Made by a program: the position numbers and the translations under genes. Under the pieces are notes generated by a model. That model was not told the origin of the DNA. It did no database searches and saw nothing but the letters and a program-made list of their open reading frames with translations. A stretch of 64,000 nucleotides of DNA from Tubulanus polymorphus (Eukaryota > Animalia > Nemertea), in NCBI RefSeq assembly GCF_964204645.1, contig NC_134025.1:15004001-15068000 (forward strand), given 5' to 3'. How positions within the stretch are numbered: position 1 is the stretch's first letter; each line of letters begins with the position of its first letter. Below, piece after piece: positions 1 through 64,000 of this stretch.

Positions 1-1889
1 TCCCATGGATATAGTCCCATAATGCTGTATCGATATAGAACTGATAATCCGATAACAAGTTGTCTGTAACATGCATTTGCCTATATCCATGATTCTAGCT
101 ATGAATATCATAGCCTGTTGTACCTAAGGTCCCAAAATCGTGATGAATTATGGAAAGTTTTGAGGCGCACGAAGGGCTCACCATATCAGTGAATTGACTA
201 TATCGGTTTTACTCGGCAATGAAGTGTTATACCCATCACTATCCTCACAGGTGCGCTTGTCTACTAATACATTCGTAAGTAGTTCATAGATGATGCGCAG
301 TTTACACTGACAGGGAGAGTATCAGTAGCGTGGTCTCTGCTGTGTTTGTCAGTCGCTAGCCCGTATTTTATTTCTTGAAAGCACTGCGAGTGAAGGATTA
401 CTACCACTACCACTAGTAGTAGTGCCTGTCACATGAGCACTTCATTCATTGAAGCATCACATACATATAGAACAAAGTTTCATTGGTTAATGTGTGGGCT
501 ATACCATTATGGAAAATTACATGGACGATAACACTATGCTTTTTAGGGAAGGTAGACCCACGCATTTTATTATTGATAAAGATCGTTTTATTGAAATAAA
601 CTAAGACAAGAACACTACAATGTCTTTGGAGAACAAATAATCAGTTTATTTTCACAATTCATTTTTATCTCGGGCGAAGCCCGAGATGTTGTAATGGGTC
701 CAAAAATCGAATTTTTGCTGACAAATGAGGTTATATCTTTTACACAAAGTCATACAATCTACTATGTTCATGTGCAAAATGTAGCTTGATCATGCGGCTA
801 AAATCTGTTGGAAATGGAATTTTGAATATCGCGTACGTTTAAGAGAAATCGACGAATTTGTGGCGATTTTTCAAGAAATTTCAAGGAGCATTTTGTTTCA
901 TAAAACGTACAACGTTACATTGAAGTAAAATAACTGCTCCCTGCGTTTGGCTGAGCTCCCGCTGTCAATCAATGTAAGGGCATATTCGATTGACGCAGAC
1001 AAACCGGTCTTTTAATCTTCTCATCTATTAATCTGCTCGGTTCTAGTTTCTCATTTCCCAGTCATGGGAGAGTCTTATATGTTTATTTTTAATTTGATAG
1101 CCGTAGTATCGATTCCGTCTCTCCATATCTATTTCATTATGCAAATAACCGAAGATTCAATCGATACGCTACTTCACGGAAGATTATGCGCGCACAATCG
1201 AATAAGCCCAAACCTCGTCTCGCTTCAAGTTTTTAGTTAGCGATATTTTACTTACTATACAACGGCACGCATAATCCTTTCAGTATGATATCCTGACAAT
1301 GTGTTGAACTTGATAAAACCTCACTTTGAACGCTAAAGATCACTATAAATGTAAAAAAAACTACCAAAAATCACAAATTTAGCGATGACGCTCGAAGCAG
1401 CTAACGGATGTAATGACTGGTGCCGGGTGTCATCACTTTGTTGTTGAGTTCAAGACTCTTAAGGTGAATTTATTGCAGGCTACACTGATAAATATGAAAT
1501 AATATTATGAAATAGAATTGATTTTTGAAGGACTACACTTGTAGATTCATAATAAAAATATGAAAAATACCAGGACTCGAACCAGCAATCGAAATTGGAC
1601 CGTCAAGTGCTGCCACCATGTGATACCTGGCAACCAGTCTTTACATCTTCAGCCGTTGCAAAATGTTTTTTGATAATTTTAGGACACTTATAGTGATTTC
1701 TAGCCTTTGCAGTGAGGTTTTATCATATCCAACATAACGGTAGGTTATCATATTTAAAGGATTACGCGTGACGATATATATAGTAAGTAGAATATCGCTG
1801 ATTGAAAACTTGAAGCGAGAGATTTTCATTGCAAATGAACTGGAGCATGGCGGATTTAGGTTCCAACTTCCGGTTCTGACTAGCGCCAT

Positions 1890-3238
1890 CAAATGATTCA
1901 AGAACTTGCCGTATTGCCGCGATGATTGCTGATTAGATTTCAATGATGTTGTTGACCGAAATCAGCAGATTTTACACATCCATGAAGTGTTGAAGGAAAA
2001 CCTTAAAGATGCATCAATCAGATGGCGCCTATACATTACAAAGATAACATTCTGCGCCCGAGATATTAAGATCCGTGGATCTCTTGTTAGAATTTTTCCG
2101 GATTTGGGGAAAACAGGAACATTTTTGTCTGGGGGAAATTGTCCATAATGGTTATAAGAAACCCTGGAAATGCGTGAATTTGTTTTGACTAATAAAACTG
2201 ATATCTCCTCATGCACTCTCTTCAACCATATGGACGTTATGGTCCTCTTGTTGAAGTTTCGAAGACGCTTTGATCAGTTACCTTGATCTTCGATTATATT
2301 TGAATTAGCGGCCATCTTGGTGTCATCAGTACTCATTCGTAGGTGGGAAAAAGTTTTTCCACATTATATTGATACCTAAGCATATTGTGTTATTACAATC
2401 AGTTGGAAAGTTGTAGCCCATAATGTGTTATGATATAGGTGAGTTTCAAGGTCATTGGTTTTTCTATATGGCCACCAGGGGGCGTTGAATAATACAATAA
2501 CTTGAATGATCGGTTGCAAAGTTGTAGTTCATGACATGTTCTATGATTGTGGTGAGTTTCAAGGTCATTGGGTTTTGCATATGTCACCAGGGGGCATTGA
2601 ATAGTAAAGTAACTTAGTATTTCCATATTCAATTGGCAACGAGGCATATTTTGTTATCACAATCAATTGAAAAATCGTAGCTGCTGACATGTTCTATGAT
2701 TGTGGTGGGTTTCGAGGTCATTGGTTTTTGCATATGGTCACCAGGGGTGTTGAATATGGAAATTGTTAGATTGTTGAGCATTTGAAACCATTTCCCAAGT
2801 GGGCATGGTGTTCCTGGACCCTAGTTTGCCCTTCTGGTTGCTCTGACTGTCATTCGCATGGGTGGATCTAGGGTTGTCTTGTATTAGGGGTGAACAGAGG
2901 GTGGGGGATCTGGGGGTCATCTGCCAGAATAGGCTATTTCAAATTCGATGTGCACAATTGTGCAATTTCCTGCATTTTTGAACTAATTTAAGTGTAGATA
3001 GAAATGAGTAGATAATTGCAACACAATTCTCAAGCCGGGGCTCGACAGTATTCTGGAAAATAAGAAATAGACACTCGGAACTTCGAGGCAAAGGGGCCCT
3101 GGTCCCTCGGGTCCCACCATTCCTAGATCCGTTTTTGTATATGGTCACCAGGGGGCGTTAAATATTGAAAAATTGTTAGATTGTTGTGCATTTGAAACCA
3201 CTTCCCAAGTGGGCATGGTGTTCCTGGACCCCTAGTTC
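1890..3238 (+). mobile_element. Helentron/HINE (DINE-1-like) non-autonomous repeat, degenerate internal and 3' part
   Basis: ~80-bp internal tandem units (ATGGTCACCAGGGGGCGTTGAA) and two 3' ends CCCAAGTGGGCATGGTGTTCCTGGACCCCTAGTT (~2795, ~3205); same family as 5914-6822, 8263-9085 and 30030-30515. Confidence 0.6.
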
Positions 3239-4609
3239 TATTTTAATGGGTTTGCATATTGCTATCACACGGATTGATAACTTGCTTGGGGAGTGGATTA
3301 CTTTCGTTAGAACCTTTCTTGGGCTCTGATATTTTCACACATTTAATGCAGTAACAAAATCTAGGTTCCTTTCGTATATTAGCTATAACGGTTGTCATTT
3401 CATTGTTTTATGATTTTGTTTAATCGTTTTTGTTTTTTTCAGCAGCGCATACCAACCTTGGTTGAGCGTGCGGGATCAGGCTTGAAATTGGTATTCATGC
3501 GCGGCATAGTGTTGCCGGAAATTAATTCATTCTTTATTGACACAAAATTTCACCATAAAAAATTTTCTTTTATGTTTTTAAAAAACCCTTTTAATTTTCT
3601 TTTACTTTCATTGGGTGCTTGTGTTAGCAGCCGTTAGTAAAATCTATGAACATTATAAAATGTATGAACATTTATATTTTTCAGTTTAAATATCTAAAAC
3701 TTAAAAACCGCTTTTCTGTAAAATAAATTCTGAATTGAATTGAAGACTGGTTGTCTCTTCAAAGAGCCAGGGGGGCGGTAGTCTATGGTGGCAATAAACT
3801 TTATCGGATGATCGTAGTGGATTGTCATTTGAAGGAAATGTAACTTAATCTTGCTTAATTTCTTTATTATTTTAAAAAGAAAAATCTATTTCCGTGTTCA
3901 CTACTTCTCTTCACCTGAAGTCACTCGAGTTAGTCACGTTTTTCCTTTCAGCTGTTAATTTGTCTATGCAAAATCATTTCCACACAACCCGATAAGTAAT
4001 CTAGCAATTATCAACATGATGATAGATTCCGTAAAAATACACTGCAATATTCAAATAACAACTATCCAAAAGCTTGCACTAACTTGGTCCGCGTCTACAA
4101 TAAAACCATTCCGATTCCCAGTCCCCGTGTTTAACATTTCATGTAACGATTTAAGACAACACCGATCTCTTAGCTCTTTAACAGGTAATCAGTTCAAAGT
4201 TCGATTAATTCTACTACAGAAATAACCACCAAGCAAGCTTTCAGTACAACCACGTCGGCAAGCCCATTTGAGAATTTCTTTCTTGTTATTTTTTGTTTCA
4301 AGGTAATTAATTTCAGTATATGGTCACCAGGGGTGTTGAATATTGAACTAGATTGAGTAAGATCGTTAAGCATTTGAAACCACATCCCAAGTGGGTATGG
4401 TGTCCCTAAACCCATAGTGAGAAATTCGGCTATTACGCGATGATATATACGGTGTACATAATCAATGGATAGATTTATAGATGGACAGCTTTGAGCCAAT
4501 GTTACAATTGCACAGTTCTTGAAATGAACTCCCTCACCTAGTATATTCTTGCCTGAAACTATCTCTGAAAATTCCTTTGAATATGTTGAAACTTTGTTTT
4601 TTAGGTAAG

Positions 4610-5346
4610 ATGGCTACATATTCCGAAATACCAGTACAAGGTATGGTAACATTTAATGTTTTGTCATGGGATATTCAACGTTGGAGCTGTATCTACTGTC
4701 AGTTTGCATCCCCACTCAAATCCTTATTCATCAATCATATACAGAGGCATGTATCGCAGAAATGTTTTCAACGTGATAAACCTACAAGTACACAGGATAG
4801 CAATTATTCTTCAAGAACCACGTCGTCTTCATCCTTTCAGTCATCAATTGTGTTAGACCCCTCACAGCAGGAGTCCCTATTTTTTGATGATTCTGATTCA
4901 CATGCTGATAATGATGATTTGATGCCACTGAAAGAAGGTCTCAATGGCTGTATCCACAAACCAATTTCAACGATTCCCGAAGATGATGAAGTTGTGAATC
5001 CGTCGACAACTGCTGAGATTTCTGAGGAAGAGTGTCTTCCTAAGGTTTTGGGCAAAAGTGATTCGGAAAACATTTCTTGTGAATATTCGGATGGTGTCAA
5101 AAATGCTATTGATGATATACATAATAAGCCTTTCCGATGTGGTATCAGTAAGACACATCCAAATATTTTGACACGGTTATTAAACCAACCAAAACCATTA
5201 ACATTATTGGTTCAGCCATCAGCGTATGAGGTGAATCCAACAAGTCCTTTGGATATGACAAGTGAAGCAACCAAGATATTGACCAAGCAGAATCCGCTTG
5301 ATGAATGTGATGATGTTCGACTGTATCACAGTCCAGAGAGAGACAC
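4610..5346 (+). CDS. Host C2H2 zinc-finger protein, first coding exon
   Basis: ORF with C2H2 finger CIYCQFASPLKSLFINHIQRH and a second degenerate finger; acceptor ttttag at ~4604, ATG 4610, donor GTAAGT at 5347 (phase 2), phase-compatible with the exon at 32365. Confidence 0.7.
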
Positions 5347-5603
5347 GTAAGTGTTGTAATTACGCAAACGCATTTGTAAAAGATATAGGCCCTACATTTA
5401 GAAAGGGAAACAAAGATCGTGTTGACTTGTCCACTCGTTCACTTGTCCATTCCTTTATTTATCCTAAGTAGATCTAATCCCATTATTTAGGGATGTTTTA
5501 TAAACACCTGTTGGGATGATATTTGGGCCATCCATGTATCTTCCATGGAGACATCTGCAGGCCAAAAACTAATCATTTGGAACCAAGATGGCTGTCTGGT
5601 TTA

Positions 5604-5830
5604 TTTAGCCCACTTCGGACTTAAGTCTCAGCCCAGCAGGCTATTGCGTTTAATTTGTGGCTGGCTGGCTGGCTGTCCATCCGTCCATACGTCCGTCTGT
5701 CCGTCCGTCCGCTAACGGAATCCAGTTGTTTAAGTTTTGAAGATGCTTCAAAGGATTGTCTTGATCTTTGGTGTATACTTGTATCTACCCCAGATACACC
5801 TTCTGTCCAAAAACTGGCCCGATCCAGACC
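5604..5830 (+). mobile_element. HINE-like repeat, 5' fragment
   Basis: TTTAGCCCACTT start, subterminal hairpin, (GGCT)n/(GTCC)n microsatellite; diverged copy of the 5914 element start. Confidence 0.55.
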
Positions 5831-5913
5831 TGCTTACCCCTACGAGAATTCCGTATTTGCTACTGATTCTAATAGCTAAATACGGAAGTACGGATGCTCC
5901 ATAAAAACTACGG

Positions 5914-6822
5914 TTTTTTAGCCCACTTGGGACTTTAGTCCCAGCGGGCTATTGCGTTCACTTTTCGTCCGTCGTCCGTCCGTCCGTCCGTCCGTAGACG
6001 GAATCCAGTTATTTTGGGAAGTTTTGAAGACGCTTCAAGGTAATGTCTTGATATTTGGGTTACACATGTATCTACCCTAGACACATCTTCAGCCCAAAAA
6101 CTGGCCCTGTCAGAATCAAGATGGCCGACTGGCAGCCATTGTTGTTCGTCAAAATCAGCACTTTTTACACATTTTTGAACTTTTTGAGGGAAATTTTGAA
6201 GACGCTTTGATCAATTACCTTGATCTTTCGGATATATGTGAATCCCCCCAGGGCCCATCAACATAACAAAAATTGGGTCGGTCGGACTCAAGATGGCCGT
6301 CCTATGACCTTTTTGTGCCCAAAAATGTTAATTTTGGCCCGAATTCTGAGTCCTGTAGCTTCCTACTAGTTTGCCATTTCTCATTACAATTTGTGATGGG
6401 TATTCTTTGGAAAGGGATGTTTTATACCTGAGACAGGTATTTTTCATCAGCCAATTATGACGCAATTGGCGGCCATCTTGGTGTCACCAGTACTCATTCG
6501 TAAGTGGGAAAAAGTTTTTCCACATTATATTGATACCTAAGCGTATTTTGCTACCACAATCAATTAGAAAGTTGTAGCTCATAACGTCTTCTATGATTGT
6601 GGTGAGTTTCAAGGTAATTGGATTTCGTATATGGCCACCAGGGGGCGTTGAATAATGCAATATCTTAGTATTTCTATATTATATTCGTATCAATGCATAT
6701 TTTGTAACCACAATCAATTGCAAAGTTGTAGCTCATGACATCATCTATGATTGTGGCAAGTTTTAAGGCCATTAGTTATTCTATATGGTCACCAGGGGGC
6801 ATTGAAAAGTAGAATAACTTAG
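5914..6822 (+). mobile_element. Helentron/HINE (DINE-1-like) non-autonomous element, 5' end and core
   Basis: Begins in a T-run with TTAGCCCACTTGGGAC..GTCCCAGCGGGCTA hairpin, then (GTCC)n microsatellite and ~80-bp tandem units; GCCCACTTGGG is the inverse of the family's 3' CCCAAGTGGGC. Confidence 0.65.
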
Positions 6823-7360
6823 TTTTTAGGCCAGCCGTAGGCTGAGCCTATTACTATACAAATGGAGCGAATTTAAATGATATGGTTTCCACACAAAAGG
6901 CTCTTTTGCTTGCCAAGTGAGGGCATATTCGAACATATCACGTATTTAAGCGTAATCCATTCTCGGAATCGTAGCGAGCAGAATTTTGAAATAGGGTTTC
7001 ATAAAAATGTTTTCTGCATTTTTCACGAAAATTAAATCGGGAAAATTTCAATTTTTATCAGCCAATCAGGAAGTTGTGTCTTCCCTGTGATTGGTTTATC
7101 TGAAAATATCAGCAGCTGTTCACGTGAATTATCGTGATTTCATTACTGGCGCTTCTGCGCAAGACGTCATGTATCAACACGCGACAATACTTCCGCGTTC
7201 GCTACGTGTTCGGTGATTGGCCCATTTACTGGGAAATTCCACAGAAGCCTAATGTGGTTTGTTACAAGCGCTGTGATTGGCCCGACCCGATTCCGGCACG
7301 GCTTTAGCTTAGTGGGTTCGAATCCCTTGACGGGTGAAGATGATGGATCCTATCAATAAC
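6823..7360 (+). repeat. Dispersed repeat family starting with TTTTAGGCCAGCCGTAGGCTG
   Basis: Direct copy at ~37803-38082 and inverted copy of ~7135-7350 at ~37380-37640; CAGCC-GTA-GGCTG hairpin at start; right boundary uncertain. Confidence 0.6.
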
Positions 7361-8262
7361 TATTGAAACAAATAAGTATCCTGGTTGGGCAGCCACGGAT
7401 ATCTACCGGAAGTGTTCCGGTTCGATATTTCGAGGTTTCTTTGAATTTTGGAGTGATATTGAAATCCGGTAAATACTGGCGGTAGATTGTGAAAACCCAT
7501 TGCATGATATTTGTATTACTTAATCAACGAAAAGCGTCGGGGCCGCGCCAGGAGTTTTCGCGATTTAAGTAATCAATAATAACAAGCAATAGCCTACTTC
7601 TTCGAGTTCGTCCACCTCAATTTTCACTCCACCGATCTCTGACACGGCTCTGTCGCCGTCGGCGCTGTGATTGCACTATTCGTACCACCAAAATTTTTTA
7701 TTTCTATATCAGGGAGGTCTGGAGAATAAAAAAGTCAAAATTTGGATATCGCATAGGCCTGATTTCATCGAATAAGTCGACCATGGTCGTTACGTTTCCG
7801 TACTAACTACCACCTAAAACGGTCTGAACAATTTCGTCACAACCAACATTTCGTTTACAGAAATCAGGTGTTCACTTGAACCCGCGGTATCGTCTACTGT
7901 TTTACTTCCGAGTTTTATTTTAAGATTTGAAATCGTATTTCAAGATCGATTTCTATGAAATCTTTAGTTGATTAGGTGTTTGGGAGGAATTTTTATTTGC
8001 TCTACAGAAAATTCATCCTTGACAATTGCGCAAGGTTCGCGAAAAAAAAGGTTTTACCAAATCGGGTGTATGACCTTGATATGCTAATTAGCCATGTGCT
8101 CGAATTGCAAATTCAATCAAATTTTATTCTGCCAAAAAAATGTTAAATACAATTCGCTTTCCGAGAGTTAATGTTATGCTGCATGGAACAAAGTTGTTTT
8201 GAGATGGGTCTTGAAGCTATTGAGGTCGAGAGATAACCATCTAGATAGTTCGTGAGAGTTCC

Positions 8263-9085
8263 AAAGTTTTGAAGACGCTTCAAGGTAATGTCTTGATATT
8301 TGGTTTATACGTGTATCTACCCTAGACACATCTTCAGGCCAAAAACTGGCCCTGTCAGATTCAAGATGGCCGACTGGCAGCCATTGTTGTTCGCCAAAAT
8401 CAGCACTTTTTACACATTTTAGAAGTTTTCGAGGGAAATTTTGAAGACACTTTTATCAATAACCTTGATCATTCGTATATATTTGTATCCCCCAAGGGCC
8501 CATCGGCATGAGAAAAATTGGGTCGATCGGACTCAAGATGGCCGTCCTGTGACCTTTTTTGTTCCCAAAAATGTTAATTTTGGCCTGAATTCTGAGTCCT
8601 TTAGCTTTCTAATGGTGTGCCATTTTTCATTGCAATTTGTAATGGGTATTCTTTGGAAAAGGATCTTTTATATCCGAGAGGGTATTTTTGACCGGGCAAT
8701 TATGACGCAATTGGCGGCCATCTTGGGGTCATCAGTACTCATTCGTAGGTGGAAAAAAAGTTTAGCCACATCATTTTGATACTTAAGCATATTTTGCTAC
8801 CATAATTAATTGGAAAGTTGTAGCTCATGACATGTTCTATGATTGAGGTGAGTTTCAAGCTCATTGGTTTTTGTTTATGGCCACCAGGGGGTGTTGAACA
8901 ATACAATAACTTAGTATTTCTATATTACATTCGTACCTATGCATATTTTGCTACCACAATCAATTGGAAAGTTGTAGCTCATGACATGGTCTATTATCTT
9001 GGTGAGTTTCAAGCTCATTGGTTTTTGTATATGGCCACCAGGGGCGTTGAACAATACAATAACTTAGTATTTCTATATTACATTC
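8263..9085 (+). mobile_element. HINE-like repeat, internal copy
   Basis: Collinear and highly similar to ~6019-6820, including the tandem units. Confidence 0.65.
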
Positions 9086-10244
9086 GCTCCTGCAGTCTGT
9101 GTTAACACACGATGGTACTATGTAAATGACATTGAGCAGGGAGTGTATATTGATAAATATAACCCACAGATTACATCATTTATAAAAAGCAAATCTGACA
9201 GGCTGGCCATTGTGCCCCTTGGGGCTCTTGTTGATCATTAGTGTATATAGCTGCGTGCACATAGTCTATTGATTAGCGCACAGCAGACTAGCGCACAGCA
9301 GCAATGCTCAGACTGTGCCCGCGTGTTGTATACGTATCCTCAATCAAAACAAACTATTCAATAAATCAATACGGACGGATCCAAAGTGTCAACTGCCCAT
9401 GAATGTATTTTTTTAAATATTCGAATAGAATTAATGATTACTATAGAAAAATATTTCTGCCGAGAAAATAGCTGCTGCTTCAACGATTCGAACCCGCTTT
9501 CTATTGTTCAGTTGCAACTGCCCACAATTCCAAAATTATCTTGGCGGAGGACCCACAAACTCCTGTGATGGCTTCGTGCCCACAGCGCTCGCGAGGAATC
9601 GAATGAGATCGAATTCATTTTTGATTGCTTTGGCAACTACTGTTGAGATCCCTCTGAAATTAAGGTTAACTGGTCATTTCGAGCCAGTGTCGACATCTGG
9701 CCAAAAGGGAGCATTCAAATAATACGTACAGTGGTTTTTCGGGGGGGAAGAGGGGGGTAAACAAATTACAAACTGTCTAGGGTTACAAGAGTATACTTAA
9801 TTGGCTCTATAACACTTTCGTACCCCTCCCAAAATTTCTATTTCTGCATAATATTATTAATCAGGAAGTTCTGGAGAATAAAAATAAATTGATAAAATTC
9901 TGATAATTCAGGGCCGATTGCATTGATTAAATTCCTCCACTAATTACAAACTGAAAACGTCTGAACTGTTAATTCGCAATAAATTTGATTTAATTGATTT
10001 AAATTCTGTTTCTGGGCATATAACTTTCCTTCATCAGAACATCTATCTTTAAATCAATAAACATTTAAAGAGATGGTTTTGTTTAAAAATTAGGTTTTCG
10101 CCAAACTTTAAATGTCATGACATTTCAGTGACGGAAACTTTGATTGACATCCAATATGGCGTCATTCGTCGTAGCGAATCAGCGAATTTACATGCGATTT
10201 AGGGCCCTAAATATCAAAATTTTGACATAGAATATAGTTGCAAA

Positions 10245-10640
10245 GCAGCGAAAACGGGTTTTCTGCACAACCTTGTTCGTATTCTTGTTTTTGTCTGGAT
10301 ACTGTCGACCACGATTGCATGTATGCTGATGCAGACGCACCATGCTATTGAAAATGAAGGGAATTAAGAATCCTGTTCAACAGTCAAAACGGTTTTATTA
10401 AAGGAAGGTCTACATAGTCAATTTGGCCTACTTGAAACCATGGATTACTGGACCAGATGGTTAGTTGACTGGAAAATTGACTTTTAGGTCTTAATAAGTC
10501 TTTATGGATTTTGAAAAAGCATTTGATAAGGTACTACATCAGCGATTACTAAACAAACTATTAGGCACTGGTAATGACCACGGTTCGCTTATATGCCTCA
10601 GCAGATTTCTCTGAATCAAAATAGGTGGCCGAAATCAACG
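10245..10640 (+). pseudogene. CR1-like LINE reverse transcriptase fragment
   Basis: Translates to FMDFEKAFDKVLHQRLL (CR1 DFxKAFDKVPHxRLL motif); decayed. Confidence 0.6.
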
Positions 10641-11454
10641 GAACTGTCTCAATTTGAATATAAGTAAATCTAACTAACTGGAGGTTCGTCTTCTTTTTGC
10701 TGTCCTGATAAATGATTAAATGTACAGGGCAATGATAAAATGTACATGACGGAGTAAATTTCCAAAACGACTTAACCCTCTAACAGGCAAGTATTATTTG
10801 GCATGTAAGTGATTTTGGACCTTGCATTGGGAAAACTGAATAACTCAGTAGATATGAGGGGTAATCCCATATTGTATGTATTTGATGAAAGCTCTTTTCA
10901 TAAGCTTTTGAATGGAACAAAGTTTGCGAACTTTGGGGGTTACCTTCAGGGTTTGACCCCAAGGTCATATATCCCAAGGTCATCCAGATTTTTGGGCCAT
11001 CCATAATCAAGCACTGTCATCAGATTCATCCCAATACGAATTTTCATCAGAATCTATCTTTACTATGTCTAAGATATCAGCCAAACTCACAAGAGAACGT
11101 CATTAGTGCATTGGCCATTACTACGGTCTTCTCCACTTCTGAAATCTGACCCACGTGACTCGTGCTTTGTATACCCCCTAATACATGCCAAATGTATGAT
11201 ATATCACTTTCTTGCTTTGTTAGAGTTTGTACGCCGTCTGGTGTCGCCATCTGCTTACAGGAAAATAAGTTAGAATGCTTCACTGAAATCATTACTTAAC
11301 TATCCTATTCACTATAGCTGGTCTATGGCTATTGCTGGTATATTGTCACTATAGCTCAAGCTTTGTTCTGTACAAGGTCAGAAACATGGAAGAAGGGCTT
11401 CATCTGAAAAGGCATAACCCTTACAAAAAATCACACATGTTATTTTGTAAAAAG

Positions 11455-11575
11455 CATGTGTGATTCACATGTGTAAAAATGGGACATTATTTCAAAGATC
11501 ACATGTGTGATACAGCCCTGTATGTGAATCACACGTGTGATTTTGTCCCAATTTTACACATGTGAATCACACATG
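11455..11575. repeat. Imperfect inverted repeat rich in CACATG/CATGTG (MITE remnant)
   Basis: CATGTGTGATTCACATGTGTAAAAATGGGACA ... TGTCCCAATTTTACACATGTGAATCACACATG. Confidence 0.6.
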
Positions 11576-13399
11576 TTCGAGCTCTACACGACTGTATTCA
11601 CGAAGAAGTATAAATACACATTCATAATGGTCAAAATTTGACCACTTCTTTCTCTGGACATGATGGTTTATCCAAACTTCACAATATCCTAAAAACCCAT
11701 TGCCTGAAAGGAGATCCACATAATGGCAAAACAAAATGTAGTTCCAAAATTATCAACCAAATGTAATAACTCACTTGTGTATATGTTAATGGGAATTCTA
11801 TTTTCAAATATTTACAGATTTACTCAACGATTTATACTGTTGCAGGTTTTGTCCAATCTTCTTTCTAATTTCGGCCGCGGTAACCCAAGATCTATACTTC
11901 AAAACATTGATCTGGAATGAGACAAATTTATAAAACCTTTTAATCTTGCACACAATTCCAAACAATAAACCAATAAATCAATATCCCTAATATCAATCAT
12001 CTGGTCACACCTACCATAACAGGACTCTTGACCTCTTTTTCAGTAATTTGTTCCGGCTGAAAGTATACTTTTCATTTTTCATTTATATAAATCACTACTC
12101 AAGGAAATGTATGTACTCATTCCCTAAATTAATAATGGAAAATTCCATTTTCATTTGTAAGTGATTAATTCATTTGTAGAAAGAATTGGCAAATACTGTT
12201 CAATACCGGCTGATCATTCAGTTCAATGTTAAGGAATCATAAGTATAGTATGCAAACGAGCATCCTTTTTCATGACTGGACAGATTGTGATTTAAAAAGA
12301 GTTCATGGTGTAATATAGGCCTACTTGAAAAATAGATTTTACCGATTACAGTAAATTCAATCATCATCACTATAAATATTTAATGAAACAATTATACAAC
12401 AATTATAAAACAATTATATACTTGCCTTGGAGCTTGAATTCAAACACCAGACTGTTTGAACTAAGAAATTAACCATGAAAATTGACTAAAAATAGCAAAA
12501 ATATCCTCAAAATAATTGCAAATGGCGATGTGCATGCCTGCATGGTCATTCCCAGTCCTTTGCTAGCCGACGCGAACGGTTCGTATCCCATAAATACCTG
12601 GTAATTTTTCGAAGGTTTTTTTGAATATTTATATTTTTTAAAAACTCAATAGCGAATGCAAAATCATAACCTTAATTTATTAATTTAGCCGAATGAAAAA
12701 AAAAACTAGGAATGGACATCCATACTAGGTTTTTGCACAGTAGGCGGGGCATTTAATCTAACCACCTACGTGTTGAAAATGTTGAAATAATGAGTATTAT
12801 GGAAATATTTTTATTCCAAAATGGACTCTATGACTAAAATGCTGATGTTCAGAATTTGGAAAAAATTGTTTTCGTTCAACAAAATTTTTTTGTCTGGACA
12901 AAAAGTGTTTCATTTCATCAATAACAATTTTTTTGTCAGAACGAAGAAATGTTTTTTCAACAAAAAGCATGTTTTTCGATCAAACAATTGTTTTCATTCG
13001 AACGAGATTTTAGAACATTTAAGTTTCTTTTTGTTCGAACAGATATATTGTTTCATCGAAGCATTTTTCATTCCAAAGAGCAAAATTTTGGTGAAACTAA
13101 ATAGTCTTTTCATTATAATGAGTAATCTTTATTCAAAAAAAATAATCTTCTAATTCGAACACAAAAGTATAACCGGAACCTGGGTATTCTTTGTATCTAA
13201 TATCCATATCATGCCTTTAGGTTGAAGCCCATCTTCCATATTTCTGGCCATGTACGGAACACAGCGTGTTAAGGTCGTTTTGGATATTTACTCATTCCGG
13301 TGCATTTTAGATTACTGTGTATGTCATTTATCAGGACATTAAAGAGAAGACTACTTAGGATACTACCTTGCGTGACTACACTAGTTAGACCGACTTATT

Positions 13400-13750
13400 C
13401 CAAGATGAGGCTTTCCATTGATTTCGGCCACATGTTTTCGTCCAGAGATAACTGCTGAGCCATTTGAGCGACCTATCATTGATACCGTTTCCTAATAGCC
13501 TGTTTAGTAATGGTTGATGTTGTACCTTAACAAATGCTTTGTCGAAATCATAAAGAGTAATTATGGCCTAACAGTCGATTATCCAGAGTCAAATAGGACC
13601 ATCTGGTCCAGTTGTCCATGGTTTCAAGTAGGTCTAATTTTCTCTCAAGTAGGTCTAATTTTGTCTCTTTTGTCGACCTTATAAAACTGTGTTAACCATT
13701 GAACAGGATTCTCAGACTGTGCAGAAAACCCATTATCGTTGCTTTGCATC
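13400..13750 (-). pseudogene. CR1-like RT fragment, inverted relative of 10245-10640
   Basis: Minus strand gives YDFDKAFVKVQHQPLLNRLLG; also shares flanking sequence (GGGTTTTCTGCACA) with the + copy. Confidence 0.55.
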
Positions 13751-14637
13751 CGAATCGTTTGCGTATTTATTAATTAAGTTATTTATTTGTTGTTGGAACT
13801 ACATTTTGTTTCGAAAGAACACATGCCCTTTTATGTATATTCATGCTTCATACACGTGATAAAACAGACACAGACTTGCTGCAGTGTGGTGTATTGATCT
13901 GCGCATGTATGAGAAAAGTGCGCCTCGCGTGTGGCCTAGTTAAATTTTTTTTGGATACTGCAAATGATTCAACTGCCACGGTTCGTCGCGGGCGGCCGTG
14001 AAAAGCAGTGAATTTTATGGAAGGACAGTAAAATTGGGTAAGAGGGAAGTGAATCTTGGAAATTGTTCAATTTACGAAAATAAATTGTCTAACTTTAAAG
14101 AGCAAATGCCATCAAAATAGAATATTGTGTAAATTTCATTTTCAAATGTGATGTATTCACAAATATCCAATATGGAACTATTTCACTAGACATTTTGTGC
14201 GGTATTTTATCGTTTTAGGAGTGATTTGAATAAATAAACTCTTGCCATTGTAAGTGTTGCTACTGTTGTATATGCCATGATAATCGTGTATAAGTGAGTA
14301 GCACTGTAGGTCAGTGAATACGGTGAACAAATGATGTTTATTTTATCGATTATACATAGGCTACGCGTACTAGCGCGCACATGTGCTTTTGTTGATTGTC
14401 ATAGTTAACATCATAAATAGCGCCACCCGCGGGTTGAATATGAACTATACGCACGGAGTGAAGGATAAATAGATAACTATTCCGCTAATGAGCTACCGGC
14501 TATGCGCGCACCTGCCGCTAGCGGCGCTGACTGTCAACTCGGTTATAGCGACCCCACATGAACCGGGATGTAATTCAATAGCGTACGGCTTTGAATGGGG
14601 CGCTTTGAACCGCTTTTCTCTTGAATGAAAGTTGGCC

Positions 14638-16540
14638 ATGCCGACTGAATGCTGTGTTCCGTTGTGTGGGCAGCTCGGAGGACACGCTTTCCCGAAAGAT
14701 GAGAGTAGGCGACGCATTTGGGTGAACGCAGTCCGACGTGGCGAAGCTCATTGGAAACCGTCGAGGCATAGTGTAGTGTGTCGGAATCATTTTACAACCA
14801 AAGACTACGTTGAAATTACCACTTCAGGTTTGTTTACACTTAATGCTCACAACAGGTGTTACATACATGGTGTTACAATGAATGAAATCAATTTGATATG
14901 GGATATTTAGAAGATTTTTTAGCCTGAGCAAGTCTCGTCAAAAGCCAGCAGAAGGGCTTGGATGGGTCGAGTTAAAAAAGTGTGGGTAGTCCTTCAATAA
15001 TCTGGAAGTAGGGCCTCATCAGGCCTAAAGAGGCCTGTGAAATTTAAGTATCAGTTTACCGTCACCCGCCACGTGTGGACTGAAGACCGCTCTCGCATGA
15101 AAACATTCAATATGTACGTTTCAATTTTATGTTCTAAAAATCCGGAAAGTGGATATATAATGTACAAAACTTATAACAGTCATCGATAAAACGTTTTTTA
15201 AATCAATATTTAATGTGTTGATTGCCTTTTGAGGTTTGGATTGCAATGTTTATGTCTTGAAATTTAGGGATTATTATCGGGTGTGACTGCTTTAAGTCAG
15301 CTAACTTATTTTGATAGCTGAGCTACCACTAGCGCCATCTAGTGAACAAAAGTTGAAGTGTTGACAAATTTTACTGCCAACGCTGCCATAAATCATTGAT
15401 TATGACTAGTCTCAGTTGAAGTTTAATATATTTATTGAATTATTCTATGTACAGGTACATCACCTCTGCAAAATCGACTGAAGAAAGATGCGGTACCATC
15501 AGTGTTTCCCTGGAATTCAGAAATTTCACCAGCAGGACTTAGCAGGAATGATAGATACATGAAACGTAAACAGCTTCTGTCGGAACAAGAATCTGCGGCC
15601 AAAAAACAATGTGAAGTGGCACTTTATCAAGTAGCAGCGCATGAAACAGTGGGGGAAAATTGTCAATGTAAGGACCTTTGAGTGAGAAATTGTGAAGATG
15701 CATTCCAAATTTACACTCAACAATAATAATCTTGCCTTTTCAGATCTTCCCGTTACTGTGTGTGAAGATTTGCCTGATTCTGCACCACCGATCACAAGTA
15801 TTGGAGTACAGTGTGAAATTGTTTCGGTTTACTCTCCCTTGGACCATTACAGGAAAAATGATGACTGTTTTCACTACTACACTGGGTTGGAATCATGAAA
15901 GAAATTTTATTTTGTGCTCAACGTGCTAGGACCTGCAGCTTACAAGTTGAACTACTATCAGGGAATAACACCGATTATATCTGTCGAGGAACAATTTTTT
16001 TGTGTCTCATTAAATTAAGGCTATATAGATGTGACTTTGAACTTTCTCAAATGTTCAATATATCTGAAAAAATTGTGCGGAACATTTGCATAACATGGAT
16101 TAATTTTATGGCCCATGAACTGGATGAAATCAATTGGTGGCCAGAAAAGAAGTTAGTTCAGTTTTACATGCCAACCGATTTTGCTATCAAATATCCGAGT
16201 AGGCGAGTTGTTCTTGATGGCACCGAATGTCCTATAAAAAAACCAAAGCACCCTTTGGTACAGCAGTCGACTTACTCCACATACAAGAATAGAAATACTA
16301 TGAAGGTGGTAGTAGGAGTTAGTCCTGCTGGTGCTGTAACTTATGTGTCATCAGCATATGGTGGATCTACTAGTGACCGTCAAATAACAGAAAGGAGCGA
16401 ATTGTGGAGACTTTGTGACAGTAATGACAGCATCATGGTGGACAAAGGTTTCAATGTTGACGTTTTGTTCATTCCCAGTAATGTCAAAATCAATATACCA
16501 TCATTCTTTCGCAAGAAAAATCGCATGTTGGGTCCTGAAG
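14638..16540 (+). pseudogene. THAP + DDE_Tnp_4 (PIF/Harbinger, ISL2EU-type) transposase, 3'-truncated
   Basis: THAP C2CH exon 14638-14827 (CCVPLC..FPKD..W..VVCRNHF) splices in phase to 15455 (RLKKDAVPSVFPW); HYYTGL, VVLDGTECPIKKP, YSTYKNRNTMK, GGSTSD, MVDKGF motifs; stops/frameshifts; third acidic residue region missing. Confidence 0.85.
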
Positions 16541-17041
16541 AATTGCGTCTTGTGACTGAGACTTAATCAATATAAAGAAAATGATGAAATGAGAGAAACT
16601 GGTGCTGCCACCTTGTCCAGTCTAATAAAACAATTTTGAAATATCTAATTACAATTTGATTCCTTTTTAATTGATTTCTATTGAATTGCTTTTCAATCAC
16701 CATGGGTCGAAATGTGAAATAAGAAAAATAAACCATTCGATTTGAGCTGTGTTACTCTTTCATGGGACTGCCTTTTATAAGACTGCCCTTTAGTTTTGGA
16801 ACTGCAACACCTGAAAATCCAAGAAACAAAATTATAGTAAATAGTGTGCAGGTGGATCTTGCCCAGCCCCACATTCACACTGGCTTTCTTGTACCGCGCC
16901 AGTTACACCTAATGGGGGAACTGCTTGGCGCCCCTGGCAAGTGACTGAAAATTTTTGGCTATAGATGGCGCCACCATTTACAATATTTTAGCGTCTGCTT
17001 TTATGGGATTTACGGTAGTTTTTACGACTCTCCCTGTCACA

Positions 17042-19909
17042 ATGAGTGATTTAACTCTCGAAGAATTGAAAAAAGAGCTTAAAGCAAGAGGAGCAAAAGT
17101 TTCAGGAAGGAAAAAAGAGCTCATAGAGAGGTAAATCATGTTTTTAATCCGGACTAAAACATAGACACTATAGACTAGTCGCTTTACATTCCCGGAATCC
17201 CGGGTTCGAGTTCAACCTGGGCCGGGAGTTCAAATGACTGAAAAAGGATATCTAAAGCATGTTTAGCACAAATTTACCCCAGCCATTGTAAATATCAACT
17301 TATCAACTGTCCATATTTGTGTGGGTGGTTGGCAGAGAAAAAATCCTATGATGATACACAGGCCTAGAGGCCCGACTGAGCTAGTCAAAACTTTCTGGTC
17401 TGCATGTACGCCTTCAGAAAGCTTTTTTGTTCTTCGTGTTAGAATTCTATAAGATGACACAGCAGTCTGATGAGCTGCAAAGTGAATATAAGATGGACCT
17501 TCTTGCTGCAGATGAATACAAGGATCTACATCCTGGGATGGTTAAAGATCTACCTCCAATAAGTGAGACACTGCTGTGCGAATTTTTAATCTTAGATGAT
17601 CAGTGGCTTGATGCCAAGATCAAACAAAGACTTATACTAACAAAGGTGAGCGTGACTTTGATGTTTCCTAAGCTGGTAACACTAGATTTTCATCAAACTA
17701 TCACTTTTGTTCTCTTTTTAAAAAAATATTAAGTGAGCTTTTTATCTTATTTTTTAGATTTCTCCGACATATACGTTTAGCGACCAGTCAGTTACATGTA
17801 GTTTTTGTAAAATCATCTGAAGCCCGCCCGCCTGCAGATGAATACAAGGATCTACATCCTGGGATGGTTAAAGATCTACCTCCAATAAGTGAGACACTGC
17901 TGTGCGAATTTTTAATCTTATATGATCAGTGGCTTGATGCCAAGATCAAACAAAGACTTATACTAACAAAGGTGAGCGTGACTTTGATGTTTCCTAAGCT
18001 GGTAACACTAGATTTTCATCAAACTATCACTTTTGTTCTCTTTTTGAAAAAATATTAAGTGAGCTTTTTATCTTATTTTTTAGATTTCTCCGACATATAC
18101 GTTTAGCGACCAGTCAGTTACATGTAGTTTTTGTAAAATCATCTGTGTGGGTAGAGATGAAGAAAACTGTTCAATATTGTGTTGACATCAAACTTGATAT
18201 GAACGGGGTTCTCCTTGAAAGCCAGTGTGAGTGCGGAGCAGGTCAGGGCCCAACAGCCCATTGTAAACATGTCGCGACAGCACTTTATGGTCTTTGCTCC
18301 ATCCGATCTACTGGTGAAATAATCACAGAAACAACTTGCACTCAGGTAAGATAAATTTCTATCCAGTTTAATTTACTTAGAAACTGTCTCTAAAATGATA
18401 GTATAAATTGATTTAAGTAAAAGAGGGGCAACATGAGGTAACCGATTTTCATCACTTAGTCTGGCAGTAAAAAAAAGTCCAGATTTCTGTTTGCCAATAC
18501 ACGTGTTTCTATTTAAATAAAGTTTTGACCTACCTGTACAATTTTTTTTCAGGTTCTTCAGACTTTTCATAGAAGCAAAGCATTCAAGGGTAGTCCTATG
18601 AAAGACTCCACCATTGCTGAAGCCCGCCAACAAACAGCTTTCATATGATCCAAGACCAGATAATTTGAGAGGACGAGAAAATAGAGTGCAAAGTGTGACA
18701 AACTTGATCTTAAATTATCAGCTACAGTGATCTGTTTACAGTCAGATTTATTTCCATATGTCGAACCTGCGCCTACATCATGTGTGTACATAAAAATTAC
18801 CAGACGATGCCAATAAAATGCACTCGTCCATCTCAGGGTCTGTGAACATAGGGTGTTGAAAAAATCAATTTTGAGTGGTCATATGGAGATATTCTAGAGT
18901 GTGAAGCTAATTCATTTAATTAAAAAGACTAATGTTCAGTTGCATTCTCTAGTTACAGGATATGCCATTTCTGCAGTTGTCAGAACCAGCTAATCCATAT
19001 GCTGCTGAAAATGACCATATTTACATGAAAAAATCTGGTGTTGAGGAATTTTGAATTAGGGAAAAGGTAAGATAATCATAAAATAAATGTTTTTTTTCAT
19101 TATGACGGCAGTGGAACCTCATTATAACGAACTCATGAACGGAATCGAATCTTTTATTTTTCAGTCAGCAATACTGTTTGGTCAAGATGGGTACACCTAA
19201 TTTAAATTTTCTGACTTAATTTCAGATTTTACCAGGATCCGTGTCTGATATAGATGTAGAAGTAATAGAGAATGCTACATGTGGGCAATCTACAAACAAG
19301 ACTTGGATTTCTTTAAGACTGAAACGCATGACAGCATCCTCATTTGGAAGAATATGTAAAGCCACTGCTGCCACTGATTTTAAAAAACTAGCATCTGATT
19401 TATGTTCCCTGCAGCCAGAACTCAGCGTTTCATCCATCGTACATGGGAGAAAATACGAATCAACAGCTATCACAAAGTTTGAGTCAGTGTTTGGCGTTAA
19501 AGTTAACAAATGTGGATTGTATATTTCAAAGGACAGGCCGTATTTAGCTGCATCTCCTGATGGTACGATTGACTCTGATACATTGATTGAAGTTAAGTGT
19601 CCTTATGCCGCACGCAATCAAGCAATTAACGAGTTAACTCTAGCGTATTTTATAAATGAAAATGGCTCTCTCGAACTGAAGAAAGATAATCCCTACTATT
19701 ACCAAGTTCAAGGACAGTTATTTTGCACAAATGCAACAACGTGTTATTTCATTATTTATACATTTAAGGACATGAAAGTGATAAAAGTTATAAACAACAA
19801 AGACTTCCAGGATCAGATGTTCCAAAAATTTGATTTTTTTTTCGATGTATATTTCAAAGATGCTGTGCTGGAGAGGTACTTCTTCAGAAATTATTCAAAA
19901 TATATGTAA
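17042..19909 (+). pseudogene. SAP - SWIM - YqaJ (lambda-exonuclease-like) gene, ISL2EU accessory protein, multi-exon
   Basis: SAP exon 17042-17130 (LTLEELKKELKARGAKVSGRKKELIER), SWIM CECGAGQGPTAHCKH (~18226-18270), PD-(D/E)xK domain AASPDG..IEVKCP..YYYQVQGQL (19241-19909); disrupted by a duplication and stops. Confidence 0.8.
17506..18145 (+). repeat. 314-bp tandem duplication (17506-17819, 17832-18145)
   Basis: Near-identical copies separated by 12 nt AAGCCCGCCCGC. Confidence 0.95.
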
Positions 19910-20039
19910 ATGCATTGCTGAAATACGTCTTTATTCTGTCTATGCATCTCGTGAAACAATAACAAGTAATTTAAAATTACAGAAATAGAAACAAATTATT
20001 TTCTGATTATGCTTCCAGCCATCATTGTTTTCGTATAGT

Positions 20040-20530
20040 TCATTGGATGTGTTAACATCTTGAAAGTTTTAGCAAGTCCAATGATTCTCAATGTGGTTCA
20101 AGTGCTTCATGTAAAACAGAGAAAAACTTCTTGCGCGACTCTAATCCTGTGTAGAAATGAATATTCTCATCTGTTTTTCCATAGCGGTCCAATGGGGTAC
20201 AGTCAGCAAGAAGTTCACACCACTGGACACCCTAACTAACGGAAGATCGAACTGGAGTCATTTCAATTTCGCCAGAATAAATATCTGAAAAAAAGTTTGA
20301 AAAATAAGTTAAAATCTGTAACAATTTTTTTTTGCTTTCAATATTTTACTAAAGCTGTTTTATTTACTGTACAGTTTCATTTCGAAAGTCACCATAAACT
20401 TATCAATATTTACCTTCAATTTGCTTTTGATCGTCCAAATCAGTGATCGTTTCATTGGCTGCAACTTGGTCAAGGGCCTTCTTCCTTTGTTGTTCGGCTT
20501 CATAGGCCTGGGTCCAGTTGTACAGTTCCG
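20040..20530 (-). pseudogene. Internally deleted ISL2EU-type transposase remnant, convergent with the YqaJ gene
   Basis: Minus strand reads DENIHFYTGLESRKKFFSVL, fused to RIIGLAKTFKML (C-terminal catalytic-E region of this transposase type). Confidence 0.6.
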
Positions 20531-23168
20531 AATCAAGATTTAACTCTTGAGTTAACTCATTGAAAATGAGAACTTTAACTCAGAGTTAAATCTAACTCAC
20601 AACTGTGAAACTGGGTCCGCAGCAGCAACTTGTTTGGCAGAGAGTACTAAATTCCATTACTGGCTGATTACTGCTTGATGCCTTATTTCTTCGATACTAC
20701 TCTAATCTGAAAGACAAAAGTTATAAGGAAATAAGTATCTCCATTATGTAGTTGTTAACATTCACAGTTGTTAACATTCACCGTTGTTAAAAATCGATAT
20801 TACACGTCCATTTTAAATGTTTTATAAAAAGCTAGGCTACTAGTAGCTACTGGCTAAGAGATTTAATTACAGACTAGATGTAGCCAGTAAACTCATAAAT
20901 TAACCTTTTCAGCAATTACAGAATAGTTCACAGACATCATTTAACAAAACGGGCAATATTAATCGTAGGCTATAGTACGTCTTATTTATGGCAAATTTTA
21001 TACCGATGTTAAAAACCGGAACTGATAAAAAAAAACCGGAACCCCGAGACGAGAAAGCGTGTCAGGTATAAGTGCCAGATCTGCACCTCTCGTGATCGAC
21101 GCAATTTACTGAATGACAGAATCCAGGCTAAAAATCTACTTTCAAGTGAAGATATCTTAAAATTAACCAATGTACTGAATTGCTGATGACATTTGAATCT
21201 GAAATACGCCCGGTAGCGAACCACCCGGAGAGGTGCGGATCTGCACTTTTTTACCGACACGACAGTGTATTCTGTTCTCGCGATTTAAAGCAAAAATTCA
21301 AATAAATACCTTTCGATCAGCTCCTTTTTTCTCCCAGACACTATAACACCCCGAAATCAAGTATCTTCTGGTTAAGAAATCGCGGAAAGTACAATTTTGA
21401 TGGCATTTGCCCTTTAACAAACTTCGTAATAATGAAATAAATGATATCGTATCAAGCGACAGATTTTCATGGAAACTTCTTGATTCATTGAAGGGGGGAC
21501 ATCTTATAGGCTTTTTTTTATTACTTAGAGCACGGATTCTCTGAAATTCTATTGATGTACCACTTACGTGTAGTAGATGTGCATCAACAGACTCATATTT
21601 TAATTGTCGAATGGTCATGCGAAGACATAGTGTCACATTTAAAAACGTTTAAGCTTGGGCCTTAATTGCTTTACTATTAAAAGCTATCATGAATGAAACT
21701 ATTGAAAGCCACATTCACTCAGTTGCTGAACTTAATTTTTCGTAGTCTCTCCTACTGTTCGCAGAGGGCGTACGGGTCTGCTGGCATAGCCACTGACTTG
21801 AGTTGTCAGTTGATACAGTTCGAGTTACTGCTGCATTTGTAACGCGGCTGGCGGGTCACAAAACAGTTTTTCAACTGTACTTAATATATTTTTTGCTATC
21901 TATAGTTCTGTTTCTGGTGGGTTTAAAATCTTCAGGACTGCCTACAATTCATACATCATGAAATGATCATATGGGTACTTTACATAGGCCTATTTGTTTC
22001 TAACTATAGTTCTATTACCTTGGGCCTCCATGGGAAGAAGTTTTCAGTATGTGATTAGGGACTCCAGTATCCTCGAGCAGAGGTCAAGTCGGTACTGAGA
22101 TCCCATATGGTCTCTATGGGTTACTGGTCTGACAAGTTCAGCCAAGGTGTTAAATCGGTATTATATTAACTCTTCAAAAAATTCATTGTTGTAGCCATGG
22201 AAACGCATTAATCATTTTGGTTACATAATGAACGATGTCACTCATTATTTGAGTATATTTCGTTGGATACAAAAATATTAAACTAATAGAAATTATGTTT
22301 TGTTGAAGAAGGGTTGACTACGCATCTAACGACACCGAGTTTGAGAAATTTGGACATTCCAACTAGATTCTATGTACCCCTGAATCCAATAATTTGCATA
22401 TTTTTGGTGGCAATGTTGGCAACATTACGTAGTTCAATATGTGGAATAGCGATGGTGACTTTTTGATAAAATAATTGAAACAACATTTTTTCGATGTACC
22501 ATTCCAAAATTTTATTGAGAGTAATTAACCCACCGATAAATTATATGATACCCATCCCCCATTGTTATTGTACTGTTACCATGGCAACATGTACATATAG
22601 AATATAGTATATAGAAATGAACCAAAATCCTGGTTCCAATCCTTGTTCATCAGAAATTGTGTGTGGAAAAAAATTGATAAAAGACTCAATTATATCGTCA
22701 CATTACGGATTACATCTACACATATCCATTACAACGAAAAACATTTGAATCAAAACAAAGCTCATTCAAATTAGAACAAAGCTGGATCTTTGGGTTTAAA
22801 TTTCTCATGGATTTTTTTAATTCGGCCATGACAAAGCAGATCATCACTTTTGAGGTTCAATCACTACGTTCATTACATGTACAATGTATATGTTCATGTA
22901 TCATAAAACTGGACATAGGTGCGAGTTAAGATTTTACTTGGATAACTCATTGGAAGATAAACCAATTTCAGCTCGGAGTTAACTAATGTGGAACTGCATC
23001 CGGAATGACAATAGCAAGATAAGCTCCAATTCTACTTAGGAAAATTATATTCGCGACATCCAAAATTAGGCTTAGATTCCCGAGATGTCCCTTATCTACG
23101 TAAAGTAAAATAAATGTGGCAAAAAGCTCTTAGATATCATCGCCTTCAACATCACACTCATCCTCATC

Positions 23169-26100
23169 CTATATATCACCAGTGTTCTCGCATTTTTTGC
23201 ATTGACAGGCATCTGTGCATTGCAATGCATTTTGTGCGCACCTACATCGTCCACTACAGGATACTTTGCATTTACATGAAATTAGTTCTAGAATTGACTT
23301 CGGTGCTGGTTCATTAGACATCAGTTTAGGTTTTATACCACTATCATCTTGAACCAATCCTCTACCATCAGGTTTTGAATTGATCATCGGGACTTCTGCA
23401 CTTCGCCATAATACAGCTTGATAATACGCACGGAGGATGTGGTAATGAAAGCTATCTGATGTTGGAGGTAGAGATTCTGCATTCGATCCAAATTTACTTA
23501 AGAAAATCTATCTGAGTTAATCCAGTGTTGAAACTATTGCTGATGATTTGTTTTTCATATAGCAAAGCACAATAAATTTCTCACATGTTCTGTGGATTGA
23601 ATCAGTTAAATCAGCAGATATTCCCAGATCTTTTAGAGATTCAAGATCATTGAAATGTTCTTTTAGTTGTTTCCAGGCTGTTAACTTACCGATGCCCCTA
23701 ACATGACTAACGCTATCACAACCGGTTAAACTATGCAGCGGTAACACAAATTCTACTATGTGACCCAATCCATGTACCACTTCATTGATATCGTATGTGC
23801 GCATCTTAACTCCCGATCCAGTTTTAAAATGAAGATGCTGCATATTTCAGAGTTGCCACTTCTCCGGATTTCTCCGGAATTCCGGATTTTAAAAACATCC
23901 AGTTTCATTTCCTTGCTTTTCGGGAGAAGTCAACGAACGTGAAAATATAGTGTTACAATCAAATCAATCCGGGATTCGACCCTAAACATCAAAACGTAAC
24001 GGTTCCGTAGAGGGTTCGAAAAAGCCGTATTGTGCTGCCACGTAGTGGCAACAACCCCGCAGTACACGATTAAACCAAGATGACGCGACGATCGAAATCG
24101 ACTGACGCTTCGTTTGTTTTTGGCTCTGGTTTGTATATGAGGTGTATTTGACGGAACCAATCGCTATTTGAAAAAATGATCTATACACATTGTTGTTATT
24201 GAAATATCTTGGAAAAGGTGAGTGAGTGTATAACCTTTGAGGAAATGCTTACTGAAAGTTTGAAGCGACAGAGTTTCATTGGATTGTAATTGACAGACGT
24301 GAAAATTGATACACACTTCCGGTAATGAAAGTGAGGCCTAAAACGCGTATTGCGTCAGAACGCATCTCCTGGCGTTCTAATTTCAAAAATTTCAAACCCC
24401 CGACTTATTTTCGGAATTTTTAGCATCACATAAGTGGCAACTCTGATATTTAATTTCTTGGCAAAATGAATGCACAGAACAAAGACGTCGGTATCCGGTG
24501 ACCGAATTTCAATGTGTGTATTTTTCTCTGGCATATAGAGCATGCAATATTAAACGGCAGTCAGCTTCATCAACATTTGTATGCAACTCCAGAATATCAT
24601 GTATATCGGTGTTAGATATCAACGTGGAATTACCGGCGGAAAATCCACCCATGATAACTTTTGTATCGCCAGAAAATTTGTGAGCTTTCACTTTATCATA
24701 TAGGTACCGGAACATTTTTTTCTTGTTTTCAGGCAAAGTGATCATCTTGTTCCATATATGAGCTAATTTTGTTCCATCATTGATGATGTGTATTTTCAAT
24801 CCATCCTCTTGTCGTCTGCCTCGCACCATACTCTTGACACTATCATTTTCATCTATGTATTGATCCATTACAACATGTACCTCGGCAAAATGTGCCAGAT
24901 TTGATTGGATGCAACCAATAAACCATGCAGCAAAATCATGAAATGTCTGTTTCGGAGACGGTTTAAAACTGTGAAATAACATCACACCATCAATGATACA
25001 CAGAGACTGAGAACGTTCACTGCAAAAGTCGTTGGCTATGTAAGGATTGGGTACCTCAATTTCGATGGCATCAATGAGTTTACTTTTATCATTGTGTAAA
25101 AGGGATCCCTTCACTGAAGCTAATGAAAGTGGAACAGACGTAAGTTCAAAACTCAGCATATCCTTCAAATCAACTTTACGATTTTGGCCAACAACCAACA
25201 AACGGGGGAAAAGTTCATGGTTCGCAAACTTTATCTCCTTTTCAACTTTTGAATTCCCGGTTCTCTGTTTTAAGCTCTGAAATGTTTTCAGCATAATTTT
25301 TTTGATCGGCCATTTCAGATCAAGCGTTCCATTTCGTAGCCTCTCCTCTATAAATCTGTCCATGTGCTTTTTTCCAACTTCCTTGACATTCATCAAATCA
25401 CTCATATCATCAGGAGCATATATCCCTACAAATCAAAATCTTTGTCATCAGACATTTGAATCTACAAACCATGATTAGAAGTTTAGCCGATGGTTTCTGT
25501 ACAGATGAGGGAATCGACCCAGGTGGCGGATTTGATAGGGGTAATGATGGTAAGCTTCAATCATCCGGGGGTGTGCAAAAAAATTTGTTATTATTAGATT
25601 CATTATTATGTGAGTGCAGAGCACTATACTGACCTGTAGCAATATTGAAGAGATGATCACCGTGTTCTACATTGAATGGGTTGTTCATCGTCGTTTTTAT
25701 TGTGGAAACAATCTTCATCGCATCATTCTCGTCTTTTGAGATTCTAGGTTTTGTTGACTCTTTATGAGATGGTTTTTCTTTGGAAAGTCCGCATAAATCT
25801 CATACACATGTGGTGTGGTTACTCTGGATGTGTGTATTTTTCACCCATCTTTTGAAAAATTAAAAATATGCAGTTTGATTAGGACATATTTATCTAGCCT
25901 ACCGGTATGTTGGCTTTGGCGCTGTAGACTACGCAAATGTATTTAAAACTCGTGTGAAACGCTTTAGAGGAGAAATATCTCAACAAAACGTGATAGATAT
26001 ATCATGATTTATCCATATAATTAAATTGATATAACGCGTTGATTTTCGCGATATCAGCTTTTTCAATATATCGATTTCACTAAGTGGACTTGATTTGAAA

Positions 26101-28603
26101 TATCGTGATGCTGACGTCGATCTTGTGATATTGTCTCATACAAGTAGTGATTATCATATTCAGAATAATTGTATTTAAGTATTTACCTATCTCAAGTATC
26201 AGGATGGAGAGTTTTTCCAATCATGCCAGCCACACACTTTGAGTTGCGATTCAGTGTTTGTTCCAGTAAATGATCACTGGAAACACAGCTGAATGGTGAT
26301 CCAGAACGACTGATGGCGTGTTCACCATCCATCAAAGCGAAGTGAACATCTGGTGCGATTGCTGGTAAATTCTTCATGTCAATCAAGTAAACCAAACTCC
26401 ACCTGAAATTGTGTATATTTCATTAAGCCTGCTTTGGTCTGTGTTACCTTACTGTCGACAAGTTTGAAAAGGAGCCATTCTTAAAATTTGATTCAAACTT
26501 AGACATACCTACTGTAATTAGGACGATCAGCGACAAAAAAATAGGGCACCATTTCTGTCATGGTCTCCAGATGTAATGGCCAATTCGCAGTTCTTTCAGC
26601 ACGGATGAAATTCAAGAGAATCCCGACCATGTCTAGATACTGTTGCCAGAATCGAAATGTTTTGGACTTCGTAATTCCTTCTTCTCTGAACTTTTTTAGT
26701 AATATCATTGTTGCGTCGATGCTGTCTCCTTTTTCTAGAAACTCCAATAGCAGTCTGGTCAAGGCTTCAAACATTAGTTTATGGCTACGTACACACCTAT
26801 TATAGTGTGCTCCGTCCATTATTCTTTTCACAGTAGCAGTACCATACACATCAGACTCAATGAGAACATCCTCAATTCCACTGCATCGATAGAGTTTCCC
26901 GATCACAGCTAAGAAACAAAGTATTACATGAAATCCTCCAAGTCGTATAACTGTGTCTTTGAATACATCAGGGTAGTGAAATTGGATATCCTTTGCTTTC
27001 ACGTATATTCCTAAGTCGAATGTTATTACACTATTCATCTGTCCTATCTGGTACATCATGTTTCCCAATTTGGCCGGCACACTAAATACAGTCTCATTTA
27101 AGGTTGGTGACTCAGGAATAATGTCACAGTATCGTACGTTGCAAAGAATTGGATCTATTCCACAACTTTTCATATTGTATACTGTCCACCCAGGAACCAG
27201 TTCGATTACTTCTAAATTAAACAGTGTATTAGAGACCGCGCGTTGTATAAGCCATATTGTATCTTCAGAGTTTTCAAATCGTTCTAATCCCTCAAGCCAT
27301 TCAGGATTAACTTTTCCAAACATCTCCTTTTCAACTCGTTTCAGGGGTTTGAATGGTATTCCTATTTTTTCATTCGCAGGGTGGATCATATCAAATGGAT
27401 ACCAAGTCCTTGATTCTGATGGTCTTCTTTGGTACAAAATCATTGATGTAAAGTGTGATGTATTTTTCCCATCAATCGTTTCTTCGCTGAAGTCTAAATT
27501 ATCAGCTACAGCATGAACAAACGTCCCGGGTACTATATTTTTTGGAATGTTACCAACTTCTCTTGTTTCTGCTTCCTTTTTGTCTAATAATTGCAGTTCT
27601 TGGTAACTGATGGAATGCCCCATTCTGTTCAACATCGATACTATCTGTTTGGAACCAGTGATATTCTTGATAGCAAATGCTAGTGAAATGTGCTTCGCAG
27701 TCTTCACACTTCCACCTGATATTGCATGAATTAGGTCTTGAGCAAAAGACAAAATAAGTCTATCAGTCTTCGAACTTGTAATAGGCCAGCATTTATCACC
27801 GCTACCACAATCACTTAATAAAGGGTCCAAAAACAAATACAAGTATTTTGGCAAACTGTTCCTGATGTCTTCATCCGTTGTTGATGGAGTTGCTGGAGGG
27901 TATTTTGATTCTTTAATTGAATTTCTAATTATCTTTGCAGTATGGTATATCGATGAGTTATCTACCATTTCATTATTCCACATTCCATCGCCGACATTAC
28001 TTTCCACGGACCCATTCCAATTCTTACTTATTTCTAAAAACCAGTCTTCTTTAGAAATATTGCTGCTACACACTATTTGCGAATCCTTTCGATTGAAACT
28101 GTCATAGAATTCAATTTCGTCGCCAAAATAATTGATCAGTCTTTCTTTCAAACTTCTTGGATAATCTTCTATCACCATACCATTCAGATGTAGATAAGAT
28201 ATGTACATTTCATGGAGCTCTGAAAGCTTGTTAAGTTGCTTCTTAGTTGTCAAACTTTCACCCACTTTTCCAATCAACATCTCAAACGATGTGTCATACG
28301 GTGTAGTGGAATCGCAAGATTTTCTTTTTTCAGCATGTACAAACTTCGACATTGGGGATGGTAAATAGCTTTTGTGAATTTAAAAGAATCTGTCAGTAAT
28401 ACTTGCATCTCAACATCATGTTATGTTTGGGCCTGCTTTAGGAAAGGTTCTATAGAACCTAACGAGCTCAGCTTGAATGTTTTCGAGAATCCCTTGCATT
28501 TATCTTTTTGACAGATGAAACAACGGCTCCAGTGGTGAGTTATCCTTGGTTTTTTACAATCGGGCTCATCATTCTCATCAAGGTTCTGGAAAAGAGAAAA
28601 CAA
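23169..28603 (-). pseudogene. Academ transposase - XPG/FEN1-like nuclease - Cys8 (CXC) protein, multi-exon, disrupted
   Basis: DNLDF, TFDLGIYVKA, RLGGFHVILCFL, DHLLEQTLNR (transposase); IIDG, EADCRLILHA, SPDTDVFVL, HSLTGCDSVS..GIGK (PIN/H3TH); CKCKVSCSGRCRC..CTDACQC..CEN; frameshifts and MITE insertion. Confidence 0.85.
23848..24445. mobile_element. 598-bp MITE (hAT-like termini) with 6-bp TSD, nested in the Academ ORF
   Basis: 14-bp TIR CAGAGTTGCCACTT/AAGTGGCAACTCTG; TSD ATATTT at 23842-23847 and 24446-24451; removing it restores FAKKLN-MQHLHFKTG in frame. Confidence 0.9.
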
Positions 28604-28684
28604 TTAAAAGCAACTTAAAATTACCAATTCACGTTGTCTTCACCAAGCTACATTTTGACTACATATTATCGCACCACACACACG

Positions 28685-28927
28685 TAGGGGCTGATCTAGC
28701 GTCTAAGTTTCTTTTTTGGGGGGGGGGAGGGAAGGGCACCTACAGTAGACACCATCATCTGCGTCGCACTAAGAAGGGGCTGTCTGAAAATCTTGGAATT
28801 ATCATGCCATTTAAGTGCATTCTGAGCACAGCTGAGAACATTTTACTATACAATTTCTACAATTTTAGGGCACTTGAACATTTTAGGGGGAGTGCGCACC
28901 CCCTGCAAACCCTTAGATCCGCCCCTG
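28685..28927. mobile_element. Short hAT-like MITE inside Academ
   Basis: Imperfect TIR TAGGGGCTGATCTAG ... TTAGATCCGCCCCTG; TSD not resolved. Confidence 0.5.
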
Positions 28928-30029
28928 ACACCAGTCACGACACACATGCACCACACATCAAAAACACAATTGGGCGAAAACGGCCAGTGCTGGATATGAA
29001 CTAGGCTAAGGCAATCTAAATGGTAGCCTACCTAATTTGAGTATTATGAGGTGGCTTTTTTATCCTTTTTCTCATATGAAACACTAAAGGCTACGTAAAC
29101 AGACCTTAGGGTTGGAAAAGTTCTTGCAAATTACATATCACTTGTTTATTTCATGTTTTAATTAAAGATTTATGTCTTACCATTTTGTACTCCATCCTGT
29201 TTAATTCATCAACCTTCATATTTCCATTGATCTTCATATTCATCAGTTTATATTCTTTAAAAATAGTTGCTATGCGGTATAAACTTTGTCTGTTGTCAAA
29301 CTATCATGGAAACAAAGATATAGGGGACTGGTCACAGCTACCTGCTAAAAACTTTCTTATGGCAAACTACTAAATACTTCCATGTTGCCATGGTAACAGT
29401 TCAATAACAATGGGGGATGGGTATCATATAATTTATCGGTGGGTTAATTACTCGCAATAAAATGTTGGAATGGTACATCGAACAAATGTTGTTTCAATTA
29501 TTTTATCAAAAAGTCACCATCGCTATTCAACATATTGAACTACGTAATGTTGCCACCAAACTATGCAAATTATTGGATTCAGGGGTACATAGAATCTAGT
29601 TGAAATGTCCAAATTTCTCAAACTCGGTGTCGTTAGATGCATAGTCAACCCCTCTTCAATAAAACATAATTTCTATTTGTTTAATATTTTTGTATCCAAC
29701 GAAATATACTCAAATAATGAGTGACATCGTTCATTATGTAACCAAAATATATGATTAATGCGTTTCCATGGCTACAACAATGAATTTTTTGAAGAGTTAA
29801 TATAATACCGAGTTAACACCTTGGCTGAACTTGTCAGACCAGTATCTCATTTAACCATCCGTTTTGATATCCATGCCCAAATGATAGTGTTTTAATCATG
29901 GAAACGACATTAAAATGAATGAATAGTAGTTGCTATAGCAACGATTTTCAAGGTCACGCCTGCAAAATCTTGACCAATGATAATTGGATCCCGGTACTTG
30001 AGATCAAGGGCTACCTTCAAAAAACCTTC

Positions 30030-30515
30030 CGAGTCCTGTAGCTTCCTACTGGTTTGCTATTTCTCATTGCAATTGCTGATGGGTATTCTTTGGAAAGGGA
30101 TGTTTTATACCCGAGACAGGTATTTTTTATCAGCCAATTATGATGCAATTGGCGGCCATCTTGGTGTCATTAGTACTCATTCGTAGGTGGGAAAAAGTTT
30201 TTCGACGTTATATTGATACGTAAGTATATTTTGTTACAACAATGAATTAGAAAGTGGGTTTTGAATATGGTCACCAGGGGGCGTTGATTAGTAGAATATC
30301 TTAGTATTTCCATATTAAATTGGTAACAAGGCATTTTTTTATCACAATCAATTAAAAAATTGTAGCTGCTGACATGTTTTATGATTGTGTTGAGTTTCAA
30401 GGTCATTGGTTTTTGTATATGGTCACCAGGGGGCGTTGAAAATTGAAATTGTTAGATTGTTGAGCATTTGAAACCACTTCCCAAGTGGGCATGGTGTCCC
30501 TGGACCCCCCTAGTT
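30030..30515 (+). mobile_element. HINE-like repeat, 3' part
   Basis: Same family as 5914; ends CCCAAGTGGGCATGGTGTCCCTGGACCCCCTAGTTTT. Confidence 0.65.
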
Positions 30516-32364
30516 TTACTTTTAAACAGGTCCTTAAGTAAAATTGCTAAAAATATTTTATATCGTTACATTATTAACTGTGTTTGTAATGACAAATAAT
30601 GTGTTATAATCAGGACTTTATGTAATGTTAATTTTTCATTGAGAGATTTTATATTGCAATATTTTTGAAAATGTTATCAATAAAGTTTGATGAAGTCGGA
30701 CAACCATTTTTCGTCTTCTCTGTGAAGTTTTTGCTGTGACTGTTATTCACTTAAGAGGTTTAAGAGGTATTCACTGATATGCAGTTTGAAACTGAAGTGG
30801 TTGTATAGAGCATCAAAAAAAAACCTCAAAAGGAATTACCAGCAAAAAGTTTCAGCTCATATGGATCTTTGTGAAAATAAGCCCAGAAAACAAGCATATT
30901 TTAAAAATAGGACAGTTTTGAATTCTAAATTACATTTCAGCACAAGTGATGACATATGTATTTGTTCTACATGTAAATGTAATTGATACGTTTAAAAACA
31001 TTGATCCAGCCAGCCCGGCGAGGCGGGACCTGTTCCTTTTCCCAAACTGGAACTTCCGATTATCTCGACAAAGTCTCAAGGTCCATGGACTTCTTGTTTC
31101 GGAATATTTTTTGTAGTCTTCATCCAGATAATGAGATGAATAGGACGTAATCCATTTTATGAACATATGATTTTATTTGGATATATCTTTCTCATATATC
31201 CTTACAAACAAATTAAGCCTAAAAGACTTTTAGAAACGATGTGTTTTGAGAGTAGCTGTTATGGTAGGAGTTACTCTGACATAGTCACTATTTACAGGCG
31301 AGTGGTTTTACAGTCACATTGACTGCTAGGGTGCACTATCGAAACCAGATGTTTTAAAATGGTCACTTTTCAATAGTAGACTCTTCGAAAACAGCCACTA
31401 TAAAAAAAACAAACCGAATTGAAAGGAATACTATTTCAGGGTGACTGTTTTGAAATGTATACTACTGGAAAAGTAGCCAATATCGTTAATTGCTTATTTT
31501 TCTCAAGTGTCTACTAAGTAAAAGTAGACGTTTGGGCTCGAAAGTGCGATAGACGTGTTCTTGGATTCAGCCTTTCATATCTAGCCAATCAGATTCGTGC
31601 TAATGATATAATGACTCTGCCGGTGAAAAACGTTGCATCCGATAGACTTAGTATCTAGACTCGTGGCCGCATTTCAGAAGTATAACAGGAACAAGGGCAG
31701 AGAAATGTTTGGGGTGATAGAGTTGGTGGGAAGGACGCTATATAATCGCGATTATTCCACTTCATTTGACTTTTGTTGTCAGGGCACCACAGTACTGGGG
31801 AATCCTGCTTTGTTGTGGTAACAGAAGTGCACGTTTACACGTCGGGGATTGAATCAATTTGGCAGTGTAGGTCTGTACATGAGAAGGTACAAAAATAGTA
31901 CTTCAAGTACTATTTTTAACTTAAGTACTTAACTTAAGTAACTAAAATATATTTTTGAAAGTGGTTTATTTATTCACAAAATTTCTTAGGCTTACAGGAT
32001 ACTTTCCCACCATTTAACAGAATAGAAAATTATGTCCCCTATCGTACTGCTCGGAAATCGTTTTTCTCTGAACAATTTAGGTAGTCCCGAGTATTCCAAG
32101 ATATGCGGAGTCTACTGTATTATCAGATTGTTGAGCATTTTCGTGCAACTTCTCAGGTGGAACATTGCTGTTTCCTGTTTCAGTATGGGATAGTGCGATC
32201 ATATAATGGTTTTTACTGATTTTTCTTTTCTATTTGTACATCTGAAATCGTTTGCTTCTATCACTCGCAGACTAAAACAATCTTATGTCCCTTTTCACCT
32301 GGTGACATTCTTGGAATGTTTGTGTTATGTGCAATATTTTGTAACTTGTTTTCATTAATTTCAG

Positions 32365-33727
32365 AGCGAAAGTACATTCCGATTCGTCAATGATGAGTTC
32401 TAGGGTTTACAGGTGTAATCTCTGCGATTATCGAAGTGACCAATTAGATGAATGCAGACGCCACATCAGAAGTCATACGAATGATATATTTCGTTCAGAG
32501 GAAATCAGAACTCATGAGGCAATATCTGTCAGCAAAGCATCCATTGAAGTTGAAGAAAAACAATGTGACTCGCAAGATCAAGCTTTTTCTTGTTCTGAAT
32601 GTGGTTTTCTCACATTGTCAAAATGTGAGTTGGAAAGCCACCAGTTAAGACATTCGGAGGATGAGGATTTTGAATGCTACCTTTGTTCATTTCGTTCTGG
32701 TACTTTATTAGATTTGCACACTCATTTAGAGAAAAGGCATGATCAACAGGCAGTTCATATGGCATTGCAGCTTCGGCGCTACTCTAAGGATGTACATCAG
32801 AGTACTTTGAATGACAAATACCGCTTAAAAGTTACAAAAGAAGGAGATTGTAGTGCATATAACGGGAACAATGCAGGATATAACTATAACAATAATATTG
32901 ATGCTGTTTATGAAAAGACGCCAGAATCTGATAATGTACATGGCCATGAGATAGAGATGCACTGTTTCATAAATTCAAATTTGGATGGTGAAATATTTCA
33001 CGAGACAAACAATAACAATGGCGATAAGCAGCAACTCATATCTCCTAGGAAAATATTTTGTGATGAAAATCTGGGATCTAGGAATAATAACACATCCAGA
33101 TATCCAACAAGTTTGCATGAAACAGAATATTCAATGCCATTAAACGTTTCAATAGCACACCAATCCATGTTGGTGACAACTGGGCAGTACCTATCTTTTC
33201 CGAGTGGAACAAGTATAGTAAAACCATCTTTATTTTCTTCAGTGCTGAGGCCAACATTCAAATTCCCAAGTCTGGCATCACCGTCATCAAATAATGTAGA
33301 ATTTACTCTACATAAACCTCCAACTGTGGAATATCAGTCAGCTGTAGCATTTTCTCACATGCCCAGCTCTTCTAGTCAGATGTCAGAGGAATCGATTGAG
33401 ATAAAGAAACTGTCACCAAATGAGGATGAAACAACTCTAAGTGATAAAAGTCCACGTAGTTTCAATAAATGTAGAATATGTAAATTTGAAACTTACAATC
33501 GCAAACTTTATCGTGATCATCTACAAGAGTGTTATAAGAATCGTCTACGACTGGGGAAAAAGATGCATCATTGTCAAATATGTAGTTACATGACTAGTCG
33601 GTTGGGGAACTTGAAACGCCACGAATGGACTGTTCACAAGAAGCCAAAGCCTGTAAGACTTTTATCTTCCCTTCTCCCCCACCAATTACACAATATCTGT
33701 CTGGATACAGATAAAGAAACATCATGA
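32365..33727 (+). CDS. Host C2H2 zinc-finger protein, terminal coding exon
   Basis: Acceptor tttcag at 32364; 445-aa ORF with about five C2H2-type fingers (YRCNLCDY..H..SH, FSCSECGF..H..RH, FECYLCSF..H..RH, HHCQICSY..RHEWTVH); AC+A junction with the first exon gives a 699-aa protein. Confidence 0.85.
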
Positions 33728-35380
33728 CATTTCAGTCAATACAGTTAAAATCCGTCATCTTTTATAATGCCACAAATTTGATCAATTTTACTTAAACTCA
33801 ATTATAATACCATTCTTTCTAATGCTAAATTCATTATGACGCCATGTTTTTCATTGGGCCCAACGGTGGCGTTACAAAGGACTTTTAGTGTACTTAATTA
33901 CCCAAAGATTCCGTATACTAACAAATACATCTGAACACAAGCTTCCGTTTTATTGGTTTTGATTATAACTCTTTCAGTGCCCAGTTGACTTGTTGACAGA
34001 TTATTTTAGGTCATACAGTGCCCTGTCGACGGAAGTCATTATTTCAAAAAGCAGTTTTATTTTTCGTTGAGAAATCAGGTGAGAAACCTGCTGCTAGATG
34101 GCTTGATTAAATGGCGGTGCTCATTAGTTTGTTTTGATGATGCGTTTTTGTGCTGTTGCGATTGAAATTATTTGAGTTTTTGTTTTTAATAATTTATTGT
34201 ATGTTTAGCTTCGTTTGCGATAGTGGAGCAGGCTTTCAACTTATATAATATTGCGGTACGTTTTTCAAATGGCATTCAGATAAAAAGTTTTTTGAAATAA
34301 AATAATTATAATTTATCGTGAATAATTATTTAGAATATTACAGTAGAAGGTGAGAACTGTGTTTTCTGTTTAGTAGAAATTGTAATAGATTTAAATTTCT
34401 GACCGGAGTTTATGACCTGATACTAAGCAGCAAACTATTGTTTCGCTGAGTGTGTAAGTCGAGGTCAATATTTTAGTGGCAAGATCTGGGGTTTAAAATG
34501 ATCCACTTACATATAGGTATATTATATGGTACCGATAGCTTGCACAGCCCTAGATTGGAAGAGGTTGCCAAGACTTTCAATATTCAGCCACCCTCTGATT
34601 GGTGGTATCATATGAATTTTTAATCTAATTTTTTTTCATATTGTGAAGAATAAATATTTTCTCGAAATTGTTATCCTACCTACCTGTACCCTACAAATTT
34701 TGGATATGGGCCGTAAACAAATGTATATTTTCGGCCTTATTTTACTTCAAAATAATTCTTTGATAAAGATTTAGGCCTAATACAATGTAAAATCGAACTT
34801 GTAAAATGAACTTATGAACTCAGTAAGTTTTCATAGGTAATGCCCTTGCCAAAGAAGCTCCAGTATTCAAGGTAAACCACTTTGCCCATGGGCGATATTT
34901 TGCATTTGAAAGTACCCGTAGTGGGTACCTATCCACAAATAACAGAACTGGCTACACATAGGTCACATAACCTGATTATAGGCTCATTTCCTAATTATGA
35001 TAACGTGTAATCTTGTTTCTGACAGTAGAAATAAAATATTCCATAGTGCGTTGTTAGCTGATGCTAGATACCATATTTGTTCATTTTCATACTTGAAATT
35101 TAGGGAATTATCAAATAAATAGGTTACTGAGCTATAATTCATGCAAATTAGTTCATTTGCATAAGACGTAGATCACTTTCAGCAAAATAAATCATTGCCA
35201 AAATCTTCAAGAGCCATACCCTACAAACCTTTCAATTAAAATAAAGTTCTATTCATATAGTTTTCACTTGACAGAGCTCCAAAGGTACTATTGATTTTCC
35301 TACTCTTTAGTAAAAAATGTTGGGCACTCTGAGGGCTTTTCCCAAATCACATGTGGACACTGAAAGAGTTAAAATAACCT

Positions 35381-35617
35381 CAGGGGCTCGTATTTGAAGT
35401 TTGGGGGTGAACTGTAGCCTAGATCATCCAATATCCAAGATACTATATGTATATAAAGAAAAGGGTGGAAACTCGTATACTGACACTTCGATTTAAATTT
35501 GCTATTTCTCCTAAAATATCCAAAGGATGTTTTCTTGAAGGCCATTGGATAAAGTTTCACCACTCATAATCGCGATAAAATGCGTCGTAGATTGCAATTG
35601 CTGTGGCAGCAAAAATC

Positions 35618-35703
<86 letters not shown>

Positions 35704-35776
35704 TATATATATAGTTACTTGGATATTGGATTATCTAAGCTACAGTTCACCCCCAAACTTCAGATACGAGCCCCTG
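35381..35776. mobile_element. MITE with ~58-bp TIRs enclosing a (TA)n microsatellite (~35622-35712)
   Basis: CAGGGGCTCGTATTTGAAGTTTGGGGGTGAACTGTAGC ... GCTACAGTTCACCCCCAAACTTCAGATACGAGCCCCTG. Confidence 0.8.
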
Positions 35777-38082
35777 TGAAAATAACTTGCTTACAAATGC
35801 ATATAGGCGAGGTCCATTTGACAAAGAGTGACCTGGCAGATTAAAGTCAGTTTAAGATTAAAGAAGGAAGTCTCGGCGCATAGATTAGTATGAGTTATGC
35901 GCTATATAAGTAATAAATTATTATTGCTATAATGATAATGATAATTATTATTAGTAAAGCAGTGAACGGCGTTTCTCTGTGATTGGCTTAGCAACAGATA
36001 TACGCAGTTGTGCACGTTAGCCTACGGTATAATATATTCTTTCATAACCATTGATGAAACACTATGTCCGTGTTTTGACGAATTAGAGCCCCACCCTAAC
36101 ATAACAGGAAAGATGAAATCCAAGAAAAAAGTTTCCTTCACATTACAGTTGAAACGTCGAATCATTAAAATTATTAGTTTAACGGAAACTTTAAGGATTT
36201 CATCTTTCTTGTTATATTAGTGTGGGATCCTCTATTTATATAATATTTTACTTCCAGGTTTATTTTACGATTAAAAATTGTATTTCCAACTCGATTTCTG
36301 TGAAATTTATTTTAGAAGCTGATTCAGGTTGTGGGAGGACTATTTAAGTGCACAAAAGACACTTTGCCTTTGATTCATGTGTATTTATAAGTAAAATGGC
36401 TATATGTCATATATATAAGTTCAGCGCATACATGAATGCTCAAATGATTAATTTGCCAGATGTTTGATTCCAGCTTCCATTGAATTTTTTACACAGCAAA
36501 AAACCCACAAAATCCAGTTCAATTCATTTTTGTTTTGAAAAAATCATGAGATCTAATTAAATTAGTTTTATTCAGAAAAATCAAATTTGAATTATATTCA
36601 GCAAAAGTTATGCAAATTGTTTAGACAAATAAATCTGAAATATTTGTCAGAACGTTCCATTGGCAAATTAAGACATTGAATGTAGAATTCAAGAATAAGT
36701 CAGTCCTATCTAATCTATCTAATGAATTCAAGCAGATACAGTGGAAACTCGTTACGAACTGCTGGAGGAAAAATAAAAAGTGCGTAATATCCGATGGTTC
36801 GTTAGATCCGTTTCACATCATGTATGAAAAGAGAACACCCCCTGGTGTGATGAAACACGAACCAACTGGTTTCATTGGAGTAGGCCTACTATTTAAGTAT
36901 AAATACTGTCGGCTAATTAATCGCTAATTGACAAATAAACTATGAAATAAAATACAAGTTTAAACCAAATTCAGATATGCTCTCTGTTAAATTTAATGAG
37001 TCCCTCCTAGGGGATGCGACGGAATGAAATGAATATCCAGGAAATATATAAAAACGCTATGCCGGTTAAAACGTCAGAACAATAAACTTCGGAGCGTTAA
37101 GTCCCTTATTCAATTTCTCTGATGGTCTCAATCGTTTTGCGAAGTACGTTTTAATTATGTGCATATCACTGTTTAAACTGGCTGAAACAATGACCGACTG
37201 CTGTGCTTCAAATTGTAGCAGCCAGCAACATATTGTAAATCTGTATCGCTAATCTAGAATTAAATAAAGCAACACTGTCTCTCGGTTTGAAACTGACAAT
37301 AAATAAACAAGTGTGATTGATCGTGGCCTAGTGATCGTAAGAACCGATGAAAATATGTAATAGGACTTCCAAAACTAAGGCATCTTCACCCGTCAAGGGA
37401 TTCGGACCCACTTCGCTAAAGCTGTTACCCGAACCCCTTGACCTCACGAGTCGTTGGAGTCGTTACTAGCCGACCAGAATCCGGTCGTACCAATCACAGC
37501 GCTTGTAACAAACCGTCAGTAGACTTCTGTTGGTTTTCCCGTTAAATTGACCAATCAGCGAACGTTTTACCGAACAAGGAAGTATTTCGCAAATCGGTAT
37601 ATGACGTCACGCGCAATAGCGCCAGTAATGAAATCACGCTTCGTGAGGCAAGGGGGCTGGTGGAAGCGAGTTCGGGAGTGATACCGGACCCCTGGCAAGC
37701 GAGGATGAAACCAAGGTCGTTATAACCGAAAGTTCGTTAGAAAAGGGTCGCATGTTTCCGATGATATTTTACTTTGGATGTGAGAAGGATTTGGCCGGGG
37801 ACTTTTAGGCCAGCCGTAGCTGAGCTTATTACTATACATATGGAGCGAATTTAAATGACATGGTTTCCAGAGTAAAGGCTCTGCATATATTCATACAAAT
37901 CATTCATTAGAGCATTAACTATTCTCCAACCCCTATGAAGCTGAATTTTGAAAGAGGGCCTCGTTAAAATTTATATGACATTTTCCGCGAAAATCTGATC
38001 GCAAAGATATCTGTTTTAAAAAGCCAATCAGAAAGCAAAGACTCCTCTATGATTGGCTTAGCCGCAGAGATCAGCAGGTGTT

Positions 38083-38598
38083 CAATTCAATTCAATACAT
38101 TTATTTGCATAGAATACAATATGTAAACATATATACAATCTACCCAGGCTTAGCGAAGCCAGAAAGGCCGCTTAACGCTTGCACCCATACAAAAAACAAA
38201 GCAAAGTACCATAACAAAAATATACACAAGTTATACAAATATAATTAACATTATGACTCAGCAGAATGTGGATGCTAATTATTTTGTGATTGATTAATTA
38301 TTATACAGTTTGGGGATTCAATAATTTAAATAACAGTTATAGCAGTTGATATTATTGCAACATTTAGATTACTATAAGTGGAGATGAGATGAGGTCTTTA
38401 ACATACATTTTATGGATGATTTACTTCGGAGGTCGATAACGTTTCTAATTGGTAATGTTCTCCATATATTTGCAAGATATTCTTTCGGTGATTTTGTTTC
38501 TTTAAAATGTGGGTTTGTAAGTGAAGAATAGTTGTGGTCGAGGTGAATGCTTTTAATGATTAGATAGTTTGTTGAGAGAAGATCTGCAGTAAAAAGTT
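38083..38598 (-). mobile_element. 5'-truncated LINE 3' end
   Basis: Minus strand ends in (ATTGA)n tail after AATAAA; upstream reads ..YLANIWRTLPI.., like a LINE ORF2 C-terminus. Confidence 0.5.
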
Positions 38599-38893
38599 TT
38601 TGAAGTATTTTGGAGGGTTGTATTTCCGTCGAGTACTTTACCCTTTCCTATGGTTTTTGCCAATATTTTCTAAATTTGGATTGATCGCCAATGGTTTTTC
38701 TATACGACCCGGCCCTGCGGTATTGCATTTTCGCCATAAAAATCTAGGAATTAGGAATATAAGGGAGTTTTCACGCTCATAACGGTGAGTCCGTTCGGTT
38801 TGGGGGTTATCCCTGGTTTCTATTTTTCCGTAATAATTTTATTTACAAATATAATTTAATTGAATTGAATTAATTATTGTGACAGAAATAATT

Positions 38894-39645
38894 ATGCCGC
38901 CCCCTCCTAAGGGTCAACATCGTGGCGGTGAGGGATGCGGGCATTTGTTCGGCGCCTGGGACAATCACGATTCGTGTGCGTCTTGCAGGCGCAAATCTGG
39001 ACAAATCTGTGCAAGGAGTAATCCTTGCAAGATTTGCGAGGTGTGGTCCGAGGACCTTAGGCTTCGGGCCGATAAGGCTCTGAAGCTAAGAGATCGTCGT
39101 CGATTTAATAGTAGGCATTCGTCGGTTTCGGCCGACGTCTCTAATTATATTACTAATCGTATAGCGGAGCGGTCGCCGATCGTTCTGGTACGATCGGCTT
39201 CCCAACTCCGTTCACCGGGGAGGAACGCCGTCACCGGTCTCCGGTCATTCACCGGTCGTTGGTCGTTCGCCGGTTCGGCCGGTTCAGACTATATGTTCTG
39301 AACCAAGCGCGCATCGCGGTAGTCGGGATCGGCCGGCACCGGTCCGGTCCAGACGTCATCCGGTTCAAAACTTCCGCTTCGTACATCGTCTGATTCTGAT
39401 CGTCGCTCCGGGGATAGAGCTCGCTCTCCCACTAGATCCAGACGCCTTGAGCGTAATAAACGCACAAGGTCTCCTTCTCGCAGATCAAGGTTTGATCGCG
39501 AGAGGGATTACGATCATTATTGCAGGAAGTTTCGCCGTCGGTCTTCTCATCGTTCGTCGACGTCGGTTAGCGATGAAGGCGATTCTTCTAGCAGGTCTCG
39601 ATCCCGTTCGAGGGACCGTCACCGAAGTCGGGATACGGGAAAAGG
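38894..39645 (+). pseudogene. DIRS gag N-terminus (Cys/His finger + RS-rich region)
   Basis: CGHLFGAWDNHDSCASCR..C....C..C..W motif typical of DIRS ORF1, followed by Arg/Ser-rich frames with frameshifts. Confidence 0.7.
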
Positions 39646-40384
39646 TAAGATTCAAGAATAGGGGACTAGGTTGTTAATACAATTTATATCAACCCGCCAT
39701 CTAAATAATTACCTCCACTGTAATTTGCATTAATTACTACAACAGCCGACGTTTTTTGGTCAAAGTAATAGACTACTTAGAAACCACAACAACCCAAACT
39801 AATCCGTCAATATAATCACAAATAAACGAACACGGCCCGCCATGACCGTCAAACCATCCGACTACTATCATCTGAAGCGGGGTGTCCAGCGGGCGCAACG
39901 GAAAAGCCGCCAATGATACAATATCAACCAGTAATTTAACACCCGTTCTTTGGATAAATGGAAAACAACATTACGGTGACAAAAACAGACACCACACAAA
40001 AATGAAGAGACAACAAAATAAGGGGGCACCTCCATATTCACAATTCACATGCCAAAGAACAAGGACTTTGTGTAGATATTCCCCCCCCCCCCAATTTTCA
40101 TGAAACAACCACAAACAACTCATCAATTACTTATTCATAACAACTAATTTTATTTACTTACGGTACATAAAACAAAATTAATACAATCCTCAAATTTAAT
40201 GCATCAAATTAAATAAGCAATCAAACCTACGATCTTAACACACAGTCCCAGTACCGTACACTCACTCTCACTCACAGTACACGCTTACACTCACACTAAA
40301 TTATTAGACACTCATTCTCACTCGTACTCAAACTACACACTCTCACCTACGAGCAATTATCTAGTTTAGATAATTGCTCGTAGC

Positions 40385-40740
40385 TCTCACAGTACACACT
40401 CTCACTCACCGTACACGCTTACAGTCACTGACTCTCACATTACACTCTCACTCAAACACTTTCACTCACTGACGCTCACAGTACACACTCTCACTCACCG
40501 TACACGCACACGGTCACTCACTCACAGTCTCACTCTCACTCAAACACTTTCACTCACTGACACTCACAGTACACACTCTCACTCACCGTACACGCTCACA
40601 GTCACTCACTCACAGTCTCACTCTCACTCAAACACTGTCACTCACTGACACTCACAGTACACTACCACTCTCTCACTCACCGTACACACTCACAGTACAA
40701 AGTACACAGTACACTGTACACAGTACACTCACTCATCTTT
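40385..40740 (+). repeat. CA/CT-rich ~90-bp tandem repeat
   Basis: Unit CTCACAGTACACACTCTCACTCACCGTACACGC..CAAACACTTTCACTCACTGA repeated ~3.5 times. Confidence 0.85.
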
Positions 40741-40832
40741 TATCTGAATCTGTTCAACATTTTTTGAGGTGTAGTCGTAGAGCTGCAGAGTTGTCTGTAC
40801 ATGTACCACGTTCTATATATATATTTTTTTTT

Positions 40833-41175
40833 TCAGTTGTTGAGGTGTCGAGGTGTAGAGCTGTAAAGTTGTCTGTACCAAAACCACATTCTCTCTATAT
40901 CTTTGTCAGTTGTTGAGGTGTCGAGGTGTAGAGGTGTAGAGTTGTCTGTACCAAAACCACATTCTCTCTATATCTCTGTCAGTTGTTGAGGTGTCGAGGT
41001 GTAGAGTTGTCTGTACCAAAACCACATTCTCTCTATATCTCTGTCAGTTGTTGAGGTGTCGAGGTGTAGAGCTGTAGAGTTGTCTGTACCAAAGCCACAT
41101 TCTCTCTATATCTTTGTCAGTTGTTCAGGTGTAGAACTGTAGAGTTGTTAGTCATAAAAGCCACGTTCTCTCTTT
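40833..41175 (+). repeat. ~64-73-bp tandem repeat (5 copies)
   Basis: TCAGTTGTTGAGGTGTCGAGGTGTAGAG..GTTGTCTGTACCAAAACCACATTCTCTCTATATC. Confidence 0.9.
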
Positions 41176-41189
41176 ATCATCATGTGTAG

Positions 41190-41904
41190 GCTATGTCGCA
41201 CCGCCATCTATCCACCAGTCCCTTTTGGATTGCTAAGTATCGCCAGGTACCATCTATAGACAATTTACGGGAGCTACCACCCGCTATAGTCCCCTATTCT
41301 TAAATCGCACCTCGCTGCAACCTCTACAACAGGTAAGCCTATTCCTGATTGTCTGGTTAGAAGTTCGCCAGCCCACTCAGTTGTTCGGAATTCTGACACT
41401 AAATTCCTGGATGCTGGGGTAGGGTCTGATTTCAATGAGGATCCGGTCCCAGAAGCGGCAATTCCTTCTGGGGTCGTTCCTGTCGCGAGCAATTTTGGGT
41501 TGCCCCATATGATGGGGACTTCCCTGGCTCGCAATGTATCTCAGTCCCGTTCAGTTTTATCCGAACCAGCGGGGGACATGCCATTTAGAGCGATGATTAT
41601 AGAGTTTTTTGTCAAACACGGGGCAACTCGCGCTAAGCCCACAGCAGCTCCTCTGGTCGGTGAGTCAATGGAAGCTTATCGCCCTCAGGATTCCGATCTT
41701 AACGTTTTACGGGAATCGTCAGCGGTTTCAAGAGAATGGGCTCGATTGGATACGCAATTATGGGGCGAATGTCGCCCTGGAACGTTTTCGTTTCCCCCTC
41801 CAGAACGGGGTATGAAATCTGGGAAATATTTTAGTTCAACCGATCCACCTATAGGCGCATTTCGCTCGGCGTATTACGCAACTCCAGGTGCTGTGGATCA
41901 CAGT
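41190..41904 (+). pseudogene. DIRS gag middle segment
   Basis: GC-richer frame ending YYATPGAVDH; continues in frame at 61507 (HIPLSARGQAYL) when the Polinton-like insert is removed. Confidence 0.6.
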
Positions 41905-41905
41905 C

Positions 41906-42283
41906 ATTGGTCGCTCCACTTCGCTACCGCTCCGCTCCGCGACCAATTGATTTATTTACAATACACAAATTCATATAATCAAATGTATTCAAATAATAAT
42001 AATTATTCTGTTATTCAACTGAAATACACACGGTTATGAAAATATATTATAGTTTTAAATTACTTTTAATATTTGTTTTTAATGAACTCGACCATTCAAC
42101 CTTTAACCTGAAAGCCCATTACCCCTATTACTCTTAAAATAATCATATACATGAATAACATTTAAATTGACAGATTATTCAATATAAAAGTATATATTTA
42201 CAACATTATTTCAATATTCATATTTGTGTGAGTTAGATTTTAAACATTAAAAGTGTTAGTAAAGTGTGATTGAAATAATGCAT
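41906..42283. repeat. Left TIR (outer ~185-bp fold-back arm missing)
   Basis: Reverse complement of 60945-61323 with few substitutions. Confidence 0.9.
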
Positions 42284-43184
42284 AGCTGTTTATACTAGAA
42301 CATGATTCTATTTGAGCCTATATACATTTCATGTAATGAACTATTGAATAAATCTATAAATTCACGGCTGTTACAGCTGTTACTATGACGCCGAGACATA
42401 TGAGTCATTATTGCAAACGTGTAGAGAACACTCTAGAACCGGAACCAGATGACGTGGCAAGAAATGAACAGGCGCTGTAACATTACGCTCAGGATATTCT
42501 ATCTCTCGAAACGAAATTAGGAGTTTATAGTTTACAATTCTAAATCTAAATGTAAGTACTGTTTTTTGTAGTTATTGGGGCTATTAAATATGAAACCTTT
42601 AGATATATTTAAGTGTATTTAGTATATCTTTTAGATGGCTAGAGTTGCCGCTAATATCTTTTAGATAAATAAAACGCCATACGCATCAAGAAGTGATAGA
42701 GAAACTCAAGATACTCTTTCTGACCAGGGAAGTGTGATGAGATGGAATACGGACGCTATTGTGCAGCTCTTGTCGAATGTGCGTTGTAATTGCCCTAAAG
42801 CCGATAACGGTTCGTCGCCGAGCGCTTTGTTACGTAACGCGCCGATAAGCGATAACCAGCGAGATCGGGAATCTCCGTAATAAATCAGTTGTTTCCGAAT
42901 ATCGGTTTTTCATCCCATAATAAACTTATATAAAAATTCCTCTGTAAACTGGTTAAACTCAACACCTGATTTCCCCTCATCAATTTTAGTCGATCAACTT
43001 GTATTCACAATTGTCTTAAATTTAAGTGCCCCCTAGTTTGTCTCTTAACTGCTTCTCTTTAATCTGTTTTAGTGTGTAACTGTTTCTACGTTAATTTTCC
43101 TTTAGTTAGTATCATCTCTGATTACTTGAATTAGTCTCTTTGTCTCTGGATTGTATATATCTTTCATAATTTCTGTAGTATTCA

Positions 43185-43230
43185 TTATTTCTGAAGATGA
43201 CTATTAGGACATGGACGAAACGTTGAATAA
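43185..43230 (+). ncRNA. Penelope-type minimal hammerhead ribozyme-like motif (degenerate)
   Basis: TTATTT-CTGAAGA-T-GACTAT..ATGGAC-GAAA-CG-TT-GAATAA: CUGANGA and GAAA cores, stem I TTATTT/GAATAA, imperfect stem II. Confidence 0.45.
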
Positions 43231-43839
43231 ACTACTAACATTTTTGGACTTTTTCGTTATCATTGTGGGATTCTCTCTACATCGCTTCAGACGGATATAG
43301 TGTTTTATCAATCGTGATATCGGTTCTTTCCGCTGTATTAAAATGGCAGCGGTTGTCAACGAAATTATAAATGATGACGATTTTGACGATCTATTCTTTG
43401 ATAGTGACGAATTGGTTCAGATCGATACGGAAATATTACGGGAATCCTCTGGATCAGGATCAACTAATTCGGCCGATTCTAGTGAGTGTTATTCCTTTTG
43501 AATCAATGAAATATCGGAATAGTTTCCACCTAATTGCAGGCACTTCTTTCCTTTTCTTATTCATATAGGTACTTCTCAGGCTCAGCTGACCAGAGACTGC
43601 GATCTGAACACGAGAAAACACACATACAGGTATTTTTTACATTTATTTTTATAATCAATACAATCCTTTTAGGTTATAAAATAATAAACGAATACAAAAA
43701 ATAATACATAAACATAATATAAAAAATCCAGATAAGTACATGTTAAAATAATAATCATTATTATTATTTTCGCAGGAACACTATATATTTGGAAAAGGCT
43801 ATGACTGAAGTGATTAACCATCGAGTATTTAAATTCAGT

Positions 43840-44172
43840 TCAAATGGAATGGCAGCAGTACATTATGGAAAATCGATCGATAAAATTTTGACTACAAATA
43901 AGTCGCCGTCCAGACTTGGAATTAACCAGTGGTTTACATGTCCATTGTTTTAATTTGATAGTAACAGGGACAGTTTTTTTAACGTTTTTGTTCTTACGCC
44001 ATTTTTGTAATTTGACACGACACATATTACAGATATATATCGGGTACTGTTCAGTATCATCATCAAAATCAATGTTGAACAACTCCTTCACATGGCTTTT
44101 GAAATTATTTTTATCGATAGGACGACGATCCGGAGGTTTCGCATTTTTTCCACACAATCGACAAAGATCCAT
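43840..44172 (-). pseudogene. RAG1/Chapaev N-terminal-like C4 zinc-binding domain fragment
   Basis: LCRLCG..FNIDFDDDTEQYPIYICNMCRVKL resembles CRxCG..FxIDxxxD...HP..FCxxC. Confidence 0.55.
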
Positions 44173-45618
44173 GACTAAAAACAAAAAAAGGTTAATTAAA
44201 TGAGATTGCTGATGCTATTTAGGCAACTTTGTTTATATGGGGGACAATAATTTGTAGGCCTAATGTAAGCGTTATTAAGTAACATTATTATGTAGTAAAT
44301 ACACATTTTAAAGATCATACTTCGTGTATATGTTTGTGTCGTAACATAGCAACATGACGTCAGAAACGAAAGCTGCGCGAGTCTGGGCCGAAATATTTGA
44401 CATCTTCAAGGCCCAAATAACGCTAAACCCGGAATCGGAACGAACTGGCAAAAACATATGTTTAACACATAAAAACAGACTTTAATCACAATATAAATAC
44501 TTAATGTTCCGATACCGGGTTTCGGAGATATAGAAGAATAAAAATACATACCTTTTTGGACAAATTTTACGAGAAATTGTTGAATTTCAACCGATTTTCG
44601 ATAGAAAAATATGTGCATACAGAGCCACTTCCACGTTGTTCAATGAACTGCAGTGCGCATGCGTAGTATCGATCGCAGAACATTTATCTGGCTAAAACTA
44701 TTGCGGGTTGTTCTGCGACCGAATCAAAGTTGATGTTGACTGGTGTTCAGCTGGTAACACACACTCGATAAGCGTAGCTTACTGCTGTTGCGGTAACCTT
44801 TGATGTACGGGCTGAATTGAATAGCCTACATCCGGCAATTAAAAGCGTCCGTATTCCATCTCATCACACTTCCCTGTTCTGACTGAGGAATCAACAGCAA
44901 TGGATATCGAACCAATAGAAATTAGCACAAGAAACACAAGAATCGCCAAAAGATCGACGAAGAAACTATATAAGAATTTCAAAAACATTAAGACTCCAAT
45001 GATTAGGTTTAACATTTATTGATGTAGTTAAATATTTACCAGCAATTGAAAAAATGTTTGTAATTATAAATTGTATTTATAGAAATCAAATGATGTATTG
45101 GAAGAAACGGCCGAACAACTTGTATAATGTATTGTGTAAATCTGATTGGTGAATTTTTATGTTCAGTCGTTTCTATTATGATTAGCGCATGCGCATTAAG
45201 CAAAAGCGCGCATAAATGGCCGCATGTAACGCATGTGACGAGGACATGAATGCGTTTGAATTTTCTATGTTCGGTCGTTTCTATTTTACAGAATTTATAG
45301 AATGAATATATAATTATGATTAACACATGTGCATTAAGCAAAACCGGCCATAAATGGCCGCATGTAACGCATGTGTTGTTTCTATTTTACAGAATTTATA
45401 GAATGAATATATATTTATGATTAGCGCATGCGCATTAAGCAAAAGCGCGCCTGTATGTCCGCATGTGACGCGGGTATTGTAACTAGTATGATTTAGATAT
45501 CAAGGAATCGAAACTGACTTATCAAAAGCAGCGAGGAATGAAAAAGGATGACGTTGGTCGAAGAAATGGAAGAGGATTCTAAAATATTAACCAATTTAGT
45601 AAAAAATACGTATAATAA

Positions 45619-46119
45619 ATGGAACCAGAACAACCACAAACTATCAATATTACAAATAACACTGGTGTTATAAATATATATTACAAGAAGTGTTCTAAAT
45701 GTGAATTAGATAAATTAGCTTTAACAGAATTTAGTAAGCGTAAGATTAGCAAAGATGGTTTTCAATATTGCTGTAAAACTTGCACTAAACTATATACCAA
45801 ACAATATCGAGAAGATAATATAGAACATTATAATTATTATATGGCAGAATATATGAGAGAAAGATATCAAACAGATACAGTCAAACAGTTACCAATATCT
45901 AAATTTAACATGAATGATGAATACAATAAAAAACTTATTTGGGGTTGGAAAAATTTAAGACCTTTAGAAAAGAAGGAAAACATAATTAAATCTAATAAAC
46001 TAGATTTACAGTTATATTTAGAACAGTTAACAAAGGCAAAGAAATTTATTGATCAATGGAACAATGATCCAAATAATGAACAATACGTTGAGGAATTTGA
46101 TATCAAGGATCCGAAATGA
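45619..46119 (+). CDS. Zinc-ribbon + HNH/endonuclease-VII-like protein, probably internally deleted
   Basis: KCSKC..EF..DGFQYCCKTC and LPISKF..WKNLRPLEKKENIIKSNK; the expected HIDH segment is absent. Confidence 0.55.
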   Translation: MEPEQPQTINITNNTGVINIYYKKCSKCELDKLALTEFSKRKISKDGFQYCCKTCTKLYTKQYREDNIEHYNYYMAEYMRERYQTDTVKQLPISKFNMNDEYNKKLIWGWKNLRPLEKKENIIKSNKLDLQLYLEQLTKAKKFIDQWNNDPNNEQYVEEFDIKDPK

Positions 46120-46417
46120 CTTATCTGGACAGTTATAATTACTGCTCCTAATAGATAAACAAAAGTAGTGAGATATCAAATAGAATTCAAATAAAATATA
46201 TTAAAAATTACATATCTTCAACAAGCTAGTATTAGTTATTGTTTTTTTAATACTTTCTTTTCAAAAAGAATACTTTATATCACAAATAAAAAATACTAAA
46301 AAAACAATAACTAATACAAATTCTTTACCTTTAACTAAGCTAGTATTAATCTAAAGAGATACTGGTATCATTTTATAATACTTATAATATTTTTCTTATT
46401 AAATTTCTCTAATATAA

Positions 46418-46989
46418 ATGTCAAAGAAATCGAGTAAGAATAGTATTGATATTGAAAAAACATTAGATGATTTGGGCATTAGTGATAATAAGGATATTCC
46501 GGCCAAAATTGAAAATAATATTCAAGTTAATTGTAATATAGATTATGAATACTATTTATATTGTAAACACCATCTTGAACTATTCAAGAATTAGATGCTA
46601 TGAAACCAGATAAAGTAATAAAATATTTTAAGATTTATGAAGAAGCTAGATTAGCTAGAATAAATGATTCTATTTCAGATGGTATTGTCAAATGTTATTC
46701 TAAGTTATGTAACCAGTTAATACCAATTGATGATGAAAATAAATTATATAGTGATTTGAAAAATGACTACTTAGTTATGACTGAATTACAAAAATGGGTT
46801 GGTTATGCTTCATTTCAATTAGGATCGGTTATGACATTAATTTCTACTGGTGTCATAACATTTTCGAACATTAAGCCTATGGAATATAAATCAGGTAAGA
46901 ACGAAACAGATGAACGAAACGCTGTACTACAACCAAACGTCGAAACAGAAAATGAATCAGAACAAAAATTAACTAAAATAAATGAGTGA
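46418..46989 (+). pseudogene. Unknown Polinton-like virus protein (frameshifted)
   Basis: TAAATG start at 46418, continuing into ORF 46600-46989. Confidence 0.55.
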
Positions 46990-47350
46990 TAGCGTTAAGA
47001 AAAAGGCTAGATCCGAGAAACAAATTAAATGGGCAAGAGAATTAGGTAAAAGATCTTCAGAATTAAAAAAAGCTAAGAAAAAGAAATTAACTGATATAAA
47101 TGAATCACAGACTTTATCTGATATTGATTCAAATAATAATCCATCTAATTCTTCTAATGCTGGAAGTAATTATAAATTATATATTACAATTGGATTAGTA
47201 ACAGTTATTATATTATCCGGTGTAATATATAAATCAAAATTCAAATCTGACGATAAAGATGATTCCAATGACAATAAACCTATCATACCAGAAAATAAGT
47301 CAAATGATAAAGTCATTGAAAATAAACCAAGATTATTATTAATGGATTAA
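46982..47350 (+). CDS. Basic N-terminus + single transmembrane protein
   Basis: RSEKQIKWARELGK; hydrophobic LYITIGLVTVIILSGVIY. Confidence 0.7.
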   Translation: MSDSVKKKARSEKQIKWARELGKRSSELKKAKKKKLTDINESQTLSDIDSNNNPSNSSNAGSNYKLYITIGLVTVIILSGVIYKSKFKSDDKDDSNDNKPIIPENKSNDKVIENKPRLLLMD

Positions 47351-47356
47351 AATAAG

Positions 47357-48475
47357 ATGAAAAAAGAACAATATTTAAGAGAGTTATATTATAACCCAGA
47401 AAGTGAAGTATCATATTCTAACGTTTCAGAATTATGGAATAAAATTAAATCTGATAATGAAAATGGTGATGGTGCCGTATGGCACCCACATTGTGGTATA
47501 AAATATAGTGAATTGAAATCATGGTTACAAAATCAACCAACATATCAAATCCACAAGAAAATGGATAAAACTTATTTAACAAGAAAAGTTATGGTTTCAT
47601 ATATCGATCAACAATGGCAAGCAGATTTAATTGACATGAAGAACTTAGAAGAATACAACAAAGGATATTTCTGGATACTGAATGTTATAGACATATTCAG
47701 TAGATACGCATGGTCAATTCCAATCAAAAATAAAACTGGTATAGAAGTAACAAATGCTTTTAAATCAATATTTAAAGAAGCTATTCCAGATAAGATACAA
47801 TTTGATGAAGGTAAGGAATTTTATAACAAACATTTCAAAAAACTATTATCTGATAACGATGTAGATTATTTTTCAACACACTCAGATAAAAAAGCATCTA
47901 TTATAGAAAGATTTAATAAAACATTGAAAACTAGAATGTGGAAATATTTTACTGCTAATGAAACGTATAAATATATCGATGTATTAGATGATTTAGTGAA
48001 AGGTTATAATAATTCTAAACATAGTTCTATAAATATGAAACCTATACAAGCTAGAAAAGAAGATAATTCGGAAATAGTTTGGAATAATTTATATGGAGCA
48101 TTTGTTACACATGATTTTGGAGAACCTAAATTTAAAATAGGACAACACGTAAGAATATCTAAATATAGAAAAACCTTTTATAAAGGTTATACCCCAAATT
48201 TTACAGAAGAAATATTCAAGATTAAAAAGATAATATTAACTAAACCATTTGTTTATAAATTAGAAGATCTAAAAGATGAAGAAATATTAGGTTATTTCTA
48301 TGAACAAGAATTATCACTTGTACCAAATCCAGATGAAATAGAATACAAAATAGAAAAAGTATTGAAAACAAAAACTCTTAAAGGAAAAAAGTATTCTTTG
48401 GTGAAATATAAAGGATATGATGATAAATTTAATGAATGGATTTTATCTAGTAAAATTAAAAGAATAAATGAATAA
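47357..48475 (+). CDS. Retroviral-like (rve) integrase with C-terminal chromodomain
   Basis: WQADLIDM, IDIFSRYAW, QFDEGKEF, KASIIERFNKTLK (D,D,E); YKIEKVLK..YSLVKYKGY..FNEWI chromo; intact 372 aa. Confidence 0.95.
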   Translation: MKKEQYLRELYYNPESEVSYSNVSELWNKIKSDNENGDGAVWHPHCGIKYSELKSWLQNQPTYQIHKKMDKTYLTRKVMVSYIDQQWQADLIDMKNLEEYNKGYFWILNVIDIFSRYAWSIPIKNKTGIEVTNAFKSIFKEAIPDKIQFDEGKEFYNKHFKKLLSDNDVDYFSTHSDKKASIIERFNKTLKTRMWKYFTANETYKYIDVLDDLVKGYNNSKHSSINMKPIQARKEDNSEIVWNNLYGAFVTHDFGEPKFKIGQHVRISKYRKTFYKGYTPNFTEEIFKIKKIILTKPFVYKLEDLKDEEILGYFYEQELSLVPNPDEIEYKIEKVLKTKTLKGKKYSLVKYKGYDDKFNEWILSSKIKRINE

Positions 48476-49071
48476 AGATTTATTTATATTTGAACCGCAT
48501 AATATGTTAGTTACTGGTGTAACCAATTGTGGTAAAACACATTTCATATTAGATTTGTTAGAAACTGTTTATAAGAATCATTTTGATAATATAATATTAT
48601 TTTGTCCTACTTATGAAATGAATAAAACATATAATAGAGATATAGTTAAGATAAAAAAGTTTATTATATTAGATCCTAAAAAAGTAAAAGAAAATTTAGA
48701 TAATTGTATTAAAATAGCAATTGATACTTATAAAGGATCAAATACATTATTCATTATAGATGATTGCGCAAATTTACATGATTCAAAAGTGAGAGAAAGT
48801 GAGTTATGTTATCTAGCTTTCTCTGGGAGACATTTTGGGATAACAACATGGGTTTTAAATCAAAAATATAATTCAATTGTTAAAGACTTTAGGGAGAATA
48901 TAAGATTTCTTTTATAACAAAGATAAAAAATCTATGCAACAATCATTGGAAGAAAATCAAATTATACCTACTGAATTACATGATGAATATATGAATAAAT
49001 TAAAGAATAATAAAGGTTCAAAATTATTACTGAGACTACAATTTCCCTATGAATATAAATTTATAAAATAA
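48468..49071 (+). pseudogene. A32/FtsK-like packaging ATPase (frameshift ~48910)
   Basis: Walker A GVTNCGKT, Walker B LFIIDD, SGRHFGI, NQKY. Confidence 0.9.
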
Positions 49072-49093
49072 CTATTTATATATCTATCTATCT

Positions 49094-49400
49094 AATACGT
49101 ATTAAATACGTATTAAATACATTAATACTTAAAACCCCCTTTTTTAAAATAAATATTATTCATACAATTTTCAACCAATTTATTTTTATTTTTTTCAACT
49201 AATATATGAATAAGAAAATAATAAAGGTTATTTATTATTACTGAGGTTTCAATATAAATTTAAAAAAGAAATATAATTTAAGGTATTTTCAAATAATACG
49301 TATTAGATACGTATTAGATACGTATTAGATACGTATTAAATACCTTAATACTTAAAACCCCCTTTTTTATTTACTATTATTTTATACAATTTTCAACCTT
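49094..49400. repeat. Two blocks of 11-bp iterons (AATACGTATT palindrome or GATACGTATT variant), between convergent gene cassettes
   Basis: 49094-49145 and 49296-49370, each followed by TAATACTTAAAACCCCCTTTTTT. Confidence 0.85.
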
Positions 49401-49402
49401 TA

Positions 49403-50275
49403 TTACTTTTTGAGTGTTAGATAATCACTTTCTGAATCACTTTCACTATCAGACCCTAACAATTTATTCAAATGCTCTACCGTATCTTCATAAATAATTG
49501 GTTTATTGATATACTTATTAGTCATCTCAACTATATCTTTATTTTCTGATTTAAGTTTGATAGAATCTTTATTATCAATGCGCTTTCCTGTATTTTCATT
49601 ATTATCTTTATTAGTGTTTGCTCCTAATATTTCATTTACAGTGTTTGATCCTAATATTTCATTAGCATTGGTTAGATCTAATTCATCTTTATTAGGTGTT
49701 GCTAATAATAAATCTTCATATATTTTTTCACCATTTACTTTTTGATTAGAAACAAACTTTGTAACATATCTAAATGGGTGTTCTATAAATTCTTTTAAAC
49801 CAACACGTTCTATAACATTATTTATATGTACCCTTGTATTCATATGTTTATTCCAATTTGATGGAGCGTTTGAAAATTCACTTTTACAATATCCACAATA
49901 ATTTCTATTTTCACTAACATTTAATATTATTTCATTATTAGATGTAGAAGGTATTACATTATTAGATGTAGAAGGTATTACATTATTAGATGTAGAAGGT
50001 ATTACATTATTAGATGTAGTAGGTATTACATTATTAGATGTAGTAGGTATTTCATTATTAGATGTAGAAGGTATTACATTATTATCAATTACATTACTTA
50101 AATTATCAACAACTTCACTTTTATTATTATTGATTTCTATTAGTTTAGTTTTATAAATTTTGAAAATAGGATCAAATATCAAAGCTATATTACAAGGTAT
50201 TACATAATATAAACCATCATTATTTTCATGTGTATCGATGTATGGAATATGTTTATATACTTTACCTCCTTCCAT
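49403..50275 (-). CDS. Unknown protein with 8-aa tandem repeats (NNVIPSTS x6) and a C2H2-type finger
   Basis: 24-bp repeats ~49930-50085; CGYCKSEF..WNKHMNTRVH. Confidence 0.7.
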   Translation of the reverse strand: MEGGKVYKHIPYIDTHENNDGLYYVIPCNIALIFDPIFKIYKTKLIEINNNKSEVVDNLSNVIDNNVIPSTSNNEIPTTSNNVIPTTSNNVIPSTSNNVIPSTSNNVIPSTSNNEIILNVSENRNYCGYCKSEFSNAPSNWNKHMNTRVHINNVIERVGLKEFIEHPFRYVTKFVSNQKVNGEKIYEDLLLATPNKDELDLTNANEILGSNTVNEILGANTNKDNNENTGKRIDNKDSIKLKSENKDIVEMTNKYINKPIIYEDTVEHLNKLLGSDSESDSESDYLTLKK

Positions 50276-50307
50276 TTATATAATAAATTTTTATTAAAGT
50301 TAAAATT

Positions 50308-51464
50308 TTAATACATAACACTATTTAATTGAGAATTTACAATATTTAATTGCGCGTCAGATATAATATAAATATGCATTTTAAAATTTTTGATTCCTTT
50401 ATTCTTTGTCATGAATAATTGTATTCCATCTTTAGTGTTCTGTAGTTTTTTTCCAGAACCATGTAATCTAAAATCTAACCATAATGCATATTTATTACCG
50501 GTATAATAATCAATTTGATTAATATTACAATTTTCAGATGATTTCACTTTTTCATTCATAAAATGTTTTCTAATTTCTGGCCATTGATCAATCATTCTCA
50601 TTCCTTGACAAAATATTTTATTTGCTATTCCTTCGATAGTTATTTCTACTTTTGTTATTTCAGGATTATAATAATTATCAACATTTATTGCGCCATTAGT
50701 ATATGTTGCAATGGTAAAAAATATTAATATACCTTTAATAGATCTTCTTGGGAAGTTATTATTCTCATTAATAATTTCATCATTTGCATTAATAGTTACA
50801 ATTTTAAATTTATCAATATAATCATATAATAATGAAAATCCTTGATTGTATTGAGTTTGAATTATACTTGAAATATTTTCATCAGTTACTGTGTCATATT
50901 CTAAACATATATTCGATAATTTATAACTCATATCGTTATTAACGCTAGATATTACAATTTCATTAACAGGAGCAAATGTTATCTCAAATATAACGTCTTC
51001 TTGAATTGCGTATTCATATAAAGGTGCATTGTTATTTATCAATTCAAAGTCTAATGGAATTGACAGCTGGATATAGCTGGAACTGATTGGATTCCTTGGA
51101 ATATCATATTATTTCTATTTTCTTTAGTTAACCATAAATCTTTATAATGCATAAATAAATTATAATCATCTAATGAGAAAACAGTTTCTGGACCAATCTT
51201 TATTGTTAATTTTTTAATCAAATATCTTCCAACATTATCAACAACATAATTATTATTATTACCGATTACTTTTATATCAGCTGATAAATAAATACTATTT
51301 GGAACATAAAAAGTATTTTGTGTTAATCGAGGAATTCTAACATATAAAGTTTCATCGGGATTAATATTAGAAGGGTTATGAGTAATTATATGATGTGATC
51401 TTTCTGCTTTAATAGCATTAGATATTCTATGATTCTTCGAAGGACTTATATAACTCCCACTCAT
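50308..51464 (-). pseudogene. Major capsid protein (double jelly-roll predicted), frameshift/deletion ~51050-51080
   Basis: HNPSNINPDETLYVRIPRL, IPLDFEL, YKLSNICLEYDTV, FPRRSIKGILIFF, YNPEITKVEITIEG; typical of Polinton-like MCPs; fold not verified. Confidence 0.75.
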
Positions 51465-51484
51465 TTATTTAACAAAAAAATTAA

Positions 51485-52945
51485 TTATTTATTTTTTATC
51501 ATATTCACTAACCCAAAAATAATAGCACTTACAACTGTAATTAAAAATAAAATAATATGTTCAGCAGCAAAGTTAATAATGTTTCCTGCAGATTTCAATA
51601 TAAAACCAACAATTGATGCAATAACTCCTGGTAAAGCTGCAGCAGATTTTTTAGATAGTTCCCATAGATATTTTGCTAATTTCTTTAAACCATCTTTAAC
51701 TTTATCTTGTATAGAATTATTATCATTCGGGGGTTTATCCGGTTTATTTGGAGTAGGAGTAGATTTTAAAGCATTCCATATTGCTAAACCAATTGTTGTA
51801 AATAACATAGTTACAGCTGTTAGAATTGAAAGAATTGGTATTCCTTCTAATTTAAATAATAATCTTATTCTATCTTTCAATGATATTTTAGAATCTGGTT
51901 TTATCAACAAATCTTTAAGAACATCTTTTAATCTTTTAAAATTATTACCAAATTCTTTTAATAATATATCTCTTTCACCTTTCAGTACTTCTAAATTATC
52001 TTTTAAATTATTAATTTCTTTTTCTAAACCTAATTCTTTTTGCCTATATTCTATTTCATCAATTGCTGGATGGTCTAAATCAGACTTTAATTTTTCTATT
52101 TCTTTATTTTTATCAGTTAATTCTTTTTCTAAATTGTTAATTTTAATATCTCTTATACTTTTTTCATTCGCAATTTTTTCAGCCGATTCTTGCATACCTT
52201 TAATTTCTCTACGTGTTTGTTCAGGATATAATTCTAATTCATCATCAGTTAAATCAAATAATCTATTTGGTAAAAGTTTTTCAGTTTGAACTTCGTTTGA
52301 TTTAGGTTTACTAGTTTTGGAAGTTTTATTCTGTTCAGAAGTTGTTTCTGTTTCTGGATTATCATCGATTATTTTAAATAAGTCATCAATTCTTTGACTA
52401 AATACTCTTATATTATCATCGCTTTCTTCTTGTGTGACATTGGTTATTTCATTACTAATACTTATTCTCTTAATTTTATCTAGACCTAATTTTCTCAAAG
52501 TTGATTCCGCTAATATTTTATTTAGTTTTGTTCTTTGATCAGTGATATCAATATAATAATCACCATCCAAACGATAATAATATTTACCTTTACAAAGTTT
52601 TAATTTTTGTACTAAAAGTCTGGCGCCTCTATCATTTATATTATATCCGGATTCTTTAAATACACGTTGAAAATCATACATAAAATCAATATTTTCAATA
52701 TCTTCCTTTGATAAACCTGGGTCTAAATTTTCAGTAGGTATTCTCGATCTAGTTCTTCTATCAAATTCATCTGTTTATGGGGCTTTAGAACCACTATCTG
52801 CTAAATTAGAATTATATGCTGATTCATTACCATCATCAATATTAGTTTCATTAAGATTAGCACCTGCATCATAATCATCATCAATATATCCTTCATTATT
52901 ATTTCCCATGCCTTCCATTTCATAATCTCCTCCACCTTCTGCCAT
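51485..52945 (-). pseudogene. Coiled-coil protein with C-terminal membrane segments (frameshifted near N-terminus)
   Basis: Start MAEGGGDYEM at 52945; long heptad region; GIPILSILTAVTMLFTTIGLAIW, LPGVIASIVGFIL, IILFLITVVSAIIFGLV. Confidence 0.7.
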
Positions 52946-52961
52946 TTACATAATAAAAAAA

Positions 52962-54286
52962 TTAAAATTTAAAATATAATATTCCTCCGATTACAATTCC
53001 TATACAAGTTAAAGCTAATTTAGTATTTTCATGGGATTTATTATCATCATTTAGTTTAATTATATCATGTTAAATATTATCAGTTTTTATATTTTCTGAT
53101 GTATTGTAATCTTTTATTTTAGAATCATTATTTAATTTAATATTATTAGTTTTAGTTTCAGTTGATTGAATGCATTTTTTATTTTTTTCACCTTCCATTA
53201 ATTTTGGAGCAGTAATAATCTTTTTATTTATATCATTCAATCCAAATGAATTATTTATTGTTGCAGTTTTAATTAGATTATTGTAACCAATCATGTTTCC
53301 CATCTTTAATACTAAATCATTAGAAATAATTAATAGATTAGGGCCTATACAATAATTTAATCTATTATGTGATTTATCTAAATAATTTTGATATCTTTCA
53401 ATGTTTCTGGAATAGATCTATTTTTATCATTATGAATGGAATCTTCAAATAATACTTTGAATTGTTTCTGCGCATCGAATGAAGTGTTATCATTTCCAAC
53501 TATTGGTGATCTTGTTTCAACTTGCGCGCCTAAAATACATATCAAATAAGTTCTAATAGATTGATTTATTCTTTGTATACCTGATTTTGTAAAACCTTCA
53601 CTATTTTCTACAATGAAATTAACCCAACCATTATTATTTTGTTGCTGTATATTATTATAATATTTTGGTAATTCATTCCAATTTAGTGTTCTTATATCTG
53701 AATTTGTCATTATTTTTCCAAATTCTTTAGTATACAATATTCCTAATCCACCCATTGTTCCAATTTTTGCTCTAAAATCTTTATTTGAATAAATATTTAA
53801 TTCATTACATATTTTATAAAACTTAGAAAAATTAATATTATTATTCAATTCTTTAAAATATTTTGAACCTGGTAAAGGACATTCTAATTCATCTAATATT
53901 AATTTTATTTGAAAATATGTATGAAATCTAAAAAGTGATAACATCAATGGTAAACTTGGTTTGTTTAAATGATCATTCCAACTAATTCCACATCCTGTTG
54001 TTGCACAATAAACAGCAAAATTTAATTGGTTCTGCCAATACTTCATATTAGATTTTAATAACCATTGTTTTGCCTCATTTAAATTTTTGAAATTAATTGT
54101 ATACACATGAAATATATTTTCCATCTTTACATGAAAATTATTACTTTCAGTAACATAAATATATAAATCAATTAATGAATTTAAAACTTCATTTCTATAT
54201 GTAATATCTTTATTAAAATCTATTGCTGGAATATTATATTTAATTGATTTATTATATTGGAAAGCTTTTGGAAAACTATCTGCCAT
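52962..54286 (-). pseudogene. Conserved unknown virus protein with C-terminal TM anchor (frameshifted)
   Basis: WQNQLNFAVYCATTGCGIS, FRFHTYFQ, ILGAQVETRSPI; C-terminal LALTCIGIVIGGILYF. Confidence 0.7.
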
Positions 54287-54303
54287 TTATATAATTAAAA
54301 AAA

Positions 54304-54738
54304 TTAATAATTAACTAATTCTTTTAATAATTTATCTTGTTCTTCAACTGTTATATGACCATTTAAACTTATTATATAATCTAGTGTATTCTTTAATTTA
54401 TTAATTTCTTTTATATTAGTTTTAATTTTTTCTTTATTACTTTTTATATTTAATTTTGAACTTATTCCGGTTAAAACACTTGAACTTAATCCTAACACGC
54501 CAATTGATATAGCTAAAGGTGTTAATGGACTGAATATTGCTAGAAATGTTATTACAGAACTAATTGTAACCGAACCACTTATAATCAAATAATATATAAT
54601 TTTAGATTTTAAATATTTTTTCTTTTTTATCTTTAAATCACTTTCAAATTCTAATATTTGTTTTTCTAAATATATTTTTAATTTAGTTTTATTTATATCA
54701 TGAGGAATAATACCAATATTATCAACTTTATCTTCCAT
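54304..54738 (-). CDS. Two-TM-helix protein flanked by coiled coils
   Basis: IIYYLIISGSVTISSVITFLAIF..LAISIGVLGLSSSVLTGI. Confidence 0.7.
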   Translation of the reverse strand: MEDKVDNIGIIPHDINKTKLKIYLEKQILEFESDLKIKKKKYLKSKIIYYLIISGSVTISSVITFLAIFSPLTPLAISIGVLGLSSSVLTGISSKLNIKSNKEKIKTNIKEINKLKNTLDYIISLNGHITVEEQDKLLKELVNY

Positions 54739-54758
54739 TTATTTAGCAAAACAAGTTA

Positions 54759-55181
54759 CTAATTAGTAAACTTATAAGCAACAAATATAACAATAACTGT
54801 TCCCCCTAAAATCCATATTATTTCATATTTCTGTTGTTCTTTACTCGGGGTATAATAATCTGATATTTTAGGTTTGTATAGATGTAATTTTTCTTTATTG
54901 GTTACCGCGTTATATAAACTCATTGCATCATCAACTGATTGAAAATCTCTGTGTGAAATCTTCTGATCATATAATTCTTTGTTAATATAATCCATATAGT
55001 TTTGTCTCTTTTCTCTATATTCTTCTGCAGCTTTATTGTATTTCTCTAATGCTAAGTTATGTCTTTTTTGTTCTGTTAATGATCCATTTTTATCAATATG
55101 TTTAAATAAATAACCACCACCAGTAAATGCAAAAGCGTTAACAATTGCCGATCCTATAATAGTTATAATTGCAGAAGCCAT
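54759..55181 (-). CDS. Protein with hydrophobic Gly/Ala N-terminus, coiled coil and C-terminal TM
   Basis: MASAIITIIGSAIVNAFAFTGGGYLF..EQKRHNLALEKY..IIWILGGTVIVIFVAYKF. Confidence 0.75.
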   Translation of the reverse strand: MASAIITIIGSAIVNAFAFTGGGYLFKHIDKNGSLTEQKRHNLALEKYNKAAEEYREKRQNYMDYINKELYDQKISHRDFQSVDDAMSLYNAVTNKEKLHLYKPKISDYYTPSKEQQKYEIIWILGGTVIVIFVAYKFTN

Positions 55182-55196
55182 TTATTTAGTAAAATA

Positions 55197-55407
55197 ATTA
55201 CGCATTTATATGGGAGGAATATGATTTTAGTTAAATTAGATAAAGTAACTGCTAATGTTAATTTTAAAATAACATTTATATCAAATCTATCAACATTAAC
55301 ACTTCCCATTTTGAATACTTTTTTAATACCATTGAATAACCAACAGTTCCAACTGATAGTAGTGCGCCATTATATAATCCAGTTATTATCCACTTATTAT
55401 CACTCAT
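55197..55407 (-). pseudogene. Small hydrophobic protein (frameshift in A-run ~55322), not in ORF track
   Basis: MSDNKWIITGLYNGALLSVGTVGYSMVL/KVFKMGSVNVDRFDINVILKLTLAVTLSNLTK; TAAATG start. Confidence 0.55.
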
Positions 55408-55749
55408 TTATTTATCAAAAAAATTACTATCATCAAAATATTTAGTTATCTTATTCATGATTAATTCAACATTTATTTCATTACTACTTTTATGATTATC
55501 ATATATTTTGGATAATATGTTTTTAATATCATCAATAATTCCATGTTCATTTAATTCATAATATTCTAAAGGTGATTTAATTAAATCAATTACTTTTTCT
55601 ATATTATAATTTTCTTTATTAATCATTGATGCATTGTTAAATGATTTACTTTTTATATCAGTAATTACATCATTTAGTTCAATTCTCATTTCTTTACCAT
55701 GTTTAAAATCAAACCCAAAACATATACTCGGTCCAACAGTTATATTCAT
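55408..55749 (-). CDS. Unknown virus protein
   Basis: 113-aa ORF with TAAATG start in the same cassette. Confidence 0.6.
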   Translation of the reverse strand: MNITVGPSICFGFDFKHGKEMRIELNDVITDIKSKSFNNASMINKENYNIEKVIDLIKSPLEYYELNEHGIIDDIKNILSKIYDNHKSSNEINVELIMNKITKYFDDSNFFDK

Positions 55750-55773
55750 TTATATAGTGAAAAAAATTACTCT

Positions 55774-56522
55774 CTACATCTTATAACTAATTCTTAAATT
55801 ACAGGAAAGTTATTCAAATCAATTAAATATCCATTGTGATTTCTAATCTAAAATTATTAAAACGAGGAATGCATGGTTTGAAATCACATTCTGTTAAATT
55901 ATAATTTATTTGCGTTCCAAATTCTTTAACATTCTTCAATTGTAAAATGTTTAGTAAACCAGAATTACAAGTTATATATTTAGTTGCTTCGAATGTTTTT
56001 GTTGGATCGATTAAATTGCAATAAATATAAAAATGCGTGTAAGGTATTAAGTTTGGTGTAACAGCATCAATATTTGTAAAAGATCTATCTGGAAGAATTC
56101 CTAACAGTTTAGCTATAGGTTTTTTTTACCATAAATTTATGTTTTTCACTATTAGACAACCTTATCTTAATTCTATCAGAACTATCACTTTTTAAAAATC
56201 TAATACTAAACCCAGAACTACTACCTAATTTGTGCCAGGCTTTTCTATTAATTTCTTGTGCTAATGTATCTACATTATATAACCCCGGTTTTAAATATAT
56301 ATAGACCCATGAATCTATGTGTCTATTAAAAACTAAAAAGGCTCTATGTTCAATAGTTTTATTCGATATATTATAAAAAGAATTACATAAACTTATATTA
56401 ACTAATTTTAAATCTACACAATTCTTGAATTCTCTATCTAATTGTACTAGTAAATTATGTGATTTATAATTAGTAAGTCTTCTAGAATCAACAAATATTC
56501 TGTATTCTTTTAATTCTACCAT
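55774..56522 (-). pseudogene. Minor capsid (penton)-like protein, frameshifted
   Basis: IFVDSR, LKLVNISLCNSFYNIS, LKPGLYNVDTLAQEIN, then AKLLG..YIYCNLID..NGYLIDLNNFPV after frameshift ~56120. Confidence 0.65.
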
Positions 56523-56573
56523 TTATTTTACATATTTTATTCGAAATCTATTTCATGGTGCCCTTTTTCATTC

Positions 56574-56891
56574 TTACCTTTGTATACGAAATAGAAATCT
56601 CCAGAACATAATTCTTCTAAAGTCTTCACTTGATAATCTATGAAATCTATCCGGTAAATATGTTCTGAATTTATATGTATTTCCTTTTAATCCTTCATAT
56701 TCTAAGTGTATAACTAATTTATCTCCATAGTTATTAGTAACTGTATCAATATTTGTAATTAGATATTTCTTATGAATTGTTAATTCTGTTAACTTTTTGA
56801 ATTTATAATCTACAGATTTTACATTTGTGATATCTTTAATTCTATCTAGAAATAATTTGTTGTTCTCACTGTGCGCTTGTTTACTCTCCAT
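56574..56891 (-). CDS. Small protein, possibly OB-fold ssDNA-binding
   Basis: FKKLTELTIHKKYLIT..TNNYGDKLVIHL..RTYLPDRF pattern; adjacent to pPolB; function is inference. Confidence 0.45.
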   Translation of the reverse strand: MESKQAHSENNKLFLDRIKDITNVKSVDYKFKKLTELTIHKKYLITNIDTVTNNYGDKLVIHLEYEGLKGNTYKFRTYLPDRFHRLSSEDFRRIMFWRFLFRIQR

Positions 56892-56920
56892 TTATAATAC
56901 ATATTTTTATTAAAATTTGA

Positions 56921-59900
56921 TTAACACGTTAGAATTCTTTTCATTATCTCGTTCTCTTTTGTTTCTTCTCTTTTAAATTTTAAGTATTCATCTAAATTGC
57001 AACCATATGCAACTGTATGAATTCCATCATCTAAAATATATCTTTTATCATCAAATGGGTTTAGACTTATCTTTTCAATTTCTTCAATAAACATTTCATG
57101 ATCTTCAGATCTTAAACATCTCATCTTATGTTTTCTAACTTCTTCATTGAATATACAATTGATGTAATCTTTGAAATGAATATTCTTTTCTACTACACTT
57201 TTGGTTATTCCTTTTAACTTTTTAGCTTCACGTTCTTTGGTTTTATATGAATACATTTTTAGATCTAATACCAATGAATTCAATCATTTCTTCACCGCCT
57301 AATTCATCTTTGAATTTACCGGGAACTTTTTTATTATCATTGCTAAACAATTCATGATTTTTAGGATAGTTACTGAAATCAAAATGATGTTTTAATGTTT
57401 TTAAATCATCAGTTATGTTATCAGTTTTTATCTTTAATATGTAACTGTCAGTATCAAAATATAATATTTCTATATGCTTTTCTCCAAACAATGGTTGTAA
57501 TACATTATAATAGAATTCATACATTAGTAATTTTGATAATTCTAAAACTGAAGCGCCAACATAGATTGGTTTATTAAATTTCATTGATGTTCTTCTCATC
57601 TTAACTGCGGCTAAATTTTCATCAAATATTCTGTTACCAATGAACTTAGGATATGTTTGTAAATGCCTTATCCTTTTGCCATTACTAACTAACTGAATAT
57701 CATTTCTATTTCTAATATTTTCACAAGTCTTACCATAGAATGCATTATTCATTAACTTGAAGAAATCTTTTTCGAAATCAGTTTTAGCTTCAGTTCTCTG
57801 TTTGGTGTTAAAATCTATATATTTTTCTAACCACTTAGATTGACTAAATGAAATATATCTATGTACTTTTTTTAAGAATAGTTCCTTGTTTTAGATAAAA
57901 CGTTAACATTCTGTAATGTACTACATAATTATATTTATCTTCTTGAGTTACCATTAACTTTTCTGTATGAATATGATTTTCGGGTTTAATTCTTTTTTGA
58001 TAATTTGATAATTCTTCATGTGTTACAGTTTTATGTTCGGGACAGTAAGCTAGATTTCTAGATTTAAATTTTTTATCTTCAGGATATTCTAAATCTACAA
58101 CAAAGAAGTAACCAGTATCTGAATCATCTGCAATATCTAGAATTCTTTTCTTCCAATCAAATTTATCATTATTTTCATTCTGTAAAACTTCAGTTAATTC
58201 AAATACTCCATAAGGTTGTGGTTCCATCATTGCCCAACCATACAAATTATTTGCATCTATATATAATATCTTATATCCAGGGTTATCATTTACATTGAAA
58301 TATCTATCACCTAATACACCTGAAACTCCTCCTCTTATAGATTTTTCAAATAATAATAATTGATCTATATTTGTTAACAAATCCATTTTCATATCTGTAA
58401 ATTTTAATCCACAATCCCATGTTAATCCTGGACTTGAATAACAATGACAAGGATCAAAATTAAATAATAATAATACATACATGATTTTCTATTTTGAAAT
58501 GATTCCAAATATTCAATGTTCTATTATATACTTCATCTTTAACATATTCATTTTTTAATTCATCGTAGAATTGTTCTTTTAATAATTCAGTTATATTAAA
58601 ATCATTATGTGATTTATAAAATGAATATGGAATTGCGCCTTTATATCTCATTATTTGAAAATCATCATTATTTGGGTAGTGTTGCTTCAATATTTTTAAT
58701 TCATCATCAACTAATGATTTTGATAAGTTATCTTATGAACTATTTAAAAATCTATATGAATCTATAAATCTTAGGCAACCAAATTGGAATGATATATAAT
58801 TCTCAGATGTTTTAGCTAACATTCTAAATTTATAAGTTGGTATTTTATCTTTTGATCTATTTGAATTTAATATTTCTATTTCATTATTGATTTCTTCTAT
58901 TTTTTTGCATAACTGTTTGATAAATAAATGTGCATCATATCCTGATAGATTATGAAATATAACTGGTACAAAGTTAATTTTCTTAGCTTGTAAGTTACAA
59001 TTCTCATGTGCGGCGCCTCTAAACTTTCCATTCAAATGATCATGGTCTCTTACTTTTTTATCTTTATAATTAAATATCTTTTCACAATAATAACATTTAT
59101 CTGCAAACTCAAATGCTTCTTTTTCTTCTTCTGTCATTATAATTTCTATATTTGTATTCAATAATTTACTAAATCTTATTTCATATTCAATTAATAAGTC
59201 ACAAAAATGATTGATAACATTTTCATTTCCGTAATCATAATATTCACTTTCAATTAGTTCTGGATAATCAGATTTAATATATAACCCGAAAGCTGCGGCT
59301 GATTGATGAATCTTTTTAAAAGTATTTGTTTTTGGTGATTCTTCTGAAAAATCATTTTCATTAGAATTTAATTCCTTTCTTTTATAATATATTTCTTTTC
59401 TATCTTGATCAGTTAATTCTTTATTTAATGATTCAAAATCTCCATATATAACAAATGGTACTTTATTTTTGTAATCATATTTTTTGAATTCTAATATTTT
59501 ATCTTTTTCATTTGGTAAAACTAATTTACAATAATCATGATTTTCACATAATTGTTTATGATTTAATAATGTACTTTCATTACTGAATCTATGTAAACAT
59601 TTTCTACAAAGATATATTTTATGGTGATCATTTTCTGATTTAAAAAATAAATCTATTTGTTTAATCCACATATAATGATTCTCATAATATAGTATATCTA
59701 TAACGTCGTTTGAATCATAATCTTTTGATAGGTATAAAGGTTCTAATGTATAATGTTTTATGTTGTTACCTTTTGTATTTGGTAATTTGATTAAATCAAA
59801 TACATTTATCTTTATATTATTATCTCTTTCTATTTTTGGGATGTTTTTAATTATAACAGGATACTTATCTATCTTATAATTATTTTCAAATTGTTTATAA

Positions 59901-60890
59901 TTTGTTAATCTAAAACTATGTTGTTTATAATCTTCAACCGGGTGTAAACAACTTATTATAGCCCATAGAAAACATTTATCATCTTCATTTTGCTCATTTA
60001 TTACAGCATTAGTTTTAAATGGTAGTTTAATATAACTCGATGCTTCAATATCTGGTTCTTTATAATATGATACATTATTTTCATCTATTGGTTTTGATTT
60101 AGTTAACTTATTATATTTTGTGTTATTAACATGTAAAGTCATAAATATTATTTCATCAAATATTAAACCAGATCCTTCAAAATATTTCTCTTCTATTTTA
60201 GTTTTTACTTCATTATAACATTTATCTAATTTATGATCTATATGTTGTTTTGAAATAATATGTTGTGAATGAGAATTTATATTATATATTGGTTTATCTT
60301 CAGATTTTATGAATTTAACTTTAGAAGATATACTTATTTTAGGATATTCAACATCAGTTATTATTTTTATTATTTCTTTCATATTTTCTAAATGTTTTTT
60401 ATTTCCTTCTAATGTTTTTCCTTTATGAAATTTAAACTCGATAGCTGCTGGGCCAATATCACTTTTAAATGCTTCGGTTATCTCTATATCTTTTTTATTA
60501 TCTAATGAATTAATATATTTTCTTACATCTTCCATGTATGGTCTTTTATTGTTTGATTTATTTTTTATGCTTTTAATTGTCTTCTGTTTCTTATCATTAT
60601 CTTTATCAAAATAATCTTCACCTAAAATATCATTATTCTTATTTCTAATATGACTTTGTGATTTTAAATGTTCATTATAATATCTTTTATCACTGAATGA
60701 TTGATTACATGTATCACATTTGTATGTTTCTTTTTCATTCTTTAATTCATCTAATTTAGATTCTAATATATCATCTTTATATTCTAGTTTCAATTTATTC
60801 TCTAAATGTGTTTTAGTTTTATTGTGTCTTTTTTTTGGATTTATCTATATTGATATTACATGTTGGGCAGTAGTACTTATTTGCTTCCAT
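56921..60890 (-). pseudogene. polB: Protein-primed family B DNA polymerase (group-2 Polinton type) with N-terminal zinc fingers, vOTU-like and endonuclease VII-like domains; several frameshifts
   Basis: YGDFES, FHNLSGYDAH, FIDSYRFL, YIDANNLYGWAM, KLMNNAFYGKT, YFDTDS, KKLKGI, DDKRY; DDKCFLWA..HYMWI; CYYC..VRDHDHLNGKFRGAAHENCN. Confidence 0.95.
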
Positions 60891-60944
60891 TTTAATACTA
60901 AATTTTTTATTAAAATTGATATTAGAAGTTCAATGATTTATATC

Positions 60945-61506
60945 ATGCATTATTTCGATCACACTTTACTAACACTTTTAATGTTTAAAAATCTAACTCA
61001 CACAAATATGAATATTGAAATAATGTTGTAAATATATAATTTTATATTGAATAATCTATCAATTTAAATGTTATTCATGTATATGATTATTTTAAGAGTA
61101 ATACGGGTAATGGGCTTTCAGGTTAAAGGTTGAATGGTCGAGTTCATTAAAAACAAATATTAAAAGTAATTTAAAACTATAATGTATTTTCATAACCGTG
61201 TGTATTTCAGTTGAATAATAGAATAATTATTATTATTAAAATATATTTGATTATATGAATTTTTGTATTGTAAATAAATCAATTGGTCGTGGAGCGGAGC
61301 GGTAGCGAAGTGGAGCGACCAATTGATTTGATACAATATGCTTTTAAAATTTAAAGTATTGATATCTTAGAATCTATATTTAGTTATAATATAAAATGCA
61401 CACGGTTATGAAAATGTATTATAGTTTTAAATTACTTTTAATGTTTTGTTTTTTAATGAGCTCGACCGTTCGACCTTTGGCTTGAAAGCCCATTACCCCT
61501 ATTACT
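60945..61506. repeat. Right TIR (~560 bp) whose outer ~410 nt (61096-61507) form a fold-back
   Basis: 61096-61205 pairs with ~61395-61507; apical stem AAATCAATTGGTCG/CGACCAATTGATTT around a purine-rich loop. Confidence 0.9.
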
Positions 61507-61962
61507 CACATTCCGTTGTCGGCTCGGGGTCAGGCTTATCTTGTGTTAGCCTCCCGTCAGTCAGTTATGGACTCCAGTTCCAAAGCTCGTCTACCGGATA
61601 TTGTGTCCAATGCTTTGCTGAGAGCTCCATTGGGGACGTCTTCACGTCTCTTCCCCGGTTGGTGCGCTCCTGTTTCCGTCGAGCTGAGGAAGATTCGGGA
61701 GGTCCAGACCAAGTCCGCCGTCCGAACTCCGTGGAAAAAGCGTTCTGGTCCGACGCCGGCGGCGCAAGGTTCGACACGGACGCAAACAGGACCAACTCAA
61801 ACTTCAGCGCTTTCTCAGGTGGCAACGGATGCCGGTTGGAGAACTAGCGCGCAACTTCAACAATCATGTCAAACCTTGACCAGTCGTAACAGTTCCGGTT
61901 CGTATCGAGGCAAGGGGAAGGCTCCAAAAAGGGGCTCTTCCTTTTGGAAAAACTCGAAATGA
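61507..61962 (+). pseudogene. DIRS gag C-terminus
   Basis: LLRAPLGTSSRLF motif and basic Gly/Arg-rich tail typical of DIRS ORF1. Confidence 0.65.
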
Positions 61963-61975
61963 ATTCTCGGGACCA

Positions 61976-63750
61976 GTGGGAGGTTGTCTGCAGCAGGCAG
62001 CAACCCACTGGTCCGACCTTTTCGAAGACGGTTGGCCCTCCCGGGACGTCTCTTGTGGCTACCGTCTCCGTTTCCCAAGGCGACCGCGCCTGACGAGGTC
62101 ACCTCCCGACATGCGGCCAAAACCAGGTCAGGAGACTCTAATCTCTCCGGCTTTCAAGGAATTGGCCGAGAAGGGAGTGATAGAACCAGTTTGCAACGAA
62201 ACTTCTCCCGGCTGGTTTTCTCGAATATTCATGGTACCAAAGGCCACAGGGGGTCAACGGACGGTGATAGATCTGTCATCCCTCAATCGGCACCTAGACA
62301 TTCCAAGGTTCCGGATGAACAAACCCAAGGACGTGATTCAAGGGCTCCGTCCGGGTCAATGGGCGGCTTCGTTGGACCTGAAAGATGCTTACTTTCAGGT
62401 TCCAATTCACCCAGATTCCAGCGATTTCTCAGGATAAAGTGGAAAGGCCGCCAGTTCCAATTCAGGTCTCTTCCATTTGGCCTCAGTACGGCCTTGTGGG
62501 TTTTCACCAAGTTGGCCAAGTCAGTTCAGAAGGTGCTTCAGTCAAGGGGTGTTCGACTGTTCGTTTACCTCGACGACTGGTTTATAGTCGCGAACTCCGC
62601 TCAAGAATGTCGGGATGCAATGACCTCATTCTTGGACTTAGTCCATCAGCTAGGGTTCCGCGTAAACAGGGAAAAAATCTCAGTTGACGCCGGCCCAACA
62701 GTTCACTTATCTCGGCATGGACTTCGATCTCCGAATCGGCAAAGTCTTTCCTCAATGGCTCGAGTAGCCAAACTTCAAGAAGCTGTAGCGGGAGTGTCCA
62801 CAACCCCAAGAACAGCTCGTTACTGGTCACGGCTTCTAGGTTCCATCAGCTCCATGGGTCTGGTGGTGCCCTTTGGCCGCCTCAGAAGCAGGCGCTTGCA
62901 ACAATATTGGAAGGTCTTCTGGTCTCGGTCGAAGGGCAACTGGGAGACCTTGATTCCCGTACCTCCAACCGATCTAAGTTCGGATCTTCATCGGTGGGCG
63001 GCAACTACGAATCTTCGGCGCGGGGTGTCACTAGCCCCGTTAGAGGCTCCAGTTCGTGTATTCACGGATGCCAGTCACCAAGGATGGGGGCACATCTGGA
63101 GAACCGAGTCAAAGCCGGGAGATAGTCTCGCTACGAGGCCACCAACCACATAAATTTCCTGGAAATGGTGGCCGTGTGGAAGGCCCTGAAGTTCTTTCAC
63201 AGGAGAGTGGAGGGCCACCACGTTTGGTTAGCCACAGACAATTCAACAGTGAGGGCTTACCTTCAGAACCAAGGGGCACACACTCAGAAATCCTCACGGA
63301 TCTGTCGGCCAAAATTCTTCTTTGGTGCCAGACAAAGGGCGTGTCCCTGACTGTGGCACGTTTAGCAGGGAAAAGGAACGATGATGGCCGATGCTCTTTC
63401 TCGTCGAGGTCAGGCTATTGCGACAGAATTGGTTCTCCACCAAGAAGTAGCCGATCGGGTTCGAGGCATGTTTGGCAATCCGCTGCTGGTTCTGTTTGCC
63501 ACCCGGTTCAATCGGAGGTGTCCTCTGTTTGTTTCCCCGTTTCCAGACGCAGAAGCGTGGGGGGTCGATGCCTTCTCTCTGGACTCGTCGGGGATGCATG
63601 CATGTTCCCGCCCACACCAGTCCTGCCGCGCTTGCTGGATCAGATAGAGAGATCAGTCAATTGCAACATAGTTCTGGTAGCACTATGTTGTCCGGCTCAG
63701 AAATGGTTCCTACCACTTCTCAACCTACTGTGCGACAACCCCCAGGATTC
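61976..63750 (+). pseudogene. DIRS pol: reverse transcriptase, RNase H and adenine-methyltransferase-like domain, frameshifted
   Basis: VGGCL..W, FSRIFMVPKATGGQRTVIDLSSLN, SLDLKDAYFQVPIHP, LPFGLSTA, YLDDW, VFTDAS..GWG, HINFLEM, TDNSTV, ADALSR, LFATRFN..DAF. Confidence 0.92.
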
Positions 63751-63839
63751 TTTCGAATTTCCCATCGCTTCTGTCTCAGGGGAACTTTCGGCATCATCCA
63801 AACAGCCAGTGGTTAAATCTGCTCGCCTGGCCAGTGTCC

Positions 63840-64000
63840 AGTGATCCTTGTCAGCTTCAGGCTTTTCAGAAAGACTTTATTTTTGCTGTTCTTGGCTTGC
63901 TCGGCCCGTCGCTCTTGAGATTCATGCGCTTTCAGTCCGACAAGTTCTGTTGTCTTCGGGCCAGCGAAGGAATTTGTTTCGCTGCGGCATGCTTTGGAGT
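63840..64000 (+). pseudogene. Heavily deleted tyrosine recombinase remnant
   Basis: RPVALEIHALSVRQVL resembles the YR RAHxxRA..S region; position after the MT domain as in DIRS. Confidence 0.35.

Follow-up and report, generated by a model that had tools for sequence, protein, structure and literature searches.

The window, a stretch of 64,000 nucleotides of Tubulanus polymorphus DNA, harbours a decayed, high-copy Polinton/Maverick at about 41902-61506, which sits inside a DIRS-like retroelement and in which several genes are broken in this copy (Table 1). The bounds of 45595-60915 given in the original prediction were too short, as the terminal inverted repeats (TIRs) lie outside them. The left TIR and positions 60945-61335 of the right repeat align at 376 of 389 positions, and the arms of the right-end palindrome (61096-61289 and 61316-61507) match at 160 of 182. 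Beyond 61506, 1774 reads carry unlike flanks (agreement 0.34), which marks the right end of the element; the left junction, as read from the sequence, abuts the DIRS-like gag. The target-site duplication of Polintons/Mavericks is 5-6 bp. Here, the junctions can be read either as CAC with AGT...ACT ends or as TCACA with GT...AC ends, the left end being rearranged. The probable secondary insertion contains a zf-AD open reading frame (ORF; 43840-44172, E 2e-7). Most reads of the family are 90-99% alike, and its copies are, therefore, aged. The poxvirus-like resolution word T6-N7-9-YAAAW is absent from the terminal repeats; hence, these repeats hold no poxvirus-like resolution site. An Rfam search of the DNA gave no match.

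Table 1. Features of the element, in window coordinates.
Feature	Position	Strand	Remarks
Left TIR	~41894-42283		Outer palindromic arm of right end absent here
Probable secondary DNA-transposon insertion in left end	42714-44887		47-nt inverted arms
Zn-finger/HNH-like gene	45619-46119	+	Intermediate-type start AGTAAAAA-N9-TAAATG
Conserved Polinton gene, function unassigned	46418-46989	+	Broken in two frames; TAAATG start
Small predicted membrane protein	46982-47350	+	TAAATG start overlaps end of preceding gene
Integrase, rve + chromodomain	47357-48475	+	rve E 2.5e-9, Chromo E 9e-5; start TAAGATG
A32-type packaging ATPase	48468-49071	+	Pox_A32 E 1e-11; broken near 48910; intermediate-type start
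Variable gene, 24-nt tandem repeat + predicted Zn finger	49403-50275	-	Intermediate-type start
Double-jelly-roll major capsid protein (MCP)	50308-51464	-	Broken near 51050-51110; late-type start T7-GTTAAA-TAAATG
Coiled-coil/membrane protein, family F4	51485-52945	-	Conserved across these Polintons; broken near 52775; late-type start
Conserved 440-aa-class protein, family F5	52962-54286	-	Broken in three pieces; late-type start
Two-helix membrane protein, SLATT-like	54304-54738	-	SLATT_fungal E 0.004, under cut-off; late-type start
Conserved 140-aa protein, family F3, hydrophobic N-terminus	54759-55181	-	Late-type start
Small conserved gene	55200-55407 (end approximate)	-	75-78 aa in relatives; broken here; late-type start
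113-aa orphan-like gene	55408-55749	-	Late-type start
Probable minor capsid protein (mCP), family F7	55823-56522	-	Broken near 56110; intermediate-type start
Possible single-strand DNA-binding protein (SSB)	56574-56891	-	Intermediate-type start
Protein-primed PolB (pPolB), endonuclease-VII insert	56921-60890	-	Six pieces; start AATAAAAAA-N8-TAAAATG
Right terminal repeat	60945-61506		Ends in imperfect palindrome; element end 61506

Of the Polinton/Maverick hallmarks, pPolB, rve integrase, TIRs, double-jelly-roll MCP and packaging ATPase are found; the virion and integration gene set is full, and the element exists in many genomic copies. The MCP is 74-83% identical to that of an intact relative, P0001, whose capsid model (pLDDT 87) has structural matches among the capsids of NCLDV and mavirus (E 1e-15 to 1e-11); its TM score against the mavirus MCP (0.51) is lower than those against PBCV-1 and SGIV. 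The pPolB has an Endonuclease_7 match, and its pieces are 28-47% identical to the pPolB of the near-complete relative L025, which matches DNA_pol_B_2 (E 7e-14). Other assignments are softer. The L001 relative of the 45619 gene has a weak HNH match (E 0.0055), the 54738 product bears a weak likeness to family F9, and the 55749 gene has four short relatives and no Pfam family above the cut-off. The 56522 gene is probably the mCP, judging from its size, position and conservation; for the 56891 gene, the nearest named cluster (PF17427, Phi29 SSB, score 0.83) is a lead only. No Pfam match to a protease, whether the adenain-type maturation protease or another, was found in 22 ORFs or fragments of the element or in 14 ORF scans of L025. 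A highly divergent one may still be encoded, since the F5 model of relative L003 (pLDDT 64) had no match in BFVD, PDB or a wide search. Protease loss as a special trait of the TAAATG group was considered and rejected, as it is not specific to that group.

The most regular feature of the element is its gene starts. All 14 TAAATG starts predicted among the 16 genes were confirmed by reading the sequence, as were TAAAATG at pPolB (60890) and TAAGATG at the integrase (47357), the latter being TAAATG in L001. By comparison, 35 of 605 non-start ATGs in the element carry the word (Fisher p 6e-15). At about ten starts, tblastn matches to relatives reach residue 1-3, and the relative's start is TAAATG too; starts 52945 and 60890 are placed by ORF position, with no N-terminal tblastn match. 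The strict T-run pattern occurs seven times in 45500-60945 on both strands, always at the consecutive starts from 55749 to 51464, while its strict A(A/G)TAAAA counterpart is found six times, at 45619, 48468, 50275, 56522, 56891 and 60890. Thus, in 15.4 kb both patterns are found at gene starts only, and the two proposed upstream classes are borne out; the five members listed for the A-rich class stand, and the ATPase start at 48468 is a sixth that had been missed. When the 27 nt upstream of the starts were shuffled 5000 times, at most 6/16 starts fell into one of the two classes, against the 13/16 observed, a test that is partly circular because the patterns were drawn from the same window; the relatives serve as the independent test. 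The T-run of the 46418 gene is weak in this copy and present in L001, L003 and L004. The early-type word AAAWNTGAAA lies within 100 nt of 1/16 starts.

In metagenomic relatives, the motif divides along capsid clades. TAAATG is found at 51/57 starts in clade T1 and 18/18 in T2, whereas sister group S (0/31) and the canonical clade (0/76; 2/78 if L036 and L037, placed in T2 by the tree, are counted there) lack it; L030 has it at 2/3 starts. Base composition does not account for this, as the word stands at 24/26 in those T loci whose GC is >= 0.35 and at 0/20 in the non-T loci whose GC is <= 0.32. In the AT-rich canonical elements, 19/29 starts are preceded by T(A)3-8, and these elements are an unclean negative for the initiator, because this string contains TAAA too. 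The capsid trees were quick searches with SH-aLRT support only and without a virophage MCP; since they do not settle the T1/T2/S branching, the motif is compatible with one origin or several. Scans of viral_contigs gave no relatives of the MCP, F5 or ATPase, and promoter-pattern scans (52 loci; 120 loci from 14/64 parts) returned no Polinton relatives.

Upstream of TAAA, the relatives have T at 9 nt in 59/67 starts and at 10 nt in 49/67, and A[AG]TAA is located 11-13 nt before it. T-runs are found at 17/27 starts of the closest relatives, 10/24 of other T1 and 3/16 of T2; the corresponding figures for the intermediate-type word are 8/27, 1/24 and 0/16. In the closest relatives, most orthologues keep their upstream class (the 50275 gene is intermediate-type in L001 and L004 as well), whereas three sets switch: the HNH-like gene, the mCP (late-type in L006 and L033) and the 56891 gene (late-type in L003). 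The predicted two-stage programme is, therefore, partly supported, holding for most close orthologues but not for these sets or the distant TAAATG elements, and it is weaker than the case for helper dependence. T at -3 is a poor context where ribosomes scan along a long leader. It is present at 51/57 (T1) and 18/18 (T2) starts versus 4/31 (S) and 4/76 (canonical), a pattern that fits transcription starting inside the AAA.

Vaccinia intermediate and late promoters likewise place TAAAT(G) on the start codon (PMC11980589, PMC12917281, PMC5294985), preceded, as in the element, by a T-run at about 10 nt or by an AT-rich core with a spacer of about 12 nt. In vaccinia late promoters, T is conserved at the 10th nucleotide upstream (PMC11980589), and the T-run starts of the element agree with this. 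In intermediate promoters, 12 bp separate an AT-rich core from a TAAA recognised by the polymerase itself (PMC12917281); this arrangement is seen at the six A-rich starts of the window and the eight of close relatives, the comparison being loose because the vaccinia core lacks a strict consensus (PMC12917281). Unlike in vaccinia, the word stands at nearly all genes, there is no early class, and the promoters of the element are predicted from its sequence. A poxvirus-like contig, L245 (Pox_A32, Pox_ser-thr_kin, Pox_L3_FP4), carries both upstream types and has 10/14 starts with TAAATG, while other viral contigs have it at 70/988, and the AT-rich ones at 18/179. The retrieval of L245 is itself no evidence, because the pattern matched by chance in the end of the kinase coding region (3501-3527 within 1980-3536). 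Thus, exact placement, clade-wide conservation independent of composition and a positive control support the predicted poxvirus-type promoter architecture.

Two further signals were tried and set aside. AATAAA, as a poly(A)-signal test, is undepleted in the coding strands of the element (63 seen, 66 expected) and of AT-rich canonical elements (54 vs 57) alike, and so does not discriminate. TTTTTNT is depleted in T1, but likewise in S and the canonical clade, A/T runs being generally avoided.

We consider it probable, at roughly 60%, that a poxvirus-type virus infecting the same cell supplies the RNA polymerase that transcribes active family members, as their promoters suggest. The element DNA would enter the cytoplasmic factory of the helper, whose polymerase would initiate in the AAA of TAAATG and add a slipped poly(A) leader, as in vaccinia. 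The A-rich-core promoters (pPolB, SSB-like, ATPase, mCP, nucleases) would be active earlier, and the T-run promoters would serve the MCP and the membrane/virion block at a later stage. The element may then copy itself by its own pPolB and be packaged by its MCP and ATPase, with the rve integrase inserting it into the host genome between helper infections. The promoter match agrees with the original proposal of poxvirus-like transcription; a shared gene does not back it, as no poxvirus gene or polymerase subunit was found in the element or the scanned ORFs of relatives, and the deoxynucleoside kinase of L003 has no named poxvirus relative among 38 matches. Moreover, a purely cytoplasmic cycle, by itself, leaves without explanation the repeated nuclear integration that the high copy number implies.

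A viral polymerase might be needed but come from another large DNA virus, or from an element of the cytoplasm, whose initiator is TAAA(T). In yeast virus-like elements, a poxvirus-related polymerase works with TAAAN (PMC6211774), the large-virus loci L127 and L188 carry TAAATG at 2/6 and 3/10 starts, and sister group S, with TATA near the ATG and a VLTF3-like gene, suggests that helpers may differ within the family. Still, we hold a non-poxvirus helper to be unlikely: L245 alone exceeds one third of TAAATG starts among 113 viral loci, a set in which non-pox large DNA viruses are sparsely represented, asfarvirus-type late promoters are TATATA (PMC5294985, PMC11788076), and the element matches both vaccinia upstream geometries.

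Slightly less likely again is nuclear transcription, in which host Pol II would act by itself or together with factors from a helper or the element, and TAAATG would be a lineage-specific initiator or a TATA-like word. The family is integrated in many copies, TATAAATG can be read at many starts, and GC-rich repeats with GCGCATGCGC and AAATGGCCGC words, which resemble host factor sites, lie upstream of the first gene (45136-45475). However, a TATA box sits 25-30 nt before the start site (PMC5294985), so that one fused to the ATG would make the RNA begin within the coding sequence; among the products of the element no transcription factor was recognised, and the -3 position is nearly always T.

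It is very improbable that the promoters are relics of a past virophage life in a family that now spreads here without a poxvirus-type helper. The broken genes and aged copies would suit such a history, but the motif is near-perfect despite the decayed frames and is retained in intact relatives at capsid identities down to ~30-55%, and how the family could spread with these promoters silent is not evident. Equally improbable, and largely refuted, is TAAATG as a signal for translation, in which a stop would either be coupled to the start or guard the start codon, or as a by-product of tight packing of AT-rich genes: intergenic gaps are mostly 0-73 nt, two genes overlap neighbours and a first-ATG-after-stop rule favours TAA-ATG, yet the upstream stop provides the TAA at 1/13 junctions, divergent pairs carry TAAATG on each strand 15-30 nt apart, the AT-rich sister loci (0/20) lack it, and the spaced upstream words are left unexplained.

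A promoter code matching poxvirus post-replicative transcription bears on how animal Polintons, which carry virion genes, are expressed and mobilised, and makes their expression directly testable. Helper transcription by a poxvirus-type virus would carry the virophage idea beyond protists and a few cases in insects, to an animal family integrated in the germline, and would predict poxvirus-type viruses in hosts where none are described. More tentatively, and with the odds somewhat against it, certain animal Polinton clades could be integrating poxvirus parasites that use both post-replicative transcription stages, with sister clades wired to other helpers (TATA initiator and VLTF3-like gene, asfarvirus-type). 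If so, promoter words in endogenous Polintons would reveal the large DNA viruses by which an animal lineage is infected, undiscovered poxviruses would be predicted, and a mavirus-like heritable antiviral system in animals would be hinted at.

The yeast cytoplasmic virus-like elements pGKL1/2 have, to our knowledge, neither capsid nor integrase. They are linear and AT-rich, with a TAAAN initiator and slippage leaders, and unlike the element they encode their own polymerase and have early-type upstream elements (PMC6211774). Animal Polintons described as 'adintoviruses' (Starrett et al., PMC8502044) share with it pPolB, rve integrase, A32/FtsK ATPase, double-jelly-roll capsid, membrane-active accessory genes, TIRs and germline copies; the element differs in that no adenain-type protease was found and in its uniform TAAATG starts. 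The literature search gave no report of a TAAATG promoter motif in Polintons. The word 'promoter' is absent from the main text of that paper, and 'promoter', 'motif' and 'TAAAT' are absent from that of Barth et al. (PMC11296320). The latter describes Polinton-like viruses associated with entomopoxviruses in insects (AHEV_PLV1/2, CBEV_PLV1, Ca_PLV1), which, like the element, are small and double-stranded with a double-jelly-roll capsid and are proposed poxvirus hyperparasites. They encode a cysteine protease, none being found in the element, and have partly other replication and integration modules; they were found in occlusion bodies, and the poxvirus link of the element is its promoters. Virophages share the late promoter of their helper, and mavirus resembles the element in pPolB, rve integrase and host integration (PMC6428243). 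While mavirus and Sputnik have protist hosts, mimivirus-type helpers and one described promoter class (PMC6428243), the element belongs to an animal and has a Polinton capsid, with promoters of two poxvirus-like classes.

The original prediction placed TAAATG at 14 of the 16 gene starts of the Polinton element, and this was confirmed, the word being present at 35 of the 605 ATGs that are not gene starts (p = 6e-15). It also described two upstream classes, a late type (T-run, spacer, TAAATG) and an intermediate type (A(A/G)TAAAA word, spacer, TAAA(A)TG). A scan of 15.4 kb on both strands for the strict patterns of these classes gave 7 and 6 matches, all of them at gene starts. When the upstream 27 nt were shuffled in 5000 tries, at most 6/16 starts matched against the 13 seen, a comparison that is partly circular because both patterns were derived from the window itself. 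The TAA of TAAATG is the stop of the upstream gene at 1 of 13 junctions.

This promoter signature of an animal Polinton family is real, clade-wide and unusually clean. Relatives were retrieved by capsid alignment, 71 of them metagenome loci and one a genome contig. Starts were retained when the ORF could be assigned to a recognised family and was either of the expected length or cut off by the contig end; starts identical in the last 20 nt were counted once, and loci without a group assignment were excluded. Groups were taken from a capsid tree that, after near-duplicates had been dropped, held the 53/70 loci whose capsid piece was sufficiently long. L036 and L037, counted as canonical at first, were reassigned after the tree; L061 (taken as T2), L063 and L070 (both taken as canonical) lie outside it. 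The clades T1, which holds the window, and T2 each have a support of 99. TAAATG was found at 51/57 starts in T1, 18/18 in T2 and 2/3 in the long-branch L030, but at 0/31 starts of the sister group S and 0/76 of the canonical clade. Base composition does not account for this distribution, because the word is present at 24/26 starts of T loci at GC >=0.35 versus 0/20 of non-T loci at GC <=0.32. In L001, L006, L010, L014, L035, L038, L041 and L047, divergent gene pairs have a TAAATG on each strand, separated by 15-30 nt.

Late promoters of vaccinia carry TAAAT, as a rule with the G of the start codon directly after it, and a conserved T at the 10th nucleotide upstream, while intermediate promoters have TAAA plus an AT-rich stretch farther up (accessible portions of PMC11980589 and PMC5294985). 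Among starts of T1 and the window, T stands 9 nt before TAAA in 59/67 and 10 nt before it in 49/67. The intermediate core is described as having no consensus and a 12-bp spacer to TAAA, read directly by the polymerase (PMC12917281, in the part available); the second class of the element has A[AG]TAA 11-13 nt before TAAA. Salmon gill poxvirus genes are likewise annotated with TAAATG (available text of PMC4542343).

It had been proposed that a poxvirus-like polymerase transcribes the element. The promoter signature supports this in part, but scanning the ORFs of the element and its relatives, and the homologues of a kinase in the close relative L003, revealed no helper, transcript or poxvirus-derived gene; no RNA polymerase was recognised among the element's genes. 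Judged from sequence, we estimate the probability that the element depends on a poxvirus-type polymerase at about 0.6, and a poxvirus-type helper of the family is likely. An early-type word lies near 1/16 element starts; one might expect a parasite entering as naked DNA to rely on the post-replicative poxvirus machinery only. RNA would begin within the AAA of TAAATG and acquire an A leader by slippage, as has been reported for both vaccinia and the yeast virus-like elements (PMC6211774, accessible part); this would fit the T at -3, which is near-universal in the T clades and rare in other groups. A point against the helper model is that a nuclear copy would have to reach the cytoplasmic factory.

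Another viral helper might supply transcription instead, which we regard as unlikely. Two pattern scans supplied the control set of 172 viral loci, with starts matching the search pattern excluded. Of these loci, 113 offered at least five starts; among them a poxvirus-like contig, which had entered through a chance match in coding sequence, had TAAATG at 10/14 starts and the next best at 2/6, and the remaining control loci pooled gave 70/988; these figures probe specificity against iridoviruses and asfarviruses lightly, because most controls are not large eukaryotic viruses. This divergent contig (L075/L245; 17,556 bp, 19% GC) encodes A32, F10 kinase, L3 and NAD ligase. The relatives of its kinase, at 41-53% identity, are unnamed, and the contig has no link to the host of the window. 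Transcription by nuclear Pol II is less probable still: the TATA box of a Pol II promoter is located 25-30 nt upstream of the start site (PMC5294985, available part), and therefore the TATA-like TATAAATG, fused to the start codon, cannot act as one for the same gene.

A two-stage expression programme, also suggested, is firm near the window only. Intermediate-type words thin out from 8/27 in the closest relatives (L001-L005) to 1/24 in the remainder of T1 and 0/16 in T2; promoter class also switches among orthologues of the minor capsid protein (mCP), the HNH-like gene and the gene at 56891. The poly(A) signal and TTTTTNT were rejected as discriminators, as they failed to separate the groups. 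Host defence by the element, after mavirus, may be put forward as a hypothesis.

Virophages have their helper's late promoter in common (PMC6428243, accessible part), and Polinton-like viruses from entomopoxvirus occlusion bodies are published poxvirus hyperparasites (PMC11296320). In the available main text of the latter the words 'promoter', 'motif' and 'TAAAT' are absent, as is 'promoter' from that of the adintovirus paper PMC8502044. The accessible portions of the preprints 2024.03.23.586382, 2026.10.13.758929 and 2026.07.28.741278 and of PMC11788076 give no such motif for animal Polintons. A search of the openly available literature, subscription papers including the 2024 polinton-like supergroup review being outside its scope, returned no report of TAAATG promoters in Polintons. 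Promoter sharing with a helper is known for virophages; the present element has poxvirus-type promoters, from which a helper is predicted.

The element has a GC content of 21-26% across 45.5-61 kb, versus 31-50% in the left flank. It encodes an rve integrase with a chromodomain and an A32-type ATPase; its protein-primed PolB (pPolB) lies in six pieces matching the intact one of the relative L025. No adenain-type protease was found in the element; this was rejected as a special trait, since none was found in L025 either. The major capsid gene (MCP) is 74-83% identical to the intact relative P0001, which folds as a double jelly roll in a structure model. In the window copy eight genes are broken, among them MCP, ATPase, pPolB and mCP. 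One capsid protein of 55% identity, in the P0008 cluster, stands under Bartonella sp. records, probably through host contamination of the assemblies concerned. L003 (10343-10981) carries a deoxynucleoside kinase with a late-type start; three more homologues of this kinase, also element-like, show 60-67% identity.

The element interrupts a DIRS-like retroelement in the gag-like frame. Its right end runs on as an imperfect palindrome terminating at 61506, beyond which 1774 reads continue into unlike flanks. Terminal palindromes are known from protist elements, mostly without pPolB (bioRxiv 2026.07.28.741278, accessible part). Reads from a single genomic run carrying the same species label (1.9 Gb) gave a median depth of about 509 over 28 bins, and most were 90-99% alike, which puts the copy number of the family in the tens to hundreds and shows the copies to be aged. 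The joins and skips listed below are structural variants among these copies. The transposons and the zinc-finger exon, also listed, mark the host as an animal, presumably an invertebrate.

Features of the element and its surroundings (window positions)
Feature	Position	Remark
Transposon remnants (Harbinger-like DDE + YqaJ-domain), further large degraded DNA element, C2H2 zinc-finger host exon	14500-19900, 23100-28400, 32345-33727	
DIRS-like retroelement, split by the Polinton	41290-41901 and 61507-63844	reverse transcriptase at 62111-63153
Inverted repeats	41894-42283 and 60945-61335	376/389 agreement
Tandem GC-richer repeats	45136-45475	GCGCATGCGC and TAAATGGCCGC words, upstream of first gene; depth like the element's
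Join of HNH-like gene with pPolB 5' region	46004/60781	well over 100 reads, opposite strands
Skip in inner right repeat	60930-61062	about 130 nt omitted by many reads
Imperfect palindrome, right end	61096-61507	roughly 410 nt; left end without outer arm

Other start contexts are seen outside the T clades. In the AT-rich canonical elements L022-L029, L034, L039 and L057, T(A)3-8-ATG is present at 19/29 starts, a further point against the helper model; it may be an A-rich translation context or another viral initiator. In the sister Polintons L016/L020, TATA lies within 25 nt of the ATG at 16/21 starts versus 65/734 of all ATGs, and a VLTF3-like gene is present (Pfam E 6e-4; Atlas 0.89). This pattern resembles asfarvirus late promoters and hints that a different helper may serve them. 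TATA near the ATG was also seen in the sister Polintons L015, L019, L021 and L045.

Follow-up and report, generated by a model that had tools for sequence, protein, structure and literature searches.

To our knowledge, the replication of Polintons and their exit from the chromosome have been modelled and not demonstrated. The animal members of the group (Polintons, Mavericks or adintoviruses) are described as having a pPolB with terminal-protein and vOTU domains, an rve integrase, an A32 ATPase and terminal inverted repeats (TIRs) of several hundred bp with an AGT-type end (PMC8097293; 10.1101/2023.08.22.554363; PMC11071308). These traits recur in the element that we analysed in a window of 64,000 nucleotides from the nemertean Tubulanus polymorphus (NC_134025.1, positions 15,004,001 to 15,068,000), but its end reads AGTAAT instead of (AGT)2 and the outer 410 nt of its TIR folds back on itself. 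The terms "hairpin" and "palindrom" are absent from the main text of PMC8097293 and of 10.1101/2023.08.22.554363. A full-text search of the open literature, judged on titles and abstract openings, returned no description of extended fold-backs at the termini of animal Polintons that encode pPolB.

Several other systems have ends that resemble this one in part. Hairpin priming has been proposed for the endogenous virophages and PLVs of Halocafeteria, mostly elements without pPolB, which carry terminal palindromes (bioRxiv 10.64898/2026.07.28.741278, 2026). As in our element, the palindrome in that preprint sits at the tip of the TIR, by the insertion site. But it measures 52 nt in the figured subtype and belongs to a protist, whereas the fold-backs described here span 257-410 nt, are imperfect, covary and show a G·T polarity, and pPolB adjoins the end with its protein-priming parts kept. 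In parvoviruses, too, the 3' end folds back over a long and imperfect stretch and can provide a paired 3'-OH (PMC8242256), but our element encodes its own pPolB and integrase, no HUH Rep was found in it with Pfam or PHROGs, and its flip and flop forms are not equimolar. The telomeres of Streptomyces, which terminate protein-primed linear replicons, have a 3' strand that folds with G:A-closed triloops and undergo end patching or repair (PMC4513846; PMC5449611). They comprise many short Tap-bound palindromes on a replicon with an internal replication origin, in contrast to the single long stem found here. Finally, restart on displaced strands in pPolB systems has been attributed to panhandles in adenovirus and PRD1 (PMC11886824) and in the ITRs of bidnaviruses, whose ends are described as devoid of palindromes (PMC4938981). 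Panhandles pair two distant TIRs, whereas one end can pair within itself here, and direct evidence for panhandle restart in adenovirus and PRD1 is said to be lacking (PMC11886824).

The element is an endogenous Polinton. It is AT-rich, extends from about 41905 to 61506 (GC about 0.21-0.26 across 46-61 kb) and is inserted in a host retroelement (61507..64000, + strand; RT domain, Pfam RVT_1 E 6.5e-10) that we take to be DIRS-like; GC climbs from about 0.22 to 0.53 on passing into the latter. The + strand encodes an rve integrase with a chromodomain (47357..48475; Pfam rve E 2.5e-9) and a partial frame of an A32-type packaging ATPase (48468..48917; Pfam Pox_A32 E 9.5e-12). The - strand encodes what is probably the major capsid protein, spread over two frames (50308..51464; Pfam Capsid_N E 0.0014, under the curated cut-off) and pPolB (56921..60844), which adjoins the right end and is frameshifted in this copy, its five frames including zinc fingers, a terminal-protein-like domain, vOTU, an exonuclease with an endonuclease-VII insertion, and the palm. 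Pfam gave no match to a maturation protease among 27 ORF pieces. All genes of the right half read inward, on the strand opposite to the one whose free 3' end lies at the right terminus (hereafter the 3'-end strand). Near the left end, an ORF (45619..46119, + strand) matches endonuclease VII and HNH profiles (PHROGs, E 4.4e-7 and 5.8e-4, respectively) through its zinc-ribbon part alone, and its catalytic motif looks incomplete by eye. Judging from its sequence, it is a candidate nickase or passenger homing endonuclease.

Downstream of pPolB lies a gene for a small protein (56574..56891, - strand) with a predicted OB-like fold, modelled on its homologue in the related locus L010 (best Z 5.9, which is weak). 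The protein has 64 homologues at E up to 0.001; those of L007 (338-697) and L010 (571-933) are encoded upstream of pPolB, between it and the fold-back. Pfam and PDB sequence searches gave no name for this protein, and its Atlas lead is the phi29 SSB (score 0.82, on 44% of cluster members). The model makes it a candidate single-strand DNA-binding protein. The left part of the Polinton also contains a 2.2-kb insert (42714-44887), probably a DNA transposon nested in it, which has inverted ends of 47 bp and carries a zf-AD ORF (43840-44214). A 24-bp tandem repeat (49904-50119) lies within a viral ORF of 290 aa (49403-50275). Elsewhere in the window there are another element of ~7.7 kb, with inverted ends of ~480 bp that are 95-97% complementary (22116-22598 / 29374-29850), and a dispersed repeat family of 150-bp units (2183-9087 and 30027-30508) with a conserved CCACCAGGGGGCG-type core.

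The right TIR spans 562 bp (60945..61506), its outer 410 nt being the fold-back, and is identical to the left TIR remnant (41905..42283) at 367 of 380 columns. The remnant keeps the inner arm (42022-42132) and the apical stem; its outer ~180 nt are gone, together with neighbouring retroelement DNA. Since the left flank does not correspond to the sequence preceding 61510 in uninterrupted copies of the retroelement, the left junction appears to be a deletion or an assembly collapse, and its loss makes the 6-bp target-site duplication unreadable. At 41905 the loss stops at the foot of the apical stem, which is what a break induced by the hairpin, or else an assembly collapse, would produce. The long TIRs have 5'-AG...CT-3' ends, the left tip being absent in the window copy and the AGTAAT end being set by sequencing reads.

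The first-pass annotation of this DNA had placed a terminal fold-back at 61096..61507. The fold-back is real and its exact limits are 61097-61506, the element ending in ...TATTACT at 61506; the G61096/C61507 pair falls outside both the mirror and the end defined by reads. The outer stem (61097-61207 / 61394-61506) comprises, on the + strand, 99 Watson-Crick pairs, 10 G·T and no A·C, one clear C·C mismatch, and another mismatch that depends on the alignment, beside a 2-nt bulge. What had earlier been counted as two 1-nt bulges comes out as one of 2 nt. The outer arm (61394..61506, + strand) is the physical right end of the element, where the 3'-end strand terminates, and its last base pairs with the first base of the fold-back in silico, as had been proposed. 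Read inward (- strand), this arm starts with AGTAAT and contains two GGTCGA motifs. The inner arm (61097..61207, + strand) is a mirror copy of the terminus that stops exactly at the terminal AGT, and one of its two copies of the motif is GGTTGA. Between the arms, an AT-rich internal loop (61208..61393, + strand) bears an apical hairpin with a 16-bp stem (61275-61290 / 61315-61330) and about 8 bp below it, which together account for the ~24-bp stem noticed initially. In its 24-nt purine-rich loop, the 3'-end strand alone has cGNAg triloop motifs, and GNA triloops are given as stable DNA loops in PMC10085684. The fold-back has a folding z of -20 relative to 100 shuffles, on both strands. We tentatively favour the reading, which we hold at somewhat less than an even chance, that this 410-nt mirror repeat works as a fold-back on the free 3' end of a replication intermediate made of single-stranded DNA, from which the second strand would be started locally, in addition to protein priming.

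We gathered 89 loci with a pPolB alignment and found the terminus-type motif in three (L007, L010 and L011) and a complete mirror in one (L010), numbers that are not frequencies because most of the 89 contigs stop short of an end. Among the three close relatives with a visible end, two have the fold-back. In L010, whose pPolB is 71% identical over the window's stretch, it extends over 257 nt from AGTAAT to the mirror (z -13.7) and gives no blastn match with the hairpin of the window; 16 of the first 28 outer-arm bases are common to both, and 11 of the 12 differing columns pair in both. L007 (pPolB 72%) begins inside the hairpin, with the inner mirror present. In L011 (pPolB 56%), the terminus is accompanied by the tandem motif but by no fold-back (z -1.39). 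The wider clade can thus do without the hairpin, which weighs against self-priming. An A-rich repeat tract occupies positions 157-400 of L011, where the fold-back would be. In the window, L010 and L007, the mirror stops at the terminal AGT, as expected if it was copied from the free end. The tandem motif has CG in all six outer copies, and TG in four of the six inner copies, never CA (p = 0.06). By motif match alone, the apex bears cGNAg on the 3'-end strand of the window copy and of L010 but lacks it in L007. Among the other loci, L088 starts with AGTAAT, a putative end, and has no mirror, and L021, an apparently complete 16.8-kb pPolB element on a metagenome contig, has a perfect 108-bp TIR (16-123 / 16672-16779) and no long fold-back in self-comparison. 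Searches of IMG/VR with a single protein or the apex pattern gave nothing useful.

The outer arm could have been a one-off rearrangement or belonged to an adjacent truncated element. L010 and the reads, which amount to ~12% of raw run X6 and come from organism B (perhaps another species than the window's host, containing 32-46% of sampled words), rule this out. Runs X1 and X2 had small shares, and the contig placed from X1 fell outside the hairpin. Depth is unbroken to 61506, and some 2,000 reads reach the end of the element there and continue into unrelated flanks (1934 and 1987 reads, agreement 0.34), so that the outer arm is a family feature and the terminus of a Polinton. The outer 50 bp have about twice the depth of the inner arm, which suggests that in up to half of the related ends the mirror may be missing or diverged. 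Shorter forms, from other subfamilies, retain 38-47 terminal bp of each arm around a different centre, and a 32-nt insert (4 reads) is itself a hairpin. Minor read classes skip 45-92 nt of the apical hairpin (61257-61350) or are without 126-141 nt of the inner TIR (60930-61062), showing ongoing length variation of the end.

The reads also revealed that the two arms covary, a property that the first-pass annotation had put forward as a check on the structure. Four mirrored double changes keep the pairing, at 61107/61496 (583/1909 and 850/3246 reads), 61112/61491 (693/1919 and 1277/3367), 61122/61481 (460/1927 and 1705/3823) and 61172/61429 (319/1228 and 511/1660), and the column comparison with L010 points in the same direction. 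Mirrored A and T insertions affect the last pair in 181 and 112 reads. We considered the best 40 of 100 variable places, of which 22 are in the outer stem: 17 of these variants keep or improve pairing, and nine replace a wobble or a mismatch by Watson-Crick pairing; in five others a pair is lost, and the best 40 of 100 contain no change of its partner. The unique inner flank has the same depth (~2060) as the arm (~2030), which makes cross-mapping an unlikely source of the inner-arm variants. At the apex, one variant makes GCGAAGC (514/1481 reads), an unusually stable DNA hairpin according to the title of a reference listed in PMC10085684. Yet, covariation could also arise from arm-to-arm conversion without function, and this counts against self-priming.

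The transition mismatches are of G·T type on the 3'-end strand both in the window and in L010, as initially described for the former. In ten other inverted-repeat pairs of the window the counts are 27 for G·T, 26 for A·C and 62 for transversions, against which the stem stands out (10:0 vs 27:26, Fisher p = 0.004). The C·C and two of the ten G·T pairs are peculiar to the window copy, with 95-99% of reads differing there, which leaves eight G·T at the level of the family (8:0, p = 0.008). Five of these eight are Watson-Crick in 24-43% of reads, and those at 61131, 61135 and 61143 are absent from the best 40 of 100 variable places. The outer stem of L010 has on its 3'-end strand three G·T, no A·C, five transversions and six gap columns, and self-BLAST of its whole hairpin gives 10 vs 1 in the same direction as in the window. 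The polarity had been taken to mean that only the 3'-end strand folds well, and this was not borne out: with DNA parameters both strands fold well (-112.9 vs -102.8 kcal/mol), and those of L010 are nearly equal (-69.5 vs -69.4 kcal/mol). The strand asymmetry as DNA is thus modest, and gaps this small, 10 kcal/mol for the window and 0.1 for L010, also count against self-priming.

Such a small asymmetry would be natural if the structure were a functionless by-product of template switching at the free end, arm-to-arm conversion and strand-biased deamination, the last of which would produce the G·T excess. The variable lengths of the fold-backs (about 120, 257 and 410 nt), the missing mirror of L011 and the exact boundary at the terminus, which also fits run-off copying, are all compatible with this explanation. 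Moreover, three of the four polarisable private transitions of the right TIR are G·T-making, one of those being outside the hairpin, and a mutational share in the G·T excess is not excluded. Nevertheless, we find a functionless origin unlikely. The structure persists while its sequence turns over, as the comparison with L010 illustrates, even though long palindromes are prone to deletion and both the left end of the window copy and several read classes have lost parts of theirs. The inner motif decays to TG and never to CA, with the outer copies intact. Finally, strand displacement and inward transcription would be expected to expose the 5'-end strand, predicting the reverse polarity. ADAR editing was rejected as a source of the G·T pairs, by reasoning only, as it has no route back to DNA.

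The gap between strands is larger with RNA parameters (-198.3 vs -154.5 kcal/mol in the window and -117 vs -103 in L010), and this would suit a role in RNA, either through an outward transcript whose fold includes G·U pairs or through inward transcripts whose duplex A·C mismatches would destabilise. We consider such a role very improbable: the genes of the right half are all on the other strand, an Rfam search with E up to 1 gave no match, the stem finishes precisely at the terminus of the DNA, and the apex motifs belong to the DNA-loop type.

Rolling-hairpin replication of the classical parvovirus type, with hairpin transfer, might have replaced protein priming in this lineage. The paired 3' terminus and the presence of the HNH/endonuclease-VII-like ORF are compatible with this scheme, as are 105 reads that join opposite strands at mirror positions. 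Yet, these reads are ~8% of the local depth (about 1250-1400) and may be inverted copies or library chimeras. The flip and flop isomers for which the first-pass annotation had suggested looking are therefore far from 50:50 and one orientation dominates, which is also the case of some parvovirus ends, found in one orientation only (PMC8242256). No HUH Rep was identified by Pfam (27 ORF pieces) or PHROGs (14). The protein-priming apparatus, for its part, is conserved. An AlphaFold2 model of the N-terminal part of the polymerase (pLDDT 86) shows an alpha/beta domain with Y-family polymerases as best PDB matches (E 0.006 or weaker) and adintovirus and MELD-virus pPolBs as top viral structural matches; a likeness of the terminal protein to the LF/PAD of Y-family polymerases is described in PMC11071308. 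In an alignment that included 52 of 61 homologues, the predicted linking Ser of the terminal protein, between the second helix and the last strand, is present in 52 of 53 sequences, and it is followed by the vOTU Cys and His in 53 of 53. This pattern matches the terminal-protein signature given in section 7 of PMC11071308, and protein priming thus appears to be retained. Its outright replacement by a rolling hairpin is, on these grounds, highly unlikely. Endonuclease VII had further been proposed to resolve the hairpin, but its motif occurs in 51 of 61 homologues and in the hairpin-less L011, and we discarded it as a hairpin-specific resolvase.

How could self-priming and protein priming coexist? 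In the reading that we favour, terminal-protein-primed strand displacement would free a full-length single strand, whose 3' end would snap onto the inner mirror. A paired 3'-OH with template running on beyond it is a plausible primer, and would be extended by pPolB. The closed end would then be nicked at the old terminus, for which the integrase, the endonuclease-VII insertion and the HNH-like ORF are candidates, and the freed 3' arm would be copied by terminal-protein priming, restoring the same orientation. We infer the nick and the protein-primed patch because with ordinary hairpin transfer, or with resolution of dimers, the end would come out flipped. The G·T pairs would be changes tolerated in the inner arm, by which copies of the motif are lost and the stem of the 3'-end strand is not weakened. 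In phi29, a recessed 3' end primes well, and protein-primed origins are weaker when they have a 5' overhang (PMC4150772, section 13). This is the geometry of the fold-back, and it favours self-priming of the second strand.

The fold-back might instead serve protein priming or end protection only, as a local duplex origin or as a cap or repair device of the 3' end, with no extension of the 3'-OH into the genome. The retention of the terminal-protein parts and the dominance of a single orientation are what such a role would produce, and the folded duplex contains both copies of the motif, flush with the terminus. There are precedents for each version: duplex origins of phi29 are stronger than single-stranded ones (PMC4150772), the folded 3' overhangs of Streptomyces recruit protein priming through G:A-closed loops (PMC4513846), and truncated Streptomyces ends are repaired on a fold-back (PMC5449611). 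But the fold-back leaves a long 5' overhang, of the kind that lowers the activity of phi29 origins, and a paired 3'-OH would be extended unless blocked. A role confined to priming by protein or to protection therefore seems to us improbable.

Overall, the fold-back is a real and structurally conserved feature, family-wide in the reads available. Its self-priming may be part of a broader hybrid cycle in a clade of animal Polintons, where the first strand would be primed by protein and the second by the hairpin, followed by the nick and the terminal-protein patch. The fold-back, specific to one strand, would in that case also present single-stranded DNA to the integrase with a duplex end, and in this way the integrated virus would leave the chromosome by copying. 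We regard this full scheme as doubtful, if somewhat less so than the rival explanations. This covarying and strand-polarised structure, placed exactly at the end of a Polinton that encodes pPolB, constitutes a small, synthesizable substrate for comparing self-priming directly with protein priming, and L011 offers a natural contrast as a relative with no hairpin. Were the hybrid model true, protein-primed and hairpin-primed replication would be linked within one virus lineage.
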